Of a stretch of DNA of 64,000 nucleotides, positions 1 through 64,000 are shown piece by piece. Under the pieces are notes generated by a model, which was given only the letters and a program-made list of their open reading frames with translations, made no database searches and was not told the origin of the DNA. The number at the start of each line of letters is the position of its first letter. Within the stretch, counting starts at the first letter, position 1. This stretch comes from an uncultured Gemmatimonadota bacterium. Its GTDB lineage: Bacteria > JAAXHH01. The stretch lies in NCBI GenBank assembly GCA_951812955.1, contig OX638340.1, positions 1,856,001-1,920,000 of the forward strand, read 5' to 3'. Both the position numbers and the translations under genes were made by a program.

Positions 1-2142
1 CCCGAGATCGAGCTCGTTGTCCGGTTGAGAGGTACAGAATCCGCGTGGCTGGTCGATCTCGGCAACACAATCTACTATGAACGCAAAGTCATCTGGGCGG
101 GATCGGACCTGTTCAGGATGTTCAGTTTTCCACTGGTCGCGGGCGACCCGGGCACCGCGCTGGCAGAACCGTATTCGATGGTGATCACCGAGGAATTGGC
201 AGACAAGTATTTCGGCGCCGAAGAAGCCATTGGCAAAGCAGTCAATCTCGACAATCGCTGGGACTTCACGGTGACGGGCGTCATGAAGAACATTCCTACC
301 AATTCTCACATGCGTCCAGACATGTTCGTATCCTATAGCACAATGATTGCGATACAGGCCTCCTGGGACCTGGAAGACTGGGAGTACCACCGAAACCTGT
401 ACACCTACATCCGGCTCCGCGAGCATGTGTCACCGGATGATCTGGAAGCGAAATTGCCGGCATTTCTGGAACGTCACGCGGGTGACCAGTACCGGGAGGC
501 GGGCATCAGCCTGCGGCCGTCGCTCCAGCCCCTGGTGGACATCCACCTCTATTCTAACCGGGAGAGTGAGCACGAACCCAACGGCGATATCCGGTACGTG
601 GCCCTCTTCATGGCCATCGCGTTCCTGATCCTTATTATCGCATGCATCAATTTCATCAACCTGGCCACGGCCCGTTCCGAGATGCGCGCCAGGGAAGTCG
701 GTGTGAGAAAGGTACTGGGCGCGAATCGGATCCAGTTGATCCGCCAGTTCCTGGGAGAATCGGTCCTCATGGCAGGTCTCGCCGCGATCGTTGCGGTAAT
801 ACTGGTCCATCTCGCCTTGCCTGCCGTGAACGATATCGCGGGGAAACAACTCGCGCTGCCGCTTGCTGACTGGACCGTGCTGGCCGCGCTGGCCCTCGGT
901 ACGACCTTGATCGGATTAACCGCCGGCAGTTATCCCGCGGCATACCTGTCGGGATTTCTTCCCGCCGTAGTAATGAAAGGCAACCCGGAGACGGGAAAGA
1001 AAGGCCTGGGGATGCGGCAGGCACTGGTGGTGATACAGTTCTCCATGTCCATCTTCCTGCTGGTCAGTACGGCCATCATCCATGATCAGCTCGATTACAT
1101 CCAGACCAAGCGGCTGGGTTTCAACAAAGAGCACGTTATGGTCGTCCCCATAACAGGTTCCCCGCAACTGCCAAATACGCCTGTCCTGAAGCAGCGCCTG
1201 TCGGAATTGCCCGGTGTCGTGGGTATCGCAACGACCACCGGCGTGCCAGGCATGCGGGTTATGCCTATCCTGGAGGTACGTCCCGAAGGAATGCGGCCTG
1301 AGGATCACCTGATGATGGCCACGCTGCACGTGGACGAGCACTTCCTGGACGTCATGAACATCGATCTCGTCGCTGGCCGGAACTTTTCATCGGACTGGGG
1401 TACGGATACGACCAGGGGGATCCTGATGAACGAGACGGCCGTCCGGTACCTGGACTGGGGAGCGCCCGACGACGCCATCGGCAGGCAAATCGAGCGGCTC
1501 AACTACAACAGGACGAAAGGCCGTGTGATCGGCGTGGTTCGGGATTTCCACCTGCGGACCATACACGAAGAGATCGAACCCGCATTGATCATGACCAGCA
1601 CCTATCACATTTTCGTCCTGATTCGAATCCAGCCCGAGGGAATCTCTGACACCATTGCACACATCGAGGAAATATGGAGGGATGTGGATCCCAGGTTTCC
1701 GCTGGATTATACCTTCCTGGACGAGGATTTCGACGCGCTGTACCGGACCGACCAGCAGCTTGGCGAGATCTTCGCGGTCTTCGCGTTTCTCGCGATCTTC
1801 GTGGCCTGCCTTGGACTCCTGGGTCTGGCTTCCTTTTCCATCCAGCAACGCACCCGCGAGATCGGAATCCGCAAAGTAGTCGGTTCATCGGTTTCCAGTA
1901 TCGTGTTGCTCCTGTCGAAGGATTTTATGAAGTACGTGCTCCTGGCGAACCTGATCGCCTGGCCGCTGACCTACTTCGTCATGAACAACTGGCTGCAGAA
2001 CTACGCCTACGCCGCGGAACTTCGATTCGAGTGGTTTATGGCCGGCGGTGTTTTTGCCCTGGTCATTGCCTGGTTGACGATCGGTGCGCATGCCCTCGCT
2101 GCGTCGCGTAGGAATCCGGTGAACGCGTTGCGGCAGGGGTGA
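1..2142 (+). CDS. ABC transporter permease, FtsX/MacB-like double-domain family (5'-partial; reading frame open from nt 1)
   Basis: The frame is open from the window edge. The C-terminal FtsX domain is present (…REIGIRKVVG…, TM helices). There is a MacB-like periplasmic core. It is a close paralog of the 20017..22422 product, with a nearly identical C-terminus (IAWLTIGAHALAA..RNPVNALRQG). Confidence 0.85.
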   Translation, partial: PEIELVVRLRGTESAWLVDLGNTIYYERKVIWAGSDLFRMFSFPLVAGDPGTALAEPYSMVITEELADKYFGAEEAIGKAVNLDNRWDFTVTGVMKNIPTNSHMRPDMFVSYSTMIAIQASWDLEDWEYHRNLYTYIRLREHVSPDDLEAKLPAFLERHAGDQYREAGISLRPSLQPLVDIHLYSNRESEHEPNGDIRYVALFMAIAFLILIIACINFINLATARSEMRAREVGVRKVLGANRIQLIRQFLGESVLMAGLAAIVAVILVHLALPAVNDIAGKQLALPLADWTVLAALALGTTLIGLTAGSYPAAYLSGFLPAVVMKGNPETGKKGLGMRQALVVIQFSMSIFLLVSTAIIHDQLDYIQTKRLGFNKEHVMVVPITGSPQLPNTPVLKQRLSELPGVVGIATTTGVPGMRVMPILEVRPEGMRPEDHLMMATLHVDEHFLDVMNIDLVAGRNFSSDWGTDTTRGILMNETAVRYLDWGAPDDAIGRQIERLNYNRTKGRVIGVVRDFHLRTIHEEIEPALIMTSTYHIFVLIRIQPEGISDTIAHIEEIWRDVDPRFPLDYTFLDEDFDALYRTDQQLGEIFAVFAFLAIFVACLGLLGLASFSIQQRTREIGIRKVVGSSVSSIVLLLSKDFMKYVLLANLIAWPLTYFVMNNWLQNYAYAAELRFEWFMAGGVFALVIAWLTIGAHALAASRRNPVNALRQG

Positions 2143-2184
2143 TTTCGAGGTTGGAGGATTAAACGGCTGGAGATCGATTGGGAA

Positions 2185-2535
2185 ATGTCCGATTACCAGA
2201 ACGCGAAACTGATCGTCTTATCCATCCTGGAGATTTCAAAGGACGCGATCCACATTCATATAGGATTGATCGTGTTTTTTGCAGCGGTGGTCCTATGGAA
2301 AAAAGGCTCGGTTGAAGGTCGTTGTCTGATCCCGGTCGTAATTGTTGCATCCTTGATGGAAATGCTCGATCTACGAGATCTCTATATCCAATCTGGCTCT
2401 TTACACATCGCTGCCCTTACAGCAAGTGTACACGATTTACTCAATACATTATTCTGGCCGGTGGTCATCGTAGCACTTGCCTGGATGAGTAATCTGAATG
2501 ATCACCGTACAGGCAGGAAACGCTTTGGAGCATAG
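2185..2535 (+). CDS. hypothetical small membrane protein (3-4 hydrophobic segments)
   Basis: 116-aa ORF whose GC (~47%) is clearly lower than the flanking genes. Hydrophobic stretches: IGLIVFFAAVVLW, LIPVVIVASLMEML, LFWPVVIVALAWM. No recognisable family. Confidence 0.3.
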   Translation: MSDYQNAKLIVLSILEISKDAIHIHIGLIVFFAAVVLWKKGSVEGRCLIPVVIVASLMEMLDLRDLYIQSGSLHIAALTASVHDLLNTLFWPVVIVALAWMSNLNDHRTGRKRFGA

Positions 2536-2700
2536 TTGTGGATTGGGTACGTGATTTCTATTCCAGGCAACACATCGCGCTTGCTCATGCGTAGTTCGTC
2601 TCAAAAAGGGCACGCAATCCAGTCATTGAGCATGTAGTGCATCCGCTCAGTATCCAAAGTAAGTCCTTCCCACCACGATTACCCCCAATCAAAGGCGCAA

Positions 2701-5106
2701 ATGGTTTTCCATTACCTCAGAATCGCCCTACGTAACATGATCCGGCAGCCTGGCTACGCCGGCATCAACATCCTCGGACTGGCGATCGGCATCACCTGCT
2801 GTATGCTGATTTTGCTGTATATCCGGAACGAACTGAGCTACGACCGTTTCCATGATCATGCCGATCGGATCTACCGTGTAGTAAACGGCAATTCCGCCCG
2901 CACGCCACCCGCAGTGGGACCGGCGTTCAAAGAACTGTTCCTGGAGGTAGAGGAATATGCCCGGATGCGGGGCACAGCCAATATCTGGATGATGGCCTAT
3001 GGGGACAATGCCTTCTTTGAAAGCGATGTCTTCAGGGCAAGCAGAGGCGTTTTCAAGGTCTTTTCTTTTCCGCTTGTACGGGGAAATCCACAAACCGCAC
3101 TGGACGACTATGCGCATCCGGAACAAACTGTCGTCATCAGCGAAACTATGGCGACTAAACTCTTCGGTGACGAAAATCCCATGGGCAAGCTGATCCGCGC
3201 GGACGATGAGGAAGACCTTCGTGTGACCGGTGTGATGAAAGCTGTGCCGTCCAATTCCCACTTCGCCGTCGAATATCTGGTTTGTGAGCGTCTCGATGTT
3301 GGAAATCTCAGCGAGCGTTACGCAACGAACTGGTTTGCTGCGGTGCATTTCACCTACGTTCTGCTGTCAGAGGGAACAGACCCCAGTGAATTGGAGAATA
3401 AAATCGCCAGATGGGCAGATACCTTTGAACCGCTGATGCGGCTCAAGGCGCGAGGCCTGCCCTTCACTCCCCGGCTACAGCCAATGACCGACATCCATCT
3501 GCGGTCGCACCTGGAAGAGGATATGGCAAGCAACAGCGATATCAGCTACATCTACATCTTTTCGGTCGTAGCGTTTTTTGTCGTTCTGATCGCCTGTATC
3601 AACTTCATGAATCTGGCCACGGCGCGGGCTACCATCCGGGCTAGAGAAGTGGCCATTCGGAAAACAACAGGCGCTTCGCGGACCGAGTTGATCATACAAT
3701 ACATGGGCGAGTCCATGATGTCGGCCGGGTTGGCCTTTGTAGTTGCCATGGCCCTCTTTATCGCCATCCTGCCCTGGTTCAATACGCTGGTGGGAAAGGC
3801 GTTTCAGATCAGTTACCTTGACAGTCCGGAGATGTTGCTCTGGATGATGGGCATAACGTTGTTTGTGGGACTGTTGTCCGGCAGTTATCCTGCGCTGTTT
3901 ATATCCAGGATTCATCCGGCAGGGATTTTCAGGGGTGAATTGACAAGCGGAACCACGGGTTCCACACTGCGCAAGAGCCTTGTGGTGGCGCAGTTCACGC
4001 TATCGATTCTGCTGATTATCAGTACGGCTATTGTGTATCAACAGCTGGATCACATGCAAAGTAAACAACTGGGATTCGATAAGGACCAGGTCGTGGTAAT
4101 CCCACTTATCGGAGGTGTGGAGCGGGATTTCAATGCCTTCAAGGCCCGGCTTTCCCAGAGTCCACATATTCAGCGTGTTACTCGATCTGTATTGATGCCG
4201 GGACGTATGGCCAGTTCCGTTCAAATGCCCGCCTTTGCAACACGTCTGGCAGATCAGCCTGAAGAGAAAATGGTCAGGATTCCCGCCCTGTTTGTTTCTG
4301 CCGATTTCGAAGAAACCCTTGGTCTCAGATTGCTTTCCGGACGTCCATTTTCCAGCGAACTGAACGATGATTCGAACAACGCGGTGATCCTTAACCGGGC
4401 CGCGGTTGAACGATTGGGGCTGACCACACCGGAGGAAGTCGCAGGACTTCATATACGTTACATAGGGAGCTCTCCAATCAGGATCATAGGCGTCGTAGAG
4501 GATTTCCATATGCAGAGCGTTCATAGTGCGGCAGGGCCGGTACAGCTGAGGTTCATGAACCGCGGTGGCGGCGGCCAGGCGGCGATACGATTACAGGCGC
4601 AGAATATACCGGATGGGATTGATGCGATTGAAGACACATGGGCTTCGATATTCCCCGACTACCCGTTAGCGTATTCGTTTCTGGATGAAGATTTCGAGCG
4701 ATTGTACGTGTCGGAACGACAGACCGGCAATCTGCTCGGGGCATTCAGCTTTCTAGCCATCTTCATTGCGTGTCTGGGCCTGTTCGGCCTTGCTGCGTTC
4801 ACCACCCGTCAGCAAACCAAAGAGGTCGGTATTCACAAAGTAATGGGGGCTTCGGTGACTCGTATCGTCTTTATGCTTTCAAAGGATTTTCTCAAGCTGG
4901 TAGCGATTGCCGTACCGGTCGCCTGGGTCCTGGCTTACTGGGCCATGAGCAACTGGCTGCAGAACTTCGCGTATCGGGTCGATATCGGCCCCGCGTGGTT
5001 CCTGATCGCCGCTTTCCTGGCACTGGCCATCGCACTGGCTACAGTCAGTTTCAAGGCGGTAACGACTGCGTTGACGAACCCGGTGGAGAGCCTGCGGTCA
5101 GAATAG
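2701..5106 (+). CDS. ABC transporter permease, FtsX/MacB-like double-domain family (801 aa)
   Basis: N-terminus MVFHYLRIALRNMIRQPGYAGINILGLAIGITCCMLIL is typical of FtsX-family permeases. It has two FtsX 4-TM modules with periplasmic MacB-like domains. It is more divergent from the other two copies. Confidence 0.85.
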   Translation: MVFHYLRIALRNMIRQPGYAGINILGLAIGITCCMLILLYIRNELSYDRFHDHADRIYRVVNGNSARTPPAVGPAFKELFLEVEEYARMRGTANIWMMAYGDNAFFESDVFRASRGVFKVFSFPLVRGNPQTALDDYAHPEQTVVISETMATKLFGDENPMGKLIRADDEEDLRVTGVMKAVPSNSHFAVEYLVCERLDVGNLSERYATNWFAAVHFTYVLLSEGTDPSELENKIARWADTFEPLMRLKARGLPFTPRLQPMTDIHLRSHLEEDMASNSDISYIYIFSVVAFFVVLIACINFMNLATARATIRAREVAIRKTTGASRTELIIQYMGESMMSAGLAFVVAMALFIAILPWFNTLVGKAFQISYLDSPEMLLWMMGITLFVGLLSGSYPALFISRIHPAGIFRGELTSGTTGSTLRKSLVVAQFTLSILLIISTAIVYQQLDHMQSKQLGFDKDQVVVIPLIGGVERDFNAFKARLSQSPHIQRVTRSVLMPGRMASSVQMPAFATRLADQPEEKMVRIPALFVSADFEETLGLRLLSGRPFSSELNDDSNNAVILNRAAVERLGLTTPEEVAGLHIRYIGSSPIRIIGVVEDFHMQSVHSAAGPVQLRFMNRGGGGQAAIRLQAQNIPDGIDAIEDTWASIFPDYPLAYSFLDEDFERLYVSERQTGNLLGAFSFLAIFIACLGLFGLAAFTTRQQTKEVGIHKVMGASVTRIVFMLSKDFLKLVAIAVPVAWVLAYWAMSNWLQNFAYRVDIGPAWFLIAAFLALAIALATVSFKAVTTALTNPVESLRSE

Positions 5107-5136
5107 GGAAGGTAGTCTGACAAGGCGGCCTGATAG

Positions 5137-6003
5137 ATGAACATTACTTTTCTCGGAACAGCGGCCGCGCCATCGATGCCGATCCCTTTCTGCGTCTGCG
5201 AGGTCTGTTCGGAAGCCAGAAGGGTTGGCGGCAAGAACCTCCGCCGGAGATCGTCGTTGGTAATCAACGATGATCTGCTGGTGGACATCGGTCCGGACAT
5301 CGCGGCCGCGTCATTCCAACAACAAATCTCGCTCGCCGGCATCGGCATATGCCTTCAAACGCACCCGCACGCGGACCATCTGGATATAGGATTTCTCCTC
5401 TCTAGACATACCGAATACGGGACGGAAGTCTCCGGCGACCTGTTGCTTGCTGGCTCAGATGAAACACTGCGCGTGATCGATGATTTTGTGAGTAAACAAA
5501 GTGCGTACGGGAGCATTTTCGATTCGGAAACACAGTCTGCGTTGAAGTTGAAACTTCTATCCCTTACGCCTTTTGAAGCATACAGTATAGATGGATACCA
5601 CATTACCGGATTTCCCGCCAGTCACGGCAACGATCAGGGGTTTCTACTATATTCAATTGTGCAGGGAGACCACGCCGTGTTCTATGGCACCGACACGTCG
5701 GTGCTGTCCGAAGAGGTCTGGGAACACCTTCAGCAGGAACGCACCATGTTTGACGTGGTCATACTCGATCACACCTACGGAATCGGTTTTGAATCCAGGC
5801 CGGCGGACCATCTGGCGTCGAAGGATGTTGCCGCCCACACGGATCGATTCCGCGAATGCGGATTGCTTAAGGACAACGGCTTGGTGTACGCGACTCACCT
5901 GTCTCATGAAGGGAACCTGGTGCACGATGAGTTGGATGAATACGCCAGGAATTTCGGCTATCGAGTGGCCTATGACGGGTTAAGTTTGAAGCTGGATGAC
6001 TGA
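5137..6003 (+). CDS. MBL-fold metallo-hydrolase, PhnP-like phosphodiesterase family
   Basis: HxHxDH motif (HPHADHLD). The N-terminal Cys cluster FCVCEVCSEARR resembles PhnP. Length 288 aa. Confidence 0.7.
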   Translation: MNITFLGTAAAPSMPIPFCVCEVCSEARRVGGKNLRRRSSLVINDDLLVDIGPDIAAASFQQQISLAGIGICLQTHPHADHLDIGFLLSRHTEYGTEVSGDLLLAGSDETLRVIDDFVSKQSAYGSIFDSETQSALKLKLLSLTPFEAYSIDGYHITGFPASHGNDQGFLLYSIVQGDHAVFYGTDTSVLSEEVWEHLQQERTMFDVVILDHTYGIGFESRPADHLASKDVAAHTDRFRECGLLKDNGLVYATHLSHEGNLVHDELDEYARNFGYRVAYDGLSLKLDD

Positions 6004-6078
6004 GTATCGCGCATCTGCGTTGTTCGCGTAACAACCCGGATAACAAATCGTTACTACCTATGGAAAAGACGATTTGAC

Positions 6079-7086
6079 GTGGAATTGGATATGGTATTCG
6101 AGTTGCCGAACCCCGAGTGGCTAAACCGCCAGTATGGTATCTGCTGGGACGGGCAGTACTGCGACATGAGCGGCAACTTTGCCCGTGTAGCCCGGATCGA
6201 GTCGAAGGATGACGGCAAATCGCTCGTCCTACGGATCTCCGACCCCGGTCGCATATCAAAAGAACGGCTGAAACGGGTACACTTGTACCAGACCCACGTG
6301 AATACGCAGGGTGTACGGACGGTCCTTCCGCTGAAGACCCTGGAAGGTGACACCGTTTCCACGACGGTACAGGGAATGACTATGGAGGTCTTTCCATTCA
6401 TCAAGGGGAGATCGCCCCAAAGAGGCAATTCCACGGACATTCGTCGGGTCGGTTGCGAATTAGGCAGACTGCACAGTGCCGGAACCGATTTCTCGCAACT
6501 GTACGACGAGGAAAGTCTGTTTCAAAACCATCTCGCAGTCAACCAGTTGATGGAAGAAGTCCGGGAGAAACGAGAGTCAACCAAGGATAAGATTTTTCAT
6601 GAACAGTTCATCGAGTACGTTGAGGAGACGGAACGCTGGATTGAAGCGATCGAAAGCCGGCGCAGCGGACTGGTTGAAACGGGTCTTCATATGGACACCG
6701 GCCCACAGAACATGATCATCGACAGTGAAGATGAACTCTGGTTTATTGACTGTGCCCATATGGTTAGAGGAAGGCGTGTGTTCGAGATATGCGTTACCCT
6801 GTACTACCTCGACCCCAGTTCTGGTAAACAGTTAGGTGAACCGGCCAGGTATCAACTCGCTGTTGAAAGCGTGGAAGCCGCCTTTCTGGATGGATACACG
6901 GATAACTGCGAACCTCCGTGGAGCGACCAGGAATCGGTGGCACTTGGGATCGAACGCATGCTTATGTTCATCCACGGAGTTACCTACTGGACGGAACGGT
7001 GGGATGAAGATACGGTCCTGAAAGAGTATGGCCGATGGAAAGAGTACCATACCGCCATGAGAGCAGAACTCAATCACATCGTGTAA
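6079..7086 (+). CDS. phosphotransferase enzyme family protein (APH/choline-kinase-like kinase fold)
   Basis: Brenner-type catalytic motif HMDTGPQNMII (HxDxxxxN) and downstream FIDCAHM (DFG-like). Length 335 aa. Confidence 0.55.
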   Translation: MELDMVFELPNPEWLNRQYGICWDGQYCDMSGNFARVARIESKDDGKSLVLRISDPGRISKERLKRVHLYQTHVNTQGVRTVLPLKTLEGDTVSTTVQGMTMEVFPFIKGRSPQRGNSTDIRRVGCELGRLHSAGTDFSQLYDEESLFQNHLAVNQLMEEVREKRESTKDKIFHEQFIEYVEETERWIEAIESRRSGLVETGLHMDTGPQNMIIDSEDELWFIDCAHMVRGRRVFEICVTLYYLDPSSGKQLGEPARYQLAVESVEAAFLDGYTDNCEPPWSDQESVALGIERMLMFIHGVTYWTERWDEDTVLKEYGRWKEYHTAMRAELNHIV

Positions 7087-7148
7087 TACGATTGGAAGAT
7101 CGATACGATGCAGGCAGGATTCACGCCGTGCGATAGAGAAACAACATT

Positions 7149-8054
7149 ATGACACCCATCAATCCAGACTACGTCCGACTGGTGACATCCGATATCGGCA
7201 ACTTCTGGCGGGCATACGACCTGTCGGAAGGCAAAACTACAGAAGAAAAGATCGAAATCTACAATACGGAATACCTGGCTAGAGGTAGCATTGGTCTCCG
7301 GGATTTTGTAGATGCCAGAATCAAGAGCGCCGAAGAGTTGGTCAAGGCTGTTGAGACTATGCCGAAGTTCTATGCTTCTATCAGAGAAAGTTCGAATCGG
7401 GTTCTGGAGATGACAGATCGAATTCGAAGCTATATGCACAACTTCAAGGCCCTTTATGACGATGCGATATTCCCGGACGTGTACTTTCTGATTGGTAGAA
7501 TGAACAGTGGCGGAACAACCTCGCAGAACGGTCTGCTCATAGGGACTGAGATACTATGTCGAACAGACGATACACCCGAAGACGAACTTCCACAGGTGTA
7601 TCGGAAACTTATCAAACCAATAAACTACCTGCCCTATGTGGTTATTCACGAACTCATACATCCCCAGCAGAAGTACAATTTCGAAGGCAACAAGCTCCTG
7701 GGGGGTTCCATAATGGAAGGAGCGGCCGATTTTCTCGGAGAACTTGCCAGCGGAGGACTATTGAACGAGCATCAGCACGAATATGGACGAGTTCACGAAA
7801 CCGAGCTATGGGAAGCGTTTTCTGAAGATATGCTTCAGGATGATTGGAGAAAATGGTTCTATAACTACTCTGATAATACAGGCGATAGGCCTCCCGATAT
7901 GGGATATTACATAGGCTACAAAATATGTGAATCATACTACGAGAAGATGGACGACAAACGGCAGGCCATACGAGACATCCTGGCTGTCAAGGATGCAACA
8001 GACGCACTTCGATTCCTGACAGAAAGTGGATACGGTAAATCGGGCCATCCATGA
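7149..8054 (+). CDS. putative Zn-dependent metallopeptidase (HExxH; DUF2268-like)
   Basis: HELIH motif about two-thirds of the way into the protein. The size and overall pattern are reminiscent of the DUF2268 predicted-protease family. There is no signal peptide. Confidence 0.4.
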   Translation: MTPINPDYVRLVTSDIGNFWRAYDLSEGKTTEEKIEIYNTEYLARGSIGLRDFVDARIKSAEELVKAVETMPKFYASIRESSNRVLEMTDRIRSYMHNFKALYDDAIFPDVYFLIGRMNSGGTTSQNGLLIGTEILCRTDDTPEDELPQVYRKLIKPINYLPYVVIHELIHPQQKYNFEGNKLLGGSIMEGAADFLGELASGGLLNEHQHEYGRVHETELWEAFSEDMLQDDWRKWFYNYSDNTGDRPPDMGYYIGYKICESYYEKMDDKRQAIRDILAVKDATDALRFLTESGYGKSGHP

Positions 8055-8072
8055 CTTCGACTTGCTCCTTGT

Positions 8073-9215
8073 TTGGCAATGAACGTGCTGCGGAATTGGA
8101 AAGGCAACATGAAATTAAAGTCCAATGAGTCTCTCGATCACCTGGTTCTGCAGCTGGAAGAACAGATCCCTCAGATTATGAGGGAAGCCAACGTTCCTGG
8201 TCTCTCGATCGCGTTGATACAGAATGTGGAAGCGGTTTGGACACATGGCTTCGGCGTAATGAACACGGAAACGCGTCAACCCGTGAAACCGGAAACCATA
8301 TTCGAAGGCTGTTCATTGAGCAAACCGATTTTCGCATATGCCGTGCTTAACCTCTGCGAGACGGGGATTCTGGACTTGGACAAGCCATTGTCCCATTACA
8401 GTCCTGATCCTTATGCGGCCGATGACCCCAGAGTTCAGATGATTACCATGCGACAAGCTCTTGCCCATACTTCCGGTTTACCAAACTGGCGCCCTGACTG
8501 CTGGGATTCAGAAGGATGGAATCCTGAAGGCAAACCTTTGCAAACCTATTTTGAACCCGGCGAACGTTTCAGCTATTCCGGTGAAGGATACATGTACGTG
8601 CAGCATGTGGTTGAGCATATTGCGGGTCAATCCGGCGAGTCTTATATGCAAAACGAGTTGTTCAATCCGGCGGGAATGGAGTTCAGCACGTATCTATGTA
8701 CATCGGATCAAGCCCCTGGTATGGCAACCGGGCATGATGAACACGGGCAACCGGTTAAAAAACAGATGTACAGGTCCATGTGTTCGGCCGCTAGCCTCCA
8801 TTCGACACCTTCGGACGTAGCTAAGATCTTGTGCGCCTGTATGCGACCCCGAACTGGTGCTTCCTGGCACATCAATGCCGAATTGGCGAAGGAAATGGCC
8901 ACCGCCCAGGTCCCGGTAAACGATTCTGCTTCGTGGCATGACAATTGGCCGGATGTCCCGGTAAAGGATGATCCCTTTGTTTCGTGGGGACTCGGTTGGG
9001 CTACTCAATACCATAATGGGCTAAAAGCTATCTGGCATTGGGGAGACAACGGTCCCTTCAAGGCATTTGCATTAGGGTATCCTGAAGAGGGAACAGGTTT
9101 AGTGGCCATGGCCAACGGATCAAATGGTTACAAGCTCTGGTCCGCGTTGTGCAGCATGGCATTGGGCGGAGAGTATCCCTGTATCGACTGGTTGGACCGG
9201 GTGGTGTATAGCTGA
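8073..9215 (+). CDS. serine hydrolase, beta-lactamase/transpeptidase-like family
   Basis: S-x-x-K active-site motif (SLSK) about 80 aa from the N-terminus. Class C beta-lactamase/esterase-like N-terminal pattern (…VPGLSIALIQN…GFG). Confidence 0.75.
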   Translation: MAMNVLRNWKGNMKLKSNESLDHLVLQLEEQIPQIMREANVPGLSIALIQNVEAVWTHGFGVMNTETRQPVKPETIFEGCSLSKPIFAYAVLNLCETGILDLDKPLSHYSPDPYAADDPRVQMITMRQALAHTSGLPNWRPDCWDSEGWNPEGKPLQTYFEPGERFSYSGEGYMYVQHVVEHIAGQSGESYMQNELFNPAGMEFSTYLCTSDQAPGMATGHDEHGQPVKKQMYRSMCSAASLHSTPSDVAKILCACMRPRTGASWHINAELAKEMATAQVPVNDSASWHDNWPDVPVKDDPFVSWGLGWATQYHNGLKAIWHWGDNGPFKAFALGYPEEGTGLVAMANGSNGYKLWSALCSMALGGEYPCIDWLDRVVYS

Positions 9216-9322
9216 TTGCGGGATACTAGTTCGAGACATTGAAGCCTCCGTTTTTGAGCGTAGTGAATTATGCCGTGCTGTAAAGTGGTCTCCAAATACT
9301 GCCTAAATTCAAAGTTGAAACA

Positions 9323-10087
9323 ATGGAAGAATCCCCTGATCGTCCAGTCGCGCTGGTTACAGGCGTGAGCCGAAAAATAGGCATCGGTGCAGCAATCTCT
9401 CTGGCCTTAGCCAAAACAGGTTGGGACGTGGCCACTTCTTACTGGCAACCGTACGATGCTTCCATGCCATGGGGTAGCGACGATACCGAAGCCGGAAAAA
9501 TCACTGATCAGATCCGTGGCTTCTCCGCAAGGACGGTTTCCATTGAAGCCGACCTTTCAGACACCGCGTCACCGAAGCGTATTTTTGATCGTATCGAAAG
9601 TTCACTTGGATCAGTAACCGCTCTAGTTATGGCTCATTGTCATTCGGTAGACAGCAGCATTAAGTCCACCACAATCGAGAGTTTCGATTTGCATTTTACT
9701 GTAAACGCTCGAGCTACATGGCTGCTGATCCGGGAGTTCGGGAGACGTTACCGAAATGAATATGGGCGGGGCCGTGTTATCTCGATAACCAGCGATCATA
9801 CTACGCACAACTTGCCTTACGGGGCCAGCAAAGGAGCCATGGATCGGATCGTCCTCGCGGCAGCGCAGGAATTCAGGGAACTGGGAGTCACGGCAAATGT
9901 TATCAATCCGGGTGGAACAGACACGGGTTGGATGTCGGATGATCTGAAGGAACGCGTACAAAGTGAGACACCGTTGGGCCGAATCGGCTTGCCTGCAGAC
10001 TGTGCCTGTCTTGTCAGTTTCCTCTGTTCCGAAGAGGGTGAATGGATCAACGGCCAGTTAATTTACAGCAATGGCGGTGTTCGGTAA
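9323..10087 (+). CDS. SDR family short-chain dehydrogenase/reductase
   Basis: N-terminal TGxxxxIG dinucleotide-binding motif (LVTGVSRKIGIG) and catalytic YxxxK (YGASK). Confidence 0.8.
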   Translation: MEESPDRPVALVTGVSRKIGIGAAISLALAKTGWDVATSYWQPYDASMPWGSDDTEAGKITDQIRGFSARTVSIEADLSDTASPKRIFDRIESSLGSVTALVMAHCHSVDSSIKSTTIESFDLHFTVNARATWLLIREFGRRYRNEYGRGRVISITSDHTTHNLPYGASKGAMDRIVLAAAQEFRELGVTANVINPGGTDTGWMSDDLKERVQSETPLGRIGLPADCACLVSFLCSEEGEWINGQLIYSNGGVR

Positions 10088-10216
10088 GGATATGGTCGTT
10101 GAAACAAGCGGCACATGCATTCCGCTTAACAGAAGGGTTTGCGTGGCGGAGATTCACTCTGGGCTCGCAATGCACGAGTTTCCGTAAGAATAAGATCAGT
10201 CCGAGAGGCCCAATGT

Positions 10217-10744
10217 ATGAAATGGGACTATTACCGTCCTCATATAGACCGAAGAGTCCCGGGAAACAAAGTTGACCTGACTCCCTTGTGTAACGAATCC
10301 GAAGTTCGCAGGAACCTGATCCTGGATCTCGCCCGTCCCTTCCGCAACGTCGATCTGGACAAGGTAGCGAGTCCGGAATCGTTGGGATTCATCCTGGGCA
10401 GTGCGGTAGCCCAAAAGCTGAACAGGGGCTTCATTCCATTTCGTAAAGGGGGAGAACTACCCATCCATCGTCAGCACAGGTCGAGGGTCTCTTTTGTAGA
10501 CTATACCAGTGAGCGGAAATCCCTGGAGGTAAACAAAGACCTTATTCAACCTGAGGAACGCATTCTGATCGTGGATGATGTGATAGATACAGGTGCCCAG
10601 GTAACGGCCATGATTAAGTTGATCGAACGTCTACGTGGCGAAGTCGTTGGTGCTTCGGTACTTGTCGCCGACAGGAGCCCGAGAACAGCTCGTCTCATAG
10701 ACAAGTACAACGTACATGCTATCTATATGCCCATCATCGATTAA
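10217..10744 (+). CDS. adenine phosphoribosyltransferase-like type I PRTase
   Basis: PRPP-binding motif ILIVDDVIDTGAQV. An Apt-like region GFILGSAVAQKLNRGFIPFRKGGELP aligns by eye with the Apt consensus. The longest ORF begins at 10139, but the ATG at 10217 gives an Apt-sized 175-aa product. Confidence 0.6.
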   Translation: MKWDYYRPHIDRRVPGNKVDLTPLCNESEVRRNLILDLARPFRNVDLDKVASPESLGFILGSAVAQKLNRGFIPFRKGGELPIHRQHRSRVSFVDYTSERKSLEVNKDLIQPEERILIVDDVIDTGAQVTAMIKLIERLRGEVVGASVLVADRSPRTARLIDKYNVHAIYMPIID

Positions 10745-10917
10745 ATGGGCACTGCGGAGACGGAGACAAGCCCTTCCGGAAAACCATCTGGTCAAAGGCT
10801 CGGATGAGATTCAGATTGTTAACGTCGTTTCACTTGCATCAACGCAGAGCAGCATCGAAGGCGTAAAACGGATGTCGCAGGCATCTTTAAACAAAAACAT
10901 TCCGCAGGTATCTGAAA

Positions 10918-11367
10918 ATGTCCACCGAATCTGATAAACAGCGCGTATACAACGGTGCGTATGGTTTGTGTCGTGACCCATCAGACCGCTTGCTCCTGGT
11001 TCGTGTAACAAGCGGATTGGCGGATGCCGGACTATGGACATTGCCTGGCGGTGGTATCGAATGGGGAGAGCACCCGGAAGACGCTTTACTTCGGGAATTG
11101 GAAGAAGAGACAGGCATTGTGGATATTGAAAGGTATCGGTTGGCTGCGGTTTATTCCCAGGTGTATGATAATCCGGCATATCGGGCGGACGACTCGGTAC
11201 ATCACATTGGATTGGTCTACGATGTTACGCTCGTAGCGTTCAGCCTCAGGGACGAAAAAGACGGTTCGACTGATCACTGCGAGTGGTTTACCGAAAGTCA
11301 GGCTCGACTATTGCCGCTTGGGCAACTGGGTGAATTTGGCGTCGAACTGGCTTGGCCAAAATCATGA
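10918..11367 (+). CDS. NUDIX hydrolase
   Basis: Canonical Nudix box GGIEWGEHPEDALLRELEEETGI (GX5EX7REUXEEXGU). Confidence 0.8.
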   Translation: MSTESDKQRVYNGAYGLCRDPSDRLLLVRVTSGLADAGLWTLPGGGIEWGEHPEDALLRELEEETGIVDIERYRLAAVYSQVYDNPAYRADDSVHHIGLVYDVTLVAFSLRDEKDGSTDHCEWFTESQARLLPLGQLGEFGVELAWPKS

Positions 11368-11390
11368 TACGCTCACAAAACTAGAATGGC

Positions 11391-11765
11391 GTGAAACAAA
11401 CAGGTGCGCTAATGACACGAGCTCCGATTAAAGAACCCATCGCATTCGAAGACTTCGAAAAACTCGACATTCGGGCCGGTACGATCACTTCGGTCCGGGA
11501 AGTGGCCAATTCGAACAAGCTCATGAAGCTGGTTGTCGACTTCGGTGATCACACCCGTTCAATTCTGGCCGGAATAAAGAAGGAACGTGCAAACCCTCAG
11601 GAAATCGAAGGTAAGCAAGCACTCTTTTTGCTGAACCTGGCCGACAGGAAAATGGCAGGCGAGATTTCGCAGGGAATGCTCTTCGATATCGGCTATGCGG
11701 ACGGACTTACCCCGTGCCTCCTGGTACCCGAAATGCCTGTGCCAGATGGCGCGCGGGCTGGATGA
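11391..11765 (+). CDS. tRNA-binding domain protein (CsaA/EMAP/Myf-like)
   Basis: 124 aa. The pattern FEDFEKLDIRAGTI…KLMKLVVDFGD matches the tRNA-binding OB-fold of CsaA and the C-terminal domain of MetRS. Confidence 0.65.
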   Translation: MKQTGALMTRAPIKEPIAFEDFEKLDIRAGTITSVREVANSNKLMKLVVDFGDHTRSILAGIKKERANPQEIEGKQALFLLNLADRKMAGEISQGMLFDIGYADGLTPCLLVPEMPVPDGARAG

Positions 11766-11798
11766 AAAGTGCCTTCTTGGGATGGTAGGTAGTAAAGA

Positions 11799-12650
11799 TT
11801 GAGATTAGGGTTGTGCCAGTCTGGTCTGGCACCAAGGACGGGCATCATGAATCAACCATTCGATGAAGCGGTAGAGGCCATTATAACCGGGGACGCAGCC
11901 ACCCTGACGAAGCTGTTGGTGGCACATCCCGATCTCATCAAGGCCCGGTCCCGGTCCGATCACAAGGCGACCCTGCTGCACTATGTGGCTGCCAATGGCG
12001 TCAAGGACGAGCTGCAAAAATCGCCGGAGAATGCCGCGGAAATCGCCCGGATACTGCTCGAGGCCGGGGCGGAGGTCGACACCCTCGCCGAAACATACGG
12101 TGGGGGCACGAACCAGACGACGCTATGCCTGCTGGTTTCCAGTATACATCCGGCGGCAGCGGGTGTGCAGCCGGCGCTGGTGCAGGTTTTATGTGATGCG
12201 GGCGCGGCTGTTAACGGAGTCGCTGATGACGGGGCGCCACTGGGAACCGCGTTGCTGTTCAGCTATAGGAAGTCGGTCGATATGCTGGCGAGGTGCGGCG
12301 CGCGCATCGATAATCTGCTTTTCGCCGCCGGCGTGGGCGACCTCGCGAGGGTGAAGTCCTTTCTCCACACAGACGGCCGGCTAAGACCCGAGGGGATGTA
12401 CCATGGGTCCCATCTCCCATCCCCTGCCGATGAGAAGTCACAGGTCGACCTGGCATTCGGCCTGGCCTGCTATCACTTGAGGATCGAAGTGATCCGGTTC
12501 CTCCTTGAAATGGGCGTGGATGTCAATGTTCGTTCGAACATTTTCGGTAGCATGCAAACCGGTCTATACTGGGCAACCCACGGTTTCCATACGGAGGAAG
12601 AGGAGCGCCCTGTCGTTGCGTTTCTGCAGTCACAGGGTGCTACCTCGTAA
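11799..12650 (+). CDS. ankyrin-repeat protein
   Basis: Several repeats with the ankyrin consensus (…ATLLHYVAANG…ILLEAGAEVD…; …LVQVLCDAGAAVNG…; …LACYHLRIEVIRFLLEMGVDVN). Confidence 0.6.
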   Translation: MRLGLCQSGLAPRTGIMNQPFDEAVEAIITGDAATLTKLLVAHPDLIKARSRSDHKATLLHYVAANGVKDELQKSPENAAEIARILLEAGAEVDTLAETYGGGTNQTTLCLLVSSIHPAAAGVQPALVQVLCDAGAAVNGVADDGAPLGTALLFSYRKSVDMLARCGARIDNLLFAAGVGDLARVKSFLHTDGRLRPEGMYHGSHLPSPADEKSQVDLAFGLACYHLRIEVIRFLLEMGVDVNVRSNIFGSMQTGLYWATHGFHTEEEERPVVAFLQSQGATS

Positions 12651-12733
12651 CTCGGTGGAGTGCTATATCGCAGCACGGCGAAGCAATGTTTTTAGCATGG
12701 CGAGGCTGGTCGATATAAAAACAGCGATTCAGC

Positions 12734-14017
12734 TTGAATGGAGGCTGTATGACATCCGATACCGTTACCGGCCGCCGCCAGCGTGAGCATGCGCGCTTCG
12801 GGGCCGCAACCCGGCTGGAATCCGATGGCCCGCTGCCACAGCCCTTTCCCCGGGAGATCGGTCCGCGGGCCATGGAGTACCTGGCCGAAGTCGTCGATTC
12901 CGGACTTACCTGCGACATGGTGGGCCGGTTCGAGCGCGCATTTGCCGATGCCAACGGCGTAGCGCACTGCATCGCAACGCCAGGCTGCACGCCGGCCCTG
13001 GCCGTGCTGGCCGCCGCTTTCGACTTTGAGCCGGGTGACGAGATCATTGTCAGCTCGGTCAGCGACTTCGGTACCGTGCAGGGCCTGATCAGCGCCGGTT
13101 TCATTCCCGTGTTCGCCGATACCGCTCCGGGCACGATCAACGTCAGCGCCGAAACGATCGAGTCATGCATTTCCGACCGCACACGCGCGATCCTTGTCGT
13201 ACACCTGAGTGGACTGATCTGCGACATGGACGCCATCAATGAAGTCGCCGCACGCCACGGCCTGGTCGTCTACGAGGACGCCTGCCAGGCAGTATTCGGT
13301 CGGTACAAGGGCCGCTTGGCCGGTACCCTGGCGACGGCTGGAGGCTTTTCTTTTGACGCCGAGAAGACCATGGGTTCCGACGTGGGCGGTTGCATCCTCA
13401 CCGACGACGACGCGTTGGCCGAGCGGGCGCGCTTCATCGGCCATGCCCGCGCCGGTGAGATGGTAGAGCACTTCGGGCGCGTTCACACGGCCAACGGCTT
13501 CGCTCATCGCATGACCCAGTCGACCGCGGCGATCAGCCTGGCCCAGCTTGAAATCATCCAGCCGCAGGTGAAGAAGCGCGATCGCATGATCCGCCTGCTG
13601 AGCTCCCTACTCGACGAGATCCCAGGCGTGTCGGCGTTGCCTATTCCGCAGGAGACCGAGGTGTACTCTTGCTGGATGGCGGGATTCACCATCGACCCGG
13701 AACAGTTCCGATGCGACGTGGAAGAGTTCGGCGCCCAGGTAGCAGCCGGAGGCATCCCCGGAGCCAGCCCGATGCGCTACTATTTGCTGCCCGTAGCCCT
13801 TCCCTTCCTAAACGAAGCAGCCGAGCAGCAGCGCTTCCCCTACTCGCAACCTCCGGCGTCACGCACCTACCGCTACGACGCGGAAAGCTGTCCGAACGCC
13901 CACGGGATACTTGAGCGTTTCATCCGCTGGAGTTCGTTCTGCGACAAGTACGAGCCCCACCACTGCGAGCAGGCAGCCGCCATAGTGCGCCGCGTAGCCG
14001 ACGAGAACCGCAGATGA
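12734..14017 (+). CDS. DegT/DnrJ/EryC1/StrS-family PLP-dependent aminotransferase
   Basis: N-terminal FPREIG…LAEVVDSG pattern. PLP-lysine region SFDAEKTMGS. Length 427 aa. Confidence 0.8.
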   Translation: MNGGCMTSDTVTGRRQREHARFGAATRLESDGPLPQPFPREIGPRAMEYLAEVVDSGLTCDMVGRFERAFADANGVAHCIATPGCTPALAVLAAAFDFEPGDEIIVSSVSDFGTVQGLISAGFIPVFADTAPGTINVSAETIESCISDRTRAILVVHLSGLICDMDAINEVAARHGLVVYEDACQAVFGRYKGRLAGTLATAGGFSFDAEKTMGSDVGGCILTDDDALAERARFIGHARAGEMVEHFGRVHTANGFAHRMTQSTAAISLAQLEIIQPQVKKRDRMIRLLSSLLDEIPGVSALPIPQETEVYSCWMAGFTIDPEQFRCDVEEFGAQVAAGGIPGASPMRYYLLPVALPFLNEAAEQQRFPYSQPPASRTYRYDAESCPNAHGILERFIRWSSFCDKYEPHHCEQAAAIVRRVADENRR

Positions 14018-14808
14018 CCAAGAACAGTGGAGAACATTCGGTGGAGAAAGCGCTACAACTGCCCGCCCGCTACTACAGGGCCCTGCCGACTGATCGACCA
14101 GGATTCGAAGAGGTCATTCTTTCGCTCCCATTGAAGAAAACGGCCCTGGTAGGCATGCACTGCTGGAACATCGGCTGCCCGGACGGCCCGTCCGTGGACA
14201 CCGATTTCTGCGTCGGCATGGGCTGGCCCCAGGCATCCCAGGAGGCCGCCCGAATCATGGCCGAGGTCATCCGCCCTGCCATGGACCTTGCCCGTTCGAT
14301 AGGTATGCCCGTCTGCCACGTAGAGACGGATTGGATGGACCGACAGTATCCCCACGTCGAGTCCCGGCGCTCTCGCGACTCGGCACCGATACACCCCAGG
14401 CAGCGCGAGATGCTCGAACGGGCTCACGGCAAAGACTACATGGAGCGTTCCCCACTGGCACAGATGCGGCGGGCCGAAATCGTTTCACCGGTCGGAGACG
14501 AGCCCCTCATGTTCTACTCCGATGTGCTGGACGAGTATCTGAGCGAACGCGGCGTGGATACGCTCATCTATATGGGGTTCGCGGCCGATATGTGCCTGCT
14601 CGGCGCCGAGGGAGGCGCCCGTCCCATGTTGGCTCGCGGATATCGCTGCATCGTGATACGCGACGCGACCGTTGGCGTGGAGTCGCCGGACACCTTCCCG
14701 CAGCGGTTGGCAACCAACTATGGTCTCCACATCTTCGAGTGGACGCTGGGATACGGCTGTACTTTCGCCCAGTTTCAGCACGCTGTCGACGTAATGAGAG
14801 GTGCATAG
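14014..14808 (+). CDS. isochorismatase-family (cysteine hydrolase) protein
   Basis: ALVGMHCWN block at the position of the isochorismatase catalytic-Asp region. GFAADMCLLGA matches the G..T..CV catalytic-Cys motif. There is a 4-nt overlap (ATGA) with the upstream aminotransferase. Confidence 0.5.
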   Translation: MTKNSGEHSVEKALQLPARYYRALPTDRPGFEEVILSLPLKKTALVGMHCWNIGCPDGPSVDTDFCVGMGWPQASQEAARIMAEVIRPAMDLARSIGMPVCHVETDWMDRQYPHVESRRSRDSAPIHPRQREMLERAHGKDYMERSPLAQMRRAEIVSPVGDEPLMFYSDVLDEYLSERGVDTLIYMGFAADMCLLGAEGGARPMLARGYRCIVIRDATVGVESPDTFPQRLATNYGLHIFEWTLGYGCTFAQFQHAVDVMRGA

Positions 14809-14905
14809 CGTCGAGCAGTAAGGCCGAAACATCGAGGTGAAATGTAATCGGTGATGAGATGAACAGCAACGAACCGACGGGCGAAATGGCAAGAGGCGAT
14901 CACCC

Positions 14906-15970
14906 ATGAGTCTGAGCATATGCCCCTGGAAGTACGGCAAGCGCTGGGTTTACTCGATCACCTACGACGAGGCCCTCGCTGACCTGCACCGATTCGCCAT
15001 CCCGATGCACAAGGAATACAGGATTCCTGGCCACGTCGAAGTCGTCGTCGGCCAGTTGGGCGAGATCCGCAAGATCGGAAACTCCAGCTTCAACGGCTTC
15101 CGCCACATGAACGCGGACGAGTTGCGCGACCTGCTCGCTAGAGGCTGGGGCGTGGGCAACCACTCATGGAGCCACGAGATCATCACGCCGGAGACGGTGG
15201 ACCGGGAGATCGGCCAAGCCAAGATGGTGCTGGAAGAAGCACTCGGAGAAGCAATCATCCTGTACTGCTCGCCTGGCGACAACACGAACATGGCGGACCA
15301 TGTCCTCGAGGCCTGCCGCCGCTACGGTTACCTGGGCGCCATGAGCCTGACGGATGCGCTGAATCTGCCTGTGGACGAGCTATTTTGGATCAACCGCACG
15401 GCCCTGCACGACCACTACTACCCACCCTTCTACAGCGCCTTTGACCCGTACCGGAACATCCGCCAGGCCCAGGAGCTGCAGGGCTGGCTCATCGATTACT
15501 GTCACTGCCCTTTGGAGAGGGCCATCCATCCCAACAAGGACTGCTCCGAAGCCCAGCTACGGCAGCGACTGGAGACTGTACTTACCGAGGGGGGTGACGC
15601 GGTCTGGTGCGCGATGCCCGAAGAAGCGCTCAGTTATCACCTGATGCGGCGACATGCCAGGATCGAGATAGTGGCTCTGGGTAATGGAAAAGTGGGTGAT
15701 GATAATGACGAAATGGAAAGTGGCGCGTCTGGAGATGACGACGATGATGCGCGGCGCTATCGCATCGCCCTACCTGAATTGCCCGTGCAGGTACCCTACC
15801 GAAGCCTGACGCTGGAAGTCGGCGTGCCTGCCGCCTGGTGTCGCGACCCCCGTGTGACGGTGGATGGACAGGAACAATCGGCGGAAGCCCTGCGGCCGGG
15901 TGTGCTTCGGGTGACTACGCTCGTGAAGGACGGGACCGAAGTCGAGGTTCGGGAATCTCCACGTCCTTGA
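14906..15970 (+). CDS. polysaccharide deacetylase (NodB-homology) family protein
   Basis: HSWSHE motif (NodB motif 2). The N-terminal YDEALAD matches the NodB Asp motif context. There is an acidic low-complexity tract (DDNDEMESGASGDDDDD). Confidence 0.6.
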   Translation: MSLSICPWKYGKRWVYSITYDEALADLHRFAIPMHKEYRIPGHVEVVVGQLGEIRKIGNSSFNGFRHMNADELRDLLARGWGVGNHSWSHEIITPETVDREIGQAKMVLEEALGEAIILYCSPGDNTNMADHVLEACRRYGYLGAMSLTDALNLPVDELFWINRTALHDHYYPPFYSAFDPYRNIRQAQELQGWLIDYCHCPLERAIHPNKDCSEAQLRQRLETVLTEGGDAVWCAMPEEALSYHLMRRHARIEIVALGNGKVGDDNDEMESGASGDDDDDARRYRIALPELPVQVPYRSLTLEVGVPAAWCRDPRVTVDGQEQSAEALRPGVLRVTTLVKDGTEVEVRESPRP

Positions 15971-16080
15971 CCCTTTAATCCCCAATCCGCAGTTTGGCTC
16001 CTGGCGACGGAACCCGACCCGAGTGGGTCGCATGAATATCTGGCGTTCACACATGAAATCGACCGATATGGGAGGGAAAG

Positions 16081-16470
16081 TTGTCGCGTACGTCATTGGG
16101 TAAAATCTCACCGTTTTGGGTCGTGGACAAATTAGCCCCTTCGGTCGCTTTTTACATAAAATTGGGATTCGAAGTCCGCCACCAGTCACCAGAAGAAGAC
16201 CCGTTCTTTGCAATTGTTGGTCGAGACGACACGCAGATTCTCCTGAAGGAAATCACCGAAGACATCAATCCGCAGCCGAACAGGACACGTCACCCCTGGG
16301 CACGATGGGATGCATTTATCAGCGTCGAGAATCCCGATGCACTGGCGGCGGAGTTTGCCGAGGCCAATGTAAGGTTTGCCAGGGAGCTCGAGGATACCGA
16401 GGAAGGGTTAAGAGGTTTTGAGTTGCGCGACAACGATGGATACATCCTTTTCTTTGGTCGGCCGCGGTAA
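16081..16470 (+). CDS. VOC family protein (glyoxalase/bleomycin-resistance fold)
   Basis: 129 aa. A beta-alpha-beta-beta-beta module pattern with VVDKLAPSVAFYIKLGFEV is typical of the family. Confidence 0.7.
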   Translation: MSRTSLGKISPFWVVDKLAPSVAFYIKLGFEVRHQSPEEDPFFAIVGRDDTQILLKEITEDINPQPNRTRHPWARWDAFISVENPDALAAEFAEANVRFARELEDTEEGLRGFELRDNDGYILFFGRPR

Positions 16471-16554
16471 TTTGCCATGACCAACACTGATACTGGTTTT
16501 TCAATAAGGCTATTAGTACTTTCACAAATTCCACTTCCATAGACGAGGATACCA

Positions 16555-17292
16555 ATGGCAATTATGAGGAGTCTCTGCCTGTCGGTCGTGATGTGCTGCC
16601 TACTGTGGAACGTCCAACCATGCGATGCCCAGTCCGCTGAGCGACAGGTCGCACAACGTCTGTTGCTTGAGAACGGAGAGCTAACCGAGATGAAATACCT
16701 GAAATACCTCCCGCCTTCATATGACAGTAACGAAGAGGAATGGCCGCTGCTTTTGTTCCTCCACGGCGCAGGTGAACGTGGAGACGACCTGGAGATGGTT
16801 AAGGTCCACGGTCCGCCGAAAATGATCGCCCAGGGGAGGGATTTCCCTTACGTCGTCATTTCGCCGCAATGCCCGGAGGATGTCTGGTGGTCCATAGAAA
16901 CGCTGCATGCGCTGGTAAACGAAGTCCTCGAGACCCATCGCATCGATAAGTCCAGGATCTATGTGACCGGTCTGAGCATGGGTGGATACGGTTCGTGGGA
17001 GCTGGCGTATACCTATCCTGAAATGTTTACCGCGGTCGCGCCCATTTGCGGGATGGGGGATCCGGAAAAAGCGCATTTGATGAAGGGCATACCGACCTGG
17101 GTCTTCCACGGCGCGAAAGATGAGATCGTGCCACTGGTGCGATCCCAGGAGATGGTTGATGCGCTCGAGGAGGTCGGAGGCAATGTTCGCTTTACAGTTT
17201 ATCCGGAAGCAGGCCATGTTGGGGCCTGGGAAAATGCGTACGACGATCCTGAGTTTTGGGAGTGGCTTTCGGCGCAGAGGCGTGCGGAGTAA
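16555..17292 (+). CDS. secreted alpha/beta-hydrolase esterase (phospholipase/carboxylesterase, PHB-depolymerase-like)
   Basis: N-terminal signal peptide. HGAGERGDD oxyanion region. Nucleophile elbow GLSMGG (GxSxG). Confidence 0.75.
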   Translation: MAIMRSLCLSVVMCCLLWNVQPCDAQSAERQVAQRLLLENGELTEMKYLKYLPPSYDSNEEEWPLLLFLHGAGERGDDLEMVKVHGPPKMIAQGRDFPYVVISPQCPEDVWWSIETLHALVNEVLETHRIDKSRIYVTGLSMGGYGSWELAYTYPEMFTAVAPICGMGDPEKAHLMKGIPTWVFHGAKDEIVPLVRSQEMVDALEEVGGNVRFTVYPEAGHVGAWENAYDDPEFWEWLSAQRRAE

Positions 17293-17325
17293 CAATAACC
17301 AGGTGTTGAATAGTTCGATTAGCTC

Positions 17326-19845
17326 TCAGCACGACCTCAGAATCGCACCACCCCTCCGCAAAACATCAAATGAATGTTCCCGGCCGCCCACTCTCAACCT
17401 GAACCCACCGTCCTCCCGGCCAACCCGACCCTTCGCAGAACCGCTGCAAAATGCAAGGACCATGACGTCGTCGTCCGTACCCGCCACCAGCCTTGTCGAG
17501 GCCTCGGTTGCATCCGGTAGGAAGCTGACGAGGCTGCCGGCGGCGAGCCCGGAGGGTGCGTAGGGCACCTCCTCTGTCCGCCACTGAAGCCCTTTTCCAA
17601 GCACCGAAATAACCTCCACCAGACTTGATCCCGAGCCTAACCGGGCGCGGTCTCCCTCCAAGCCGCGCAGGTCCACGGGGTTCAGCTTGTAGGACAACTC
17701 GCCACTGCCCGTTTCCGGTCCCAATCCATCTGCCGGATCCACGATGAGCCGGCGTCGGCCCGGGCAGCGGAGGTTGATCAGCGCGATATCGCAGTCCGCG
17801 GAGACTCCGGGCGTCTGGATTGAACCGCCGAAGGCCAATGCGGTATTGGGCTTGACGTAGAACGTGCGCGGTTCTTCCCGAGAAGCGAGTCCCTGCGTGT
17901 CCCGGCCCATCTCGCCGAAGATAACCGGGTCGTCCAGACGACTCGACCTGTCATCAAGAACAATCTCCATCCATGGCTTGCCGCCGCGCCGGTTGAAGCC
18001 GCCCCAAGCGATTTGCACGTCGTGCCACGTGCCTACTTCCACAGTACCCGGCGCTTGTACGGAAACCAGGTTGTTGTTCTGGCTCTGCACATTGAATTGC
18101 AGTTTGCCGTCCGTATCAGCAACCAGGGCGAATGTGTTGACCCCAGTCCCAAGATGCCCGCCGACCCCGTTCCCGGCGTTGAACAGCACCCTGAGGCCGC
18201 TCGCGTGTCCCCGCAACCGGAAACGAAGACGCAGGCGTCCGTCGTTGGCGTTAAACCATGGTTTGGCGTCGTATTGCAGGGCGTCGCCGCCACTTACCCG
18301 AATAAGCGGACTAACGTCCTTTACTACCCTAACGCCGCGTGGGCGACGCCGCAGGGCCACGAGCAGGATAGGATCGTCCCCGCGTGACAGCCAGTATTCG
18401 TGCTCGGTTCGCCGGGAGGAGACGCACAGCCGCTGCCAGTGCTTCATGCGTTTCAGGCCGCCCGGCAAGGCGACGGTCTCGTTCTGGCCGCCCACGCAGG
18501 GCAGGCTGCCGCAAGTCACCGGCTGGGCCTCGAAGGCACTTATGGTACGCAGCAGCGGACTGCCCGCCCACTGAACGTGCAGGCTCATGAAGTTGGCGGC
18601 CAGGCCGCCGGCGTATCCGCTGACGCTTAAAATCGCCGCGTTGGGTTCGTGACCGCTGCGCATCACGACGAATCGGCCCGTGTACATGTCGTAACTACCC
18701 GCCAGCGAAGTCACTTGCCGCGACCTGGTCGAGCGGAAAGCGGGATCGTAATAGCAGTAGGCGTACGGTCCGTAGGAAATCATGCACTCCGCGGTCGAAC
18801 CCTTGACGCCCATTCCGAATCGATACAGCCGACCCAGGCGCGGATCGGAAAGGGCGACATCGCGCAGCCTACCGTCTCCGGCCTCCTGGGCCAGCCTCAG
18901 GAGCACCGGCGAACAATTATCCAGCTGACCGCCTAGTACGACGTTGGAATTGATGGGATAGTACAGCTCGTCGGGGATTTCCCGAGGCGCCGTCCAGTGA
19001 GCGCGGAACCACGCAAGCGGACGACGAAACCGGTCAGGAACCTCGCTCATCAGATCGATACCGGTAACATTGCGCAGCGCATCGGCGAAATGCAGGAGCC
19101 ACAGGTTTTCAAAACCCCAGAAGGTGGGTCCGTCTACGGGCTCGCCACCGGGACCGCAGCCGTGGGGCAGGACGCCGATCCGAAAGCGATCGATAACCGC
19201 CTGCACCCATGCTTCCGCGCGGGGATGCTCACCCAGCAGATGAACCGCGGCTACCCCGAAGTGCCCATAGTCGACGACGGTGTGGTGCCCGCCTGCCTTG
19301 AAGTGCCGTCGTTCGTCCACATACAACCACCAGCGATCCATCAACTCCACGAGACTGTCACGGACCTGACGCTTTTCGGCCTCGAGCAATACTTCGTCCA
19401 TCAGGTCGAGGGCAAGCGCGAAAGCGTGCATGTAGCGGTTGGCAGTGTAGAAGTGCTCCTCCACGTGATCGCCGTGGTCCCAGCCCGCCGCGGCCCGCAG
19501 CCAGGCGCGGGCCCGTCCAAGCCAGCGCGGGTCGTCCGTGAGTCGCCAGGCGAAGGCGTAATTTTCGATCAGGGCCGTGGCCTGCATGGCGGTGTAAAAG
19601 GTAAGGTAGAGTTGGTGATTTGGGTGGGGGCTGTGCATTCGGCGCGGGACCCGTCGCCAAGGCCGCTGACCTGCATACAGCTCGCAGTCGTCCAGAAGTC
19701 TGGAGAGGATGCGGCGGCGAACCGGATCGGCCGGTGGCTTGAACTCGAAACCGGGATCGTCGACTGGCCTGAACAACCGGGGTCTTTCGTGGCGGATAAC
19801 CGAGACACGAGAATGATCCGGCGAGTTGGATTGTATGGCGGTCAT
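17326..19845 (-). CDS. heparinase II/III-like (polysaccharide-lyase-like alpha/alpha toroid) protein with C-terminal LamG/ConA-like domain
   Basis: 839 aa with no signal peptide. The N-terminal two-thirds resembles alginate-lyase/heparinase II/III folds. The C-terminal ~150 aa is beta-rich with the W-x-hydrophobic pattern of LamG-like domains. Assignment is by pattern only. Confidence 0.35.
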   Translation of the reverse strand: MTAIQSNSPDHSRVSVIRHERPRLFRPVDDPGFEFKPPADPVRRRILSRLLDDCELYAGQRPWRRVPRRMHSPHPNHQLYLTFYTAMQATALIENYAFAWRLTDDPRWLGRARAWLRAAAGWDHGDHVEEHFYTANRYMHAFALALDLMDEVLLEAEKRQVRDSLVELMDRWWLYVDERRHFKAGGHHTVVDYGHFGVAAVHLLGEHPRAEAWVQAVIDRFRIGVLPHGCGPGGEPVDGPTFWGFENLWLLHFADALRNVTGIDLMSEVPDRFRRPLAWFRAHWTAPREIPDELYYPINSNVVLGGQLDNCSPVLLRLAQEAGDGRLRDVALSDPRLGRLYRFGMGVKGSTAECMISYGPYAYCYYDPAFRSTRSRQVTSLAGSYDMYTGRFVVMRSGHEPNAAILSVSGYAGGLAANFMSLHVQWAGSPLLRTISAFEAQPVTCGSLPCVGGQNETVALPGGLKRMKHWQRLCVSSRRTEHEYWLSRGDDPILLVALRRRPRGVRVVKDVSPLIRVSGGDALQYDAKPWFNANDGRLRLRFRLRGHASGLRVLFNAGNGVGGHLGTGVNTFALVADTDGKLQFNVQSQNNNLVSVQAPGTVEVGTWHDVQIAWGGFNRRGGKPWMEIVLDDRSSRLDDPVIFGEMGRDTQGLASREEPRTFYVKPNTALAFGGSIQTPGVSADCDIALINLRCPGRRRLIVDPADGLGPETGSGELSYKLNPVDLRGLEGDRARLGSGSSLVEVISVLGKGLQWRTEEVPYAPSGLAAGSLVSFLPDATEASTRLVAGTDDDVMVLAFCSGSAKGRVGREDGGFRLRVGGREHSFDVLRRGGAILRSC

Positions 19846-20016
19846 CAGTAGAGATCACGCTCCCGGGGATAGACTTCGTGTACCTGCATTCGAGTTTGTA
19901 ACATGCATTGTGTAACCGTCGACGGCGTGTATCTTGCTTATTATGTACTGCATTCTCCACGACTGAGCAACACCAGCGTGAGATATACGGACGGAACCCT
20001 GTCTGCTTGATGTATC

Positions 20017-22422
20017 ATGCTCCAAAACTACCTCACCATAGCCATTCGCAACCTGCTCAGGTATCCCGCCTACACGCTCATCAACATCGTGGGGCTCGCG
20101 ATCGGCCTGGCGGCCTGCATGCTGATCCTGCGCTACGTCTGGGACGAGATGAGCTACGATCGGTATCATCCACACGCAGATCGGGTTTACCGGGTAGTCG
20201 ATGACATAGAAAGCGCGGGGCAGACAGTCCAGACGGCGGGATCTCCTTTGGGGTGGGGGCCCGCTCTGAAGCGTGATTTTCCCGAAATCGAGCTTTTCGC
20301 CCGGGTGCGGGGCACGACATCCGTCTGGTTTATCATGCATGAAGAGAAACGTTACTATGAGAAAAAGGTCATCTGGGCGGATGCGGCTCTGCTCGACATG
20401 TTTTCCATCCCCTTTGTCGCCGGCAATCCCCGTACCGCGCTGACCGAACCGTATTCGATCGTGATCTCGGAGGATATGGCCTTCAAGTATTTCGGTGGCG
20501 AGGACCCCATGGGGAAAGTCCTCAGGGGGGACAATGTCTGGGATTTCACGGTGACCGGCGTCATGCGCAACATACCGGCCAATTCCCATCTGCGTCCTGA
20601 TATGATCATGTCCCTTGTGACACGGAATGCCATTTTTGCAAATGACCTCGATGAATGGGAGATGCACGAGAATCGTTATACTTACATCAGGCTGCATGAA
20701 AACGCCTCTCCGGATGCCCTGGAAGCTCAGCTGCCCGCCTTCGTGGAACGAAATAAAACCGGGCGGTTCCGTGATTCGAGCAAAGTGTTGAGACCGTCTC
20801 TGCAGCCCCTGGTGGACATTCACCTCCATTCGCACAGGGACAGCGAGCTCGAGCCCAACGGAGACATCCGCTACGTAACGCTCTTCATGATTATCGCCTT
20901 CCTGATTCCTATCATCGCCTGCATCAACTTCGTGAACCTGGCCACGGCACGATCGGCCATGCGCGCCAGGGAGGTGGGCGTACGCAAGGTTATGGGGGCC
21001 AATCGCCCGCAGCTACTGGGGCAGTTCCTGGGCGAAGCCGTCGTCATGGCGGGACTTGCCATGATCGTCGCGGTCGCGCTTGTACATCTAGCCCTGCCCG
21101 GCGTAAACGTGCTGGCCGGCAAGCAACTGGATTTTGCTCTTTCGGACGGCTGGGTGTTGGGAGCGCTGATCGCTGGAACCATCGTTATCGCAATGGCTGC
21201 CGGTAGCTATCCCGCAACCTACCTATCTGGTTTCCTGCCCACCGATGTACTGAAAGGGAATCTGAAGTCAGGAACGCAAGGCATGGGATTGCGGCGGACC
21301 CTGGTGGTGATCCAGTTCGTCATGTCCATCTTTCTGCTGGTCAGCACCGCCGTCATCTACGACCAGCTCGAGTACATCCAGGACATGAGGCTCGGTTTCA
21401 ATAAAGAGCATGTAATGGTGATCCCGATTACCGGCCAGGCTCAGCGCGAAAACACCCCGGTGCTGAGACAACGCGTCGCGCAGTTGCCCGGCGTGGTAGG
21501 GATAGCGACGACCGATGGCGTCCCGGGCGAACTCTCACCGCGGATTATGGCCGTCCGTTCCGATGAGATGAGCCCCGAGGACAACCTGATTGTGTCTGTG
21601 TTCTCCTCAGATGATCAGTTCCTGGAGGTCATGGAAATCGGCCTGGTGGCAGGCCGGAACTTTCAGGCCGAGTGGGGCAGGGATACAACCATGGTAGTCC
21701 TGCTGAACGAGACCGCTGCCCGTAAGCTGGGTTGGGATGCGCCGCCCGACGCAATAGGTATGCTTGTGGAATGGATCGAGTACCGCGGTACGAAGGGACG
21801 CGTCCGGGGTGTTGTGGAGGATTTTCATCTGCAATCGATTCATGAGGAAATCGAACCGATCGTATACATACACTATCCCATCGACTTCAGCGACATACTC
21901 ATCCGAATCAGGCCGGAAAACGTACCGGATACCATCACACGGATCCAGGAAGTGTGGCGGGAAGTCGAACCCCTGTATCCTCTGGCATATACGTTTCTCG
22001 ACGAAGATTTCGACAGCCTCTACCGTGCCGAACGCCAACTGGGTACGGTATTCGCGGTCTTCGCCTTTCTCGCGATCTTCGTGGCGTGCCTGGGCCTGCT
22101 TGGACTGGCTTCCTTCTCCATCCAGCAGCGGACCAGGGAGATTGGAATCCGCAAGGTACTCGGCGCTACCGTTTCGGACATCGTCCTGCTGCTCTCAAAG
22201 GATTTCATGAAGTATGTACTACTGGCCAATGTGATCGCCTGGCCCCTGGCATACCTTGCCATGGCACAATGGCTGCAGAACTATGCCTATGCGGCGGAAA
22301 TCAACTTTGCGTGGTTTATCGCGGGAGGCCTCGTTGCGGTCGCCATCGCCTGGCTTACGATCGGGGCGCACGCGCTGGCCGCCGCGGGCAGAAACCCGGT
22401 TAACGCACTAAGGCAGGGGTGA
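20017..22422 (+). CDS. ABC transporter permease, FtsX/MacB-like double-domain family (801 aa)
   Basis: N-terminus MLQNYLTIAIRNLLRYPAYTLINIVGLAIGLAACMLIL. Two FtsX modules. Close paralog of the 1..2142 product. Confidence 0.85.
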   Translation: MLQNYLTIAIRNLLRYPAYTLINIVGLAIGLAACMLILRYVWDEMSYDRYHPHADRVYRVVDDIESAGQTVQTAGSPLGWGPALKRDFPEIELFARVRGTTSVWFIMHEEKRYYEKKVIWADAALLDMFSIPFVAGNPRTALTEPYSIVISEDMAFKYFGGEDPMGKVLRGDNVWDFTVTGVMRNIPANSHLRPDMIMSLVTRNAIFANDLDEWEMHENRYTYIRLHENASPDALEAQLPAFVERNKTGRFRDSSKVLRPSLQPLVDIHLHSHRDSELEPNGDIRYVTLFMIIAFLIPIIACINFVNLATARSAMRAREVGVRKVMGANRPQLLGQFLGEAVVMAGLAMIVAVALVHLALPGVNVLAGKQLDFALSDGWVLGALIAGTIVIAMAAGSYPATYLSGFLPTDVLKGNLKSGTQGMGLRRTLVVIQFVMSIFLLVSTAVIYDQLEYIQDMRLGFNKEHVMVIPITGQAQRENTPVLRQRVAQLPGVVGIATTDGVPGELSPRIMAVRSDEMSPEDNLIVSVFSSDDQFLEVMEIGLVAGRNFQAEWGRDTTMVVLLNETAARKLGWDAPPDAIGMLVEWIEYRGTKGRVRGVVEDFHLQSIHEEIEPIVYIHYPIDFSDILIRIRPENVPDTITRIQEVWREVEPLYPLAYTFLDEDFDSLYRAERQLGTVFAVFAFLAIFVACLGLLGLASFSIQQRTREIGIRKVLGATVSDIVLLLSKDFMKYVLLANVIAWPLAYLAMAQWLQNYAYAAEINFAWFIAGGLVAVAIAWLTIGAHALAAAGRNPVNALRQG

Positions 22423-22433
22423 TTTCGCGGAAA

Positions 22434-23024
22434 TTACACGACGTTCCGAGACTGGGTATCCGAGGCGTTCCAGCAAGTCTCGATCACATTAAAATCAGGT
22501 CGGGACAGGACAACGTAGGAAGGGAGTCCCAACTGTTTCCACATCGCGAATGGGTCCTGGCGAGTAATGCGGCTCACATACAGGCTCAGAACGGTCCCAT
22601 GGGTAATGAGCGCCAGGTCTTCTTGCGGAAATCGTTCTAACAGTCCGTCGACGGACTTTGAGAATCTTCTGTACGCTGTATCCGCGGTCTCCTCGCCAAA
22701 AACCAGCTCCGCAGGTTGAGCGTAGAAACGGCTGATCGACTGCTCAAAGCACTCCTTCTCCAGGAAACCGACACTCCTACGCTCATGTTCCTGCAATCCC
22801 TCGATGACTTCTACCGGAACATTCAGTCTGTGCGCTGAAATATTGGCTGTTTCTATGGCTTTAGGTTCGTTGCTACTGAATATCATATCCAGATTATACG
22901 GTCCCAGTTTCTCAGCCAAGATCCGGGAGCGGACTTGACCTTCTTCAGACAAACGCCATTCCCTGGAAGGAACCGCAGGATCGATCTCAGGCAACGAATG
23001 CTTCACCAGAACCAGTACCGGCAT
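22434..23024 (-). CDS. histidine phosphatase superfamily protein (SixA/PGAM-like), divergent
   Basis: N-terminal VLVLVKHSLPE sits at the position of the RHG motif (K-H-S variant). A second His region LALITHGTVL is present. Length 196 aa. Confidence 0.45.
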   Translation of the reverse strand: MPVLVLVKHSLPEIDPAVPSREWRLSEEGQVRSRILAEKLGPYNLDMIFSSNEPKAIETANISAHRLNVPVEVIEGLQEHERRSVGFLEKECFEQSISRFYAQPAELVFGEETADTAYRRFSKSVDGLLERFPQEDLALITHGTVLSLYVSRITRQDPFAMWKQLGLPSYVVLSRPDFNVIETCWNASDTQSRNVV

Positions 23025-23046
23025 CCTTTCGGTACCTCCTTCTATA

Positions 23047-24153
23047 CTACGGCGTATTCACCGGAAAGTGCTTGATCATTCTGATGATCTTCAACTCTGT
23101 TCCCGACGGCATCTCCGAACTACCATGGTGCAGTTGTCGAAAGCCGTTTTTCTCGTAGAACTCCACGGCTGCAAGCGAAGAATTGAGTACGATACGCTCC
23201 GCGCCTGCGCGCATGGCCTGGCATTCCGCTGTTCTGTAAAGTGCCGAACCGACTCCTTTTTTACTCGCCCTGCCGGAAACGAAAACCGCGGCATTGTACT
23301 CAGTACCCTTTGCCCGATGCACCTCGGAGAATCCCAGTAATCCCGTGGCATCTTCGGCCACATAGATTGTCGCTCCCTGCGCAACGGCACCAAGGTACTT
23401 CTCTCGAGATATCGGAGCGATCCACTCCTCGAGAACCTCCATGGCGTAGTAAGGTCCGCAATGGGATCTTATCGATTCTTCGTGTATGATTGCTAGTTCG
23501 TCAAAGTCGGCCTCAGTCGCGCGGCGGACACAGTAGGAGCGTTTAGCCATTTCGACCATCTGCGTGAGTGCGCGGGGATGCTGGTGGTTTTCGAGCGCTT
23601 TTAAAACCCGTGCGGAAGCGTCCTCCGGTGCTTCGGCGGAAGTATCCACCTCGACGTCATAGACCGCGTACCTGTGCACCTGTTCGTACTGGTTTCTCGC
23701 CAGGCCTATAGTCCGATCTCCCCTCGCGACTTCCCTTCGTTCCAATTCATCGAGCGGACAGAAAACCTTCACAAACAGCACATCGAAAGGGCTGAGAATT
23801 TTCACACGATGACGTAACAGATCCAGGACATCGAACTCTTGCCCTGCCGGCAGATGCTGAGGTGGAGCGATAACATCGTCGACGATCACATTGTTACCGC
23901 TGCGGGCCAAGGCCGCGATGCACTCCGCAAACCCCATCTCGAAGTAACGGATGTCGGGGACCAACCCGCGCTTGATCTGTTTGCGCGAAGGAATCTCGTC
24001 GAACAGGTTGATGGAAAAATAGAGGAACGGTTCCTGCAGCACGTCGAGCAACGCCTCAGCCAGCGTCGTCTTCCCAGCGCTCGACGATCCATTGAGATAA
24101 ATCACACTGCCGCTGCGACTAGGGGTTTTCAAGTGCTCAACGTGGGATTTCAT
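23047..24153 (-). CDS. fusion protein: chloramphenicol-phosphotransferase-like P-loop kinase (N-terminal) + GNAT N-acetyltransferase (C-terminal)
   Basis: The N-terminal ~190 aa aligns by eye with Streptomyces CPT (YLNGSSSAGKT, LQEPFLYF, IVDDV, REVARGDRTIGLARNQ, YDVEVDTS). The C-terminal ~170 aa carries GNAT motif A (GVGSALYRTAE…EFYEKNGFR). The ATG at 24153 overlaps the upstream GNAT stop as ATGA. The longest ORF extends to a TTG at 24177. Confidence 0.7.
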   Translation of the reverse strand: MKSHVEHLKTPSRSGSVIYLNGSSSAGKTTLAEALLDVLQEPFLYFSINLFDEIPSRKQIKRGLVPDIRYFEMGFAECIAALARSGNNVIVDDVIAPPQHLPAGQEFDVLDLLRHRVKILSPFDVLFVKVFCPLDELERREVARGDRTIGLARNQYEQVHRYAVYDVEVDTSAEAPEDASARVLKALENHQHPRALTQMVEMAKRSYCVRRATEADFDELAIIHEESIRSHCGPYYAMEVLEEWIAPISREKYLGAVAQGATIYVAEDATGLLGFSEVHRAKGTEYNAAVFVSGRASKKGVGSALYRTAECQAMRAGAERIVLNSSLAAVEFYEKNGFRQLHHGSSEMPSGTELKIIRMIKHFPVNTP

Positions 24154-24761
24154 TCTGAAGTCCATTCGCTGGGCCAACTTCCGAGTCGTCGTTCAAAGTA
24201 CAGTTCTAAACCGTCCTCTTCATCAATATGTGAGCCGATTTCCCGAAATCCCATCGACCGAGCCATGCCCAGGGATGGGATGTTACCTGGGTTGATAGAC
24301 AGGACGAAACAACGTTGACCATGTTCTTCATACGCCCATTTCATCAACGCAAGCGCCGCTTCGTTGGCGATGCCCCGTCTGCGGAAGGGTTCTCCAATTT
24401 CGTAGCCGAGTTCTACCCCATCTGCCGCTACATTTCGCAGATCCTCGGGACCGGGCTCGGAGTGGAAGCCGATCCGACCACACATAGTCTGTGACTGTTG
24501 AATGACTATGGCCCGCAACAACCAGGGCTGTACCTCTGGACTGGCATTGAGTTGTCTTAGCCGATTTCGTAAAGTACGGGTGTTGAGAACAAGGTCTATC
24601 GGAATCTTAAAGCCGGCGATCTTCTCTGCCAGCAGTTGATTCCGGGCTATCAACGCTTCCAGCAGTCGCGGGGCCATCGGAACCAATTCCAGCCGACGTG
24701 AGGTAATGATGTGGATTATTGGCTGTTCTCCGTTCGTCACCAGTGTTACAGAGAGGAACAA
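24150..24761 (-). CDS. GNAT N-acetyltransferase, RimJ/RimL (Acetyltransf_3) type
   Basis: The N-terminal TSRRLELVPMAP pattern and the core GRIGFHSEP…ELGYEIGEPFRRRGIANEAALALMKWAYEE…NPGNIPSLGMARSMGF match the RimL family. Confidence 0.75.
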   Translation of the reverse strand: MFLSVTLVTNGEQPIIHIITSRRLELVPMAPRLLEALIARNQLLAEKIAGFKIPIDLVLNTRTLRNRLRQLNASPEVQPWLLRAIVIQQSQTMCGRIGFHSEPGPEDLRNVAADGVELGYEIGEPFRRRGIANEAALALMKWAYEEHGQRCFVLSINPGNIPSLGMARSMGFREIGSHIDEEDGLELYFERRLGSWPSEWTSE

Positions 24762-24826
24762 TTAGACCGATGCCGTAAGTATAATGGCAGCACGCGTCCG
24801 TTACCAACCATTCCCTGCCGATCCGC

Positions 24827-26245
24827 CTACTCCCTGATTCCACACGCCTCGTCCGTCAGCACGTCGTAGTGATGTATGTACTTGACGCCGTCGATCACGA
24901 GCCGATCGGTTTGTGGTAGATCCTCCTCCCACGTCATTTCGACTCCCTGCAAATGGGGTGGCTTCTCCCGCTTGCCCCAGTGATTGCCGTTGTAGCGCCG
25001 GAACAGCAGCGTGCGGCCAGCGCGGGTGACGTACGCCATGACCAACACCGCTCGTTCGGACGTATCTTCGTCGATATCGAAAACCCGCATGCATTCGAAT
25101 GTCCGATCGCCGATGCACACCGTGTAGAGGCCCTGTGAAAACACCAGCGGCGCATCCGATTTCTTAATGAACGTTCCATCCGGTTGTTCCGTCAGGTAAT
25201 CCCGGTCTTCGACCAGACGGGGCGTCATCCCGAAATCCCATCCAAAGTCCTCGTCCAGGCAGGTCAGAAGTTCCCTGGTTCCATCGGATTTCATGCTCTC
25301 GACGGCCAGCCAATGCACCTCCGTCTCTTCCAGGCGGCCCCAGACCCGGGTATGGCGATCCCTCGTTTCCGGATCATGGTTGAGCGTTAGGAGACCCTCC
25401 CGGTCTGGACGGCGTTGTTCATCCATCTCGATCTCTACGCATGGTCTTCCGTGTATGATGGCGCGCCGCGTTGCAACCATGTCCTTGACCTCGGTTAACT
25501 TCCAGGCCGAACCATCCCGCGTAGGCTCGTAATCCGCCCATCGGACCTGATCACCGATTTCGGGTACGATGAACCACCAGGACAGCTCCCGAAGATCTAT
25601 GGAAAATGGAGTTGCCGTACTTATCTCGATGGATATATCGGGCCGGTAATTGGGAAAGGGTACAGTCGTAGCTTTTGTGTCGTCGCTCATGGCCATGCTC
25701 CTTCTATTGGTGGTTACACCCAGTTCGATTCGAACCATGTCCCGTCCGTGAGACAGCCGCCGCTCGATGGTTCCCGGTGGGCAGCGATGACGGGCCGCAA
25801 TTTCCGCTATGCTCAATCCATCCAGGTAGAACGACCTCAGGGCCGCTTGTTCCTTATCGGGCACGTGATCGAAGGCTTCGACCACATCCTTCGCTGCCCG
25901 CCGTTGACGGGCCGTCGGCACACCGAATCGATTAATCATCGTTGCCAGTTCCTCGGAATCGACGAAGCGCTCTCGCCGTTGTGTAGAGCGCATGAAGTCG
26001 ACGCAGCGGTTGCGCGCAACCTGGTACAGCCAGGCGCGCACGTTTCTCGGTGATCGAACACGCAACCCCAACCAGGCATGAACGAGCGTCTCCTGTAGCA
26101 CGTCCTCTACCGCCTCCACCGACCCGATACGATCCCGGATCAATGCGGCCAGAGATCGCTCGTAGCGCCGGATCAGGGCCACGAAGGCCCGTTCGTCGCC
26201 GGTCCGGATCTGTTGAACAAGTACCTGGTCACTGAGGAACCCCAT
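24827..26245 (-). CDS. ECF-family RNA polymerase sigma factor with ~290-aa soluble C-terminal extension
   Basis: Sigma-70 region 2 (VQQIRTGDERAFVALIRRYERSL…LQETLVHAW) and region 4 (LRSFYLDGLSIAEIAARHRCPPGTIERRLSHGR) lie in the first ~180 aa. The remaining ~290 aa has no predicted TM helix and no recognisable domain. Confidence 0.75.
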   Translation of the reverse strand: MGFLSDQVLVQQIRTGDERAFVALIRRYERSLAALIRDRIGSVEAVEDVLQETLVHAWLGLRVRSPRNVRAWLYQVARNRCVDFMRSTQRRERFVDSEELATMINRFGVPTARQRRAAKDVVEAFDHVPDKEQAALRSFYLDGLSIAEIAARHRCPPGTIERRLSHGRDMVRIELGVTTNRRSMAMSDDTKATTVPFPNYRPDISIEISTATPFSIDLRELSWWFIVPEIGDQVRWADYEPTRDGSAWKLTEVKDMVATRRAIIHGRPCVEIEMDEQRRPDREGLLTLNHDPETRDRHTRVWGRLEETEVHWLAVESMKSDGTRELLTCLDEDFGWDFGMTPRLVEDRDYLTEQPDGTFIKKSDAPLVFSQGLYTVCIGDRTFECMRVFDIDEDTSERAVLVMAYVTRAGRTLLFRRYNGNHWGKREKPPHLQGVEMTWEEDLPQTDRLVIDGVKYIHHYDVLTDEACGIRE

Positions 26246-26425
26246 TAGATCGTTCTCCCTTCATCTAACAGGGCGATGTTGGCGGGGGAAAGGTTCACGG
26301 AGTTTGGAAAAGGTGACTACGTGGAGTATTGGAATGAAGCCATGAGGTACGGTCAGTTTGGCTTCTTCTGACTGAGGTGGAATAGGCTTCGTATCAGCTT
26401 ACCCCAGGATGAAAGACCAGCGAAC

Positions 26426-26785
26426 TCACCCAGATCCTGCTACAGGCCAATCAGCACCAGCCCCTGGTCCGATAACATGCCAATGCATGTGTGGCGTAAC
26501 TCCTGGCGCCGCCGCATTGGCACGCACATAGAATCCCCTGCCATCCAGCAGACCGGTGGACTTTGCAGTCTGCTGGACAGCACGCACCATGGAAGAGAGC
26601 AGATCCCCATCCAGGGCGGCCTCATCCATAAGCCCAGCAACGTGGGTTTTAGGTACCACTACCACATGGACCTGGGCTACGGGTCGCGGGTGGCGGAACG
26701 CCAATACCAGATTGTCCTCATAAATCCGTTTCACGTCGAGCTTTCCTGAGAATACATCCTCGCAATACCAATCTCGTCGCGCCAT
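26426..26785 (-). CDS. HIT (histidine triad) family nucleotide hydrolase/phosphoramidase
   Basis: HIT motif HMHWHVIG (HxHxHxx) near the C-terminus. Length 119 aa. Confidence 0.8.
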   Translation of the reverse strand: MARRDWYCEDVFSGKLDVKRIYEDNLVLAFRHPRPVAQVHVVVVPKTHVAGLMDEAALDGDLLSSMVRAVQQTAKSTGLLDGRGFYVRANAAAPGVTPHMHWHVIGPGAGADWPVAGSG

Positions 26786-26843
26786 ATACTTCCCACTTTC
26801 CCGAACCTAAGGTGCAGACACTTGGATCGCCTTAATCATAATC

Positions 26844-26868
26844 ATTAGATGTAACACTGATTAGATGT
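26844..26868. promoter_or_regulatory. 9-bp direct repeat ATTAGATGT x2 (period 16) in AT-rich divergent promoter region
   Basis: ATTAGATGT at 26844-26852 and 26860-26868, within the 162-nt AT-rich spacer between the HIT gene (-) and the GNAT gene (+). Confidence 0.3.
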
Positions 26869-26947
26869 TAATTTACATTAAAACCAGGAATCCCGTTTAA
26901 GGTTTTATATAGCAATATTCCAGACTAGCCATATTGGATTCAACACC

Positions 26948-27427
26948 ATGCGGAACAAACAGGAATTGATTCGAATCGAACCCCTTGAGACGAAACATCA
27001 TTGCGGGATCCTCGAAATCGTAGAGCGTCTCCCCGAGTGGTTTGACGAAACCGCACGAACAAAGTCTGTCCCCACCGACTTGCGGCATCAGCTCGGTTAT
27101 GTAGCCGTCTCAAATCATAGGGTGGTCGGATTTGTCACCCTATACGTTACAGAGGGTCGGTTGCATATCGGCTGGCTTGGGGTCGAAAAGGAGTTACAGC
27201 GGCAGGGACTGGGCAGTCGGCTTTTGGGAGCGGCGGAATCGAAAGCTCTACAGATGGATATAGACCAACTCGCAACATATACGCTGGGTGACAGCGTCAC
27301 GTACCAACCCTACGAGGTGACGCGGAATTTCTACTGGAAGCACGGATTCAAGGTCTACAAGCGATCCAGGACAGACAACCCCGGATGCCCTGAAGAAATC
27401 TGGATCTCGAAGCAGGTCAAACCATGA
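26948..27427 (+). CDS. GNAT family N-acetyltransferase
   Basis: Motif A LGVEKELQRQGLGSRLLGAAE. Length 159 aa. Confidence 0.7.
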   Translation: MRNKQELIRIEPLETKHHCGILEIVERLPEWFDETARTKSVPTDLRHQLGYVAVSNHRVVGFVTLYVTEGRLHIGWLGVEKELQRQGLGSRLLGAAESKALQMDIDQLATYTLGDSVTYQPYEVTRNFYWKHGFKVYKRSRTDNPGCPEEIWISKQVKP

Positions 27428-27539
27428 AATGCATCCACCAAAGCGTTCATTGGTAGAAACGAAAAGACGAAACTCGGCATTTCGGAAGCCTGCGTCTCGC
27501 GAAGAATGTAATTGAACAGGTGTTTTCCCGGAGTTCAGC

Positions 27540-28346
27540 GTGGACCGTGACGTAATCCAATACTACGAAGAGCTTGAGAACGAATCCGATCGCCTGGATA
27601 GGGGTACCGCCCGGTTGGAAAGCGAAAAGACCAGGGAGATCCTTCGGGAATACCTCCCCGCACCGCCGGGTCGCATCCTCGACGTGGGCGGCGGTCCGGG
27701 CGCTTACGCCTTCTGGCTGGCAGAGCAGTCCTATGAAGTCCATTTGGTGGACATTGTCCCGCTCCACATCGAGCAGGCAAAGGAACGCGATAAAGACGGA
27801 ATCTTGAAAAGCGCGGAAATCGGCGATGCCAGAAACCTGGACTTCGAGACTGATTCCATGGACGCGGTCCTTCTATTGGGACCGCTGTACCACCTTCCCG
27901 AGCGGCCGGACAGGCTCGCGGCGCTTGAGGAATCCCTTCGCGTGCTGAAACCGGAGGGAGTCCTTTTCTGTGTAGCCATTTCCAGGTTCGCTTCGCTCCT
28001 GGACGGTATGAGAAAGGGATACCTGTTCGATCCGGTGTTTTCCAGGATAGTCCTGAAAGACCTGGTCGAAGGGCGCCACGAAAACCCGGACATGGATCCA
28101 CGCTACTTCACCACGGCCTGCTTCCATCGGCCTGAAGAACTCGAAGAAGAGATCACGGACGCGGGGTTCGAACTGTTAAAGACGTCAGGCCTGGAAGGGC
28201 CGGCGTGGCTTCTCGGCGATTTCGACGACCTGTGGGCAGACGAGACCAAGCGCAAGGAATTGCTCACTTTCCTGAAGCTGGTCGAGACGGAAACCTCGCT
28301 CATCGGCGTGAGCGCGCACATCCTTTCAGTAGCGAAAGCGCCTTGA
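27540..28346 (+). CDS. class I SAM-dependent methyltransferase
   Basis: Motif I ILDVGGGPGAYAFWLAE with the acidic post-I residue (VHLVDIV). Confidence 0.75.
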   Translation: MDRDVIQYYEELENESDRLDRGTARLESEKTREILREYLPAPPGRILDVGGGPGAYAFWLAEQSYEVHLVDIVPLHIEQAKERDKDGILKSAEIGDARNLDFETDSMDAVLLLGPLYHLPERPDRLAALEESLRVLKPEGVLFCVAISRFASLLDGMRKGYLFDPVFSRIVLKDLVEGRHENPDMDPRYFTTACFHRPEELEEEITDAGFELLKTSGLEGPAWLLGDFDDLWADETKRKELLTFLKLVETETSLIGVSAHILSVAKAP

Positions 28347-28415
28347 ATGTGCTGGCATCCCGTGAAGTGTTCTAAACTACCTTAACGTGCCGTCCGTTTC
28401 TTAGAGACCAAAACC

Positions 28416-29108
28416 TTGTCCATCTCAGCAATCTCATTCGATGGCGACATGACACTTTGGGACTTTCAGAAGGTCATGCGCCATTCATTAAAAAAAGCTC
28501 TGGCAGCACTTCGCGGGCTGGTTCCGACCCAACGCGCTGTGGACCTTTCCGTGGAGGAAATGATTGCGATTCGCGGTGAGGTCGAAGAAGAAGTGAAGGG
28601 CAGGATCTGGAACCACGAGGAAATCAGGCGGCTCTCCTTCGAGCGGACACTCGAAATCATCGGCCGCCCGGATCGTGAAATCGCTGCCTATCTCAATAAG
28701 GTATACCTGAAACACCGTTTCGAAGACATCGAATTGTATCCCGACGTCATCCCTACTTTCGATGAACTGGCACCTCATTACAAGCTGGGTCTGCTGTCAA
28801 ACGGAAACAGTTATCCGGAACGCTGTGGGTTGGAGGCACGTTTTGCCTTTGTCATCTTCTCGCAGGATGTACAAATTAGGAAACCAGACCGGAGAATCTT
28901 CGAGATAACCGCGCAGAAAGCGGGCTGCCCATTGGAGGAGCTGTTGCACGTAGGGGATTCTCTGAAAAACGACGTCGCTGGGGCGAATGCAGCAGGCGCA
29001 CGATCGGTCTGGTTGAATCGCGACAGTCAGGCAAGTCACTCTGGGTTCGCGGCGGAATTTGAAATCGCTACATTGGCCGACCTTCCAGCAGTTCTGGAAA
29101 ATGACTGA
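28416..29108 (+). CDS. HAD-superfamily hydrolase (subfamily IA-like)
   Basis: Motif I FDGDMTLWD (DxDxT/V). C-terminal motif HVGDSLKNDVAGANAAG. Confidence 0.75.
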   Translation: MSISAISFDGDMTLWDFQKVMRHSLKKALAALRGLVPTQRAVDLSVEEMIAIRGEVEEEVKGRIWNHEEIRRLSFERTLEIIGRPDREIAAYLNKVYLKHRFEDIELYPDVIPTFDELAPHYKLGLLSNGNSYPERCGLEARFAFVIFSQDVQIRKPDRRIFEITAQKAGCPLEELLHVGDSLKNDVAGANAAGARSVWLNRDSQASHSGFAAEFEIATLADLPAVLEND

Positions 29109-29156
29109 TTTGGGGCAGATTGTTCAAATCACGCTTGGAAGTACAGATATGCACAA

Positions 29157-29972
29157 TTGGGTATCGGAAAGGAGCTTCATATGATCATCCACAAACTGGT
29201 CGCAGCCACTTGCATGATCGGTCTGGGAATGTACGGCTGTTCCTCTTCAGAGATTCCTGAGGACCCGCCGGTCCAGACCGAGCAGGTCGCATGGGGATAC
29301 GGTGACGAGAACGGACCGGACGTCTGGGGCCAGTTAAGCCCGGATTTCGCCTTATGTGCCGAGGGATCGCTGCAATCTCCGATCGACCTTGCGAATGCCA
29401 CGTCGTCGGAACTTCCCGAAATCGTCTTCAACTATAGTCCGTCGGCGGTGAATATCCACCATAACGGCCACACGATTGAAGTGGCGCCCACCGGGGAAAA
29501 CTCGATTGAGATCGATGGTGTACGTTACGCGCTTCTGCAGTTCCATTTCCACGCTCCGAGCGAGCACTCGGTGGACGGCCGGTTATTCGACATGGAAATG
29601 CACCTCGTGCACCGGAACGAAGAAGGCACCCTGGCAGTTATCGGAGTTCTGATCGAGCAGGGCGCCGACAATGCGACGTTCGGTCCCCTGTGGACGAATA
29701 TGCCGGACACGCCCGGCGTAACGAACAGCGTAGAGAACGCCACCGTTGATGCCGGCGACTTGCTGCCGGGCGACAGGCAGACCTATCGCTATGACGGCTC
29801 GTTGACTACACCGCCGTGTTCAGAAGGTGTCAAATGGAACGTGCTGACAACGCCCATTGAACTGTCCGAACCGCAGATCGCCGCTTTCAAAGCAGTTGTC
29901 CATGACAACAATCGGCCGGTACAGCCGCTGAATGAGCGTGAACTGCTTTCGGATGGTGCTGGAGAAGGCTAG
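29157..29972 (+). CDS. alpha-class carbonic anhydrase, secreted (possible lipoprotein)
   Basis: Signal peptide ending …GMYGCSSS. Alpha-CA hallmarks: WGY…GP..W, SPIDL, zinc-ligand histidines in QFHFHAPSEH and HLVH. Confidence 0.85.
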   Translation: MGIGKELHMIIHKLVAATCMIGLGMYGCSSSEIPEDPPVQTEQVAWGYGDENGPDVWGQLSPDFALCAEGSLQSPIDLANATSSELPEIVFNYSPSAVNIHHNGHTIEVAPTGENSIEIDGVRYALLQFHFHAPSEHSVDGRLFDMEMHLVHRNEEGTLAVIGVLIEQGADNATFGPLWTNMPDTPGVTNSVENATVDAGDLLPGDRQTYRYDGSLTTPPCSEGVKWNVLTTPIELSEPQIAAFKAVVHDNNRPVQPLNERELLSDGAGEG

Positions 29973-30022
29973 GCCAGCAAGAATATCAGTCGAGGGGGAG
30001 AAACACTTTCTTTGGTTTGGAA

Positions 30023-30056
30023 CGGGCCGAGGAAAACGGCTGTTGTCGTCGGCCCG
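30023..30056. terminator. GC-rich hairpin between convergent genes (carbonic anhydrase / MFS)
   Basis: 8-bp stem CGGGCCGA…TCGGCCCG with an 18-nt loop. Flanking T-runs are weak, so this is only a candidate bidirectional terminator. Confidence 0.3.
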
Positions 30057-30110
30057 CTTCTCCTTCAGCGTACCTTCTCAGCCCCGCCCCGTTGCAGCGC
30101 GGTCTCGAAA

Positions 30111-31415
30111 TCAGCCCCGCCCCGCCAGCGGAATCCCGTACCGCTGCAGCGTGGTAATGAGCGTCGGGCGACCGAGGCGGATCCGGCCGTCGTTCAGCAG
30201 GTAGGAAAACAGATAGCCCGCACCGAGCATGATAATCCCTATGAGGAAACAGTACATGACTGCGCGATCGGGATAGACGTCTTTCAGGTACCCCACGTAC
30301 AGCGGACCGAAGATCCCCGCGGCGGCCCACGCGGTCAGCACCGCGCCGTAGATGGTGGACATCTTCTTCGTGCCGAACACGTCGAGGACGAAGGAAGGCA
30401 TGGTGGCGAAACCGCCGCCGAAGCAGAGCAGCACGTAGCAGACCAGCGCGGAGAAGACCCAGGGGTTCGTCTCGGTCATGAGTATGCCGAAGACTACCAT
30501 CTGGCTGCCGAGCAACACCCTGAAAACCGTAACCCTTCCGAACCGGTCGGACAGCAGTCCCCAGAACAGCCGCCCCAGTCCGTTGCAGATCGAGCTGACC
30601 GCGATGAGGGTAGCCCCGTACTCGGCCAGCATGGTGGGTTCGATTGAATCATCCGCCAGGCCCCAGATCTCCTGCAGAATTTCCGACTGGAAGCTGACGA
30701 CAGATATCCCGGCCGCAATGTTGAAGAAAAATACGATCCACATGAAGACGAACTGCGTCGTACCCAGGTAGGCGCGGGCGTACTTCGGTTCGTCGGCCTC
30801 ATCGGGATCGGTCGCGGTAGTCGACGGACCCGTGGGATCCGGCGGCGGGTCGGTCAGCGCCAGGCTGCAGGGGATGAGAATCAGGGCAAAGATGATACCG
30901 AGCCAGAAGAAGACTTCTGGCAATGCGCCCGCGGTCCGGACGATGAGGAAGGGCGCAAGGCCCTTGCTAAGCAGGAACGCCCCCACGCCGAATCCCATGA
31001 CGACGATCCCGGTAGCCAGGCCCTTGCGATCCGGAAACCACTTGGCCACGGTGGCGACCGGCGTGACGTACCCCAGCCCGATGCCCGCGCCGCCAATCAC
31101 TCCGTAGCCGAGATAGAACAACGGGATACTGTTCATCTCAAGTGCCAGGCCCGAGACCAGGTAACCGCACGCGAACAGGAAGCTGCCTATAAGGGCGAGT
31201 TTGCGCGGTCCCATCTTCGGCAGCATATTCCCGGCCCAGGCTGCCGATACGCCGAGGGTAAAGATGGCGATGCTGAAGGCCCAGGCCGTCTCGGTGTGGG
31301 TCCAACCGATCTGGCGCACCAGTATCGTCTGGAAGAAACTCCAGGCGTATACCGTGCCGAAGCAGACCTGCAGCGCCGTGCAGAAGAGCGCGATGGCGCT
31401 TCGGGGAATGCGCAT
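30111..31415 (-). CDS. MFS transporter, oxalate/formate-antiporter (OFA)-like family
   Basis: N-terminus MRIPRSAIALFCTALQVCFGTVYAWSFF is typical of OFA-family MFS. About 12 TM helices. The ATG at 31415 avoids overlap with the upstream gene; the longest ORF extends to 31463. Confidence 0.75.
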   Translation of the reverse strand: MRIPRSAIALFCTALQVCFGTVYAWSFFQTILVRQIGWTHTETAWAFSIAIFTLGVSAAWAGNMLPKMGPRKLALIGSFLFACGYLVSGLALEMNSIPLFYLGYGVIGGAGIGLGYVTPVATVAKWFPDRKGLATGIVVMGFGVGAFLLSKGLAPFLIVRTAGALPEVFFWLGIIFALILIPCSLALTDPPPDPTGPSTTATDPDEADEPKYARAYLGTTQFVFMWIVFFFNIAAGISVVSFQSEILQEIWGLADDSIEPTMLAEYGATLIAVSSICNGLGRLFWGLLSDRFGRVTVFRVLLGSQMVVFGILMTETNPWVFSALVCYVLLCFGGGFATMPSFVLDVFGTKKMSTIYGAVLTAWAAAGIFGPLYVGYLKDVYPDRAVMYCFLIGIIMLGAGYLFSYLLNDGRIRLGRPTLITTLQRYGIPLAGRG

Positions 31416-31428
31416 CGCTTTTATCCTC

Positions 31429-32169
31429 CTACCGTGCCTTCTCCGGCGGCGCGCCGGGCGCACTGGAGTCGGGCGACTGATCGGAGATGTGGCGGAAGAG
31501 ACGGGCCAGATCGCCTACTTCGTCGTCCCGTCCAAGGAGATCGTCCGCCGAGGCTTCCGTTTCCTTGTTGCCCGCGATATTGACGGCGTAGGCGAGTAGC
31601 TCCGCGAGGGGTTTTGCTGCGAGATTGACGAGCCAGATCGAAGCAAGAACGCCCACGACGAGGAATATGCAAATGAGGATTACCTGCTGGCCGATGGCGC
31701 GCTGGATCTTGAGGGCGACCTCATCCTGGTCCATGCCTACGTGCACCGTGCCCGCCACGCCCGCCAGGATGGGACTGCCGACCTCCAGGAAATCACCCAG
31801 GCCGGGGATGCTTCGCTCCACGGGCTCGAGATTCGAATGATCGCTCGCGAGAATCTGCTCGGGTATGCCGGGCACGAAGGTATGGGCGAGATACTCGCCG
31901 TCCTCACTGGTGATGTAGATGTACCGGATACCCTGAATTTCTACGAACTGATCGATCATCGATTGCAGCGTCGCCAGGTTTCGGTTGAGCAGGATGTCGA
32001 CGCTGGCGTCAGCAACGCTCTTGGCGATGTTCTGACTGTTAGACTCGTATTCCGCCGTCAGTTGTGTATCTACGGTGTATATGCACAGGGCCGAGGTGGA
32101 GAGGACGATGACGCCGAAGAGCAGAAAGATCCCGAAACGGGTGCGCTGGAACAGTTTTTGTATTTTCAT
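31429..32169 (-). CDS. membrane protein with periplasmic Cache-like domain and cytoplasmic HAMP domain, no output domain
   Basis: Layout is TM1 (res ~13-35), a ~125-aa periplasmic segment with a Cache-like YIYITSEDGEYLAH motif, TM2, then a HAMP consensus (KPLAELLAYAVNIAGNKETE…DEVGDLARLFRHISD). The protein ends ~15 aa after HAMP. Confidence 0.6.
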   Translation of the reverse strand: MKIQKLFQRTRFGIFLLFGVIVLSTSALCIYTVDTQLTAEYESNSQNIAKSVADASVDILLNRNLATLQSMIDQFVEIQGIRYIYITSEDGEYLAHTFVPGIPEQILASDHSNLEPVERSIPGLGDFLEVGSPILAGVAGTVHVGMDQDEVALKIQRAIGQQVILICIFLVVGVLASIWLVNLAAKPLAELLAYAVNIAGNKETEASADDLLGRDDEVGDLARLFRHISDQSPDSSAPGAPPEKAR

Positions 32170-32170
32170 G

Positions 32171-33550
32171 TCAGGAAAGCCAGCTTTGCCAGTCGTCCAG
32201 AGTAACGAACCGGCCCTCTTCTACGACGGTATAGTAGACGGTTTGCAGCCCCTGCCGGCGGTCAGGACCGAAGGAGACCCGCTCGCTGATCCCGAGATCG
32301 TAGTTTTCGACCGAGAACACCGCATCCTCCAACCCGTCCCTTTCTGGATTTCCTCCCAGGCGCCGCAGGATCTCGGTCATCAGCTTGGCGTCCAGAAAAC
32401 CCTCGAGACTGACGAAACTCTGCGGAAACGGGCTGTATGCCTCCTTGACGAGTTCCTCGGGAACTGCGGGATCATAGCGTTCCATCAGTTCGCGATATTC
32501 CTGCACTGCGGGAATGGACGTGTCCTCGTAGCTCGGGACCACCTGGGAGTTGACGAGATAACGTGAGTAGGTCTCCACGTCCTCTCCCAGATCGCCGAGC
32601 AATTGGAGCATGTTCTCGCTTCCCACGAATGAAAGGTTGGCGATGGGAACCCGCAGGTCGCGGTCGACGGCGTCGCGTGCGAAGGCCGCGCAGGCCGCGT
32701 ACGACCCGATGCAGATGACGGCGTCCGGAGAATTCGCCTTGAGGATTTCCACCTGTTCCCGCATGCTGCCCGTGAATCGCTGGCCCCTGCGGTAGGTCGC
32801 TTCGCCCGCGAGTCGTTCGCCGTGCCTGTCGAGTGCCGCCCGTACCCCGGCCCAGCCGCTTCTGCCGTAGGCATCCGCCTGGTAGAATACGCCGATTTTC
32901 CTTTTGCCCGCGGCGAGGAAATTGTTCACGAGTCCGGCTGTCTCCTGCCGGTAGGAAGCCCGGAGGTTGAAGGCGAAATCACCATACGGCGGTTCCCGCT
33001 GGGGCTGGGCGCCGGTGAAAGGGAAGAAAAGGTAGACCTGCTCATCCTGGAACTTCTTCAGAAGAGGAAGCACGCGCGTTACGGTCGGCGTGCCCACGTA
33101 CCCGAAGAGCAGGAACACGTTGTCCTCGAGCATGAGATTCATGGTGTTCCGTACACAGGGATCCGGCTGGTACCCGTCGTCGTATAGCTTCAGGGTGATC
33201 TTGCGACCCGCTACACCTCCGTTGTCGTTGACGTAGTTGAAATACGCCATCGCCCCGCGGTACAACTCGCTTCCAAGGCCCCTGGAAGGACCCGAAAAGG
33301 CGGCCGACATGCCCAGGACGATTTCATCGTCCGTGGCGCCTTCAAAGCCGGTTTCGATTTCCTGTGCTGAGACCATGTTCGCTCCTCCCAGTACGGTATC
33401 GGCGCCCCTCCAGCCCGCGCCGGAAACCGCCAACAATCCCGCGAGGCCTCGGCGCAGCATGGTCCTTCGCGTTAACAACGGCAAAGGAGACTCGGGTTTT
33501 TTCCCGGATTGACCGTTACCGTCACGCACATTCATACGTTTCCTCGTCAT
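32171..33550 (-). CDS. periplasmic solute-binding protein, PBP type 1 (Leu/Ile/Val-, amide/urea-binding family), Tat signal
   Basis: Twin-arginine motif TRRTMLRRGLAGLLAVSGAGW. Mature domain begins IVLGMSAAFSGPSRGLGSELYRGAMAYFNYVNDNGGVAGRKITLKLYDDGYQP, typical of LivK/AmiC-like PBP1 proteins. Confidence 0.75.
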   Translation of the reverse strand: MTRKRMNVRDGNGQSGKKPESPLPLLTRRTMLRRGLAGLLAVSGAGWRGADTVLGGANMVSAQEIETGFEGATDDEIVLGMSAAFSGPSRGLGSELYRGAMAYFNYVNDNGGVAGRKITLKLYDDGYQPDPCVRNTMNLMLEDNVFLLFGYVGTPTVTRVLPLLKKFQDEQVYLFFPFTGAQPQREPPYGDFAFNLRASYRQETAGLVNNFLAAGKRKIGVFYQADAYGRSGWAGVRAALDRHGERLAGEATYRRGQRFTGSMREQVEILKANSPDAVICIGSYAACAAFARDAVDRDLRVPIANLSFVGSENMLQLLGDLGEDVETYSRYLVNSQVVPSYEDTSIPAVQEYRELMERYDPAVPEELVKEAYSPFPQSFVSLEGFLDAKLMTEILRRLGGNPERDGLEDAVFSVENYDLGISERVSFGPDRRQGLQTVYYTVVEEGRFVTLDDWQSWLS

Positions 33551-33834
33551 CTCATGAGCCGCAAATAGTCTGCCAACCGTAAATTACGGCAGTCTGTCAG
33601 CCACGACCTGGCTGAAATGTTGACTAAACCGGAAACCGCTGAATTGAAGTCTGATATTCGAAATGTAGTGATTGTTACCGCGTCAGATGCAGTTGTGTTG
33701 AATCAAAATGATAAAACCGGAACAACTTCGTTGCAAGGTATTTTTGTGTCCTTGCTCAAGGTCCCGCGGGACTTTGAGCCGCTTCAATATCGAATAGGAT
33801 ACGCAATATCTTCTTTGAAATTCAACCGGCGAAA

Positions 33835-35178
33835 TCAATCCTCTGCAGGGCCGTATCCGCTGTAAGGTTCCGGAAGACCCTTACTCGCCACATCTTCCAT
33901 CACATCGCAGAAGTAATCCAGCTCGGGCAACGTAGTGTACAGATTCGACGAGATACGGACCCACCGCCGGCTGGAGTCCGTCCTGTCGTAACGGCCCCGG
34001 GACGTCTGGATCTGATGTTCATCCCATAGATAGTCTCGCATCCCGGTCGGATCAACCCCATCAATCCCGACCCCGGCAATACAGCAACTCATTTCAGGGG
34101 CCGTCGGCGTGTATACTTGAATCCTCGGATGCGTCTGAAGCCGTTCCGCCCAGTGGTTCTTCAGATACCGGAGCCGTTCTTCCTTGCGTTTCGATCCAAT
34201 GGCGTTGTGGAAGGCGAGGGCTTCGCCGATGGCAAGAAACGGCGCATGGGACAGGGTTCCGACGGACTCGTATTTCAGCATGCTTGTTCTGGGGTTGTAA
34301 CGGCGGCTCCTGGCCGGACCGTACAACGGCTCTATCTTCTCAACGTGATCGCGTTTCATGTAAAGCATCCCGGTCCCTTTCGGCGCGCTGAGCCACTTGT
34401 GCAGACTCGTACCGTAATAATCGCAACCCAGTTCCGAGACCTTGAAGTCTAGTTGGCCGACCGCATGGGCGCCGTCCACGACGACTTCGATACCGTACCG
34501 GTGCGCCAGGTCGCAGATACGCCGGACCGGGAACACCTGTCCGGTGGTATAGGTGATGTGGGACACGAGGATCAATCGCGTCTTCGGTGTGATGGCGCGC
34601 TCGAAGATCCCCACCAGGTCGTCCAGCGACTGTGCGGGCAGCGGCACCGGCGCCTGAACCAGCTTGATCCCCTCCTGCTTTTCCCGGTTCCTCAAGGCGC
34701 TCACCATGGAAGAGTAATCATGCGTCGTGGTAAGTACCTCGTCTCCCGGGTTCAGGGGAATGCCGTACAGGACCGTCTTGAGCGCCTCGGTCGTATTGCG
34801 TACGAGGGCGATTTCATCGGGACTGCTCCCGAAGAGGCGCGCCAGGGACCTCTTCACGGTACTCTCCTGGTCTCTGGCCTTTTGAACGTACAGGCCGTAC
34901 GGTCCCTGTTCCTGTTCCCATATGTACCGCACAACCGCTTCCGTGACGACGCGGGGCGACGGGCAGGTATAGCCGTTGTCCAGGTTGATCAGGCTTCGGT
35001 TCACGGTAAAGGCCTGCTTGACTTCGCTCCAGAGCCCTTCGTCACGGGCGGCCTGCTGCGGCGTCAGGTCCGAGATTTCGCTTACCGCCGCCTCGACTCC
35101 CCGGAACGAAGCGGGACCGAGGAACGTTGCCAGCCCTGCGGTCATGCCGGCGGTTTTCAGGAAGTGACGCCGTTCCAT
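33835..35178 (-). CDS. class V aminotransferase-fold PLP enzyme (isopenicillin-N-epimerase/cysteine-desulfurase-like) with Tat signal peptide
   Basis: Strong Tat motif MERRHFLKTAGMTAGLATFLGPASFRGVEA. PLP-lysine context GTSLHKWLSAPKG. The longest ORF extends to 35289 (an extra 37 N-terminal aa), but the Tat motif favours the 35178 start. Confidence 0.7.
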   Translation of the reverse strand: MERRHFLKTAGMTAGLATFLGPASFRGVEAAVSEISDLTPQQAARDEGLWSEVKQAFTVNRSLINLDNGYTCPSPRVVTEAVVRYIWEQEQGPYGLYVQKARDQESTVKRSLARLFGSSPDEIALVRNTTEALKTVLYGIPLNPGDEVLTTTHDYSSMVSALRNREKQEGIKLVQAPVPLPAQSLDDLVGIFERAITPKTRLILVSHITYTTGQVFPVRRICDLAHRYGIEVVVDGAHAVGQLDFKVSELGCDYYGTSLHKWLSAPKGTGMLYMKRDHVEKIEPLYGPARSRRYNPRTSMLKYESVGTLSHAPFLAIGEALAFHNAIGSKRKEERLRYLKNHWAERLQTHPRIQVYTPTAPEMSCCIAGVGIDGVDPTGMRDYLWDEHQIQTSRGRYDRTDSSRRWVRISSNLYTTLPELDYFCDVMEDVASKGLPEPYSGYGPAED

Positions 35179-35570
35179 GGCATTCGGGCGTTCCACGGGA
35201 CGGTCGTTTTCTTCGAGACGGTCGTTTTCTTCGTTTTGCGGTCTCATCGTGCTTCTCCTTTTCCGGGCCGTTTCTGCCATCCCGGTCATCCAATGAGGTA
35301 TTCAGCGAAATGAGTGCTACTGACTCAATGAAAAGTGTCCTTGACTCGCATCCTACTGTTTTTAAACTGATGACATCGGACCCGCTCGACGGATAGAAGA
35401 ACCGGGAAACCCGCTTCCCCTTACCTTTTTACACCGTGACCCCATATAAACTTGTGAAAAACATGGCTTCAAGCGCAGCATCCCGTCAGGTCAACGTTTA
35501 CACCGATTTCATTAACGACGAATCGAAGTGATCTGCCCGTCCAGATGTTAACCAGGAAAGAGAATCATCC

Positions 35571-36254
35571 ATGAACCCAAGCCTGCGACAGAGCATGAAC
35601 GAGTATTACGATGAACGAGCGGCCGAGTTCGACGAGATCTACACACTGGGCAAGCCGCCTGGTACGGTCACAGATCCGGAGCTATACAAAAAAGAGGCCC
35701 GGTCGCTGGCGCATCTCGTCCGGGTACACTGTCGCGGCAGCATCCTCGATATTCCCTGCGGAACGGGCTACTGGCTTCAGTTCTACGCCGCAAACTGTTC
35801 GGCGATCACGCTCGTGGACCAGTCGGAGAACATGCTGCGGGAAGGAAGAGAAAAAGCGCGCAAGCATGGCGTCGAGCCAATCACCACGTTCGTGGAGGCC
35901 GATGCCCTTGAAGTGCCGTTGGAAGACCGGTCATTCGATACCGTCCTGGTGGGCTTCTTCCTCAGTCACGTCACGGATAGCCAGATTGCGCTGTTTTTCA
36001 ATACACTGCGAAACCTGCTGAAACCGGACGGCCGCATGCTCATCCTGGACTCCAACTGGACCCGCTACCGCGGATCACGGCCCAAGGAAGGGACCACGTT
36101 GCGTACGCTCAATGACGGACGTAAATTCGAGATCTACAAGCGGTACTTTGAAGGGACCGATTTCGACCGGATGTCGGAGACCTGCGGAATGGATTTCACC
36201 GTGCGGCACGACGGCAAGCTTTACCTCGGCGTCACAGGCACGCTGCGTGATTGA
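35571..36254 (+). CDS. class I SAM-dependent methyltransferase
   Basis: Motif I ILDIPCGTGYWLQFYA. Motif II/III region TVLVGFFLSHV. Confidence 0.75.
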   Translation: MNPSLRQSMNEYYDERAAEFDEIYTLGKPPGTVTDPELYKKEARSLAHLVRVHCRGSILDIPCGTGYWLQFYAANCSAITLVDQSENMLREGREKARKHGVEPITTFVEADALEVPLEDRSFDTVLVGFFLSHVTDSQIALFFNTLRNLLKPDGRMLILDSNWTRYRGSRPKEGTTLRTLNDGRKFEIYKRYFEGTDFDRMSETCGMDFTVRHDGKLYLGVTGTLRD

Positions 36255-36973
36255 ATCAGATTATGCGAATCAAGCCAGTACCTGAAAAGCTGAAACCGGA
36301 GAACCTGAATCGGGCAACCATCGCCTATTACAACCTGCGGCAGGTTCATGGCGACATGCCTCACAGGATCCCAAGGGGGCCCTCGCCTGATCTGCCTGAC
36401 GAACAAGCCAGGATGATCCGGGAATCTCGGGAGGCCATGCGGGGCCGAAGGGTACTCGAGGTAGCGAGCGGTACGGGATCGGCGTCCAGGGAAATCGCGG
36501 TGACCGCAGTGTCTGTCACGGGCGTGGAGATCGCTTCCAATATGTTGAGCATCGCTAAAGAAAGCGATAACCCGTCCAACGTAAGTTACCTGGCTGGCGA
36601 CGCATTCGACCTTGAATCCATAGCGTCAGGTGAGCGCTTCGACGGTGGATTCGCATCTGGGTTTATGCACACCTGTCCTTCCTCGAGGTATTTGGAATTC
36701 CTGGATGGTTTTCACGGGCGGCTCGAGAAGGGCTCTACCGTATTCATGCGGTCGTCCAGACCGACAAGTCCTGATGCGGTAAGCAGGCTTTTCCGGGTTG
36801 AAGGTCACGCGGACCAGTTCATGACACGGCAGTTGTCCGATGGCTCCGAATATGTCATGGTCGAGAACGATCCGACCGAAGACGAACTCAGGCGCATATT
36901 CGAACCCCTGTCGAAGAACCTCATGGTGCATATCGGAAACTACTGGTGGTGGATCAGGTACGAACTGCCCTGA
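36251..36973 (+). CDS. class I SAM-dependent methyltransferase
   Basis: Motif I VLEVASGTGSASREIA. It overlaps the upstream methyltransferase stop as ATGA. Confidence 0.65.
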   Translation: MNQIMRIKPVPEKLKPENLNRATIAYYNLRQVHGDMPHRIPRGPSPDLPDEQARMIRESREAMRGRRVLEVASGTGSASREIAVTAVSVTGVEIASNMLSIAKESDNPSNVSYLAGDAFDLESIASGERFDGGFASGFMHTCPSSRYLEFLDGFHGRLEKGSTVFMRSSRPTSPDAVSRLFRVEGHADQFMTRQLSDGSEYVMVENDPTEDELRRIFEPLSKNLMVHIGNYWWWIRYELP

Positions 36974-36982
36974 GGCGGCTTC

Positions 36983-37864
36983 ATGCATGAGATCGTGCAA
37001 CATGATCACGCGCAAGATCTCCTCACGCTTTCCGGACCCTGCCTGGAATCACGCGAGAGCGAGAACAACCTGCCTCTGGGCCTTGCGCATACGCTGGCCA
37101 GGGATCCCCGGTACTTCGGCGATGATCCACCACTGCTCCTGAGCATACTGGAAAACGGCATTCCCGTCGGCGTAGCGGTCAGGACGCCGCCGCGTAAAAT
37201 CGTCCTGAGCCGATTCGATGCCGAAATCGAAGCGGCCGTGAACCGGCTAGTCAAACACCTGCGCAGCAATCCAATGATGGTTCCCGGCATCGTCGGACCG
37301 GAACGGGAATCACAGTGTTTCGCGGACCGCTGGTCGGAAGCCATTCCCGGACTTGCCGCAACGATTTCCACTCGGTTGCGGGTATTCGAGGCGCGCAGAA
37401 TTGTCGACGTGCCTCTTGCGCCGGGCTGCCTGCGCCGGGCCGGGATGGAGGACCTTCCGTTAATGTCCGAGTGGATCGAGGGCTTCGCCCGGGAAGCGTT
37501 AGGAGAAAAATCCGATCCCGGCAAGGCGCTGGACAAAGCGGAGAAATACATTGAAGAAAGGAATCTGTTCGTCTGGGACCATGGGGGACCGGTATCGATT
37601 GCCAGGGAATCCCGGCCCATGAAGCACGGCACGGTGATCTCGCTGGTGTACACGCCACCGGAACGCCGCGATCGGGGCTACGCGACTTCGTGCGTATACC
37701 GGTTGACGAAGAAACTGCTTGCGGGACGGTATCAGTTCTGTAGCCTGTTTACCGATCTGGCGAATCCGACCTCCAACCACATCTATCCGAGGGTCGGTTA
37801 CGTACCCTTAGGCGATACTTTGGAATTCGATTTTGATCACGCGGCAGGACCTACCGAACGCTGA
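36983..37864 (+). CDS. GNAT-fold acetyltransferase-like protein (two-lobed)
   Basis: The C-terminal lobe has GNAT motif A (VISLVYTPPERRDRGYATSCVYRL). The N-terminal lobe is unassigned. It starts 9 nt after the upstream methyltransferase. Confidence 0.45.
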   Translation: MHEIVQHDHAQDLLTLSGPCLESRESENNLPLGLAHTLARDPRYFGDDPPLLLSILENGIPVGVAVRTPPRKIVLSRFDAEIEAAVNRLVKHLRSNPMMVPGIVGPERESQCFADRWSEAIPGLAATISTRLRVFEARRIVDVPLAPGCLRRAGMEDLPLMSEWIEGFAREALGEKSDPGKALDKAEKYIEERNLFVWDHGGPVSIARESRPMKHGTVISLVYTPPERRDRGYATSCVYRLTKKLLAGRYQFCSLFTDLANPTSNHIYPRVGYVPLGDTLEFDFDHAAGPTER

Positions 37865-37950
37865 CCCTGTGCCTGCATCGCGCCATTTAGCGCCACAAAA
37901 CGAGCGTCTACCGCACGGCGAAGATCACTGAGTTCATAGGAGTACTGGTT

Positions 37951-38787
37951 ATGGGATATCAACTAAATGAGCAGCAACTCGCTTTCTTTGACACCTTCGG
38001 ATACCTGGGGTTTCCAGGTCTGCTTGATGATCGTATCGACGAGATCATCAACGACTTCGAGGAGGTCTGGGCAAGTCGCGGGGGCGGCCATCACGGGCGG
38101 CCCCATGACGGTAAGGAGCGCTCCTGTATTGTACCGTTCATTGACCAGCAAGAACGGCTTTCCAGCCTGCTGGACGACGACCGGATCAGGGGCATCGCGA
38201 CCAGTCTGTTGGGCGATGACTTCAACTATATGGGCAGCGATGGCAACTACTACGCTGGAGATACCCGGTGGCACTCCGATGGATGGCACCCTGAAACACT
38301 GCACATAAAGATCGCCTTTTACCTGGACGAATTAACACGGGACACCGGCTGTCTGCGGGTCATTCCCGGCAGCCACAAGCGGGATGACGCCTATGCGGAT
38401 TCACTGCAGCAGCATGTCGGAGAGAGTTCGTCCGTGTGGGATACGGACCCGCGGGATGTGCCTGCGATGGCGCTGGAGACCCGTCCGGGCGACATCGTCT
38501 GTTTCAATCACAATACCAAGCACGCCTCATTCGGCGGCGGCGGGCACCGGCGCATGTTTACCATGAACCTGTGTCAGCGCTATCCCGAGCATCGCCTCCA
38601 GGAACTGCGCGATTACATCAGCGGCGGAGCCCGTTTCTGGTTGGACGAAGCATACGGTGAGGCGATGATCCGCACCGCTACTCCGGATCGCAAGCGTCAC
38701 CTGGAGCAGGTCATGGCCAACGACGATCACTTGCCGGAGTTGAGCCGCCAGGCCAGGGAAAGCATGAGCGAACCGTCAAGGGGCTGA
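37951..38787 (+). CDS. phytanoyl-CoA dioxygenase (PhyH)-family Fe(II)/2-oxoglutarate oxygenase
   Basis: HxD…H facial-triad candidates (WHSDGWH; HNTKHASFGGG). Size and overall pattern match the PhyH family. Confidence 0.6.
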   Translation: MGYQLNEQQLAFFDTFGYLGFPGLLDDRIDEIINDFEEVWASRGGGHHGRPHDGKERSCIVPFIDQQERLSSLLDDDRIRGIATSLLGDDFNYMGSDGNYYAGDTRWHSDGWHPETLHIKIAFYLDELTRDTGCLRVIPGSHKRDDAYADSLQQHVGESSSVWDTDPRDVPAMALETRPGDIVCFNHNTKHASFGGGGHRRMFTMNLCQRYPEHRLQELRDYISGGARFWLDEAYGEAMIRTATPDRKRHLEQVMANDDHLPELSRQARESMSEPSRG

Positions 38788-38877
38788 TCTCGCAGCTCGT
38801 TCGTCGACTAACCAGTTAGAATGAACGGCCAGTATACGTGGCGGTACACTGGGTATTCGTTGCGCGCACGCCTCAGT

Positions 38878-39735
38878 TCAGGTCATCTTCCATTTCGTGT
38901 CGGGAATATCGCCGTGCTGGACGCGCCGCTCCAGTATGGGCGTCTGACGCAACTCGCGAATCAGTTCGATCAGGCCGTTGATGGCGGCCTCCAGGAACTT
39001 TTCTCCCTTCTCTTTCGTCGCTTTGGTGGCATCCCCCATGACCCCGCTGGGCGATATCGAACTCCAGTAGGGCACCATGCGGGCGTCGGATCCCTCGGGA
39101 TGCCCGCTGGCCAGGAGATCGGTCTTAAAACTGTTTGGCAGGGGACTCCTGTTGTCCACAGCCTTGTCCATTTCAACCAGATCGGGCTTGAGGGCAAGGT
39201 ATAGAGACGTCTCGTATTCCCCTCCATGAGACGTGCCGCCATAGTCCGAGTCGCGTAACGCCTTGCCCACCTCCCTTGCCTGCCTCAGTCCCCAGTGGTT
39301 GGCGCTGGCGCACAGTATCTTCCCTTCGAAATCGATGACGGTAAGGCGGGCGGCCAGGTCGAGGGGCGAGGTGTTGCTTCCGTGGCCGTTGATGATCAGG
39401 ATGCGCTTGAAGCCGTGATAGGCCAAACTGCTGCACACGTCCCGGACGTAGTTGATGAAGGTGTCCCACCGAATGGTGATCGTCCCGTGGAAATCCATGT
39501 GATGGGGACTGTAACCGTGGGTCACCGGAGGGGCGAGCACGACCTCCTCCGGTATGCGTGCCGCGGCCCGCCGGCAGATCTCCGTCGCCAGGACCACGTC
39601 CACGTCCACGGGCAGATGGGGACCGTGGTCCTCGTAGGTCGCCACCGGGAGGAGTGCGACCCGGTCCTGGGCGGCCGCGTCCCTTATCTCGTTCCAGATC
39701 ATCTCCGAGTAGTCGTACTTGACCGACGCCATCAA
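38878..39735 (-). CDS. creatininase-family amidohydrolase
   Basis: Creatininase-family hallmarks: LLPVATYEDHGPHLPVDVD, HGYSPHHMDFHGTIT, ILIINGHGSN. It lies 80 nt downstream of hutF on the same strand. Confidence 0.75.
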   Translation of the reverse strand: MMASVKYDYSEMIWNEIRDAAAQDRVALLPVATYEDHGPHLPVDVDVVLATEICRRAAARIPEEVVLAPPVTHGYSPHHMDFHGTITIRWDTFINYVRDVCSSLAYHGFKRILIINGHGSNTSPLDLAARLTVIDFEGKILCASANHWGLRQAREVGKALRDSDYGGTSHGGEYETSLYLALKPDLVEMDKAVDNRSPLPNSFKTDLLASGHPEGSDARMVPYWSSISPSGVMGDATKATKEKGEKFLEAAINGLIELIRELRQTPILERRVQHGDIPDTKWKMT

Positions 39736-39815
39736 GGCCTCCTTTTCACTGGTTCTTTCACCTTTACGGGTTCAGGTTATACTACCGTTACGCTTGCTTG
39801 TACATGCTTTTCATA

Positions 39816-41063
39816 TCAGATCAACTCCATGTATTTCAGCGACTTGCGGTATAGATCCAACGTCTCGTCGTATTGGGCGTGACGACCCTCGGCAACGATC
39901 TGTTTTCCCGCGACCGAGACGGATCTCACCGCCCGCGGCGTGGCGCCGAAGAGGATGGCGTCAGGAGCGTGATCGGGATCCATGGCAGCAATGGATGGAT
40001 CGTCGGGATCCAGGTGGACATGATCATCCCGCCAGGATTCATCCAGACCGCAGGCCGCGTATCCCAGTCTCGTAGCCGCGTCAAGCAGCACCTGCGCCTC
40101 AGCCACTGTATGCCGCTTCTCCAGCCGTGACCGCTCGTCCAGCTCCACGGCCCGGATTTCCTCGAAGGCGTTCTCGCATGAGTGGCTGTCCACGCCCACG
40201 CAGAGGTGGGTTCCGGCCCTGAGCAGCTCGGCCGCGGGCGGGAGCCCATCGCCGAGATCTCTTTCCGTGGTACGACAGATGCACACCATGCACTTGTAGT
40301 CTCCCAGCGCTTCGATTTCACCTTCATCGAGATGCGTGGCGTGCACGGCCACGAACCGCGGGGACAAGACACCTTCATTGGTAAGTAACGCGACGGGCGT
40401 GGTCCCGTATTCAGACCTGCATGCTGCAAGCTCGGCCCGTTGTTCGCAGACGTGCATGTGGTATGGAAGTTCATGTTCTTCGGCGTAGGCCGACAGAATG
40501 CGGATATCGGGGAGGGGCACGGCCCGAATGCTGTGGGCGGCCACGGCCACGGAGACGTCGGAATCATCCGCGTAGCGCGATCTCAGCACATCGAGATCCC
40601 TTAACACGTCATCGATCGACGGGTCGATGAACCGTTTCTGCGCCGGTACCGCGGACCGCCGGTAACCTGCTCTCAGGTAGGCGGTACGGATCAGGCAGAT
40701 ACGCAGGCCGACATCCCTGGCAGCACGCACGACTGCATCCGCCAGTTCGGTGCGGTCTGCATAGGGACGCCCCCCGGGACCATGATGCACGTAATGGAAC
40801 TCACCGACGGCCGTAACCCCGGACATCGCAAGTTCGGTATAGGCGAACCGCGCGATCGCGTACAGGTCATCCGGTCGGAGCCTTTCGACCAACCGGTACA
40901 TCTCGTCCCGCCAGCCCCAGAACGTGCCCGCGCGGGTCGCGCGGCGCTGGGTCCGCCCACGAAGCGCACGCTGGAAAGCGTGGGAATGGGCCGTAGCGAG
41001 ACCGGGCATGACCCAGTGGCCTTCTTCGTATTGAACGGAAGGCAGGTTATTCCCGGAATTCAT
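39816..41063 (-). CDS. hutF: formimidoylglutamate deiminase
   Basis: Amidohydrolase-superfamily member with the HutF-typical N-terminal block PGLATAHSHAFQRALRG. ATGA overlap with hutI. Confidence 0.75.
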   Translation of the reverse strand: MNSGNNLPSVQYEEGHWVMPGLATAHSHAFQRALRGRTQRRATRAGTFWGWRDEMYRLVERLRPDDLYAIARFAYTELAMSGVTAVGEFHYVHHGPGGRPYADRTELADAVVRAARDVGLRICLIRTAYLRAGYRRSAVPAQKRFIDPSIDDVLRDLDVLRSRYADDSDVSVAVAAHSIRAVPLPDIRILSAYAEEHELPYHMHVCEQRAELAACRSEYGTTPVALLTNEGVLSPRFVAVHATHLDEGEIEALGDYKCMVCICRTTERDLGDGLPPAAELLRAGTHLCVGVDSHSCENAFEEIRAVELDERSRLEKRHTVAEAQVLLDAATRLGYAACGLDESWRDDHVHLDPDDPSIAAMDPDHAPDAILFGATPRAVRSVSVAGKQIVAEGRHAQYDETLDLYRKSLKYMELI

Positions 41064-42343
41064 GGGTTCAACACCTGCCCGTTCTTGATCACGGTATGCA
41101 CCGGGTTTCCGCCAAAGAAATAGGGTATGTGGCGGTAATCGGCCTCGTTCAGAATCAGTATATCGGCCCGCTTGCCGACTTCAATGGAACCGGTCCGGTC
41201 CCCCTGGCCGATGGCGAAAGCCGCGTTGATGGTGGATGCGTTCAGCGCTTCCGCGGGGGTGAACCGCTGGTACCTGCAGGCTATGGCCATGACCGTGGGC
41301 ATGGATGGACAGGGTGCCGAACCGGGATTGAGGTCGGTGGCGAGGGCTACGACGGCGCCGGCTTCCATCATTGCCCGCCCATCGGCGTAATCTGCCATAC
41401 CTAGGTTGAAGTTCACCGCCGGTAGCAGGACGGCGATCGTGTCCGAGCGGGCCAGCGATTCGATCGCCTCCCGGCCCGTCACATCGAGGTGGTCCACCGA
41501 GGCGGCGCCGAGTTCCATGGCCATGGCGACTCCGCCGAAATCGTTGAACTGGTCCACGTGCATCTTCGCTTTCAAACCGGCATCAATCCCGGCCTCCAGC
41601 ACCCGCCGGGACTGGGCGAGATCGAATGCGTGGTCTTCGCAGAACACGTCGACGTGCAAGGGAACTTCGCGATCCGAGAAGCGCGAGGACTGGTACCAGG
41701 CCGCCGCTTCCGGCAGGATCTTCTCGATCACGCACCGTGTATACGCTTCGGAATCTCCCTCGAATTCCGGTGGCACCGCGTGAGCGCCCAAAAAAGTGGG
41801 CACGATGTCGCAGGGATGGTCCCGGTCTAGCTGTTCGATGACACGCAGCATCTTCAGTTCGTCGGGAGCGCTCAGACCGTAACCGGTCTTGATCTCCACG
41901 GTCGTTGTGCCCAGTGCGAGCATCTCGTCGAGACGGGTGGAAGCGGACGATACGAGTTCGTCCACGGTTGCGGCCCGCGTGTACCGGACCGTATTCACAA
42001 TTCCCCCGCCTGCAGCCATGATCTCCAGGTAGGAAGCCCCCTTGATCCGCATCTCGAATTCCGCGGCGCGGGCTCCGCCGAAGACCGTGTGGGTGTGGGC
42101 GTCTACGAAACCGGGACAGAGGGATCTCCCACGGCAATCTATCGTGCGCTTGCCCGCGTACCTGCCATCCAGGTCCTCGGCCGGTCCGACCGCCGCGATC
42201 ACCCCGGCCTCTACCGCCACCGACCCGTGCTCGATCATGTGCACCGAGGCCATGTCCGAACCGCGCCGAGGTGTCCCGGGCGACCGTGGCGTGCAGGTCA
42301 CGACCTGATCCGCGTTGTGGAGGTAAAGATCGACGGGTTTCAT
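41060..42343 (-). CDS. hutI: imidazolonepropionase
   Basis: PGFVDAHTHTVFGGARAAEFEMRIKGASYLEI is a near-consensus HutI metal-binding N-terminus. Length 427 aa. Confidence 0.85.
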   Translation of the reverse strand: MKPVDLYLHNADQVVTCTPRSPGTPRRGSDMASVHMIEHGSVAVEAGVIAAVGPAEDLDGRYAGKRTIDCRGRSLCPGFVDAHTHTVFGGARAAEFEMRIKGASYLEIMAAGGGIVNTVRYTRAATVDELVSSASTRLDEMLALGTTTVEIKTGYGLSAPDELKMLRVIEQLDRDHPCDIVPTFLGAHAVPPEFEGDSEAYTRCVIEKILPEAAAWYQSSRFSDREVPLHVDVFCEDHAFDLAQSRRVLEAGIDAGLKAKMHVDQFNDFGGVAMAMELGAASVDHLDVTGREAIESLARSDTIAVLLPAVNFNLGMADYADGRAMMEAGAVVALATDLNPGSAPCPSMPTVMAIACRYQRFTPAEALNASTINAAFAIGQGDRTGSIEVGKRADILILNEADYRHIPYFFGGNPVHTVIKNGQVLNP

Positions 42344-42459
42344 ATGCCCGCTCGATGAAAGATGGGTGGTCTTGTCGGTCTCGGAGGTTTCATTGCGGCG
42401 CCGGCGTTAAAATGTCAAAAGAAAGGGCCCGAAGCTCGTTGCCCAACTTGCGGTACGTC

Positions 42460-44049
42460 TCAGTCCAGCGTCGGACCCGGAATCTCCAACTTCTCCCCGA
42501 CCGCACCGACCACGTCCCCCCGTGCGACCAGACCACGCATGATTTCGATCAGCGGCGCAAGCGGTACGTCGCGGTCCAGGAAGGGCACGTGCCGGCGGAT
42601 CATTCGGTACGCCGCGCCGGTCCCCCGTCCCATTCCATCCGGCGTGACGCCCGGTTCCCGGCACCTGAAATCGATGGCCTGTGCCGCGTCAATCAGTTCT
42701 ATGGCAACGATGGTCTCTACGTTTTCCAGGACCTGTTGCGTATGATGCACCGACGCCGCACCCATGCTCACGTGATCTTCCGTATTCGCGCCGCTCGGTA
42801 TCGAGTCCGCGCTGGCCGGGTGGGCCAGCACCTTGTTCTCCGACGCAAGGGCCGCCGCCGTGTACTGGGTGAGCATCAACCCGCTTTCCAGTCCGCCATG
42901 GTCCGTGAGGAACATGGGCAGGATGCCGCCGTTGGAGTCGGCGTCTACGAGCCGGGCCGTACGCCGCTCGCTCATGTTGCCCATGTCTACGATCGACAGC
43001 TTCATGCTGTCCATCGCCACGGCGATGGGTTCGCCGTGGAAGTTGCCCGCGCTGATGATCTCCGTGTCTTCGGGATCATCCCCGGCGAAGACCAGGGGAT
43101 TGTCGTTCGCGGAGTTCAGCTCGATGTTGATCATCCAGCGGGCGTAATCGATCGTGTCCCGGACCGCTCCGTGCACCTGGGGGACGCAGCGCAACGTGTA
43201 GGGATCCTGTACGTTGCCGGGATCGTCGGAACGGAGCAAACGGCTGCCGTGCAGCATGTCCCTCAGGAAGGCCGCGCAGGCGACCTGCCTGGGATGGGGA
43301 CGGATGGCGTGCACGCGGGCGTCGTACGCACGGTCGGTGCCGATCAGCGCTTCCAGGGTCATGGCGGCCGCGATGTCCGCCGTAAGCGCGAGATTTGTGG
43401 CCCGGTGTACCAGCAGGGCGCCGAGTCCCGCCATGAGGGTCGTGCCGTTTGTGAGGGCCAACCCCTCCTTCGCCCCCAGGATAACCGGTTCAAGCCCCGC
43501 CTTCCGGAGGGCCGTTGCGCCGTCGAGACGGCGGGAACGGTACATGGCCTCACCTTCTCCGATCAGCACCAGGGACATGTGCGCCAGGGTCGCCAGGTCT
43601 CCACTTGCGCCAAGGGAACCCCGGCCGGGGATGCAGGGGTGCACGCCCTCGTTGAGCATGTCCACCATCAGCTGGACGACTTCGGGCCGGATGCCCGAAT
43701 AGCCCATGGCGAGCGTATTGGCCCGGACGATCAGCATGGCGCGTACGGTCTCCTCGTCCAGTTCGGGCCCTGCACCGGCCGCGTGGCTTCTTATCAGATT
43801 GAGTTGCAATTCGGCGACCTGTTCGGAAGAGATCAGCTTGTCCTTGAATCGGCCGAAACCGGTGGTGATCCCGTAGGCGATCCGGCCCTCCGAGACCAAT
43901 CGATCCACCACTTCCCGGGAGCGTTTCATGCCGGGGAGGGCATCGGGGTGTATTGCGACGGGGCGGCCCTTCGAGACGGCGACCACCTCGTCGATGGTGA
44001 GATTGTAACCCGTGAGAGGCAGGACATCCTGGGAACGATCCATATCCAA
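42460..44049 (-). CDS. hutH: histidine ammonia-lyase
   Basis: MIO-forming Ala-Ser-Gly triad in the GSLGASGDLA context. Aromatic amino-acid lyase family architecture. Length 529 aa. Confidence 0.9.
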   Translation of the reverse strand: MDMDRSQDVLPLTGYNLTIDEVVAVSKGRPVAIHPDALPGMKRSREVVDRLVSEGRIAYGITTGFGRFKDKLISSEQVAELQLNLIRSHAAGAGPELDEETVRAMLIVRANTLAMGYSGIRPEVVQLMVDMLNEGVHPCIPGRGSLGASGDLATLAHMSLVLIGEGEAMYRSRRLDGATALRKAGLEPVILGAKEGLALTNGTTLMAGLGALLVHRATNLALTADIAAAMTLEALIGTDRAYDARVHAIRPHPRQVACAAFLRDMLHGSRLLRSDDPGNVQDPYTLRCVPQVHGAVRDTIDYARWMINIELNSANDNPLVFAGDDPEDTEIISAGNFHGEPIAVAMDSMKLSIVDMGNMSERRTARLVDADSNGGILPMFLTDHGGLESGLMLTQYTAAALASENKVLAHPASADSIPSGANTEDHVSMGAASVHHTQQVLENVETIVAIELIDAAQAIDFRCREPGVTPDGMGRGTGAAYRMIRRHVPFLDRDVPLAPLIEIMRGLVARGDVVGAVGEKLEIPGPTLD

Positions 44050-44065
44050 CCGATTCCTTCCGGGT

Positions 44066-45715
44066 TCAGTCCATCATGGGGATCTTCACGCCACGGGCTT
44101 TCGCAACTGCCTCGGCCTCTTCGTAACCGGCGTCGACGTGCCGGGCCACGCCCATGCCCGGATCGTTGGTGAGCACACGCTCCAGGCGCGCGGCCGCCTC
44201 CGGTGTGCCGTCGGCGACGATGACCTGTCCGGCGTGCAGGCTGTATCCGATGCCCACGCCGCCGCCGTGATGGTAACTCACCCAGGTGGCTCCGCTGGCC
44301 GTATTGATGAGCGCGTTCAGCACGGGCCAGTCCGCGATGGCGTCCGACCCGTCTTTCATGGCCTCGGTTTCGCGGTTCGGGCTGGCGACGGACCCGCTGT
44401 CCAGGTGATCCCGGCCGATGACGATGGGCACACTGATCTCGCCCGAGGCAACCAGTTCGTTGAATTTGAGCCCGGCCCTGGCCCGCTCCCCGTAACCCAG
44501 CCAGCAGATTCGGGCCGGCAGCCCCTGGAATTCCACGTGCCGCCGGGCCATCGTGATCCAGCGGAACAGGTGGTCGTCCTCGGGAAACAGTTCGAGGACG
44601 GCCTGGTCCGTCCGGTAGATATCCTCGGGATCCCCCGAGAGGGCGACCCAGCGAAAGGGCCCCCTGCCTTCGCAGAACAGGGGCCGGATGTAGGCCGGCA
44701 CGAAACCGGGATAGTCGAAGGCCTCTTTCAGCCCGTTGTCGTATGCGCGTTGCCGGAGGTTGTTGCCGTAGTCGAAAACCACGGCCCCTCGCTTCTGCCA
44801 TTCGAGCAGGGTCCGTACGTGCACAGTCATGGATGCGATCGAGCGTTCCTGGTATGCGTCCGGATCGCGGTCGCGCAGCATTGCCGCCTCGTCAGGCGAC
44901 AGACCTGCGGGTATATAACCGTATAGCGGATCGTGGGCCGCGGTCTGATCGGTAACTACGTCGGGCGCCAATCCCCGGTCCAGCAGTTCGGGAAGTACCT
45001 CCGCGGCGTTACCGATCAGGGCGATCGACCGGGCTTCACCCGCGCTGAGTGCCTCGTTCACCCAGGTCAGCGCCAGGTCGAGGTTTTCCGCCACGGTATC
45101 CACCTGGCGCAGTTCGAGGCGCCGCCGCGCCCGCCGGGGATCCACCTCCACCAGCAGGCCCACGCCGCCGTTCATGGTGATGGCCAGCGCCTGGGCGCCG
45201 CCCATCTCTCCCAGGCCGGCCGTGACTACGAGCTTTCCCGCCAGGCTGCCCCATCCTTGCTTGCGGGCCAGCGCGCCGAAGGTCTCGTAGGTGCCCTGCA
45301 GGATGCCCTGCGTTCCGATGTATATCCAGCTTCCGGCCGTCATCTGGCCGTACATGATCAGGCCTTCGCGCTCCCAGGTATCGAAGTGCTCCTGTGTGGC
45401 CCAGGCCGGTACCATGTTGGAGTTTGCGATCAGAACGCGCGGCGCGTCTGCATGGGTGCGAAAAACCGCCACGGGTTTGCCCGACTGCACCATGAGGGTT
45501 TCGTCGGGTTCCAGGTCGCGCAGGGCGCGCAGTATGGCGTCGAAGGCTTCCCAGTTCCGGGCGGCCTTTCCCCTGCCGCCATACACGACAAGGTTGTCAG
45601 GATCGAAAGCGACCAGGGGGTCCAGGTTGTTCTGGATCATGCGGTAGGCCGCTTCGATGAGCCAGTTCTTACAACTCAGCTTCGTCCCCGTGGGGGCTTT
45701 CACGTTTCGTTTCAC
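44066..45715 (-). CDS. hutU: urocanate hydratase
   Basis: Aligns by eye with Pseudomonas HutU from the N-terminus ([28 protein letters not shown]…[16 protein letters not shown]…QSGKPV…[22 protein letters not shown]). GTG start codon at 45715. There is an in-frame stop 8 codons upstream. Confidence 0.9.
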
Positions 45716-45808
45716 ACCTGAACTTACGCGTTCCTTTCACGGTTCTTCCACTCTTCGTGGGCTAAACCTGAACTTACGCGTTCCTTTCACGGTTCTTCCA
45801 CTCTTCGT
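45716..45808. repeat. perfect 43-nt tandem direct repeat (period 50 nt)
   Basis: ACCTGAACTTACGCGTTCCTTTCACGGTTCTTCCACTCTTCGT occurs at 45716-45758 and 45766-45808. The second copy is the 3' end (last 11 codons plus stop) of the RraA-like gene. The first copy sits directly upstream of the hutU GTG start. Confidence 0.9.
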
Positions 45809-46448
45809 AGATGAAATCTGGGCTGGTGATCATGTCGAAATGGGACCGCTCCCAGGTCCTGATTTCCCCCGCCTTTCTCAGCGTGTCTGCCGCGATGTCG
45901 AGGGGGATCTTCACCACGCCGTCGACGTCGGCGAGCAACAGGTCGCCGGTCTGAACCAGCAACTGGCCGGCGACGAGGGGACGGCCGACTGCCCGCACGT
46001 TGAAGGGACCGTGGCCCGATACCGTGCCGATGCCCCATATGGGCAGTCCCGCCCCCCGGATTCCCTCGAGATCGCGCACGCAGCCTTCGACAACGGCGCC
46101 CACCACGCCGAGCTTTCGGTGGATATGCGCCATGCCGTCACCGAAAAGGGCGGCACGCTTTGGGCGGGTGTCGACGTCCTTCATCACCGCGATCTTGGGA
46201 CCCGGTGTCTCGTTGAGCACGTCGTAGTAGTCGGACCAGTTCATGTTGGGGGGAGTGGGGTCCAGCGGCGTGACCTCGGAAGTCACGGCATACCCGACCA
46301 CGGTGCCGAATTCGGGCGTCAGGTACTGTATCTCCGGTCCGGTGTAATCGTCATTGGAAACGCCCTGTACTTTTTCTACGGCGTTGTATACCGTGGCCGA
46401 GTCGAATTCGGCCAGTCCGGTCAATACGGCGTTGTCCACGCGGGTCAT
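45774..46448 (-). CDS. RraA-family protein (RraA / 4-hydroxy-4-methyl-2-oxoglutarate aldolase-like)
   Basis: 224 aa. RraA/DlpA-family pattern (…NAVLTGLAEFDSATVYNAVEK…GDLLLADVDGVVKIP…). Confidence 0.7.
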   Translation of the reverse strand: MTRVDNAVLTGLAEFDSATVYNAVEKVQGVSNDDYTGPEIQYLTPEFGTVVGYAVTSEVTPLDPTPPNMNWSDYYDVLNETPGPKIAVMKDVDTRPKRAALFGDGMAHIHRKLGVVGAVVEGCVRDLEGIRGAGLPIWGIGTVSGHGPFNVRAVGRPLVAGQLLVQTGDLLLADVDGVVKIPLDIAADTLRKAGEIRTWERSHFDMITSPDFIYEEWKNRERNA

Positions 46449-46678
46449 TCAGGTAACTCCTTTAATTGAAGAAAGAACAGATATTTGACGTATATAAAAC
46501 CGTCGCTGAGGGGAAGGTGAGTCGAGCGCTGTGCCTCGTAGGCTATAATCGATACGGGATGATCAAAAATCAAGGGAATTACGGAACTTACACCGCGTAA
46601 TCCACGGCCACCCGCGTCAGCAATTTGACCTGGTCCTCTCACCAAGTCGAATGAATCAATCGTTCGACGTAAATGCGT

Positions 46679-46702
46679 TGACACAGGCACGTACTTGTGT
46701 CA
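46679..46702. promoter_or_regulatory. inverted repeat TGACACA-N10-TGTGTCA overlapping a TTGACA -35-like hexamer in a divergent promoter region
   Basis: Perfect 7-bp arms with a 10-nt spacer, about 70 nt upstream of the 46770 start codon. Lies in the 321-nt divergent intergenic region between the RraA/hut operon and the DUF2911 gene. Confidence 0.35.
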
Positions 46703-46755
46703 TTTTCTCCTGGCAAAGCCAACTTCAATGGCGTGTCAGAACAAGAACCGTATTC

Positions 46756-46761
46756 AGGAGG
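46756..46761 (+). promoter_or_regulatory. Shine-Dalgarno AGGAGG
   Basis: AGGAGG lies 8 nt upstream of the ATG at 46770. Confidence 0.6.
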
Positions 46762-46769
46762 TTTTTTTT

Positions 46770-47330
46770 ATGCTTCGCATTACCCGTTTATTCAGTGTAC
46801 TGGCGCTTTCCGCGGCTTTCGTGGCCATGGGTAGCGGCGCCGTCGACGCTCAGACGACCATGCCTTCGGGCGAAGACAGTGCGGACATGGGCCGTGGCAT
46901 GGTGGAAGTATCGTTGATGGGCGGCAAGGTGTCCATCGACTACGGCCGTCCGGAAATGAAGGGCCGGGATATGCTGGCCATGGCGCCTGATGGATTCGTC
47001 TGGCGCTTCGGCAGCAACAAATCCACCACCTTCACTACGGAAGCCGATCTTATGTTCGGCGACCAGTCGCTGGCCAAGGGTTCCTACAGCGCGTGGATCA
47101 AGCACGTCGAAGGCGATTCCTGGACGCTCATTTTCAATAGCGAAGTGGGGATCTGGGGCGCACCCGGCGCCAGTCGGGAGAACGACGTGCTGGAAGTACC
47201 GCTGACCTACACCGTGGAAGATGAGATGGTCGAACGGCTCACCGTGAGACTCATGGTCATGGAAGACAAGGGTTTCGTGGGAGTCGGGTGGGGTACCCAC
47301 CGCCTGATTGTCAGTTTCTCGGCCAAGTAG
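46770..47330 (+). CDS. secreted DUF2911-like protein
   Basis: Signal peptide MLRITRLFSVLALSAAFVAMGSGAVDAQ. The mature region (…SIDYGRPEMKGRDM…VWRFGSNKSTTF…GSYSAWI…DSWTLIFN) matches my recollection of the DUF2911 pattern. The start was chosen at the ATG with a strong SD; the longest ORF begins at 46695. Confidence 0.5.
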   Translation: MLRITRLFSVLALSAAFVAMGSGAVDAQTTMPSGEDSADMGRGMVEVSLMGGKVSIDYGRPEMKGRDMLAMAPDGFVWRFGSNKSTTFTTEADLMFGDQSLAKGSYSAWIKHVEGDSWTLIFNSEVGIWGAPGASRENDVLEVPLTYTVEDEMVERLTVRLMVMEDKGFVGVGWGTHRLIVSFSAK

Positions 47331-47394
47331 CTGCCGCGGCAAACGCGCGATGTAATCGTAAAAGGGACAGGTGCAATTCGCCTGTCCCTTTTCT

Positions 47395-48453
47395 TTACCA
47401 GTTTTCAGGATTCAAGCCGACGCGGATTCCCGCTTCTTCGATCTGCCGCCAGGTGGTATCGTCGATGCTGATCCCTTCACGGCGCCGTTCCTCCGCCAGC
47501 CTGAATTCCGGTTCTCCCGGAACGAGAATCTCTTCGAATCCCGGCGCGGTCCGGCTGGATTTCACGTGCCGGATCAATCCCTCGATCTCCTGGTAGTACC
47601 AGTCCAGGTCCGAGAAGAACGAAATATCGAAGACGGTGAAGAGCACGCCGTTGCTTTCCACGATCTGTTCGCCCTGCGCGCAACCCTGTCCGCTCAGCGC
47701 ACCGCCCAGGACCTCCACCATCAAACCCAGGCTGTAACCCTTATGGGCGACGATTCCGCCCATGGGCAGGATGGCGCCGTTGGGGGGCGGTCCCTTGATG
47801 ACCGTGGGATCCGTGGTGGAGTTGCCTTCGTGGTCGATCAACCATCCTTCCGGAACCCGCACCCCCTTGTTCGCGGCGACCCGGACCTTCCCTTCGGCGA
47901 CGACGGAGGTAGTCAGGTCCACCATGATGGGATCGGCGTCTCGACGGGGCGCCGAAAAGGCGATTGGGTTGGTGCTGATTCGTCCGTCGATACCGCCAAA
48001 AGGCGGAATCTGGCGTCCGAAGCGGCCCGCGTTGACGAAGGCCAGCCCGATCAGACCTTCCCGGGCCGCCATGAGGGGATAGGCGCCTACGCGGCCCACG
48101 TGGCTCGTACGCCGGAGCGTAACCGTGGCCGTGCCGTGCTTACGTGCTTTCTTCATGGCGAGCCGCATGGCGATGGTGCCGCCAACCTGGCCGAGGGCGC
48201 CGCCGTTGTCCACCAGGGCCGTGCAGGGACTTTCTCTCACGATGCCCACGTCGGCCCGGGCCTTGAATCGTCCCTCGTCCATAATGGCCTTGACGTACTC
48301 CGGTATCCGAATGGCGCCGTGGGAATCATGGCCGAAGAGATTCGAGTCCACGAGGTGGTCCACGACGCTGCGGGCATCGTCCTCGGTACAGCCGGCCGCT
48401 TCCAGCACCTCGCAACCGATGCGATGGAGTTTATCGGGGGTAATTACGGGCAT
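47395..48453 (-). CDS. Ldh_2-family oxidoreductase (malate/L-sulfolactate/Pyr2C-reductase-like)
   Basis: N-terminal VLEAAGCTEDDARSVVDHLVDSNLFGHDSHGAIRIPEYV is characteristic of the Ldh_2 family. Confidence 0.7.
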   Translation of the reverse strand: MPVITPDKLHRIGCEVLEAAGCTEDDARSVVDHLVDSNLFGHDSHGAIRIPEYVKAIMDEGRFKARADVGIVRESPCTALVDNGGALGQVGGTIAMRLAMKKARKHGTATVTLRRTSHVGRVGAYPLMAAREGLIGLAFVNAGRFGRQIPPFGGIDGRISTNPIAFSAPRRDADPIMVDLTTSVVAEGKVRVAANKGVRVPEGWLIDHEGNSTTDPTVIKGPPPNGAILPMGGIVAHKGYSLGLMVEVLGGALSGQGCAQGEQIVESNGVLFTVFDISFFSDLDWYYQEIEGLIRHVKSSRTAPGFEEILVPGEPEFRLAEERRREGISIDDTTWRQIEEAGIRVGLNPENW

Positions 48454-48535
48454 TGTCTTCCTTTCCAGGTCTTACGTGTGTACCGACTCTTCAAACGCGC
48501 GATCTGCAACCCGCGGGCGAATGAAACCGGTCGGG

Positions 48536-49570
48536 TCAGGTTCTGTATTTCTCCAGTTTCTTCTGTAATCCCGGCCGTTCGAGCACAGCCCTGTTCACCA
48601 CGTAGGGCGGCTCTTCGCCCCTGGAGACGGCCAGGGCCGCCTTGACGCAGTCGTGGCCGATATCACGAAACAGCTCATGGGTCCAGCACGACGCGTGGGG
48701 CGCCAGGATGACATTCGGGAGCGTGAGCAGCTCATCATCGGGATCGGGCGGCTCCCGTTCGAAGACATCGATGGCCGCGCCCTTGATCCAACCGTCCCGC
48801 AGGGCCCGGGTCAGCGCTTCCTGGTCGACGATCGCGCCACGGGCCGTGTTGACCAGGAAGGCGTCCTCCCTCATGAGGCGCAGTTCCCGCGCGCCGATCA
48901 GGTGCCGGGTGTGTTCGTTCAACGGGCAGTGGATGGTCACGAACGTGCTGCGCCGCAACAGGGTCTCACGGTCCACCAGTACAACGCCCAGTTGCGCGGC
49001 CTCTTCCGCGGACACCGCCGGATCGCTGATGAGGACTTCGGACGGCTCGAAGGGCGCCAGCATGCGCACCACCTCGCGGCCGATCATGCCCATGCCAATC
49101 AGGCCGACCACGCGGCCGCGGATCTCGCATCCCATGTGATCGAACCGGACACCCCAGTCGTCATTCCGTACGATGGCGTCCTTAATCGTCACCCGGTGGC
49201 AGAGTCCGAGCATCAGGGCCATCGTGGCGCTGGCCACGGGCCTCCGGGTGGCCTCCGGAGTGATGGTAATCATGACGTCCGCGTCTGTCGCCGCAGCGAG
49301 ATCGATCATGTCGTAGCCCACGCCGGTTCGCGCGATGAGCGCCAGGCGTTCGACGCCCGCGAAGCTTTCACGCGTGTAGGCCTGTCCCATGGATACGACC
49401 ACGTCGAAGTCTGAAAGCTGATCCGGGGTGACGGGACTCCGGTCTTCGGCAAGGTACGCGTGAGAGACTCCGGCCTTGTCCAGCAGGTCGACTCCGAAAT
49501 CGTCGAACACGACCCCGCCGTCTGGACCCAGCAGGTCGGCGACCAGGGCTACGCGGAATTCATCGGTCAT
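48536..49570 (-). CDS. D-isomer-specific 2-hydroxyacid dehydrogenase, NAD-binding
   Basis: GxGxxG Rossmann motif VVGLIGMGMIGREV. Catalytic R/E/H context (NTARGAIVD…APHAS). Confidence 0.8.
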   Translation of the reverse strand: MTDEFRVALVADLLGPDGGVVFDDFGVDLLDKAGVSHAYLAEDRSPVTPDQLSDFDVVVSMGQAYTRESFAGVERLALIARTGVGYDMIDLAAATDADVMITITPEATRRPVASATMALMLGLCHRVTIKDAIVRNDDWGVRFDHMGCEIRGRVVGLIGMGMIGREVVRMLAPFEPSEVLISDPAVSAEEAAQLGVVLVDRETLLRRSTFVTIHCPLNEHTRHLIGARELRLMREDAFLVNTARGAIVDQEALTRALRDGWIKGAAIDVFEREPPDPDDELLTLPNVILAPHASCWTHELFRDIGHDCVKAALAVSRGEEPPYVVNRAVLERPGLQKKLEKYRT

Positions 49571-49598
49571 ATAATGTGTTCCAGGATTGCGGTGCGTG

Positions 49599-51656
49599 TC
49601 AGAACAGGATCTGGGACGTCGACTTGGCGATCAAGACCAGGGAGACGGCCGCCATGCCGATCAGCCCAAGGCCGCACCCGTACCCGGCGAGGATCACCGG
49701 CGCGTAGGCGCGCCATCGTTTCTCTCCGTAGCGCCGTCCGAAATAGAACCTTCCCAGCATGGCGCCGATGAACGTGGGCAGCGTGTAGTGAATCCACGCG
49801 CCCGTGCCCAGTCCGGCCACCAGGCCGTAGAAAAGCAGCGGCGGCGCTTTGAGCAGGCTCAGCACCCCGTACAGCGCGAACGTGAACCCCATTCCGGCGC
49901 CGATATACTCCCAGCGGATCAGTTGCCCGATCACGTCTGAGCCGCCCGGCAGGGTAGACTTGATCCAGATCGTCTCCATCGTGGCCTGCAGCGGCCACAT
50001 CTTCTCGACGAAAGGATAGGCCGCGGACGGTATGGGCGCCAGTTTCCAGATCAGGGCGTAGAACACGAAACTGAATACGATAAGCAGTATCAGGCTCAAT
50101 ATATAGAGTTTGACCAGGCTTGGAAATCGCGTTCGGGTGAGTTCCAGCTGCCGGAAAGTCGCCACGACGCCGCTGTGATCGAAGAGGGGAACCGGGGCGA
50201 ACCAGATCGCCACCCCCTTGTAGCCCGACAGGTAGAAGGACCCCTCTCTGGCGTAGGGGAAGGATGACCCGTAGGGAGAGCCCGTCAAACCTATCATGCG
50301 GGCGCCGATGTAGGAGAAAAAAGGCGTCCACAGAAACCCGAACACCACGGAGATCCACACGGGAAACGCCGGTTCAAGGTAGTAGACCAGGGCAATAAAG
50401 CACAGGGTCGAAACCACCCAGAGCGCGATGGGGATGGGCAGCCTGAAATCACCCCTTTCCGGCGGCGGTTTGCGGGGGCCCTGCCCGCCGGACGCCCCAT
50501 CCGGGTCTCTCCTCAACGCGCGGGCGAAGGCGACCAGGCCGATCAGGCCGATGACCAGCGAAGTGCCGATGGAAGAAAAACTCAGCCAGAAGTCGATGGT
50601 GTTGTTGATGGAGGTGGGTATGGTGCTCATCCCCGGCGTCCAACTGTGCAACAGGCCGAAGTGGTAGAGGAGCGGATTGGCAATAAAGGTGATGACGAAG
50701 GAACTGATGAAGGTGCCGACCACGATCCAGAAGGGCAGGACGAATCCCACCAGGAGGGTGGCCATGTCCGTTCCGATGCCGATGGGCGACGCGGGCAGCA
50801 CGTCCCGGAACCGCGGCGTGAAGTCCGCGAAGGGAATGGGGAAGACCTCCACACCCTTGGTCAGCACCACGCCGGAAATGGTGGGGACGACGACATATAA
50901 TATGCCCCAGCCCAGTCCGATCATGGCGCCGACGGTGAACATTCGCCATCGCCAGGTCTCTTCCCCCGCCGACGATTCGGCCAGGGCGGTAGCGCCGGCC
51001 GCCTGCACGGGCGCCAGGGGGAAGGGCAGGCGTTCGGTGTCGGCCGTAATCCGGAAGAGCACGTATCCCAGGGAGAGCGCGTTGACCAGGCCGAGGATGG
51101 ACACGAGGACGGCCAGGAGAATGGGCTCCAGCCACTCCATGGAGAAGAGGGTCCGGGTGATCAACGAATCGGCACCCCGGGGCGGGGAAACCCACTGTGG
51201 AAGAAGCTGGGCCAGGCCGTCCGCCTGGGGAGACTGGATCAGGTACTGGAACCAGATCATCTTGGCGAAGGGCGCGCCGTGCACCGACGACCCGGCCGCC
51301 ATACCGCTGGCGCCCAGTCCCGTGGCCGCAAGCCCGGCGGCAAGCCAGTAGAGGATGATGGCTTCCTGAGGCTTGAGCTTTATAAACAGGCGCTTGCCGA
51401 TCTCGATGAACATGATGATGGTGACCCATTCCGCGGCGCCCGCGAAACTCTTGCCCGTCACCAGTTCCAGGTAGATCGCGCCGGGGAGCATGACCAGCCC
51501 CACGAAGAAGGCGGCCCAGATGATGCGGCTGCTGAACCCGTCCTCGTAGGGCAGGTTGTCCGGAACGATCTGCCACCGGTCATCCTGTTCGGCTCCGGTG
51601 GGAATCGCTTCCCGATCCCGCTGTTCGTGCTGCTCGCGTCTGTTTTCGTCGCTCAT
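49599..51656 (-). CDS. large polytopic membrane protein (685 aa), tentatively OPT-superfamily-like transporter
   Basis: Roughly 14-16 predicted hydrophobic helices. The N-terminal block SRIIWAAFFVGLVMLPGAIYLELVTGKSFAGAAEWVTIIMF weakly resembles the OPT-family N-terminus. ATG start. The family call is low-confidence. Confidence 0.45.
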   Translation of the reverse strand: MSDENRREQHEQRDREAIPTGAEQDDRWQIVPDNLPYEDGFSSRIIWAAFFVGLVMLPGAIYLELVTGKSFAGAAEWVTIIMFIEIGKRLFIKLKPQEAIILYWLAAGLAATGLGASGMAAGSSVHGAPFAKMIWFQYLIQSPQADGLAQLLPQWVSPPRGADSLITRTLFSMEWLEPILLAVLVSILGLVNALSLGYVLFRITADTERLPFPLAPVQAAGATALAESSAGEETWRWRMFTVGAMIGLGWGILYVVVPTISGVVLTKGVEVFPIPFADFTPRFRDVLPASPIGIGTDMATLLVGFVLPFWIVVGTFISSFVITFIANPLLYHFGLLHSWTPGMSTIPTSINNTIDFWLSFSSIGTSLVIGLIGLVAFARALRRDPDGASGGQGPRKPPPERGDFRLPIPIALWVVSTLCFIALVYYLEPAFPVWISVVFGFLWTPFFSYIGARMIGLTGSPYGSSFPYAREGSFYLSGYKGVAIWFAPVPLFDHSGVVATFRQLELTRTRFPSLVKLYILSLILLIVFSFVFYALIWKLAPIPSAAYPFVEKMWPLQATMETIWIKSTLPGGSDVIGQLIRWEYIGAGMGFTFALYGVLSLLKAPPLLFYGLVAGLGTGAWIHYTLPTFIGAMLGRFYFGRRYGEKRWRAYAPVILAGYGCGLGLIGMAAVSLVLIAKSTSQILF

Positions 51657-51756
51657 GGATTACACTCGGCCCCGGCCCGGTACCTACCTATTCGCTCTTC
51701 CAATCTTCACTCCCCGATCACTGCTTATAATGCGCCATACGCGCCCATTCTCCCGC

Positions 51757-52914
51757 CTACTCCGCCCTGATATAGTTGCCCGCCTTGTCCCAGTCCGGCC
51801 GCGTCAGGCCGTTCAGGTCCCATACCACCTGTCCGGCGCGCACGGTCAGCAGGCATCGCAGCCGCCGGTCGCCGCGCATGCGGGCGAGGCCCGAATCGAC
51901 GAAGCCGAATTCCCCGTATTCCAGTTCCAGCACGGCGACGTCCGCCTCCGCGCCGATGCTCAGGGTACCCAGTTCCGGCCGCCGTATGGTCCGGGCGGGA
52001 TTGCGCGTGGAGCGCATGACCACGTCCTCCAGGGTCATCCCCATGTTCAGGCATTTCGACATGGTCGTGATCATGCTCGCGTTCGGCATAAGGGCACTGT
52101 ACTTGTGGAAATCCGTGCTGACCGTATCCGGCAGGAAGCCCTGCTCGATGGCCGGCACGGCGATGCGGAACCAGAAGCTGCCGCCGCCGTGGCCCAGATC
52201 GAACAGGATGCCCTTGTCCCGCGCCTCCCGGACGTAGTCGTTCACCCTGCCGCGATGGTCCAGCAAGGGGATGTGCTGTGCGTACAGGTGGGTGTGTATG
52301 TCGCCCGGACTCAGTTTCTTCAGCAGCAGGTCCCGGTAGCTGCGGTTCGGCTTCGGTGCGAAATCGATCATGGCAATGGCGCCGCTCCGCCGGGCCGCCT
52401 CGACGGCGCCGTCGACCGCCTCCCACCCCGGTCCGTTGAAATGGGCGGTCTTGGATCCCACGACGTGTTCCGGATACCTGCTGATCATGTCCGCGCAGGG
52501 CACGGGGTCCATCTCCGACACGTCCTGTTCCACGGCGCCTTCCATACCGGCGCCCACGATGTTGATCAGGGCCAGCACCCGGGTTATGGACTCGGCGATG
52601 ACCGTGTCCTTGAAGTCTTCGAATTTCTTCCACCCGGCGCCCCCTGTATCGAGCACCGTGGTCACGCCGTTGGGGAGCACGTGGGCATCGGGGAACACCC
52701 ATCCCCGGTAGCCGCCATAGGCGTGCATGTGGATGTCGATCAGGCCAGGCGTGACGTAATGGCCGTGGACGCGGGCGACCTGTCTCCCGTGCTCCGCCGG
52801 GATGTCGTGTCCAACCGCCGCAATCAGTCCGTCGTTGACGGCGACGTCCCGGCTATCGTTGATGCCGTTTTGGGGATCGATGACCTGTCCGCCCTTGATT
52901 ATGAGATCGTACAT
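51757..52914 (-). CDS. amidohydrolase-superfamily protein (dihydroorotase/D-aminoacylase-like)
   Basis: N-terminal IIKGGQVIDP…VAVNDGLIAAVG…YVTPGLIDIHMHAYGG is the classic metal-dependent amidohydrolase opening. Confidence 0.7.
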   Translation of the reverse strand: MYDLIIKGGQVIDPQNGINDSRDVAVNDGLIAAVGHDIPAEHGRQVARVHGHYVTPGLIDIHMHAYGGYRGWVFPDAHVLPNGVTTVLDTGGAGWKKFEDFKDTVIAESITRVLALINIVGAGMEGAVEQDVSEMDPVPCADMISRYPEHVVGSKTAHFNGPGWEAVDGAVEAARRSGAIAMIDFAPKPNRSYRDLLLKKLSPGDIHTHLYAQHIPLLDHRGRVNDYVREARDKGILFDLGHGGGSFWFRIAVPAIEQGFLPDTVSTDFHKYSALMPNASMITTMSKCLNMGMTLEDVVMRSTRNPARTIRRPELGTLSIGAEADVAVLELEYGEFGFVDSGLARMRGDRRLRCLLTVRAGQVVWDLNGLTRPDWDKAGNYIRAE

Positions 52915-52924
52915 CGCTGCTCCT

Positions 52925-55900
52925 TCAGGTCAATTGCGGCGCTTCCGCGGGCGCTCGTTCCTCGACTTTCCGGTACTGGTCCTTGATGGACTCGGAAAGG
53001 GTACGCCACACGAGGAAACGTTTCCGCAGCACGGTGAAGAACCGGCGGTTGATGGTCTGCCACTGCGCAAGGTCCCCGCTGCGCCGGCGGATTGCGATCA
53101 TGATCCGGTACAGGCTTTCACCCGGTACGGGCTCCAGTTCCAGCGCCACGTCCTGGCTGATGGCGAGATCGTAGGGCGCGAGCCATACCGTCGCAGATAC
53201 ACGGTAGCCTTCTATAGGCCGGGCCGGTACCACGTCATGCGCCGTTCCCTCCGCGACGAAATCCTCGGCCGAACTGTCCTCGTGGGTCTGGAAAATGTGT
53301 GCCAGGTATCCCGCCAGCGGATAGGCCTCCGGGATGGTGACGGTAAAGGGAAACTCGAAGCGCCAGTCGTCGCCGTCGGGCGTTGGTGGCGCCCAGCGCC
53401 GGGTCACGTCCTCCACCGTCATGTCCGCGGCCTTTTTGGCCGGGTAGAGGGTGGACAGGAACACGACGACCATGACGACCACCGTCGCGTATACGGTCGA
53501 CAACGAGGAATAGTTCAGCGACAGGCCGCCCAGCAGGTCCCACTGCGACAGGCCCATGGTGATGATCTGGCCGGTGAGGTACCCGAACACAGCGCCTAGG
53601 GTGGCGAATACGGCCGCTTCGGCGATGAACAGCGCGGCAACGTGGTTCGGCGCCAGGCCCACGGCGCTGTATACGCCGATCTCCCGGAACCGTTCGAACA
53701 CGGCGCCCATCATGGTGTTCAGAACCAGGAACGCCGCGATGAGCACCGGGATGATCAGGTTGGCCAGGCCCGAGACCGAAGTGGCGCCAAGGGAGCTGTA
53801 GACCTTCACCTCGTCTTCCGTTCCGACAAACACGGCCAGGAGGACCCGTGACATGAAGGCCTCCACGGAATCGCGGAGTTGATCGCCATCCGCGAACCCC
53901 GTGATCGCCACGGACCGCGTGGATCCGTTCAGGTCGAGGGTCTGGCGGTAGGGCAGGACCAGCACGTTGCGGGATGGCAGGTGTTCGGAGGCCTGGATCG
54001 TTGACATGAATACCTCCACGTCCATTTCGGTCAACGAACGGGTCATGGAAAAACTGGCGGGCATGATGCTTTCGTCGTCCATGTCCCGGTAGGCGTCCAG
54101 GCCATCGGATTCGAGCAGTCCGATCACGGTATAGCGGCCGCCCAGGATCTCCACGACCGCCGTACCTACGTCCTCGGGCTCCACGTCCAGCCTTTCGGCC
54201 AGTTCCGTGGGCAGCAGACACACCGCCCTTTCGTCAGGACCGAACCATCGCCCGCCCGGTACCAGGTAGCGGTCCAGCCCGGAAATGGCCGGTTCGTCGG
54301 CGTGAAGTCCGAGCAGGGACTGTACCGTGGTGGAGGTTCCCCGGCCCGGCGCCCGCAGGTCTATGTAGGGGCTGGTGAGATCCTCGGGCTCGTACCACGA
54401 CCTGGGCACGACCTCGGCCTGCGCTTTGAAGGCGTTTTCCACGTAGGGCAGGAAAGAAGAGGGCAGCGAGTGCCACGACAGGTTGCGCATGAGGACGCCG
54501 TCGTACGGGGGGGCGTTCTCGCGGTCCAGCGTATAGAACTGGATGCCGGTCCTGAAGGAGGTGAAGGAAAGCACGGTAAAGGTCAGCAGGGTCAGCGTCA
54601 CCGCCGTCAGAGCCGTGCGCAGCTTCCGCTTGCGAAGGTTCGAAATCCCGAGCGATATGGCCACCGCCGTGGCGCTCAGCCGGCCGATGTCCGCCTCGTG
54701 AAGGCCGGCCGCCGACCGGGTCAGGTTCTTCATCTCCGTGTCGAACCGCGTGACGATCATGGTAATGATAATCAGCGCCATGGCCAGGATGATGAAGGCG
54801 AGGAAAACCATGTAGGGCGTCAGGCTGAGTTGAAAGGCCGGATGCACGTTCTGCAGCAACAAAAAGACCGCCGCGAAGATCACGCCCACCGCGAGCAGCC
54901 GCTTGCGAATGTCCGGGAACCCGAAGAACAGTCGCTCGAGGAAGAAGCAGAAGGGTACCAGCAGCATGAAGTAGAAAACGATGCCGTCCACCGTGTCGTC
55001 CGCGGCGTACCGTACATCGGGATAGGCGCGGGCCTCGTAGCCCCACGCTTCCCTCGACCGGGCCACGAAGGCATCGTAGCGGCGGTCTTCCAGGGCTTCC
55101 CGCGCCGCCCGAAGCGCCTGCGTGCTTTCTTCATGCAACTCGGCTGCCCGGGCGTTCGTCACGCCGTGGTCCTCCAGTTTCATCAGCCGCGCCCTGTTGA
55201 GCGACCACAGGTCCAGGGCGCTCTGGTAGAAGGGATAGAGAATCGGCCCCCGGTCCGCCGTGAAGCCTTGTCCCTGTGCCAGGGCCATGACGTCGTCGGA
55301 GATGCTTTCCGGCGGATCGTCGAGCCAGGACTCCGGCGTATTGGTCAGCAGGTACTTGACGCCCCGGGGACCCGCGCTCATGAACATCTTGACGCGGTCC
55401 TCGGGCTTTGCGAAGACCACCGCGGCGTTGGTCATCCAGTTGCCGAAGAAACTCTGGTCTTCCACGAAGGCCGCCCCGTACTTTCGCAGTGGGCTGTTGT
55501 CCCGTCCGAGCACGGTCAGGTTGTCGAGAGCGACGAAGACGCCGGGATCGACGATATCGAAGAGGTTGATCTCCTCGCACGGAAAGAGGACCTGTATGGT
55601 ATTGTTCACCTTGGACGAATTCGGCACCGCGAGAGGGAAGGTGGCGTCGCCCTCCTCCCCCAGGTCCGGCGCGTACACGACCCTGCCTGTGTCGTCCAGG
55701 CCATAGCTGCGAACCTCGGTCGGGCCCTTGGAGTCGCGGACCATGGAAAAACGGAAGTAACCCATCGAATCCGCGTGGGTGACCATGAACCCCCGCACGC
55801 CGCTGTGGCTCTGGTAGCCCGGCTCGTAGACGACCAGGGCATCGGATACCGGGGTGTTGGGCTTGAAGAAATCCACGGTGCGGTCGAACTCGAGGACCCG

Positions 55901-57511
55901 GCCCTCGATGTCGCGGCCGTCGTCTTTCAGCCGAATGGACTCGTCCACGTCGAAGGCCTCGGGGTCCGACAGCATGGCCGGCAGCAAGGTGCCGATGGTC
56001 CTGATCTGCCGGACCAGGTTGGGGAAATCGACGTGCTCGACCCGGTCGACAGGCGTATCGATCAGCAGCCTGTTGTCGTTCACCGTGGAGAAGGTCATGC
56101 CATGCAGCCCCGCGAGCGTGACCATCTCATGATCGAAGGCTGGACCCGCGGGCATGTAGCTTTCCTGGGACCTGAGCGAAGGCGTCAGCGTATTGAGGTA
56201 GGCCGTCCGGCTGTCCTCCCGATCGTACACGCCGGCCTTGCGTGCGTAATTCATGTACCGGTCCGCATAGGGTTCGTACAGTATATCCAGATTCGAGGCG
56301 AAGAAGATGTAATCGCCGTAGCTGAACAGCCCGACCTGGTCCATCCGGCTGGTCAGGTCCAGACCCAGGAAAAGCGTGAAGGGGATCCGGTCCGCCTCAG
56401 GTATGCGTTCCAGGAAAAAATCGTCCGTCCGATAGTGGCGGTCCAAGAAGTCGTTTATGCCCTGCATGCCGTGGAAATGGGCGGACGTGGCCAGAAACAG
56501 CACGGTGTATCCGGGAGGATGGGCGCGGAACACGTCCAGCAGTTCCAGCATCGCCGCGATGCCGCCCGCGCTCTCGGCGCCCGGGGCCTGTCCGGGTACG
56601 ACCGACATGGCGTCATAGAATGCCGACAACACGACGACGCGGTCCTTCCACTTTTCTGTCCCGTCGCCGCCGGGAATCGGTTCGTCCCGACCCTGTATCC
56701 ACCCCATGACGTTCCAGGTTTCAGCCCGTTCCCACGACATGCGACCCCGGATCGTCACGTCGATGTTGCCGGGTCCTTCGGACCGGGCGGCCTGCAGCAC
56801 CTTCGCCGCGTGGGGATCGGGAATCCAGAACCGCGGGACGTCTGCGGGCACGTCCAGGATCTTGCGCTGGGCCTGGTTGTTGGTCACCGCGCCCGGACCG
56901 CTGTCGTAGAACAGGATAGCCTGCGCGCCCAGCATCCGCGCGTTGAGATACTGGTCTCGCCCGTCGAAATCGATCAGGACGATGCTTCCCTCGATCTCTT
57001 TCCCGTTGAAGGCCTGGAATTCGCCCCGGCGTCCATAGTGCAGTGGGCCTTTGATGCCGTTGGGAAAGGAATTCAGCCGGACCAGATTGGGCCAGAACTG
57101 GTACACCGGGATTTCGGTTTCAACTGAATCGTGCAGGGTAAGCGTGAACCCGTGGTCGACCGGCGAGGAAACGGTGAAGGTATCGATGGTTACTTCGGAC
57201 AGTCCCCCTGCATGGAACGCGTCGACCACGTACTCCATGGCCGCGCGGTTCCCCGGGTAGCCCACGACGCGCGACGGATGTGCGCTCATCGACCGGACGT
57301 GGGCCTCGACGCCCTCCACGGTCACGATTTCGGAGACTTCTTCCCAGGTCACTGGAGCTTCTTCGAGGGGCCTGGGAGTCACGTCATCGGGAAGCGAGAC
57401 GAACCTCAGGATCACGTGCTCCGTGACCCAGGCCGGACCGGCCACGGCCACGGCGAGGAAGAGCAGGACGCCCACGACAAGAAAGAAAGTTCCGAAAATC
57501 CGAGAATACAC
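52925..57511 (-). CDS. 1528-aa fusion membrane protein: N-terminal TM + PA domain + M28-peptidase-like domain, fused to a MacB/FtsX-type permease module, with a ~190-aa C-terminal tail
   Basis: PA-domain pattern GSIVLIDFDGR…AQAILFYD. M28-like blocks VVVLSAFYDAMSVVPGQAPGAESAGGIAAMLELL and LFLATSAHFHGMQGINDF. Three TM helices around residues 835-900. An FtsX N-terminal TM (NLRKRKLRTALTAVTLTLLTFTVLSF), a ~300-aa periplasmic domain, and an FtsX C-terminal 3-TM bundle (…REIGVYSAVGLAPNHVAALFIAEAAVFATLGAVFGYLTG…). GTG start, 1 nt after the upstream stop. Confidence 0.65.
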   Translation of the reverse strand: MYSRIFGTFFLVVGVLLFLAVAVAGPAWVTEHVILRFVSLPDDVTPRPLEEAPVTWEEVSEIVTVEGVEAHVRSMSAHPSRVVGYPGNRAAMEYVVDAFHAGGLSEVTIDTFTVSSPVDHGFTLTLHDSVETEIPVYQFWPNLVRLNSFPNGIKGPLHYGRRGEFQAFNGKEIEGSIVLIDFDGRDQYLNARMLGAQAILFYDSGPGAVTNNQAQRKILDVPADVPRFWIPDPHAAKVLQAARSEGPGNIDVTIRGRMSWERAETWNVMGWIQGRDEPIPGGDGTEKWKDRVVVLSAFYDAMSVVPGQAPGAESAGGIAAMLELLDVFRAHPPGYTVLFLATSAHFHGMQGINDFLDRHYRTDDFFLERIPEADRIPFTLFLGLDLTSRMDQVGLFSYGDYIFFASNLDILYEPYADRYMNYARKAGVYDREDSRTAYLNTLTPSLRSQESYMPAGPAFDHEMVTLAGLHGMTFSTVNDNRLLIDTPVDRVEHVDFPNLVRQIRTIGTLLPAMLSDPEAFDVDESIRLKDDGRDIEGRVLEFDRTVDFFKPNTPVSDALVVYEPGYQSHSGVRGFMVTHADSMGYFRFSMVRDSKGPTEVRSYGLDDTGRVVYAPDLGEEGDATFPLAVPNSSKVNNTIQVLFPCEEINLFDIVDPGVFVALDNLTVLGRDNSPLRKYGAAFVEDQSFFGNWMTNAAVVFAKPEDRVKMFMSAGPRGVKYLLTNTPESWLDDPPESISDDVMALAQGQGFTADRGPILYPFYQSALDLWSLNRARLMKLEDHGVTNARAAELHEESTQALRAAREALEDRRYDAFVARSREAWGYEARAYPDVRYAADDTVDGIVFYFMLLVPFCFFLERLFFGFPDIRKRLLAVGVIFAAVFLLLQNVHPAFQLSLTPYMVFLAFIILAMALIIITMIVTRFDTEMKNLTRSAAGLHEADIGRLSATAVAISLGISNLRKRKLRTALTAVTLTLLTFTVLSFTSFRTGIQFYTLDRENAPPYDGVLMRNLSWHSLPSSFLPYVENAFKAQAEVVPRSWYEPEDLTSPYIDLRAPGRGTSTTVQSLLGLHADEPAISGLDRYLVPGGRWFGPDERAVCLLPTELAERLDVEPEDVGTAVVEILGGRYTVIGLLESDGLDAYRDMDDESIMPASFSMTRSLTEMDVEVFMSTIQASEHLPSRNVLVLPYRQTLDLNGSTRSVAITGFADGDQLRDSVEAFMSRVLLAVFVGTEDEVKVYSSLGATSVSGLANLIIPVLIAAFLVLNTMMGAVFERFREIGVYSAVGLAPNHVAALFIAEAAVFATLGAVFGYLTGQIITMGLSQWDLLGGLSLNYSSLSTVYATVVVMVVVFLSTLYPAKKAADMTVEDVTRRWAPPTPDGDDWRFEFPFTVTIPEAYPLAGYLAHIFQTHEDSSAEDFVAEGTAHDVVPARPIEGYRVSATVWLAPYDLAISQDVALELEPVPGESLYRIMIAIRRRSGDLAQWQTINRRFFTVLRKRFLVWRTLSESIKDQYRKVEERAPAEAPQLT

Positions 57512-57512
57512 G

Positions 57513-59507
57513 TCAGTCTATCCCGTAGATATGATGCCCCGCGTGGGGGAACCATATGTAATCAACGAACATGGAGATGACCACGCCGGTAGCCACACCG
57601 AAGATAAGGCCCAGGAAGAAGGGCTGACCCTTTCGGTACAGCTCGATACCGCCGACCCACATCATGATGCTCTTGATGACCCAGCAAACGAACATGGACG
57701 ACACGATAGCGCGTGCGGGCCACGAGTAGGAAAGGAAGAAACCGAGGGGATGCAGCGGCCAGCCGGGCAGCCGGGCCCTCAGGGTCATGAGCAGGAACAT
57801 GAGCCAGCCGCCCACCATGAAGAACATGAGGCGGGCCGTGTCCGGTCCGAAGGGATCCCGCATCTTGGTGAGCGTTTCGTTGTAGGGGATGGTCGATCCG
57901 ATCCTTCCGAACCACCATCCGTTGGTGAACTGCCGCGTGCCCTGGTCGAATCCCAGGTAGATCGTCCAGATCAGCGCGATCACCACGCCGATCACCGCGG
58001 CGGACAGGACTGTCCAGCCCAGTCCACGGTGCCAGCGCGCACCGATCTCTGAAAGCTTGGCCACCTGCATGAAGGCGGGCATGAAGGTCGATTTGATCTC
58101 GCTGACGGGTCCATAGGTCTGGGCCATCGCCGTCATGGTGGACATGGACAGGTTCGCCGACCCGACCGAGTAGAATACGAGCACCTGGGCGATCATGGGC
58201 GAACGCACGTAGGGCAGCCCGGCTTCGGCGATGATGCGGGAGACGCCGATATAGATGACGAAGACGCCCGCGAGGAGGAACACGGCAATGGGCACGCTCA
58301 TGCCCAGCTGGTTCAGCCACACGATCCCGTAGACGAACCCGCCGAGAAAGCCGAAGACGGCGACCCGGTAGGGCAGCATCTCATCGGAGTCGTCCAGGTC
58401 CGATCTGCGGCCGAACGCATGGGAGAACACCGCGCGGATGTGAAACCTGGCCCGCCACAGCCCCCAGGCTACGAACACGATGAAGGCGCCCATGTTCTGC
58501 CAGTCCAGCATGGGGTGGATTGACGTGTAGTTGTCCCTGCCAGGTATGTCGTAACCGATCCGTTGTGCGATGCCTACCTGGATGATCCCGATCATGTAGA
58601 ACACCCAGAACCCGGCCAGCACGTCCAGGTTGACGAAGTAGGAAATACCGAGGATGGCTGGCCGGAAGTTGATCTCCAGCGGAGGGAATCCTTCGCCGAA
58701 GACAATGGGCGGCGCCGACCCGAAATAGGGAAACTGGGGCACGACCGGTGTGAAGTATCCGATAATGTTGTACATCATCACGCAGAAAGGGATGGAAAAG
58801 CCGATCCAGAAACGTTTCTCGGTCATAAATTCCGGGATGCGTCCCGACGATTCCATGCCTCGCGTCAAGGCGAGGGGGATCTGCATCATGGGGAATACCA
58901 GTTTCTCGTGTTCGACCCACTGTCTTCTGAGGATCACCACGAGACACAGCCCCATGAAGATGATCGGTACGATGAAGGTCAGCCACCAGAACAGGGGAAT
59001 GCCCCACACGCTCCAGGGTATGGACTCACCGGGCGGGATACCGTCGACGAACCAGGTCAGCGCATTGCCCTGGTTGGTGACGTTCGCCCAGGGTTTCAAA
59101 TAGGGATAAAAGTATTCTGCCCACTGGTTCTCGGGCGTCGCCAGGAGATTCGGCGCCATGAGCGTGGAGATAAACGGGGCGCCCATGCCGTTGGTCGACA
59201 GCCCGGAAGCCGCCATGCCCATGGCCAGGGGGATGACGAACTCGTGGGACGTCAGGGCCCAGTCTTTCTTCCACCGGGCCAGTATCACGTTGAACAGGAT
59301 GAGATACGCAAAGGCCAGGAACAACGCACCGATGTGAAGATGGTCCGCGCCGAGTTGAGACGAGGCCATGGTGTACTGAAAATAGGGGACGATCAGGGAA
59401 ATCAGGACGACGCTCGTCAGGCCCAGGAGGATGGATCTCGGCGTAATGATCCGGGTCGCGGTCGTCGGGCCGGCGGAAGAGGATACACTTTGCTGGGCTG
59501 AGGCCAT
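57513..59507 (-). CDS. large polytopic membrane protein (~665 aa), tentatively OPT-superfamily-like transporter
   Basis: Many hydrophobic helices and similar size and architecture to the 49599..51656 product. The first ATG is at 59507 (MASAQQS…). The longest ORF (TTG at 59615) adds an F/Y-rich 36 aa encoded by AT-rich DNA, so I judge the extension non-coding. Confidence 0.45.
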   Translation of the reverse strand: MASAQQSVSSSAGPTTATRIITPRSILLGLTSVVLISLIVPYFQYTMASSQLGADHLHIGALFLAFAYLILFNVILARWKKDWALTSHEFVIPLAMGMAASGLSTNGMGAPFISTLMAPNLLATPENQWAEYFYPYLKPWANVTNQGNALTWFVDGIPPGESIPWSVWGIPLFWWLTFIVPIIFMGLCLVVILRRQWVEHEKLVFPMMQIPLALTRGMESSGRIPEFMTEKRFWIGFSIPFCVMMYNIIGYFTPVVPQFPYFGSAPPIVFGEGFPPLEINFRPAILGISYFVNLDVLAGFWVFYMIGIIQVGIAQRIGYDIPGRDNYTSIHPMLDWQNMGAFIVFVAWGLWRARFHIRAVFSHAFGRRSDLDDSDEMLPYRVAVFGFLGGFVYGIVWLNQLGMSVPIAVFLLAGVFVIYIGVSRIIAEAGLPYVRSPMIAQVLVFYSVGSANLSMSTMTAMAQTYGPVSEIKSTFMPAFMQVAKLSEIGARWHRGLGWTVLSAAVIGVVIALIWTIYLGFDQGTRQFTNGWWFGRIGSTIPYNETLTKMRDPFGPDTARLMFFMVGGWLMFLLMTLRARLPGWPLHPLGFFLSYSWPARAIVSSMFVCWVIKSIMMWVGGIELYRKGQPFFLGLIFGVATGVVISMFVDYIWFPHAGHHIYGID

Positions 59508-59739
59508 GGAAAGGGCCGGATTGTGATACTTGCGGTGACTGAAATACGGTAATGAATCTAGTCTGCGGGTCCAGAATATGTAAAATGGCAGACGGTATAA
59601 GTCAAAGAAAAACAAAGTTCCATGAGGTCCTGAGCCACCATCGGCCAGACCTTTTCGTTGTTGACACGATTCCGGTTTGCGGGGATATTTCCATACCTTG
59701 ATGTACCCGTTTCATACGAGGGATTTACAGTGAAGGCCG

Positions 59740-62270
59740 AAACGAGAGCCGCCATAGACCGCTTGCTGAACAGGTACATCGCCTTCATCTGCCGCCATCC
59801 GGCGAAGATCCTCCTGGGTGCGCTGCTGACCGCATTGCTCTCCGCGCATTTCGCATCCAGGCTTCAGCTTAAAACCGACTTCGTGGAACTGCTCCCGGAA
59901 GGCTACCGGAGCGTCGACGACATTCACCGGATCACGGAGCGCGTCGGCGGCATCGGCAACCTGACCGTCGTCATTGAAACGGAAGACCTGACTTCGGCAC
60001 AGCGGTTCGCCGACGACCTCGCCGGCAGGATCCATTCCGATCTTCCCGAGGGGTATATCCGGTATATCGAGTACCGGGTGGACGAGGAGAAGCGCTTCTA
60101 CGAAGACCACAAATATCTGTATGCGGATCTGGAGGACCTGGAAGAGATCCAGAACCGCCTGAGCCGACAGATCCTGAAGACGAAACTGGAGCAGAACCCC
60201 CTCTTCGTTTCCGAGGAAGACCTCGGGCTGGAAACGGAAGACGAACCGTTTACCTTGAGCGATCTGGAAGAGAAGTACGAAAAGAAAGCGGGGGAGAAGC
60301 TGGACAAGTGGGTCGACGGCTATTTCACGGGGCACGACGAGCAGGGGCAGTTTCTCGTCATGGTCCTGAAACCCTTCGGTTCGTCGACCGGCGTTTCCTT
60401 TTCGCGGGACCTGTGCGAACGGGTACTCGCCATCGTAGAAGGGCTTGACCCCCCGTCATACCATCCATCGCTGAAAGTGGGCCTCACCGGCAAGTACCGC
60501 CTGATCCTGGACCAGTACTCTTCCGTCCAGCGGGAGATCTTCTCGTCCGCCGCCTTCACACTGACCCTGGTGGCCCTGGTCATCTTCCTCTACTTCCGCA
60601 CCATCGTCCCGGTCATCAACATCACGCTGGTCGTGGTCGTCGGCATACTCTGGACGTTCTGCCTGACCTATTTCCGCATTGGCTACCTCAACATGCAGAC
60701 CGCCTTCCTGGGCGCCATCATCATTGGGAACGGCATCAACTACGGCCTGATCCTCATGGCCAGGTACAAGGAAGAAAGGCTGCAGGGAGCGGACGCCCTT
60801 GAAGGCGTGCAGATCGCCTTTCGGAATACGATTACCGCGACGGTCACAAGCGCGGCGTCCACGGGCCTCGCATACGGCACGCTCATGATCACTGATTTTC
60901 GCGGCTTCAATCACTTCGGGTTCATCGGCGGCCTCGGCATGCTGCTGTGTTGGATTTCCACCTTTTCTATCATGCCGGCGCTGCTGATGCTGTGGGACCG
61001 CACCCGTTTCGGGCGGAAGACCTGGACGCGGAAGGTCTCGCGGGGCGGGTCGCTGACCCATCTCGCCAACCTGGTGCAAAAGGCGCCGCAGGCCGTGGTG
61101 GGCACGAGTATCTCCCTGGTCGTGCTGGGTACCGCCCTCCTGGTGTGGTGGCTTCCGAATTCCTTCGAATACGACTTCTCGAAACTGCGAAACGAACCGC
61201 GGGGCGATACTTACGAGCGGATCCTCAACCACCGCGTAAACGCCCTGTTCGGTATATCGCAGTCTCCCGCGGTTATCCTCGCGGACCGCCTGGACCAGGT
61301 CCCGGGCATCCGGCGCGCCGTGCTGGACAAGAAAGAAGCGGAGAAAGAGGGTCCCAAACCGACCATCGACCGGGTGCGAACCATCTTCGATCTGCTGCCG
61401 GAGGACCAGGAAGACAAGATCGACGTGCTCTGGGACATAGATTACATGCTGGACACCAATCCGCCCGACGAACTTGGCATACCGCCCGACCAGCTCGAAA
61501 GGATCAACGCGTTCCGAGAGAACCTGAGCCTGGATGAAATCACCGTTGATGACCTGCCCCAGGCGCTCACGCGTCCCTTCGAGGAGCGGGACGGGACAGT
61601 GGGCAGGCTCGTCTACGTCTACCCGAGGTCGGACGCCGGACTCTGGAACGGCAGGAACCTGATCCGGTTCGCGGAAGTCGTCCGTTCCAACCGCCTGCCA
61701 GACGATGAAGTCATCTATTCCTCCGGTGAGGCCGTGGTATTCGCCGACATGCTGAAGGCCGTGGACCGCGACGGCCCCATTGCCACGGTCGCCTGCTTCG
61801 TGGGCGTTATCGCGCTACTCTTACTGGCATTCCGCAGCGTCCACGCGTCGGTCGTGATCCTGGCTTCCCTGCTGGGCGGCATGCTGGTCATGGGCGGCGT
61901 CATCGCCGTCTTCGACATCAAGGTGAATTTCTTCAACTTCATCGTCATACCCACTACGCTGGGGATCGGCGTGGACTACAGCGTGAACCTGTATCAACGC
62001 TACCGCCTTGACGGACGCGGTTCCATACGTAATATGGTACAGCATACAGGCGCGGCCCTGGTCATGTGTTCGTCCACGACGCTGATCGGTTACACTTCTC
62101 TCATGCTCACGTCCAACCGGGGCCTGCATTCCTTCGGCATCATGGCCAACGTGGGAGAGATCGCCACGCTGGCAACGGCCCTGGTCGCGCTGCCCGCCTA
62201 TCTGCTTATTATGGAAAAGCGGATGAGGAACAAGGCGCCTGGAACGCGGAGTCCGGTTCACGCCGCTTGA
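59740..62270 (+). CDS. RND-superfamily exporter, MMPL/HpnN-like (two large periplasmic loops, 12 TM)
   Basis: Layout is N-terminal TM (ILLGALLTALLSAHF), a periplasmic domain, a TM bundle, a second periplasmic domain and a second TM bundle, ~840 aa. GTG start at 59740 preceded by GAGGGA (59728-59733) at 6-nt spacing. The ORF track's TTG at 59658 would leave only 42 nt of divergent intergenic space. Confidence 0.7.
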
Positions 62271-62323
62271 GACCGACTTCTACAGCCCTGCCGTTCGGAA
62301 ATGAGTCGAACAAGGCCGGTTAC

Positions 62324-63958
62324 ATGAACCTTCATGCAGTGGACTACCGCCAGGTGTTGCCGGATCACCTGCTGCATACCTTTCTCGACGATTTCGAGTC
62401 ACTGCGGCACTTCTATACTTACGATCCCCGCGACCCGGACGTCTGGCCGCGCGCGATCGATGCAGTAAGATCCCGGTCAAATCCCCCACCGAGAAAGGCC
62501 GTATCCCGGACGCTCGAGGCGCAGAACGGCCGCTACGGGGCGGACGAAAGCGTCCTCGAAAACGCCCGTGCCCTTGGCGGCGAGGATACCTTCGTGATCT
62601 CCACGGGTCAGCAGACCGGACTATTCACCGGTCCGCTCTATACGATTTACAAGGCCATCACGGCCGTCAAGCTGGCGAAGCGGGTATCGGAAGAAACGGG
62701 CGTGCGGGCCGTACCGGTTTTCTGGATGGCCTCCGACGACCACGACTACGCCGAGATCAACCATGTCCACGTCTGCCGAGCGGACGGGGACGCCTTGCGC
62801 TTTGAACTGAGTCCCGACGACCCCAATGACCGCCGTTCCGCGAGCGACCGCCTGCTTGGACCCGAAATCGCGGCGCTGCTCGAGCAGTTTGCCGATGCCC
62901 TGCCCGATTCGGAATACAGCTCCTCCGCCATCTGCGCGCTTCGGCAGCACTGTACCGCCGGAACTTCGCTTTCCGAAGCCTTTGCCCGGCTGATGACACT
63001 GCTATTTCAGGGACAGGGCCTGGTTCTCGTAGACCCCACCGACCCGGCACTGAAACCCCTTATGAGCCCCGTGTTCGAACAGGAAATCCGCGATCCGCTC
63101 GCATCCACGCGCTCGGTCCTGTCTACTTCAGAAAAACTGTCCGACGCCGGGTTCGATTCCCAGGTCTCCCGTCTCCCCGAGGCGGTAAACCTGTTTCTCT
63201 ACCAGGACGGACAGCGGAACGCCCTGAGCTACGGGAATGGACGGTTCAGCAACCGGGACGGCAGCCTGTCCTTTACGGAACGGGACCTGCTGCGCGTGCT
63301 CGAGGATTCGCCCGAGCGATTCACCCACAACGTCATCACGCGTCCCCTGGTGCAGGACAGCCTGTTTCCGACGCTGACCTATATCGGCGGTCCGGCGGAA
63401 ATCGCCTACTACGGTCAGCTTGGCGGAGTCTATCGCCAGTTCGGTCTGCCTTTCCCCGTGGTCTATCCCCGCGCTTCCCACACGCTGGTGGGCGCCAGGA
63501 CCGCCCGGATACTGGAGAAGCACGGCCTCACGATCTCCCATTTCGTCCAGGGGATAGAGTCCGTGGTCGACCGGAAACTGCGGGACGACATGCCGGTACA
63601 TATCACCGAGGGACTTCGTGCCGCCCGTGGCGACGCGGAAGCCCATTACCGGAACCTGAAGGGACACGTGACGGCGCTCGACCCCGGGTTGAGCCGGATC
63701 GTGGACGCTTCGGAAAGAAAGACCAACTTCGCCCTGGGCAAGCTGGAGGAAAAGACCCTCCGGGCCATGAAGAGAGCGGACGGAGTCATGCGCGGCCAGA
63801 TCATGCGGGCGGACCGCATGATCTATCCCAACGGTCATCTCCAGGAACGGGTGGCCAACATCTGGCAGTACGTCGCCCTCTACGGAGTCGATGTCATGAA
63901 GACACTCTTCGAAGCCACGGATGAAACGGACTTCAGGCACAGGATAACCCCGCTATGA
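62324..63958 (+). CDS. bshC: bacillithiol biosynthesis cysteine-adding enzyme
   Basis: Aligns by eye with B. subtilis BshC (YllA): TGQQTGLFTGPLYTIYKAITAVKLAK vs GGQQAGLLTGPLYTIHKIISIIVLAK, and VPVFWMASDDHDYAEINHV vs IPIFWVAGEDHDLDEINFV. Length 544 aa. The ORF-track start at 62066 overlaps the RND gene and is probably too long. Confidence 0.8.
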   Translation: MNLHAVDYRQVLPDHLLHTFLDDFESLRHFYTYDPRDPDVWPRAIDAVRSRSNPPPRKAVSRTLEAQNGRYGADESVLENARALGGEDTFVISTGQQTGLFTGPLYTIYKAITAVKLAKRVSEETGVRAVPVFWMASDDHDYAEINHVHVCRADGDALRFELSPDDPNDRRSASDRLLGPEIAALLEQFADALPDSEYSSSAICALRQHCTAGTSLSEAFARLMTLLFQGQGLVLVDPTDPALKPLMSPVFEQEIRDPLASTRSVLSTSEKLSDAGFDSQVSRLPEAVNLFLYQDGQRNALSYGNGRFSNRDGSLSFTERDLLRVLEDSPERFTHNVITRPLVQDSLFPTLTYIGGPAEIAYYGQLGGVYRQFGLPFPVVYPRASHTLVGARTARILEKHGLTISHFVQGIESVVDRKLRDDMPVHITEGLRAARGDAEAHYRNLKGHVTALDPGLSRIVDASERKTNFALGKLEEKTLRAMKRADGVMRGQIMRADRMIYPNGHLQERVANIWQYVALYGVDVMKTLFEATDETDFRHRITPL

Positions 63959-64000
63959 AACTCGACGTCCTGGCCGTATCCCCGCATCCGGATGACGTGG
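63955..64000 (+). CDS. bshB: LmbE/PIG-L-family deacetylase, likely bacillithiol BshB (3'-truncated by window end)
   Basis: Starts MKLDVLAVSPHPDDV, the hallmark N-terminus (AHPDD) of LmbE-like deacetylases. ATGA overlap with the bshC stop. Only 15 codons are visible. Confidence 0.5.
   Translation, partial: MKLDVLAVSPHPDDV

Follow-up and report, generated by a model that had tools for sequence, protein, structure and literature searches.

Gene content of the locus

Five co-directional ORFs occupy positions 22434-26785 of the window, the 64-kb stretch of DNA analysed here, all on the minus strand. From upstream to downstream they code for a HIT protein, an ECF sigma factor, an Acetyltransf_3 GNAT, a CPT-like kinase fused to a second GNAT domain (kinase::GNAT) and a histidine phosphatase. 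The ORFs and the domain families had been correctly named in a preliminary description of this DNA, the latter at the level of Pfam families, which is the only level at which the assignments of the locus enzymes are valid. The NCBIfam equivalog cut-offs for CPT, RimI/RimL-type GNATs, HinT and CobC are reached by none of the locus proteins. Note that the orientation of five genes in one direction is by itself nothing unusual. Other neighbours in the window are generic small enzymes too (GNAT, methyltransferase, HAD, carbonic anhydrase).

The HIT gene (26426..26785) codes for a Hint-branch protein of 119 aa that belongs to the HIT superfamily by its match to PF01230 (E 5e-15; 56 bits for a cut-off of 21.5). 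Its histidine triad HxHxHxx is intact ('HMHWHVI') and its top solved-structure homologues are HIT/HINT proteins. The gene evolves under a dN/dS of 0.05-0.10, a range to which the window-L009 pair (dS 0.011) is uninformative.

The ECF sigma factor and its putative promoter

The sigma gene (24827..26245) codes for a protein of 472 aa with Sigma70_r2, Sigma70_r4_2 and TIGR02937 matches. The presence of sigma-2 and sigma-4 only, without region 1.1 or region 3, assigns it to the ECF sigma factors (sigma-70 group 4). These domains are confined to the first ~180 aa (25706..26245), a feature missed in the preliminary description, and the other ~290 aa make up a distinct conserved domain, hereafter the CTD (aa ~186-472; 24830..25690), predicted to be all-beta. 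It has no Pfam or NCBIfam match; at E <= 0.01 Pfam returned nothing for the window CTD or for seven stand-alone relatives. No sequence match to SnoaL-like, TPR, Cys-rich CorE-type or DUF1835 domains was obtained. The ~285-aa CTD is kept in 129 homologues and is also found as a stand-alone protein. Its predicted beta-rich fold is nearest to the RseB, MucB and LolA families, the resemblance being weak. No anti-sigma domain was found beside the sigma gene, whose flanking genes code for HIT and GNAT, so that the protein features a conserved extension of >50 aa and no adjacent cognate anti-sigma gene. By analogy with the extensions of ECF41, ECF42 and CorE-type factors (PMC7826278, PMC8999054) we infer that the fused CTD is a putative sensor or regulatory domain that gates the activity of sigma, perhaps in response to a bound hydrophobic ligand.

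The sigma family is represented in MAGs from at least six groups of phylum or class rank, among them Gemmatimonadota, Latescibacterota, Spirochaetia, Gammaproteobacteria, Binatia and Armatimonadetes by their labels. The isolate names of these MAGs indicate sponges as hosts and suggest a concentration of the family in MAGs from sponges, spread over several phyla.

A putative ECF-type promoter is located at 26265..26300 (minus strand). It is composed of the -35 element GTGAACCTTT (26298..26289), a 13-nt spacer and the -10 element CGCCCTGT (26275..26268). The predicted motif, GTGAACCTTT-N13-CGCCYTGT, lies ~50 nt upstream of the sigma ATG and is found in 73 of 85 loci, across phyla, in all of which the spacing is invariant and the distance to the sigma start codon is fixed. 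Its AAC-type -35 and CG-type -10, with 17 nt from AAC to CG, fit an autoregulated ECF promoter. A PWM of the motif has a single match in the whole window, downstream of HIT, and its matches in 1.7 Mb of loci fall only at sigma or CTD-paralogue genes. On this sequence evidence the sigma factor is putatively self-activating, its gene being transcribed from its own sigma-specific promoter.

Since the lone promoter copy lies downstream of HIT, it could drive only the sigma gene and, by read-through, the three genes that follow. The interval between the sigma and GNAT genes holds no detectable terminator-like site or stable hairpin, and GNAT, kinase::GNAT and phosphatase are for this reason probably co-transcribed with sigma. 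A weak sigma-70-like match (9/12 positions) is present upstream of GNAT at 24807..24778; it counts against the read-through reading. The HIT gene precedes the ECF promoter, and the PWM scan of the 64-kb window gave no match in front of it; it is outside the sigma transcription unit. The preliminary description had presented the five genes as an ECF-driven cluster and proposed a search for the target promoter: this probably holds for the sigma gene, with its upstream motif, and may hold for the three genes after it, but not for HIT.

The acetyltransferase, kinase and phosphatase genes

The GNAT gene (24150..24761; PF13302, E 9e-15) and the kinase::GNAT gene (23047..24153; 368 aa) overlap by an ATGA in which the kinase start codon (24153..24151) precedes the GNAT TGA (24152..24150). 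This coupling, already pointed out in the preliminary description, recurs in relatives: the two called genes overlap likewise in L004 (7468-8004 and 8001-9107), and the GNAT and kinase tblastn matches abut in L001/2 and L008. A gap of 22 nt separates kinase::GNAT from the gene of the branch 1 histidine phosphatase (22434..23024; 196 aa; His_Phos_1, PF00300, E 5e-17), whose nearest solved homologue is the uncharacterised Atu0299.

The GNAT had been proposed to be of RimL/MccE type. No specific similarity to RimL or MccE was detected, its NCBIfam scores being all far under the cut-offs and its best solved-structure matches (E 0.004-0.01) including none with either name; the second best, 2fck_A (E 0.0048), is a 'putative ribosomal-protein-serine acetyltransferase'. 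The genomic context is not of mcc type, and no evidence points to the aminoacyl-nucleotide substrates that had been suggested. The gene has a dN/dS of 0.13-0.28.

The kinase::GNAT protein features two domains. Its CPT-like P-loop kinase domain (aa 15-187) matches PF07931 (E 3e-43; 148 bits for a cut-off of 22) and carries the Walker A motif GSSSAGKT, while the GNAT domain (aa ~205-345) has similarity to Acetyltransf_10/7/1 over aa 237-341. The fusion is limited to ~13 proteins with at least 73% identity, and its dN/dS is 0.12-0.24. The position of CPT Asp37, which from the CPT structures we take to be the general base, is occupied by Asn in 8/8 aligned members of the fusion clade; Asp is kept in the other 13 aligned proteins, 12 single-domain CPT-like homologues and the distant fusion P0024. 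In addition, ~25 residues are deleted in the region aligned after Asp37 and 12 residues are inserted later, a pattern that points to a remodelled substrate region. The Asn and the missing ~25-residue segment rule out that the kinase is a chloramphenicol phosphotransferase orthologue, and it scores only 85.3 bits against the NCBIfam CPT equivalog NF033114 (cut-off 250). With Asn instead of Asp, the kinase could have a different chemistry or be inactive.

In one relative, L006, the fusion gene is a single-ORF integron cassette bounded by attC sites at 7891-7982 and 9103-9202. Both are ~90 nt long, with R'' ATAAC and R' GTTAT boxes and stems that show compensatory changes. Upstream of its copy L003 has a weak attC-like site (38.5 bits); downstream, a remnant with an internal truncation was recognised by eye. 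The window copy is without attC, the best covariance-model match in the 64 kb having an E of 0.45; the same model gave no matches in the 19 clade loci, and no integrase was seen. Kinase::GNAT is a mobile, cassette-type accessory gene under purifying selection. Such a status, and its cassette form in L006, fit a role in small-molecule modification: the protein most likely phosphorylates and acetylates some small molecule.

Variation among related loci

The 19 loci of the clade all have the sigma gene. A complete permease gene is found in 16, HIT adjoining sigma in 14, the phosphatase in 7, the CPT-like kinase in 6, a complete GNAT in 5 (with one partial copy in addition) and the fused GNAT domain in 4. 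In L001/2 a NUDIX gene takes the place of HIT. The five genes are together in 0/19 and do not form a conserved unit; the scattering among relatives that the preliminary description had named as evidence against its module is largely observed. In the 64 more distant loci (L024-L087), from other clades and phyla, none of these enzymes is coded within 10 kb of sigma, and the gene after sigma is mostly convergent or lineage-specific.

The variable region ends at the convergent gene of a MacB/FtsX-type permease (20017..22422, plus strand; 801 aa; MacB_PCD and FtsX domains), which is its conserved right-hand boundary and which in L018, L021 and L023 lies 2 nt past the sigma gene. At least one of GNAT, kinase and phosphatase, remnants counted, is found downstream of sigma in 12/19 clade loci. 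Kinase::GNAT occurs alone in L018, L003 and L006; there is phosphatase without kinase in L009-L013, kinase without phosphatase in L004, L005 and L008, and CPT without the GNAT domain in L007 and L008. Other occupants in relatives are GFA, unknown proteins of 144 aa and 343-353 aa, a glyoxalase and Lactamase_B; NUDIX, TPMT-family methyltransferase and glyoxalase genes also appear in these loci.

The closest relatives, L009 and L010, share a 1.64-kb deletion. The missing segment (23094..24735 by blastn of the window against L009) comprises most of GNAT and kinase::GNAT; it is replaced by 12 nt of filler and flanked on both sides by sequence of 95.6-95.8% nt identity to L009. L009/L010 still carry the final 46 nt of the fusion gene, and remnants of the fused GNAT domain are found in L012 and L013. 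Wherever divergence is sufficient, dN/dS values range from 0.05 to 0.36. Between the window and L001, the fusion and phosphatase genes have a dS of 0.22-0.29 and sigma one of 0.76, a discordance that suggests a more recent exchange of the segment downstream of sigma.

Interpretation of the locus

We favour, with a probability of about 0.6, the reading that the locus consists of an ECF sigma gene, conserved and self-contained, with a slot of gene turnover behind it, and is not a five-gene functional module. The sigma factor, equipped with its own CTD and without an anti-sigma neighbour, would be transcribed from its autoregulatory GTGAACCTTT-N13-CGCCYTGT promoter, and the CTD would gate its activity, possibly via a hydrophobic ligand. 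The slot would extend from the sigma stop codon to the convergent permease gene, and small accessory enzyme genes would have been inserted into it, exchanged and deleted among close relatives. Its content here would be the coupled GNAT and kinase::GNAT pair followed by the histidine phosphatase. These three genes would be passengers made inducible by read-through rather than the conserved regulon of sigma, and HIT would be an upstream neighbour outside the sigma transcription unit.

The alternative that survives best, although clearly the less probable one, is that GNAT, kinase::GNAT and phosphatase formed an operon under the sigma promoter in the clade ancestor, acting as a phosphorylation, acetylation and dephosphorylation cycle on one metabolite or xenobiotic, and that this operon is now being lost. 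Such an eroded sigma-GNAT-kinase::GNAT-phosphatase operon would be a weak form of the module first proposed and counts against the turnover slot. It would account for the same position of the three genes or their remnants in 12/19 loci, for their tight spacing (the ATGA overlap and the 22-nt gap), for purifying selection where they are present, and for deletion remnants that indicate loss rather than gain. Against it stand the solitary kinase::GNAT copies (L018, L003, L006), the occurrence of phosphatase without kinase (L009-L013) and of kinase without phosphatase (L004, L005, L008), the unrelated genes interleaved in the slot, and the dS discordance, which suggests piecemeal exchange.

The original proposal, an inducible resistance or detoxification module of all five genes, controlled by the ECF sigma factor, with a nucleotide or aminoacyl-nucleotide antibiotic (for example processed microcin C or an analogue) as its target, is improbable. 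In its favour, the activities known for these families would suit such a module, GNAT and kinase show translational coupling, three enzymes follow an ECF promoter without terminator, and kinase::GNAT is borne elsewhere by a cassette, like many resistance genes. Yet the five genes never co-occur in the 19 related loci, the closest relatives have deleted GNAT and kinase::GNAT, HIT has no motif and falls outside the unit served by the ECF promoter, and in every other lineage the sigma family is unlinked to these enzymes; there is no equivalog-level match to CPT, RimL/MccE or HinT, and Asn replaces the catalytic Asp37 of CPT. Least probable of all is that the enzymes are ordinary housekeeping or house-cleaning proteins (a Hint phosphoramidase, N-acetyltransferases for protein or metabolite, a phosphatase) coincidentally adjacent to each other and to sigma, a view consistent with the generic enzymes coded nearby and with the variable content of relatives (NUDIX, TPMT-family methyltransferase, glyoxalase) but at odds with deletion in the closest relatives, integron cassettes and the recurrence of GNAT-kinase coupling in several genomes; universal conservation of these genes across the clade is not observed.

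Returning to the turnover slot, the locus is weak as a detoxification module, its enzymes being dispensable, patchily distributed passengers whose family names should not be taken to imply resistance to chloramphenicol or microcin C. It illustrates how accessory genes, one of which occurs elsewhere as an integron cassette, can be captured downstream of an inducible promoter and later decay, and calls for caution in guilt-by-association annotation of such regions. Of more use is the ECF sigma factor, whose fused domain of ~285 aa is unclassified. Its promoter motif stands out by its sharpness and by its conservation in different phyla, so that the regulon is predictable in any complete genome with this sigma. 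If the concentration in sponge MAGs holds, the family is a candidate symbiosis-linked signalling device. A tentative and rather unlikely extension is that the 472-aa sigma represents an undescribed ECF group whose LolA/RseB-like domain would sense, in the cytoplasm, a hydrophobic molecule that may come from the host or sponge, and that horizontal transfer would have carried both the group and its promoter from one sponge symbiont to another, thereby rendering downstream accessory genes signal-inducible.

Relationship to known systems

The GNAT has in common with RimL and the MccE C-terminal-domain acetyltransferases, which inactivate processed microcin C, only the Pfam family Acetyltransf_3; its similarity is that of a generic GNAT and it lacks an mcc-type context. 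The fusion gene of L006 is organized like integron cassettes, with a single ORF between attC sites, from which the window copy differs by having no attC. AAC(6')-Ie/APH(2'')-Ia is a bifunctional antibiotic-modifying fusion enzyme. Kinase::GNAT resembles it in combining acetyltransferase and phosphotransferase in one polypeptide coded by a mobile accessory gene, but its kinase is P-loop CPT-like instead of protein-kinase-like APH and its domain order is reversed. With the CPT of Streptomyces venezuelae (PDB 1QHX/1GRQ; PF07931) the kinase domain shares the P-loop kinase fold family (66-68 bits over 158 aa) and the GxSSAGK(S/T), DD, RGDR and YD.EVDT blocks; it differs by the Asn in place of Asp37, the ~25-residue deletion, the 12-residue insertion and the GNAT fused to its carboxyl terminus.

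The sigma factor has the organization of ECF41/56/294/295 (SnoaL-like), ECF42 (TPR) and ECF238 (CorE-type Cys-rich), a sigma-2/sigma-4 core followed by a C-terminal extension of >50 aa. Like these extension-bearing groups (PMC7826278, PMC8999054) it has no adjacent anti-sigma gene and a putative autoregulatory promoter with AAC -35 and CG -10. It differs from these groups in that its extension is ~285 aa long and all-beta, without SnoaL, TPR or Cys-rich motif, is found also as a stand-alone protein, and has a predicted fold nearest to RseB/MucB/LolA.

Organization of the locus

The locus is best interpreted as an ECF sigma factor gene that is conserved, accompanied by a plastic slot, the interval between the sigma stop codon and a convergent permease gene. 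Five ORFs, all on the minus strand, lie between positions 22434 and 26785. They code for a HIT protein (26785..26426, 119 aa, PF01230), the ECF sigma factor (26245..24827, 472 aa, Sigma70_r2/r4_2, TIGR02937), an Acetyltransf_3 GNAT (24761..24150, 203 aa, PF13302), a CPT-like kinase::GNAT fusion (24153..23047, 368 aa; PF07931 at aa 15-187, GNAT at aa 237-341) and a branch 1 histidine phosphatase (23024..22434, 196 aa, PF00300). The convergent MacB/FtsX permease gene (20017-22422, plus strand) forms one boundary of the cluster, while divergent GNAT, methyltransferase, HAD and carbonic anhydrase genes form the other. ORFs and domain matches confirm the five co-directional genes and protein families of the preliminary description, and the ATGA coupling it reported is found at 24153..24150, where the GNAT stop codon overlaps the kinase start. 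The five assignments are valid at the family level only, all scores falling short of the curated NCBIfam equivalog thresholds (for the CPT equivalog, the model of chloramphenicol phosphotransferase, the score is 85 bits where 250 are required). Sigma domains cover only ~180 aa of the sigma ORF; the other ~290 aa, which had been overlooked, have no Pfam or NCBIfam match. Rfam families gave no match in the 19-31 kb region of the window.

In the proposed reading, the sigma gene would be conserved and autoregulated, its product carrying an unclassified fused domain, and the slot beside it would be a site of capture, exchange and loss of genes for accessory enzymes. Its occupants in this genome are the coupled GNAT and kinase::GNAT pair followed by the phosphatase; HIT is a mere upstream neighbour.

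Several features of the surroundings deserve mention. An 839-aa protein (17326-19845, minus strand), with a sub-threshold DUF4962 match only, is encoded beside the FtsX permease in almost all loci of the window clade. A eukaryotic-type (alpha) carbonic anhydrase with an amino-terminal hydrophobic leader (29157-29972, plus strand) is encoded at the border of the variable region and is found in some relatives only. Permeases of the MacB/FtsX type are encoded by three paralogues in the window (25-2142, 2701-5106 and 20017-22422). More detoxification-like genes, coding for Lactamase_B_2, an APH-family phosphotransferase and a PF00144 beta-lactamase-family protein, are found at 5137-9215, and the GC content is 0.50-0.53 at 2-12 kb versus 0.57-0.64 elsewhere.

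The ECF promoter and its reach

Alignment of the 250-nt stretches that precede the sigma gene in all loci reveals the motif GTGAACCTTT-N13-CGCCYTGT, of invariant spacing and positioned ~50 nt 5' of the start codon, in 73 of 85 sequences drawn from all phyla. It has the usual ECF layout of an AAC-type -35 element, 17 nt and a CG-type -10 element. The window copy lies at 26300..26265 on the minus strand, and transcription is expected to start 7-10 nt 3' of CGCCCTGT. A position weight matrix (PWM) built from 62 unique sites, all of which score at least 24.5 bits, matches the 64-kb window exactly once, and lowering the threshold far below the training scores adds no second match. Across 1.7 Mb of related loci its strong sites are of three kinds only: sigma promoters, sites ahead of a paralogue consisting solely of the sigma carboxyl-terminal domain (4 loci), and the promoter of a second sigma copy in locus L025. 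Two much weaker matches (18-19 bits) are found elsewhere, in L042 and L084.

The enzymes had been proposed to be under ECF control, with a target promoter to be looked for ahead of both HIT and sigma. The promoter is found ahead of the sigma gene, and the PWM detects no motif upstream of HIT, GNAT or kinase at the same low thresholds. HIT, being upstream of the sigma promoter and having no copy of the motif, is therefore outside the ECF transcription unit. The proposal holds better for the other three genes: neither a terminator-like site nor an unusually stable hairpin was found between sigma and GNAT, which makes read-through from the sigma promoter into GNAT, kinase::GNAT and phosphatase plausible, and the terminator and hairpin search between genes gave nothing significant. 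These three genes are probably co-expressed with sigma by read-through, as predicted from the sequence.

A block TGT[TG]AGATGAAG directly 3' of the -10 element (26246-26268, and the matching 5'UTRs of L001-L036) is common to the window clade and the Spirochaetia loci. It is conserved beyond the needs of the promoter hexamers and may serve as an operator, or else as a start-site or discriminator element.

Gene turnover in the slot

Loci were collected with the fusion protein and by a scan with the sigma alignment (one genome per species), yielding 87 loci numbered L001-L087. The window clade consists of 19 distinct loci with sigma proteins of at least 75% identity, in which gene presence was scored by tblastn. 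Full-length sigma is found in all 19, the FtsX permease in 16 and HIT in 14. The slot genes are less frequent: the histidine phosphatase is full-length in 7 loci, the Acetyltransf_3 GNAT in 5 (plus one partial copy) and the fused GNAT domain in 4, while the CPT domain is likewise full-length in 6, one of these 6.7 kb upstream of sigma. The slot and its surroundings carry instead, in relatives, genes for GFA, glyoxalase, Lactamase_B and unknown ORFs of 64, 144 and 343-353 aa; at or beside the HIT position a NUDIX, a 203-aa unknown or an AP-endonuclease-2-family gene is found. The slot is empty in L018, L021 and L023, whose permease gene begins 2 nt past the sigma gene.

Gene loss can be followed at the nucleotide level. 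L009 (OY762445.1) and L010 are ~95.7% identical to the window on both flanks; the segment corresponding to 24735..23094 is missing from both and replaced by 12 nt of filler, the terminal 46 nt of the fusion gene being retained. They thus share a deletion of GNAT and kinase::GNAT. In L012 and L013 the fused GNAT domain is reduced to a remnant, and L007 and L008 have the kinase without its GNAT domain. Where present, the genes have dN/dS values of 0.05-0.36, the sole exception being the uninformative HIT pair of window and L009 (dS 0.011). They are under purifying selection, and are dispensable accessory genes, not pseudogenes. The segment 22434-24153 differs from L001:8001-9717 by a dS of only 0.22-0.29 (fusion and phosphatase) versus 0.76 for the adjacent sigma gene; this discordance suggests that lineages have recently exchanged the downstream segment by recombination or transfer.

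That the slot descends from an accessory operon of three genes, ancestrally controlled by the sigma promoter and now eroding, would be a weak form of the original idea. It is a doubtful explanation, with the remnants on one side and the unrelated slot genes and discordant dS on the other. The five-gene module against aminoacyl-nucleotides is improbable: none of the 19 clade loci has all five, none of HIT, GNAT, kinase and phosphatase lies within 10 kb of sigma in the 64 distant loci (L024-L087), and none of the enzymes gives any indication of such substrates. The module idea largely fails the test set for it beforehand, that its genes be linked in relatives and not scattered.

The gene after sigma in L024-L087 is mostly convergent or lineage-specific. 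Fixed neighbours of sigma in distant lineages were sought by de novo ORF clustering and rejected, only lineage-specific neighbours being obtained with an ORF caller that is crude and also calls some antisense ORFs in high-GC loci. Genes for ABC-F-like double ATPases (~600-750 aa), often paired, occur a few kb from sigma in L028-L036, L037-L046 and L048-L067, which are Spirochaetia- and Latescibacterota-labelled loci; they have no fixed position and are not adjacent to sigma.

The enzymes and the mobility of the kinase::GNAT gene

The kinase::GNAT fusion is limited to ~13 proteins of at least 73% identity, beyond which matches are single-domain CPT-like proteins of ~40% identity. No description of a CPT::GNAT cassette was found in the literature. 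Asp37 is the general base in the CPT structures, and its position is occupied by Asn in all 8 fusion-clade members of the alignment; Asp is kept in the other 13 aligned sequences (12 single-domain CPT-like homologs and the distant fusion P0024). After this position ~25 residues are deleted relative to CPT, and 12 are inserted further on. The kinase domain matches Streptomyces venezuelae CPT (1GRQ/1QHX) with 66-68 bits; it is a PF07931 member, not a CPT orthologue, and its substrate region is remodelled. Chloramphenicol as its substrate is an unsupported guess.

Compared with solved structures, the GNAT has generic GNAT similarity only (E 0.004-0.01). No RimL- or MccE-named structure is among the matches, of which the second best is a putative ribosomal-protein-serine acetyltransferase (2fck_A, E 0.0048). 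The closest solved relative of the phosphatase is the uncharacterised Atu0299, and the HIT protein is Hint-like with an intact triad. Anti-phage defence was rejected as a family-level resemblance, the sole PADLOC match being a generic one of HIT to ThsC (E 9e-6).

The fusion gene also occurs, at 77-80% protein identity, in L006, a 5.3-Mb metagenomic contig. It forms a single ORF there with an attC site of ~90 nt on either side, the boxes of these sites being ATAAC (R'') and GTTAT (R'). The surrounding 17 kb (L006:1-17080, ena:ERZ21830265:contig_7) have at least 18 attC sites of 74-100 nt between co-oriented small genes, and many compensatory changes in their stems. The cassettes code for methyltransferases, GrpB, HAD, GNAT, NUDIX, DUF3626 and cupin proteins besides the CPT::GNAT fusion; no integrase was found within the 17 kb. 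A decaying attC array lies beside an IS21 element at L003:6600-14000. When a covariance model built from 21 sites of these two loci was applied, neither the window (best E 0.45) nor any of the 19 clade loci yielded an attC site. An integron origin was consequently rejected for the window locus and kept for L006 and L003. The fusion gene dS is 0.64 relative to the L006 cassette, equal to the 0.63-0.65 found relative to the syntenic L004 and L005. Judged from these sequence comparisons, the fusion gene is mobile and the slot has undergone exchange.

The sigma factor and its carboxyl-terminal domain

The conserved part of the locus, and the more unusual one, is the sigma factor. Its exact sequence was not on record by look-up. 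The carboxyl-terminal domain (CTD, aa ~186-472) has 129 homologs, almost all sigma fusions of 455-486 aa, with a mean column identity of 67%. An exhaustive HMMER search extends the family to 287 cluster representatives, many of them stand-alone proteins of ~255-285 aa; no Pfam model matches the window CTD or 7 stand-alone relatives at E <= 0.01. The AlphaFold2 model is all-beta and confident (pLDDT 89.8, pTM 0.88), and Foldseek found no PDB match at E <= 0.001. Residues H265, C269, C385, H431, H458 and C468 show no or almost no variation. Sigma has no anti-sigma gene beside it, and by analogy the CTD probably gates sigma activity.

Additional family members accompany sigma in some loci. A stand-alone CTD paralogue (273-278 aa, ~32-34% identical), itself preceded by the ECF promoter motif, is encoded directly upstream of sigma in L053, L055, L063 and L067 (~9150-9900). 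L025 (12743-14131) has two sigma-CTD genes, separated by ~2.7 kb and both preceded by a promoter of their own, and a second family member directly follows sigma at L075:11414-12265.

The family is carried by MAGs with the labels Gemmatimonadota, Latescibacterota, Spirochaetia, Gammaproteobacteria/Pseudomonadales, Binatia and Armatimonadetes. A link to sponges is suggested by isolate names, many of which (APA_, RHO, COS, IRC and SB06xx bins) agree with the sponge species in a MAG study of sponge microbiomes (PMC8163846). No description of a sponge-symbiont ECF group was found in the literature.

The locus is a modest finding. What makes it worthwhile is the sigma family together with the sharp definition of its promoter, since both a prediction of the regulon and tests of the sensor domain become straightforward. 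The ECF extensions described in two papers (PMC7826278, PMC8999054) are SnoaL-like, TPR, Cys-rich, DUF1835 or transmembrane, and the all-beta CTD differs from every one of these types.

Follow-up and report, generated by a model that had tools for sequence, protein, structure and literature searches.

Three genes lie close together on the minus strand of the 64,000-nucleotide stretch of DNA that we analysed (hereafter the window). They encode a solute-binding protein (SBP), an output-less Cache-HAMP membrane protein (hereafter the stub) and an MFS carrier. The genes and the signals around them are:

33708..33736, minus strand: weak sigma-70-like promoter match, the only one found, in the 284-nt spacer preceding the SBP gene
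33550..32171, minus strand: SBP gene, 459 aa, Peripla_BP_6 (LIV-type, PBP type I)
31429..32169, minus strand: Cache-HAMP stub gene, 246 aa
31425..31431, minus strand: AGGAGG Shine-Dalgarno sequence of the MFS gene overlapping the stub TAG, 9 nt before the MFS ATG
30111..31415, minus strand: MFS carrier gene, 434 aa, 12-TM, SfMCT/SLC16-like branch of the OFA family

Read from the sequence, the SBP gene ends with TGA (32173-32171), followed after a single base by the ATG of the stub (32169). The stub stop codon, TAG (31431-31429), is overlapped by the AGGAGG at 31430-31425 and separated by 13 bases from the MFS ATG (31415). A preliminary description, made from the sequence alone, had called the three genes tightly coupled, which these gaps confirm. 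The promoter scan returned one site against 1.3 expected by chance. A terminator-like hairpin (minus strand, 30228-30216) lies inside the MFS gene at its 3' end, and the two such hairpins found are below the 3.6 expected by chance. The same description had noted the absence of ABC permease and ATPase genes nearby; this held for the LIV type, none of which appeared among the large window ORFs scanned. MacB/FtsX-type permease genes, which are of a different type, do exist in the window (25-2142, 2701-5106, 20017-22422 and 52925-57511).

Since the order SBP, stub, MFS on one strand was identical in all 71 informative genome loci, the triad is conserved far beyond chance. It also surrounds five examined stubs of 37-50% identity (P0126, P0152, P0125, P0130 and P0136, the last on gene layout only). 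The identities of the three proteins co-vary over genome loci, from 63% to 95%, and their genes are joined by gaps of 1-15 nt or 4-nt overlaps. Most close loci have 11-15 nt between the stub and MFS genes; in the distant triads (L077, L078 and L081) both junctions are 4-nt overlaps. The most conserved junction is the SBP-to-stub translational coupling (1-4 nt or overlap). Triad hosts are bacteria associated with sponges and corals, with assignments to many phyla. Because the flanking genes vary by lineage, with conservation limited to the three genes, and all three proteins share 73-95% identity between MAGs labelled as different phyla, the triad appears to move whole, without a linked host regulator; indeed, no kinase or response regulator was conserved near any triad. 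We noted no LIV-type ABC genes flanking any of roughly 160 loci, including ~6 kb on either side of the triads plus the window itself. We found no natural stub-MFS or SBP-stub fusion; a 638-aa candidate (P0265) was rejected, as it reads as a garbled read-through of two genes.

The stub contains two TM helices, a periplasmic sensor domain and a HAMP domain:

32074..32142, minus strand: TM1, aa 10-32, modelled by AF2 as a hydrophobic helix
31699..32070, minus strand: periplasmic sCache_3_2 domain, aa 34-157, with motifs AHTFVPGIP and ILAGVAGTVHVGMD
31618..31689, minus strand: TM2, aa 161-184, continuing model helix 149-200
31480..31635, minus strand: HAMP domain, aa 179-230, with AS1 helix, connector and AS2 helix (DDEVGDLARLF)

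The sCache_3_2 domain (Pfam PF17203) scored 49.3 bits against a cut-off of 28.4 (E = 7e-13), and the Foldseek matches of the Cache model, which is of low confidence (pLDDT 59 for the stub AF2 model), included the sensor domains of CitA, DcuS, WalK and LuxQ. The HAMP region (aa 179-230) scored 15-18 bits, under Pfam's 25-bit cut-off, which the aligned region of long homologs does reach. Cache residues H96, T97, F98, P100 and P103 are invariant in both stubs and long sensors, and HAMP residues P189, L190, D215, G218 and L220 are near-invariant. Stubs retain a complete HAMP with nothing after it except a non-conserved tail of 14-16 aa past AS2, so the early statement that the protein ends about 15 aa after its HAMP domain, without any output, was correct. 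Mean pairwise identities of TM1, TM2 and Cache were 0.65, 0.60 and 0.68 in stubs and 0.39, 0.32 and 0.51 in long sensors. This hint of relatively stronger TM-helix conservation in stubs is merely suggestive, because the two sets differ in overall divergence (mean identity 0.61 versus 0.45). For helix AS1 the contrast runs the other way, with relatively higher conservation in long sensors, which weakens the argument for signalling.

Over its whole length (aa 1-230), the stub module shares homology with the sensor module at the N-terminus of long kinases (HKs), chemoreceptors (MCPs) and SpoIIE phosphatases. Its homology to the N-terminus of long kinases would favour viewing the ORF as a truncated kinase pseudogene, or the triad as a chance juxtaposition. 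However, among the 812 stub homologs found, the 120 listed (70-93% identity to the window stub) all span 235-261 aa, and across the informative genome loci the reading frame stops at a conserved place, ~245 aa after its start. Moreover, what follows is in every case an intact MFS gene that has a start codon of its own (and, in the window, a ribosome-binding site), and a downstream kinase remnant is absent. Homolog lengths, stop position and triad conservation thus rule out a truncated kinase, and this whole explanation can practically be discarded. The two possibilities that the preliminary description had itself raised, a frameshifted pseudogene and a non-conserved triad, therefore both failed.

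The SBP matches Pfam PF13458 (Peripla_BP_6) with E = 2e-38, and its closest solved relatives are 4kv7 and 3lop. Its start may be Met6 (33535), as a 97%-identical homolog is 454 aa long. It carries an export signal:

33431..33475, minus strand: twin-arginine (Tat-type) signal motif LTRRTMLRRGLAGLL, SBP aa 26-40

The twin-arginine motif of the window SBP, TRRTMLRRG, agrees with the Tat export initially proposed. An RR motif occurs in 68 of 72 triad SBPs versus 5 of 69 SBPs of sensor cassettes, which have short Sec-type signals. A linker of 15-30 aa separates the Tat motif from the folded core, and AF2 models residues 1-71 as disordered. The protein retains the equivalents of LivJ Tyr150 and Glu226, and the ligands of its structural neighbours are amino acids, 2-oxo acids, aromatic acids, a fatty acid, pyroglutamate or urea.

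The conserved partner of this SBP is the Cache-HAMP module. An orthologous SBP gene lies directly upstream of the long sensor in 76 of the 77 metagenome loci with room upstream. One long relative of the stub (L075) has no adjacent SBP. Immediately upstream of long Cache-HAMP sensors, the encoded SBPs are 56-61% identical to that of the window; in one MCP, one kinase and one SpoIIE phosphatase the SBP gene is directly upstream with a 4-nt overlap. A Deinococcus che operon likewise pairs an SBP (49% identity) with a Cache-HAMP module, and every SBP of >40% identity in the 1.7 Mb of fetched DNA adjoins a Cache module. We present this SBP and Cache-HAMP pair as a new finding, a general two-gene sensor cassette. 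The triad corresponds to such a sensor module without the output, in whose place it encodes an SfMCT/SLC16-like monocarboxylate carrier. At one locus (L168), a different short variant (286 aa) is followed by a MinD/ParA-like gene instead of an MFS, so stubs may have other partners.

In one alternative, the ligand signal sensed by the SBP and Cache-HAMP protein would go to an unlinked output (a kinase, a cyclase or a full-length paralog at another locus), and the MFS would be a co-sensor (as DctA/DcuB for DcuS) or merely a co-expressed uptake carrier. In its favour, the module shares homology with real sensors, its sCache_3_2 domain is of the kind found in DcuS and CitA, and the L168 variant gives an example of a stub paired with a non-transport partner; in addition, kinases of the DcuS/CitA type are generally known to use transporters as co-sensors. 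However, besides the lack of a kinase or response regulator conserved near triads, the large window ORFs scanned include no histidine kinase and no response regulator. The three genes alone recur in MAGs of many phyla, which is hard to square with a host-specific partner, and the post-HAMP tail is short and not conserved. We consider this explanation unlikely.

Two features of the carrier bear on its substrate and partners:

30609..30695, minus strand: TM7-TM8 loop, aa 241-269, located by alignment gaps versus 6g9x and the conservation profile
30570..30584, minus strand: TM8 motif N278-G-L-G-R282, aligned with 6g9x and 8hpj

The carrier matches MFS_1 (E = 3e-35) and scores 334 bits against NCBIfam NF049980 (SfMCT L-lactate transporter; cut-off 320), versus 194 bits, under the cut-off, for the OFA family. 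Its PDB matches include 6g9x, the bacterial SLC16 homolog SfMCT (E = 2e-35), OxlT (8hpj, E = 4e-24) and entries for MCT1. The original OFA-type label was therefore corrected: an SfMCT/SLC16-like monocarboxylate carrier fits better than an oxalate:formate antiporter. By alignment, N278 and R282 correspond to the carboxylate-binding Asn/Arg pair (compare SfMCT N276 and R280, and OxlT R272), a site conserved among triad MFS proteins. Unlike SfMCT and OxlT, the window carrier has a C-terminal tail of roughly 30 aa. It has Trp at the position of OxlT Lys355 and a TM7-TM8 loop ~10 aa longer than that of SfMCT, with a conserved motif SFQSxxLQxxW. Assuming the usual N-in MFS topology, this loop is periplasmic; it could conceivably be a docking surface, although this is by inference only. 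To our knowledge, neither SfMCT nor OxlT has a binding protein or Cache-HAMP partner, and both work alone.

Mammalian SLC16 carriers are generally known to need single-pass ancillary proteins (basigin/embigin for MCTs). This, together with the MCT1 entries among the carrier matches and the annotation of the SBP family, in our sources, as ABC transporter substrate-binding protein, could support a looser association, with the stub assisting the carrier as an ancillary or chaperone subunit, or acting as a decoy that titrates the SBP, and the SBP mainly serving an ABC importer elsewhere, so that the three proteins would not form one machine. We regard it as very unlikely, given the lack of LIV-type ABC genes noted in the triad flanks, the Cache modules adjoining all SBPs of >40% identity in the fetched DNA and the conservation of the SBP-to-stub coupling. 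The comparison with MCTs is an analogy only: both systems have an SLC16-type carrier and a small membrane protein with an extracytoplasmic domain, but basigin and embigin (Ig domains, one TM) are not homologous to the stub (Cache, two TMs, HAMP), and the mammalian system has no binding protein.

Our leading reading, to which we give a probability of only ~0.4, is that the triad is a self-contained, laterally mobile uptake unit, a "receptor-operated carrier". The Tat-exported LIV-type SBP would capture a small carboxylate, probably amino-acid-like, in the periplasm and dock, once loaded, on the sCache domain of the two-TM stub, as would occur in the related cassettes fused to kinases, chemoreceptors or phosphatases. 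With the output domain lost, the Cache-HAMP dimer would sit against the carrier, and its TM helices and HAMP would relay SBP occupancy, so that the carrier would run only with ligand outside. A reversible proton-coupled carrier may in this way gain the high affinity of a binding protein and one-way behaviour without ATP. Gene anatomy, family assignments, triad conservation and homology to sensor cassettes are shown; physical contacts, transport direction, gating and substrate are all inferred. The complete HAMP that stubs retain and, suggestively, the conservation of their TM helices favour this reading, and the lack of fusions counts against it. A small carboxylate, amino-acid-like or other, is inferred because the SBP pocket and the TM8 arginine of the carrier point to it. 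An SBP acting as ligand sensor for a stub that acts on the carrier had been the first of two readings in the preliminary description, and it gains independent support because the same SBP family occurs directly upstream of full-length Cache-HAMP kinases, chemoreceptors and phosphatases; the function remains inferred.

Docking of SBPs on Cache-type sensor domains has precedents in LuxP-LuxQ and BasB-BasT (PMC8050422). In SBP-stimulated receptors, which also include TorT-TorS and ChvE-VirA (PMC8050422), the SBP gene is likewise adjacent to and co-transcribed with that of a Cache/PAS-type receptor, BasB being a Peripla_BP_6 protein like the window SBP. Full-length stub relatives, which carry a kinase, MCP or phosphatase output and have an orthologous SBP gene upstream, are ordinary members of this class. 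In contrast, the window Cache-HAMP protein lacks any transmitter domain, and the sole conserved downstream partner in the triad is a separate MFS carrier; a review of these receptors names neither MFS nor secondary transporters among their outputs (PMC8050422), and no HAMP domain is known to us to act on a transporter. Co-sensing pairs (DcuS-DctA/DcuB, UhpC-UhpB, BceAB-BceS and LysP-CadC) also have a membrane sensor functionally coupled to a transporter, as inferred for the triad, and the periplasmic domain of DcuS is of the sCache_3_2 type, as in the stub. However, their sensors bear their own kinase or DNA-binding output and are modulated by the transporter, whereas the triad sensor has no output, so information can flow only to the transporter or within the complex.

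Alternatively, the triad might be a TRAP-like, binding-protein-dependent MFS, in which the carrier itself, at its periplasmic face, is the docking site of the loaded SBP and receives the ligand in its outward-open cavity; the Cache-HAMP protein would be a scaffold or adaptor (the DctQ/TctB counterpart) holding the SBP near the carrier, and HAMP would serve only for dimerisation or stability. This remains possible, and the hand-off reading of the preliminary description is not excluded. Synteny and coupling fit it equally well, triad SBPs differ systematically from sensor-cassette SBPs (Tat signal, N-terminal linker), the TM7-TM8 loop is conserved and long, and unusually conserved TM helices with a relaxed AS1 are what a membrane scaffold should show; moreover, the TAXI-GltS class was accepted on a similar style of argument (PMC12344293). 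Against it, the ancestry of the SBP and Cache-HAMP protein is in signalling, not transport, a passive scaffold would not need a full HAMP with conserved AS2, and fusions are lacking. We infer that the SBP controls or feeds the carrier through the Cache-HAMP protein, without deciding between gating and direct hand-off.

Gated or fed, the triad looks like an undescribed way to couple a binding protein with a secondary transporter; we found no prior description of it in the literature searched on SBP sensors and SBP-dependent transporters. The initial claim that SBP-dependent secondary transporters comprise only TRAP and TTT is no longer current, since the TAXI-GltS class was proposed in 2025 (PMC12344293). 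These systems resemble the triad in composition (binding protein, small membrane protein, large carrier), translationally coupled genes, absence of an ATPase and, by inference for the triad, the logic of high-affinity uptake driven by ion gradients. Nevertheless, there is no homology: the triad SBP is a Peripla_BP_6 protein and not DctP, TAXI or TctC, its small subunit is a two-TM Cache-HAMP protein and not the four-TM DctQ or TctB, and its carrier is a rocker-switch MFS, whereas an elevator-type mechanism is described for TRAP and the proposed TAXI-GltS (PMC12344293), a further point against the TRAP-like reading.

Three minus-strand genes of the window encode a solute-binding protein (SBP), an output-less Cache-HAMP membrane protein (hereafter the stub) and an MFS carrier, an arrangement that we call the triad:

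33550-32171, minus strand: SBP of 459 aa, Pfam Peripla_BP_6 (PF13458, E = 2e-38, above cut-off)
32169-31429, minus strand: Cache-HAMP stub of 246 aa, Pfam sCache_3_2 above cut-off
31415-30111, minus strand: MFS carrier of 434 aa, Pfam MFS_1 above cut-off

A single nucleotide separates the SBP stop from the stub start, and 13 nt lie between the TAG stop of the stub and the ATG of the MFS gene, with an AGGAGG ribosome-binding site overlapping the TAG. This anatomy of three coupled minus-strand ORFs, proposed in a preliminary description, held on re-reading the sequence. Its further claim that no ABC permease or ATPase is encoded nearby held, among the window ORFs scanned, for LIV-type ABC genes only; several MacB/FtsX-type permease genes occur elsewhere in the window. 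Histidine kinase genes were likewise absent among the ORFs scanned. A promoter and terminator scan of the triad region gave nothing above chance, and neither in the window nor at 11 related loci did the region upstream of the triad match a riboswitch or leader RNA in Rfam.

A protein search retrieved 812 stub homologs, the best 120 of which measure 235-261 aa and are 70-93% identical. Scanning one genome per species yielded 74 loci, 71 with enough sequence to judge, and in all 71 the SBP, stub and MFS genes shared one strand and kept this order. The identities of the three proteins co-varied across these loci, from 63% to 95%, the SBP and stub genes either overlapped or lay 1-4 nt apart at nearly every locus, and the stub stop lay ~245 codons after the start in the informative ones. 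The preliminary description had suggested looking for conserved synteny in related genomes, which we found, and had named two outcomes that would refute it, namely that the triad is not conserved and that the stub is a truncated pseudogene fragment. Both failed, the former by the order kept in 71/71 informative loci and the latter by the conserved length and stop position; this length conservation, in the 120 best homologs and in the informative loci, all but excludes any pseudogene or truncation reading of the stub. The triad is real and strongly conserved, and we saw no such combination of SBP, Cache-HAMP and MFS proteins described in the literature searched, including papers on SBP sensors (PMC8050422) and on SBP-dependent transporters (PMC12344293).

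Clustering of all flanking ORFs showed that, across lineages, only the SBP, stub and MFS genes are common. Since these three genes recur alone, without a linked regulator, in MAGs assigned to many phyla, the unit is most likely functionally self-sufficient, and self-sufficiency in turn probably points, by inference, to transport and not to transcriptional signalling. That the three proteins are only loosely associated we consider improbable. The host MAGs are labelled as Latescibacterota, Gemmatimonadota, Acidobacteriota, Binatia, Alpha- and Gammaproteobacteria, Poriferihabitaceae and others, and many of them bear isolate names from metagenome studies of sponges and corals; for sponge microbiomes, the presence of these phyla and frequent lateral transfer have both been reported (PMC8163846). 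Pairs of loci with different phylum labels share 73-95% identity in all three proteins. We took these labels from the records and some of them may be inconsistent, but with this reservation the pattern fits the three genes spreading laterally as one unit. The 63-95% identity across sponge- and coral-associated MAGs assigned to many phyla suggests, for symbiosis, that the ability to take up a metabolite derived from the host or the community is shared laterally. Two triad copies (L005 and L033) lie ~78 kb apart on one complete MAG chromosome (OZ241920.1), their stubs being 93% and 81% identical to that of the window. In a Rhodospirillaceae MAG (locus L072, 6001-6306), stub residues 1-47 abut MFS residues 376-434 without any SBP match, which, judged from sequence alone, looks like a deletion remnant of the triad.

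The window stub meets the gathering score of sCache_3_2 (PF17203; 49.3 bits against a cut-off of 28.4, aa 34-157). Its HAMP domain (PF00672) scores 15-18 bits, below the cut-off of 25, although the match spans positions 1-49 of the 53 in the model; in long relatives carrying output domains (hereafter long sensors), the homologous region reaches 36-42 bits. The AS1 Pro-Leu and the AS2 D-E-x-G-x-L motif (D-E-V-G-x-L-A-R-L) are conserved. No other domain, including any transmitter or output domain, was detected in the stub with Pfam and NCBIfam profiles, and only a non-conserved tail of 14-16 aa follows the HAMP domain. An AF2 model of poor confidence (pLDDT 59) predicts a transmembrane helix, a single Cache domain in which a long helix precedes a five-stranded sheet, a second transmembrane helix and HAMP helices at 185-200 and 217-230. 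The best Foldseek fold matches of this model, soft given its low confidence, were sensor parts of WalK, CitA, DcuS and LuxQ. Relative to the Cache domain, the transmembrane helices are better conserved in stubs (TM1/TM2 identity 0.65/0.60 versus 0.68 for Cache) than in long sensors (0.39/0.32 versus 0.51), whereas HAMP AS1 is relatively relaxed in stubs. Such conservation fits lateral contacts in the membrane, but the two sets differ in overall divergence and the contrast is only suggestive. We found among the homologs no natural stub-MFS or SBP-stub fusion, which would prove physical coupling; the sequences of a 638-aa fusion candidate (P0265) and of two homologs of odd length (P0129 and P0124) suggest frameshifts or misassembly.

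Searching 1.8 billion representatives exhaustively with HMMER brought up 1591 relatives. Some are further short proteins (238-380 aa, 37-50% identity to the stub), and at four of them (P0126, P0152, P0125 and P0130) the locus again consists of Peripla_BP_6, stub and MFS genes; a fifth (P0136) has the same gene layout on a contig without DNA sequence, so that only the layout could be read. Three distant triads (L077, L078 and L081) have 4-nt overlaps at both junctions. The presence of the triad at distant short relatives implies that its age and distribution go far beyond the sponge clade. Stub residues 1-230 also share 35-46% identity with the N-terminal module of long proteins whose remaining part has the domains of a histidine kinase, hybrid kinase, chemoreceptor or SpoIIE phosphatase. 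We looked up four of these: three (an MCP, a kinase and a SpoIIE phosphatase) have a Peripla_BP_6 gene of 408-412 aa directly upstream with a 4-nt overlap, and the fourth, a hybrid kinase, has no adjacent upstream SBP. The SBPs of the three are 56-61% identical to the window SBP, as close to it as those of distant triads or closer. A metagenome scan with an alignment of four long-sensor modules as query gave 80 loci, 77 with room upstream, and in 76 of the 77 an orthologous SBP gene ends at the sensor start or within ~25 nt of it; none of these loci has the MFS gene after the sensor, and their neighbours were uninformative. Every SBP of >40% identity in 1.7 Mb of fetched DNA adjoins a Cache module. 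A search of plasmids matched only a distant chemoreceptor cassette from a cultured organism, on Deinococcus aetherius plasmid pDAETH-1 (L170, record 198210-204982), where CheY, CheW, SBP and MCP genes precede a large response-regulator/CheA-like gene; this SBP is 49% identical to that of the window, its chemoreceptor Cache module only 25%.

Since the SBP gene lies upstream of such diverse sensors, the SBP and sCache_3_2-HAMP pair constitutes a general sensor cassette that depends on a binding protein and whose outputs are interchangeable, and the window triad is this cassette without its output, which a separate MFS carrier replaces. The cassette, widespread and apparently uncharacterised in the literature searched, is in itself of interest for sensor biology. 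It belongs to the kind of SBP-stimulated receptors reviewed for LuxP-LuxQ and BasB-BasT (PMC8050422). These have the SBP gene adjacent to the receptor gene, as do the window (1 nt), 71/71 triads and 76/77 cassettes, but also a transmitter or output domain (kinase, MCP, GGDEF or similar) that is missing from the stub; SBP binding to the sensor domain, another of their traits, can only be inferred for the triad in the absence of binding data. A co-sensor of the DcuS-DctA kind differs similarly, as its sensor has a kinase or other output, while the stub has none and no linked kinase gene was found. At one locus (L168, 1156-2345), a 286-aa Cache-HAMP variant with a short coiled-coil end follows an orthologous SBP gene and precedes, in place of the MFS, a gene for a MinD/ParA-like P-loop ATPase; it could be another split-output version of the cassette. 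This variant shows that stubs can have other partners and, to that extent, supports the triad being a signalling device with an unlinked output. That explanation is nevertheless weakened by the absence of any conserved kinase and we consider it unlikely.

The triad belongs to none of TRAP, TTT and TAXI-GltS. TRAP systems (TCDB 2.A.56) use an SBP of the DctP or TAXI family, a four-TM DctQ and a DctM of the ion-transporter superfamily, whereas the window has a Peripla_BP_6 SBP, an sCache_3_2-HAMP protein and an MFS_1 carrier. None of the proteins that define TTT (TctC of the Bug family, TctB and TctA) matches a window triad protein, and those defining TAXI-GltS are equally missing. The LIV-I ABC importer (LivJ-HMGF) shares the Peripla_BP_6 SBP, but its LivH/LivM permeases and LivG/LivF ATPases were not found among the window ORFs scanned, nor are they among the conserved neighbours of triads or sensor cassettes (whole genomes were outside this search); at this locus, the window triad is not a LIV ABC importer. 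Conservatively, we file the triad as an SBP-dependent Cache-HAMP receptor with a separate transporter as output.

The window SBP carries a twin-arginine motif before a hydrophobic stretch (TRRTMLRRGLAGLL, 33431-33475) and meets the sequence criterion for a Tat signal, actual Tat export being inferred from the motif. A twin-arginine signal with a linker of 15-30 aa occurs in 68/72 SBPs of the triad loci (L001-L071), whereas the SBPs of sensor cassettes (L083-L166) have short Sec-type signals and an RR pattern in only 5/69, a systematic difference for which we have no explanation in hand. The structural neighbours of the SBP model (pLDDT 72) are LIV-type PBP1 proteins that bind amino acids, 2-oxo acids, aromatic acids, a fatty acid, pyroglutamate or urea. 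In an alignment with Escherichia coli LivJ, whose sequence we verified against PDB 1z15, the equivalents of Tyr150 and Glu226 are conserved, and Thr and Tyr residues adjoin the positions of Ser79, Thr102 and Tyr202. We take the roles of these five residues from the LivJ structural literature; an amino-acid-like carboxylate is a possible ligand, as a lead and not a result. This residue pattern is the same in triad and sensor-cassette SBPs. Cassette and triad probably share their ligand.

The carrier meets the curated cut-off of NCBIfam NF049980 (SfMCT L-lactate transporter, within the OFA family; 334 bits versus 320) and falls below those of the OFA subfamily models TIGR00890 and TIGR04259, which places it in the SfMCT/SLC16-like MFS group; transport of L-lactate with protons would be an inference from the family only. 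Its N278 and R282, conserved in triad MFS proteins, align with N276 and R280 of SfMCT, the carboxylate-binding Asn/Arg pair of TM8, and the position of the second-carboxylate Lys355 of OxlT is occupied by Trp. With the TM8 pair kept and this Lys replaced, a monocarboxylate is the likely substrate. The TM7-TM8 loop is conserved and ~10 residues longer than that of SfMCT, and the C-terminal tail is semi-conserved. A plus-strand gene convergent with the MFS gene (29157-29972) encodes a eukaryotic-type alpha-carbonic anhydrase with a signal peptide, a layout found in 12 loci; mammalian MCTs work with carbonic anhydrases.

The preliminary description had offered two readings, SBP and stub sensing that acts on the MFS protein, or a TRAP-like SBP-dependent MFS transporter. 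We favour a receptor-operated carrier because the conserved partner of the SBP is a Cache-HAMP module and because a complete HAMP region, albeit scoring below the Pfam cut-off, appears to be retained; we give this reading a probability of only about 0.4, the physical contacts and the gating being inferred. Under it, SBP occupancy would be read by a Cache-HAMP dimer, the signal would pass to the MFS protein via membrane helices or HAMP, and the reversible carrier would then run only with external ligand present. A TRAP-like hand-off of the ligand, with the stub as a scaffold, remains well possible and draws support from those traits of the SBP and the carrier loop that are peculiar to triads. 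A bolder reading is possible though less likely than not: the triad would be the first SBP-dependent transporter built on a rocker-switch MFS, with a third subunit recruited from a signalling receptor, and the Cache-HAMP dimer would couple periplasmic SBP docking to the alternating-access cycle, by hand-off or by transmembrane gating. In the current view, the partners of binding proteins are ABC importers and, among secondary carriers, a few of the elevator type (TRAP, TTT and, since 2025, TAXI-GltS), the latter association being called an emerging theme (PMC12344293). The bolder reading, if true, would break this emerging rule, under which binding proteins pair with no carriers other than ABC or elevator-type ones, and would show a HAMP domain driving a transporter instead of an enzyme. 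TAXI-GltS was proposed as a new class on similar genomic evidence (PMC12344293), and hand-off or gating, if demonstrated, would likewise make the triad a new class of transport system. Beyond the receptor-operated carrier that we favour, the triad offers a concrete, cloneable system for asking whether rocker-switch carriers can become SBP-dependent and whether HAMP can control a transporter.

No neighbour gene is common to all triad lineages, so the substrate cannot be deduced from the neighbourhood, and the aminotransferases and thiamine cluster found near triads are inconsistent between lineages. A class-III aminotransferase gene lies upstream of the triad in Binatia, Poriferihabitaceae and Arenicellales loci, and an amidohydrolase gene downstream in Binatia-type loci. 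One triad, whose stub is 50% identical to that of the window, is located inside a thiamine biosynthesis cluster, all on one strand (L082, 1450-10813): the three genes before it match PfkB/Phos_pyr_kin and, twice, TMP-TENI in Pfam, which we read as ThiD/ThiE, and the four after it match ThiC, DAO, ThiS and ThiG, read as ThiC/ThiO/ThiS/ThiG; no TPP riboswitch was detected at this locus. In the window, the gene directly upstream of the SBP (33835-35289, minus strand) encodes a class-V PLP enzyme that is akin to PvdN, a periplasmic protein tailoring pyoverdine, and that has its own twin-arginine signal (RRHFLKTAGMTAGLA); outside the window, this PvdN-like gene is conserved next to the triad only in Latescibacterota-type loci. 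A histidine-utilisation block (38878-45715, minus strand) lies ~5 kb upstream of the triad, with plus-strand methyltransferase, GNAT and PhyH genes in between:

44066-45715, minus strand: urocanase
42460-44049, minus strand: histidine ammonia-lyase
41060-42343 and 39816-41063, minus strand: two amidohydrolases of HutI/HutF type
38878-39735, minus strand: creatininase-family gene

The MacB/FtsX-type permease genes number four in the 64 kb (25-2142, 2701-5106, 20017-22422 and 52925-57511), one of them encoding a 1528-aa protein that also matches Peptidase_M28. Finally, a minus-strand gene at 24827-26245 encodes a 472-aa protein with an ECF-type sigma factor domain in its first 175 aa, followed by a large C-terminal extension without family match.

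Follow-up and report, generated by a model that had tools for sequence, protein, structure and literature searches.

A fusion protein that joins an M28 peptidase-like ectodomain to an FtsX-type permease forms, together with one or two OPT-like transporter genes, a membrane module that is widely conserved in Gemmatimonadota and related phyla and has so far been neither described nor studied. The cluster analyzed here lies in a 64-kb stretch of DNA from an uncultured Gemmatimonadota bacterium (the window). Judging from gene context, the module may take up substrates by proton-driven import: the fusion protein (FUS) would be anchored in the membrane and serve the OPT-like importers as a periplasmic receptor or processing partner, with catabolic genes that are specific to each clade added to the unit. 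We assign this reading a probability of about 0.5.

Organization of the gene cluster

The spacers of 1, 10, and 100 nt reported for the four minus-strand ORFs in the first-pass annotation are exact (Table 1). The co-directional run, however, comprises six genes rather than four, as it continues with a D-2-hydroxyacid dehydrogenase gene after a 28-nt gap and an Ldh_2 dehydrogenase gene after an 82-nt gap. Histidine-utilization (hut) genes come after this run. An alternative TTG start at 59615 would extend the first product to 700 residues. The ATG at 59507 is more likely, since the homologs span 650–676 residues and a promoter-like site lies ahead of the gene at 59584–59555.

Table 1. Genes of the minus-strand run and regions of the FUS product, in window coordinates
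Feature	Position	Strand	Description
DUF6785+DUF6784 transporter gene	57513-59507	-	First of the run; 664 aa from ATG
FUS gene	52925-57511	-	1528 aa; GTG start
FUS Pfam domains	within 52925-57511	-	PA, Peptidase_M28, MacB_PCD, FtsX
FUS periplasmic ectodomain	54995..57442	-	Residues ~24-839; PA/M28-like domain (~56-500), then ~330 residues without a Pfam match
FUS MacB/FtsX-type (type VII ABC) permease module	53417..54664	-	Residues ~950-1365; order TM, periplasmic core domain, three TM
FUS cytoplasmic C-terminal domain	52928..53416	-	Residues 1366-1528; β-α-β-β-β-β-α topology
Amidohydrolase gene	51757-52914	-	385 aa
Second OPT-like transporter gene	49599-51656	-	685 aa
D-isomer-specific 2-hydroxyacid dehydrogenase gene	48536-49570	-	344 aa; Pfam 2-Hacid_dh_C, E 9.6e-55
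Ldh_2-family dehydrogenase gene	47395-48453	-	Last co-directional gene; 352 aa; Pfam Ldh_2, E 1.5e-105

Conservation of the FUS/OPT-like linkage

The FUS family comprises more than 360 full-length homologs, and at least 592 FUS loci are present among GTDB species representatives. Among 81 loci from species-level genomes that hold a near-complete FUS gene, 77 carry an OPT-like gene within 10 kb, and the remaining four are contig-end cases. The OPT-like gene is on the same strand and within 250 nt of FUS in 43 loci, and both OPT-like families are present in 38. This linkage is kept in at least six gene orders (D-F-a-P, F-P, F-D-P, D-F-D, P..D-F, and D<>F) and survives duplication within a genome, as in the tandem D-F-D-F arrangement of locus L003; several chromosomes contain two FUS loci. 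The spacer between FUS and the OPT-like gene is 1 nt in the window and 2–20 nt in many other loci. A FUS gene likewise adjoins each of two second-family transporter genes that were picked arbitrarily. The full four-gene order is retained only in close relatives with at least 67% identity (loci L001 and L004–L011), and beyond them conservation is confined to FUS and its OPT-like gene or genes.

The amidohydrolase gene was detected only in these same close relatives among the loci compared. It is therefore clade-specific cargo and not part of the module core, contrary to the initial view of this enzyme as an integral component of a processing unit. Its product is a genuine member of its class: it scores 367.2 bits against NCBIfam NF006689, just below the curated cut-off of 371, and 188 bits against TIGR03583 (EF_0837), its PDB relatives include 8je0 ("amidase"), 2ogj, and 2ics (126 bits), and it displays an HxH motif (IDIHMH). 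By sequence, it is assigned as a cytoplasmic metallohydrolase of the amidohydrolase/deacetylase family, akin to the cog3964 proteins EF0837, STM4445, and BCE_5003. Members of the cog3964 family reportedly deacetylate acetyl-(R)-α-hydroxy or amino carboxylates in vitro. The D-2-hydroxyacid dehydrogenase, which reaches no NCBIfam equivalog cut-off, is likewise encoded only in the window's own clade. The Ldh_2 dehydrogenase (malate/L-lactate/ureidoglycolate-type; 299 bits against NF007504, cut-off 336) occupies the same position in L001 and L004–L011, and in seven loci of another clade an Ldh_2 gene lies a few kilobases away on the opposite strand.

Two remotely related OPT-like transporters

The upstream transporter matches Pfam DUF6785 (E 3.5e-110) and DUF6784 (E 4.4e-22), and neither its single sequence nor its family profile finds a sequence-level match in the PDB. 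Its AlphaFold model (pLDDT 88.9, pTM 0.90) has significant PDB fold matches only to barley Yellow Stripe 1 (HvYS1; 7wst/7wsr), with an E-value of 3e-9 and TM-scores of 0.63–0.70. From this model, the DUF6785+DUF6784 protein is predicted to be a membrane transporter with the OPT fold. Genes of this family also occur without FUS, in catabolic clusters with sulfatase, SDR, sugar-isomerase-like, and GFO/IDH/MocA genes. Since they work elsewhere without it, FUS is not obligatory for the family.

The downstream transporter has no Pfam or NCBIfam match, including to OPT. It belongs to a family of more than 1342 homologs that lacks a Pfam model and is named "peptide transporter" in NCBI annotation. 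An hhalign comparison relates this family to DUF6785/6784 with a probability of 94.9% (E 4e-8, 560 columns, 18% identity), and the alignment is collinear (columns 22–649 versus 10–639). By this comparison, the two membrane proteins of the cluster are remote end-to-end homologs, in agreement with the similar architecture noted at the outset; neither falls into an unrelated, well-characterized family lacking a transport role. Furthermore, P0235, a second-family member 54% identical to the window protein, matches OPT (PF03169) at 28.7 bits, above the gathering threshold of 25.8, over residues 186–650 and profile positions 132–619 of 623. The fold match, the mutual homology, and the P0235 score thus uphold what had been a pattern-level guess that both proteins are OPT-like.

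The relationship to the OPT/YSL superfamily is distant. Both window proteins are polytopic and measure about 660–690 residues, but the identity to HvYS1 is only 13–14%, and sequence searches with the proteins or with their family profiles reach neither OPT nor YS1. The distance between the two families is as great as their distance from OPT. To our knowledge, no OPT member is paired with an FtsX-type protein, and literature searches on DUF6785 and on FtsX/M28/Latescibacteria returned nothing relevant.

Architecture of FUS

The predicted fusion of an M28 peptidase to FtsX is real, as Pfam places PA, Peptidase_M28, MacB_PCD, and FtsX domains within a single polypeptide, a giant protein of the inner membrane. 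Eight TM helices are predicted (residues 5–23, ~840–862, ~868–890, 902–920, 968–986, 1246–1264, 1291–1309, and ~1335–1358), and the TM part of the structural model is of low confidence. Residues 501–850 have no Pfam match even at an E-value of 10, and no similarity is detectable between the N-terminal TM bundle and the FtsX TM helices of the protein itself. Compared with the type VII ABC transporters (MacB/LolCDE/FtsEX/YtrF/YbbP; the "mechanotransmission" family), FUS adds four TM helices and a periplasmic ectodomain of about 815 residues N-terminal to the permease module. It also differs from them in having a private C-terminal cytoplasmic domain, which is family-specific and invariant. The fold of this α+β domain is of the Bet v 1/KA1 type rather than that of an NTPase, and it resembles lipid-binding folds such as START, Bet v 1, and KA1.

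FUS resembles the "duplicated orphan permeases" (ADOP; TIGR03434), which are FtsX/MacB_PCD proteins typically without an adjacent ATPase gene. ADOPs, however, are tandem FtsX-module duplications of about 800 residues without an M28 domain, whereas FUS has a single FtsX module and reaches only 21.7 of the 622 bits required by TIGR03434.

The M28-like domain lacks the canonical active site

The FUS family profile matches the PA-domain M28 aminopeptidases 2ek8 from Aneurinibacillus (5e-17) and YwaD from B. subtilis (6hc6; 2e-10), with which FUS shares the PA + M28 layout, and also nicalin (2e-6). FUS differs from them in being anchored by eight TM helices and fused to an FtsX module. The active enzymes keep the residues H, D, E-E, D, and H. 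In FUS, the HxD His position (residue 298) is Tyr, Phe, or His; E313-S314 replaces D-D, the second Asp of which we take to be the bridging residue; His345-Phe346 occupies the position of the catalytic Glu-Glu pair; the next Asp is present; and the position of the last His ligand holds Ser or His, with Ser in 28 of 36 members. The canonical catalytic and zinc-binding set is kept in none of the 36 members examined, and the catalytic Glu and most zinc ligands are missing throughout. The domain probably serves in binding and not as a functional aminopeptidase. Five residues are invariant in the family (D300, E313, H345, D385, and E462); they could form a remodeled metal site, and some catalytic activity is possible. 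The absence of catalytic residues is shared with nicalin, an inactive M28-like receptor that is also the best PDB sequence match of the ectodomain when a single FUS sequence is used. Nicastrin and the transferrin receptor are further inactive M28-like receptors.

No ABC ATPase is linked to FUS

MacB, LolCDE, and FtsEX represent the solved relatives of the FUS permease module, all of which work with an ATPase, and in MacB, LolC, and FtsX the ERxREIG-type coupling-helix motif contacts it. This motif is invariant in the FUS family. FUS itself contains no nucleotide-binding domain, no ORF with Walker A and ABC signature motifs exists in the entire window, and no ABC ATPase gene adjoins FUS in any of 83 related loci across six gene orders. 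When these loci and the window are combined, 14 of 84 sequences contain such an ORF within 10 kb of FUS, none of them nearer than about 4 kb. In L002, whose neighbors are annotated, this ORF encodes the ATPase of a BPD_transp_1 importer; those in L026 and L040 each adjoin a separate FtsX-type ORF.

FUS might still be an ordinary type VII permease (MacB/Lol/FtsEX-like) whose ATPase is encoded elsewhere, so that ATP hydrolysis would work through the periplasmic domains to expel, extract, or activate some target and the OPT-like neighbors merely belong to the same pathway. Its FtsX and MacB_PCD modules are canonical, and by analogy the invariant ERxREIG motif may call for an unlinked partner. Two ADOP-like FtsX permeases in the window also lack a linked ATPase, so that separately encoded partners may be the norm in this lineage. 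We nevertheless regard this explanation as unlikely: in place of an ATPase gene, FUS is genetically coupled to a secondary-transporter-type gene, which nearly always adjoins it, and its private cytoplasmic domain sits at the expected docking site of an ATPase.

Proposed function of the module

An import role is favored because DUF6785/6784 genes reside in catabolic clusters, a cytoplasmic hydrolase and dehydrogenases are co-transcribed in the window, and other FUS loci carry ExbB/ExbD, SurA-like, and secreted binding proteins. The opposite direction appears distinctly improbable: the OPT-like proteins would export envelope material, such as a peptide, lipid-linked, or chelator-type compound, and FUS, in the manner of MacB and LolC, would pick it up at the periplasmic side of the inner membrane and pass it on. 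In favor of export, the substrates of MacB-type proteins are periplasmic or in the outer leaflet and these proteins have no part in import, the C-terminal domain resembles lipid-binding folds, and some FUS loci encode a SurA-like chaperone, a large outer-membrane-protein-like protein, and secreted proteins whose C-terminal domains are type-IX-secretion-like. Against this stand the fold match to HvYS1 in a superfamily whose characterized OPT and YSL members are importers, the catabolic clusters, and the enzymes encoded in the window, which are followed by hut genes.

A still slimmer prospect is that FUS serves as an assembly or quality-control factor, or as a sensor, for the OPT-like proteins, by analogy with the inactive receptor or scaffold subunits nicalin and nicastrin. 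The likeness to nicalin in sequence and in missing catalytic residues would fit such a role, as would the presence of a FUS gene beside both of two arbitrarily picked second-family transporters. The family profile is, however, far stronger for the active aminopeptidases than for nicalin, DUF6785/6784 proteins occur without FUS, and no regulatory output domain was found in FUS by Pfam, with residues 501–850 searched to an E-value of 10. That the genes are mere neighbors or an operon of convenience, functionally uncoupled, is hardly credible: conservation of the amidohydrolase and dehydrogenases does end at the window's clade, but FUS and OPT-like genes stay linked in different phyla, in different gene orders, and in paralogous copies, and the gap between them is often just a few nucleotides.

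In the preferred uptake reading, the OPT-like proteins (16-TM-class) would couple proton flow to the import of small organic compounds that supply nitrogen or carbon, and FUS would be their membrane-tethered periplasmic receptor, gate, or processing partner, probably not an ATP-driven pump. The pseudo-peptidase and MacB-like domains may capture a substrate and deliver it to the transporter, or FUS may act on the transporter as a regulator. In the window's clade, the substrates are probably of peptide, amide, or acyl type; the unit may, as originally proposed, scavenge peptides or amides. The genes attached to the module differ by clade and would set the metabolic fate of the cargo; in the window, this fate may be determined by the cog3964-type amidohydrolase/deacetylase, the D-2-hydroxyacid dehydrogenase, and the Ldh_2 dehydrogenase, and then by the histidine-utilization genes.

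Organization of the gene cluster

The region 49599–59507 contains four minus-strand open reading frames separated by 1, 10, and 100 nt, in line with the first-pass annotation, and the co-directional run is extended downstream by two dehydrogenase genes. The four genes encode a DUF6785/6784 membrane protein (denoted as D), the fusion protein FUS, an amidohydrolase, and a second OPT-like membrane protein (denoted as P). The reading frame of the D gene extends upstream as far as a TTG at 59615, but translation more likely begins at the ATG at 59507, because the homologues of D are 650–676 aa long and a promoter-like site lies ahead of the gene at 59584–59555. An Rfam search across 46.5–60.5 kb returned no regulatory RNA match, and terminator-like sites in the cluster region do not exceed the frequency seen after shuffling of the sequence.

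Features of the cluster and its surroundings (window positions)
Feature	Position	Strand	Remarks
D gene, OPT-fold membrane protein	57513-59507	-	664 aa from ATG
FUS gene	52925-57511	-	1528 aa; GTG start; 1 nt past D stop
Amidohydrolase gene	51757-52914	-	385 aa; 10-nt gap from FUS
P gene, second membrane protein	49599-51656	-	685 aa; 100-nt gap from amidohydrolase
D-2-hydroxyacid dehydrogenase	48536-49570	-	co-directional; 28 nt beyond P gene
Ldh_2-family dehydrogenase	47395-48453	-	co-directional; 82 nt after D-2-hydroxyacid dehydrogenase
MMPL/RND-type transporter and bacillithiol BshC	59658-63958	+	divergent from cluster
DUF2911 gene	46695-47330	+	between cluster and histidine-utilisation genes
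Urocanase and RraA-like gene	44066-46448	-	histidine-utilisation genes just beyond cluster
Ankyrin-repeat protein	11799-12650	+	Pfam Ank_2/Ank_3
Two ADOP-like duplicated MacB_PCD/FtsX permeases	25-2142 and 2701-5106	+	TIGR03434 best NCBIfam match

In L001, a related locus 98% identical to the window, the MMPL/BshC genes are followed by genes for PIG-L (BshB-like), a GT4 glycosyltransferase, a rhodanese, and a second DUF6785/6784 protein (L001:1-7782), the last of which adjoins no FUS. In the same locus, an aromatic/histidine ammonia-lyase gene comes next after the urocanase/RraA-like genes (L001:21059-24587). The segment at ~2000–12000 of the window has a GC content of 0.50–0.53, compared with about 0.57–0.65 in the remainder, and may be of different origin; it encodes Lactamase_B_2, an APH phosphotransferase, a GldB-like lipoprotein, a serine beta-lactamase-family protein, an SDR, and a phosphoribosyltransferase. 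The nearest related loci belong to Gemmatimonadota MAGs with isolate names that we take to be sponge-derived (SB0665_bin_8 for L007 and, at 98% identity, APA_bin_41 for L012). These names and the ankyrin-repeat protein fit an origin of the window from a sponge symbiont.

Two divergent OPT-like membrane proteins

By its profile matches, the D protein clearly belongs to Pfam DUF6785 (PF20581, 369.3 bits against a cut-off of 25) and DUF6784 (PF20580, 78.6 bits against 26.4), whereas the P protein matches no Pfam family, DUF6785 and DUF6784 included, and no NCBIfam model. Neither protein matches the OPT profile PF03169 (TC 2.A.67) at E 0.1, and searches of the PDB with the single sequences and both family profiles reached no solved OPT transporter at the sequence level, barley Yellow Stripe 1 (HvYS1) included. 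DUF6785 is not mentioned in the literature searched. The P family is very large, with more than 1342 matches, and several of these proteins are annotated by NCBI pipelines as 'peptide transporter'.

An AlphaFold model of the D protein, built from a 37-sequence alignment, is confident (pLDDT 88.9, pTM 0.90). The sole significant matches of this model to solved structures in Foldseek are both from barley Yellow Stripe 1, an OPT-superfamily transporter, with E values of 2.8e-9 and 2.2e-8 and TM-scores of 0.63–0.70. The better match is 7wst_A (E 2.8e-9, probability 1.00, TM-score 0.63/0.69), and the next match after Yellow Stripe 1 falls to E 0.02 with a TM-score of 0.10. The predicted structure thus shows the OPT fold of the D protein at the fold level. 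For the P protein the assignment is indirect: hhalign aligned the D and P families essentially end to end, over 560 collinear columns (94.9% probability, E 4e-8), and homology to the D family suggests that P shares the fold. Furthermore, PF03169 is matched by one of the 37 P-family members, P0235, which is 54% identical to the window P protein and scores 28.7 bits (gathering threshold 25.8) over profile positions 132–619 of 623. The 'OPT-like' label, proposed in the first-pass annotation as a guess, is borne out by the Yellow Stripe 1 fold of D, the homology of P to D, and the profile match of P0235, and both proteins are treated here as divergent OPT-fold transporters. In another FUS locus, L087, a 628-aa gene without Pfam matches comes after FUS and may represent a third OPT-like lineage.

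Domain architecture of FUS

The window FUS has no exact-sequence database record, and a 98%-identical protein stood in for it. A hydropathy scan located eight TM helices, and the orientation was set by placing the MacB periplasmic core domain outside. From an N-terminus inside the cell, the chain runs through TM1, a periplasmic ectodomain of ~815 aa, TM2–4, a basic cytoplasmic loop, TM5, the periplasmic MacB_PCD, and TM6–8 of the FtsX part, and ends with some 165 cytoplasmic residues. FUS thereby has the layout of MacB/FtsX type VII permeases, with an FtsX C-terminal domain and a MacB-type core between TM1 and TM2 of the module. The N-terminal half (TM1, ectodomain, and TM2–4) resembles an FtsX module in topology only; its interpretation as a degenerate second FtsX repeat was rejected, since hhalign of residues 825–935 against 1235–1370 gave a probability of less than 1%. 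Residues 501–850, in which a TfR/GCPII-type helical dimerisation domain was sought, have no Pfam match at E 10, and no known domain was found in residues 1366–1528 when Pfam was searched to the same E value. The C-terminal domain is found in about 1560 clusters at 50% identity. Among apparent short forms of ~600 aa consisting of the FtsX and C-terminal domains only, the one checked, P0412, is a fragment ended by a contig edge, and thus no short form is claimed. In two giant relatives, P0361 and P0363 (2930–3053 aa), the M28-like domain is preceded by additional Big_5 Ig-like domains, indicating that the ectodomain is modular and expandable.

The M28-like ectodomain

FUS has an M28-like sequence with an inserted PA domain, scoring 30.2 bits with Peptidase_M28 (PF04389; cut-off 21.3) and 21.9 bits with PA, just below the cut-off of 23.9. 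The FUS family profile matches 2ek8 (an Aneurinibacillus aminopeptidase; 5e-17) and B. subtilis YwaD (2e-10), with both the PA and M28 parts covered, as well as Aeromonas aminopeptidase and nicalin. A catalytic Glu together with His, Asp, Glu, Asp, and His as the five zinc ligands was taken to define an active M28 site. When FUS is aligned to 2ek8, YwaD, and the Aeromonas enzyme, H345-F346 falls on the catalytic/ligand Glu-Glu pair, and E313-S314 falls on the Asp-Asp pair of the enzymes, which contains the bridging Asp. The position of the first zinc-binding His, residue 298 in FUS, is occupied by Tyr in 16, Phe in 11, and His in 9 of 36 members. The last His ligand is replaced by Ser in 28 of the 36, the fourth and fifth ligand positions being assigned from motifs and not read from the alignment. 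Since the canonical set is kept in none of the 36 aligned members, the domain is very probably not a conventional M28 aminopeptidase. D300, H345, D385, and E462 are invariant and E313 is nearly so (34/36), a pattern that leaves room for a remodelled site.

Linkage of FUS to OPT-like genes

Full-length FUS homologues (about 1450–1900 aa) occur in MAGs labelled Gemmatimonadota, Latescibacterota, Zixibacteria, Handelsmanbacteria, and Planctomycetota. At least 592 FUS loci are present in one-genome-per-species data, and a genome often carries more than one copy. For a census of gene content, HMMs from our own alignments were run against six-frame ORFs of 83 FUS loci. A D and/or P gene lies in the flanking sequence of 77 of the 81 loci with a near-complete FUS gene, the four exceptions having short flanks; in 43 loci, a D or P gene is on the same strand within 250 nt of FUS, and 38 loci contain both families. 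The linkage between FUS and OPT-like genes is as tight as is usual for subunits. Two arbitrarily picked P-family members both adjoin FUS. DUF6785/6784 genes without FUS are found as convergent pairs inside catabolic clusters of sulfatase, SDR, and sugar-isomerase-like genes.

The arrangement around FUS is variable. The order D-FUS-amidohydrolase-P-dehydrogenase-dehydrogenase is restricted to the clade of the window (L001 and L004–L011, at least 67% identity), and other loci show FUS-P, FUS-D-P, D-FUS-D, P..D-FUS, or divergent D<>FUS. Several chromosomes carry two FUS loci apiece with differing orders, and an 8-Mb genome contains a tandem D-FUS-D-FUS. The four-gene unit of the first-pass annotation is consequently not conserved in its order beyond close relatives, whereas the pairing of FUS with OPT-like genes is widespread.

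Clade-specific accessory genes

The amidohydrolase scores 367.2 bits with NF006689 (cut-off 371) over residues 1–365 of 385 and contains an HxH motif in 'IDIHMH'. This cog3964-type enzyme and the two dehydrogenases form the accessory set of the window clade and are specific to it; the census ruled out the amidohydrolase as a core part of the module. Elsewhere, the accessory set includes an FGE-sulfatase accompanied by ExbB/ExbD and by a SurA-like rotamase, and further FUS loci encode secreted F5/8-C and FlgD_Ig/CHU_C proteins, a Laminin_G_3 lipoprotein, a metallophosphoesterase, or DUF255. In L087, ExbB, two ExbD, and FGE-sulfatase genes (L087:5848-7418 and 11994-12944) lie in one run with the P gene and FUS.

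One clade (L048, L058, L061–L064, L067, L070–L076, L079, and L080) has a conserved block upstream of FUS. It encodes three paralogous secreted proteins of ~600 aa with F5/8 type C and a FlgD_Ig/CHU_C C-terminal domain, a SurA_N-like protein of 552 aa, a lipoprotein of 264 aa, and an 876-aa protein with no Pfam match, which has the appearance of an outer-membrane protein and terminates in ...GWSF. The block suggests a larger envelope-spanning apparatus in this clade. In L061, L062, L064, L070, L072, L073, and L076, an Ldh_2 gene lies 2–7 kb downstream of FUS on the opposite strand, with no amidohydrolase, hinting at a looser tie between Ldh_2 dehydrogenases and the FUS module.

An FtsX module without a linked ABC ATPase

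To our knowledge, every relative of the FtsX module with a solved structure works with an ABC ATPase. FUS lacks the fused or linked ATPase of MacB/FtsX type VII transporters. No nucleotide-binding domain was found in FUS itself, no ORF with a Walker A motif and an ABC signature (LSGGQ) exists in the entire 64-kb window, and no ABC ATPase adjoins FUS among the 83 related loci. When these loci and the window were scanned within 10 kb, 14 of the 84 sequences contained a Walker A plus signature ORF, the nearest about 4 kb from FUS. Gene annotation was available for one of these 14, L002, where the ATPase is part of a BPD_transp_1 importer; the ATPase-like ORFs in L026 and L040 sit beside a separate FtsX-type ORF.

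The main rival explanation for these observations is that FUS is powered by an ATPase encoded elsewhere in the genome. The coupling-helix motif of FUS (ERxREIG), which in MacB, LolC, and FtsX contacts the ATPase, is invariant and keeps this explanation viable. The window also encodes two ADOP-like permeases, with TIGR03434 scores of 311 and 300 bits that are below the cut-off, the first protein entering from the window edge. ATPase-less FtsX proteins thus recur in this lineage and are not specific to FUS, and since no ABC ATPase is encoded anywhere in the window, the genome carries several 'orphan' FtsX-type permeases. FUS itself differs from ADOP, matching TIGR03434 with 21.7 bits against a cut-off of 622.3 through the last FtsX module only and having no internal repeat.

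Proposed function and implications

The OPT-like proteins are probably importers, as suggested by the OPT/YSL precedent, the catabolic gene context, and the predicted co-transcription here with genes for a cytoplasmic hydrolase and dehydrogenases. Export, assembly-factor, or sensor roles for the FUS/OPT-like module are less likely. FUS would then be a membrane-tethered periplasmic partner of the importers that serves as receptor, gate, or non-canonical processing enzyme. Family-level annotations and the cog3964 literature allow a speculative pathway for the window clade, in which an acylated or peptide-like compound would be imported, the amidohydrolase would deacylate it, and the D-2-hydroxyacid and Ldh_2 dehydrogenases would oxidise the freed hydroxy or amino acid.

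A bolder proposal, to which we give roughly one chance in five, is that FUS and the OPT-like proteins form a new type of complex, in which a MacB-type mechanotransmission module has lost its ABC ATPase and instead works with an OPT-fold transporter driven by protons. Either partner could act on the other. The conformational cycle of the transporter might drive the periplasmic pseudo-peptidase and MacB domains; alternatively, a ligand on the periplasmic domains might gate the transporter, with the C-terminal α+β domain in the ATPase docking site.

Taken singly, the parts are all of familiar types: an OPT fold, a type VII ABC permease, an M28/PA unit, and an amidohydrolase. The joining of a pseudo-M28 ectodomain to an FtsX module, the family-specific C-terminal domain of FUS, the occurrence of FUS without a linked ATPase, and its near-obligate pairing with OPT-fold transporters all appear to be undescribed. 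A literature search combining FtsX, M28, and Latescibacteria yielded nothing relevant, and we found no publication on the module, which is common in abundant, poorly studied environmental and sponge-associated phyla.

These findings provide a first functional handle on DUF6785/DUF6784, as an OPT fold and a likely importer in catabolic loci, and on the large 'peptide transporter' family, which Pfam does not yet cover. They also raise the mechanistic question of what a MacB/FtsX module does without an ATPase, which applies equally to the ADOP orphan permeases. The interest would be markedly greater if the proteins formed a complex with a secondary transporter in place of the ATPase as partner of the MacB-type module. 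If real, such a complex would be a hybrid of the ABC type VII and secondary-transporter worlds and would represent a 'binding-protein-dependent' OPT system that is tethered to the membrane and occurs widely in Gemmatimonadota, Latescibacterota, and Zixibacteria. Should FUS turn out to serve OPT-fold transporters as a tethered receptor, or as a mechanotransducer coupled to the proton-motive force, this would constitute a new principle of nutrient capture across the inner membrane.
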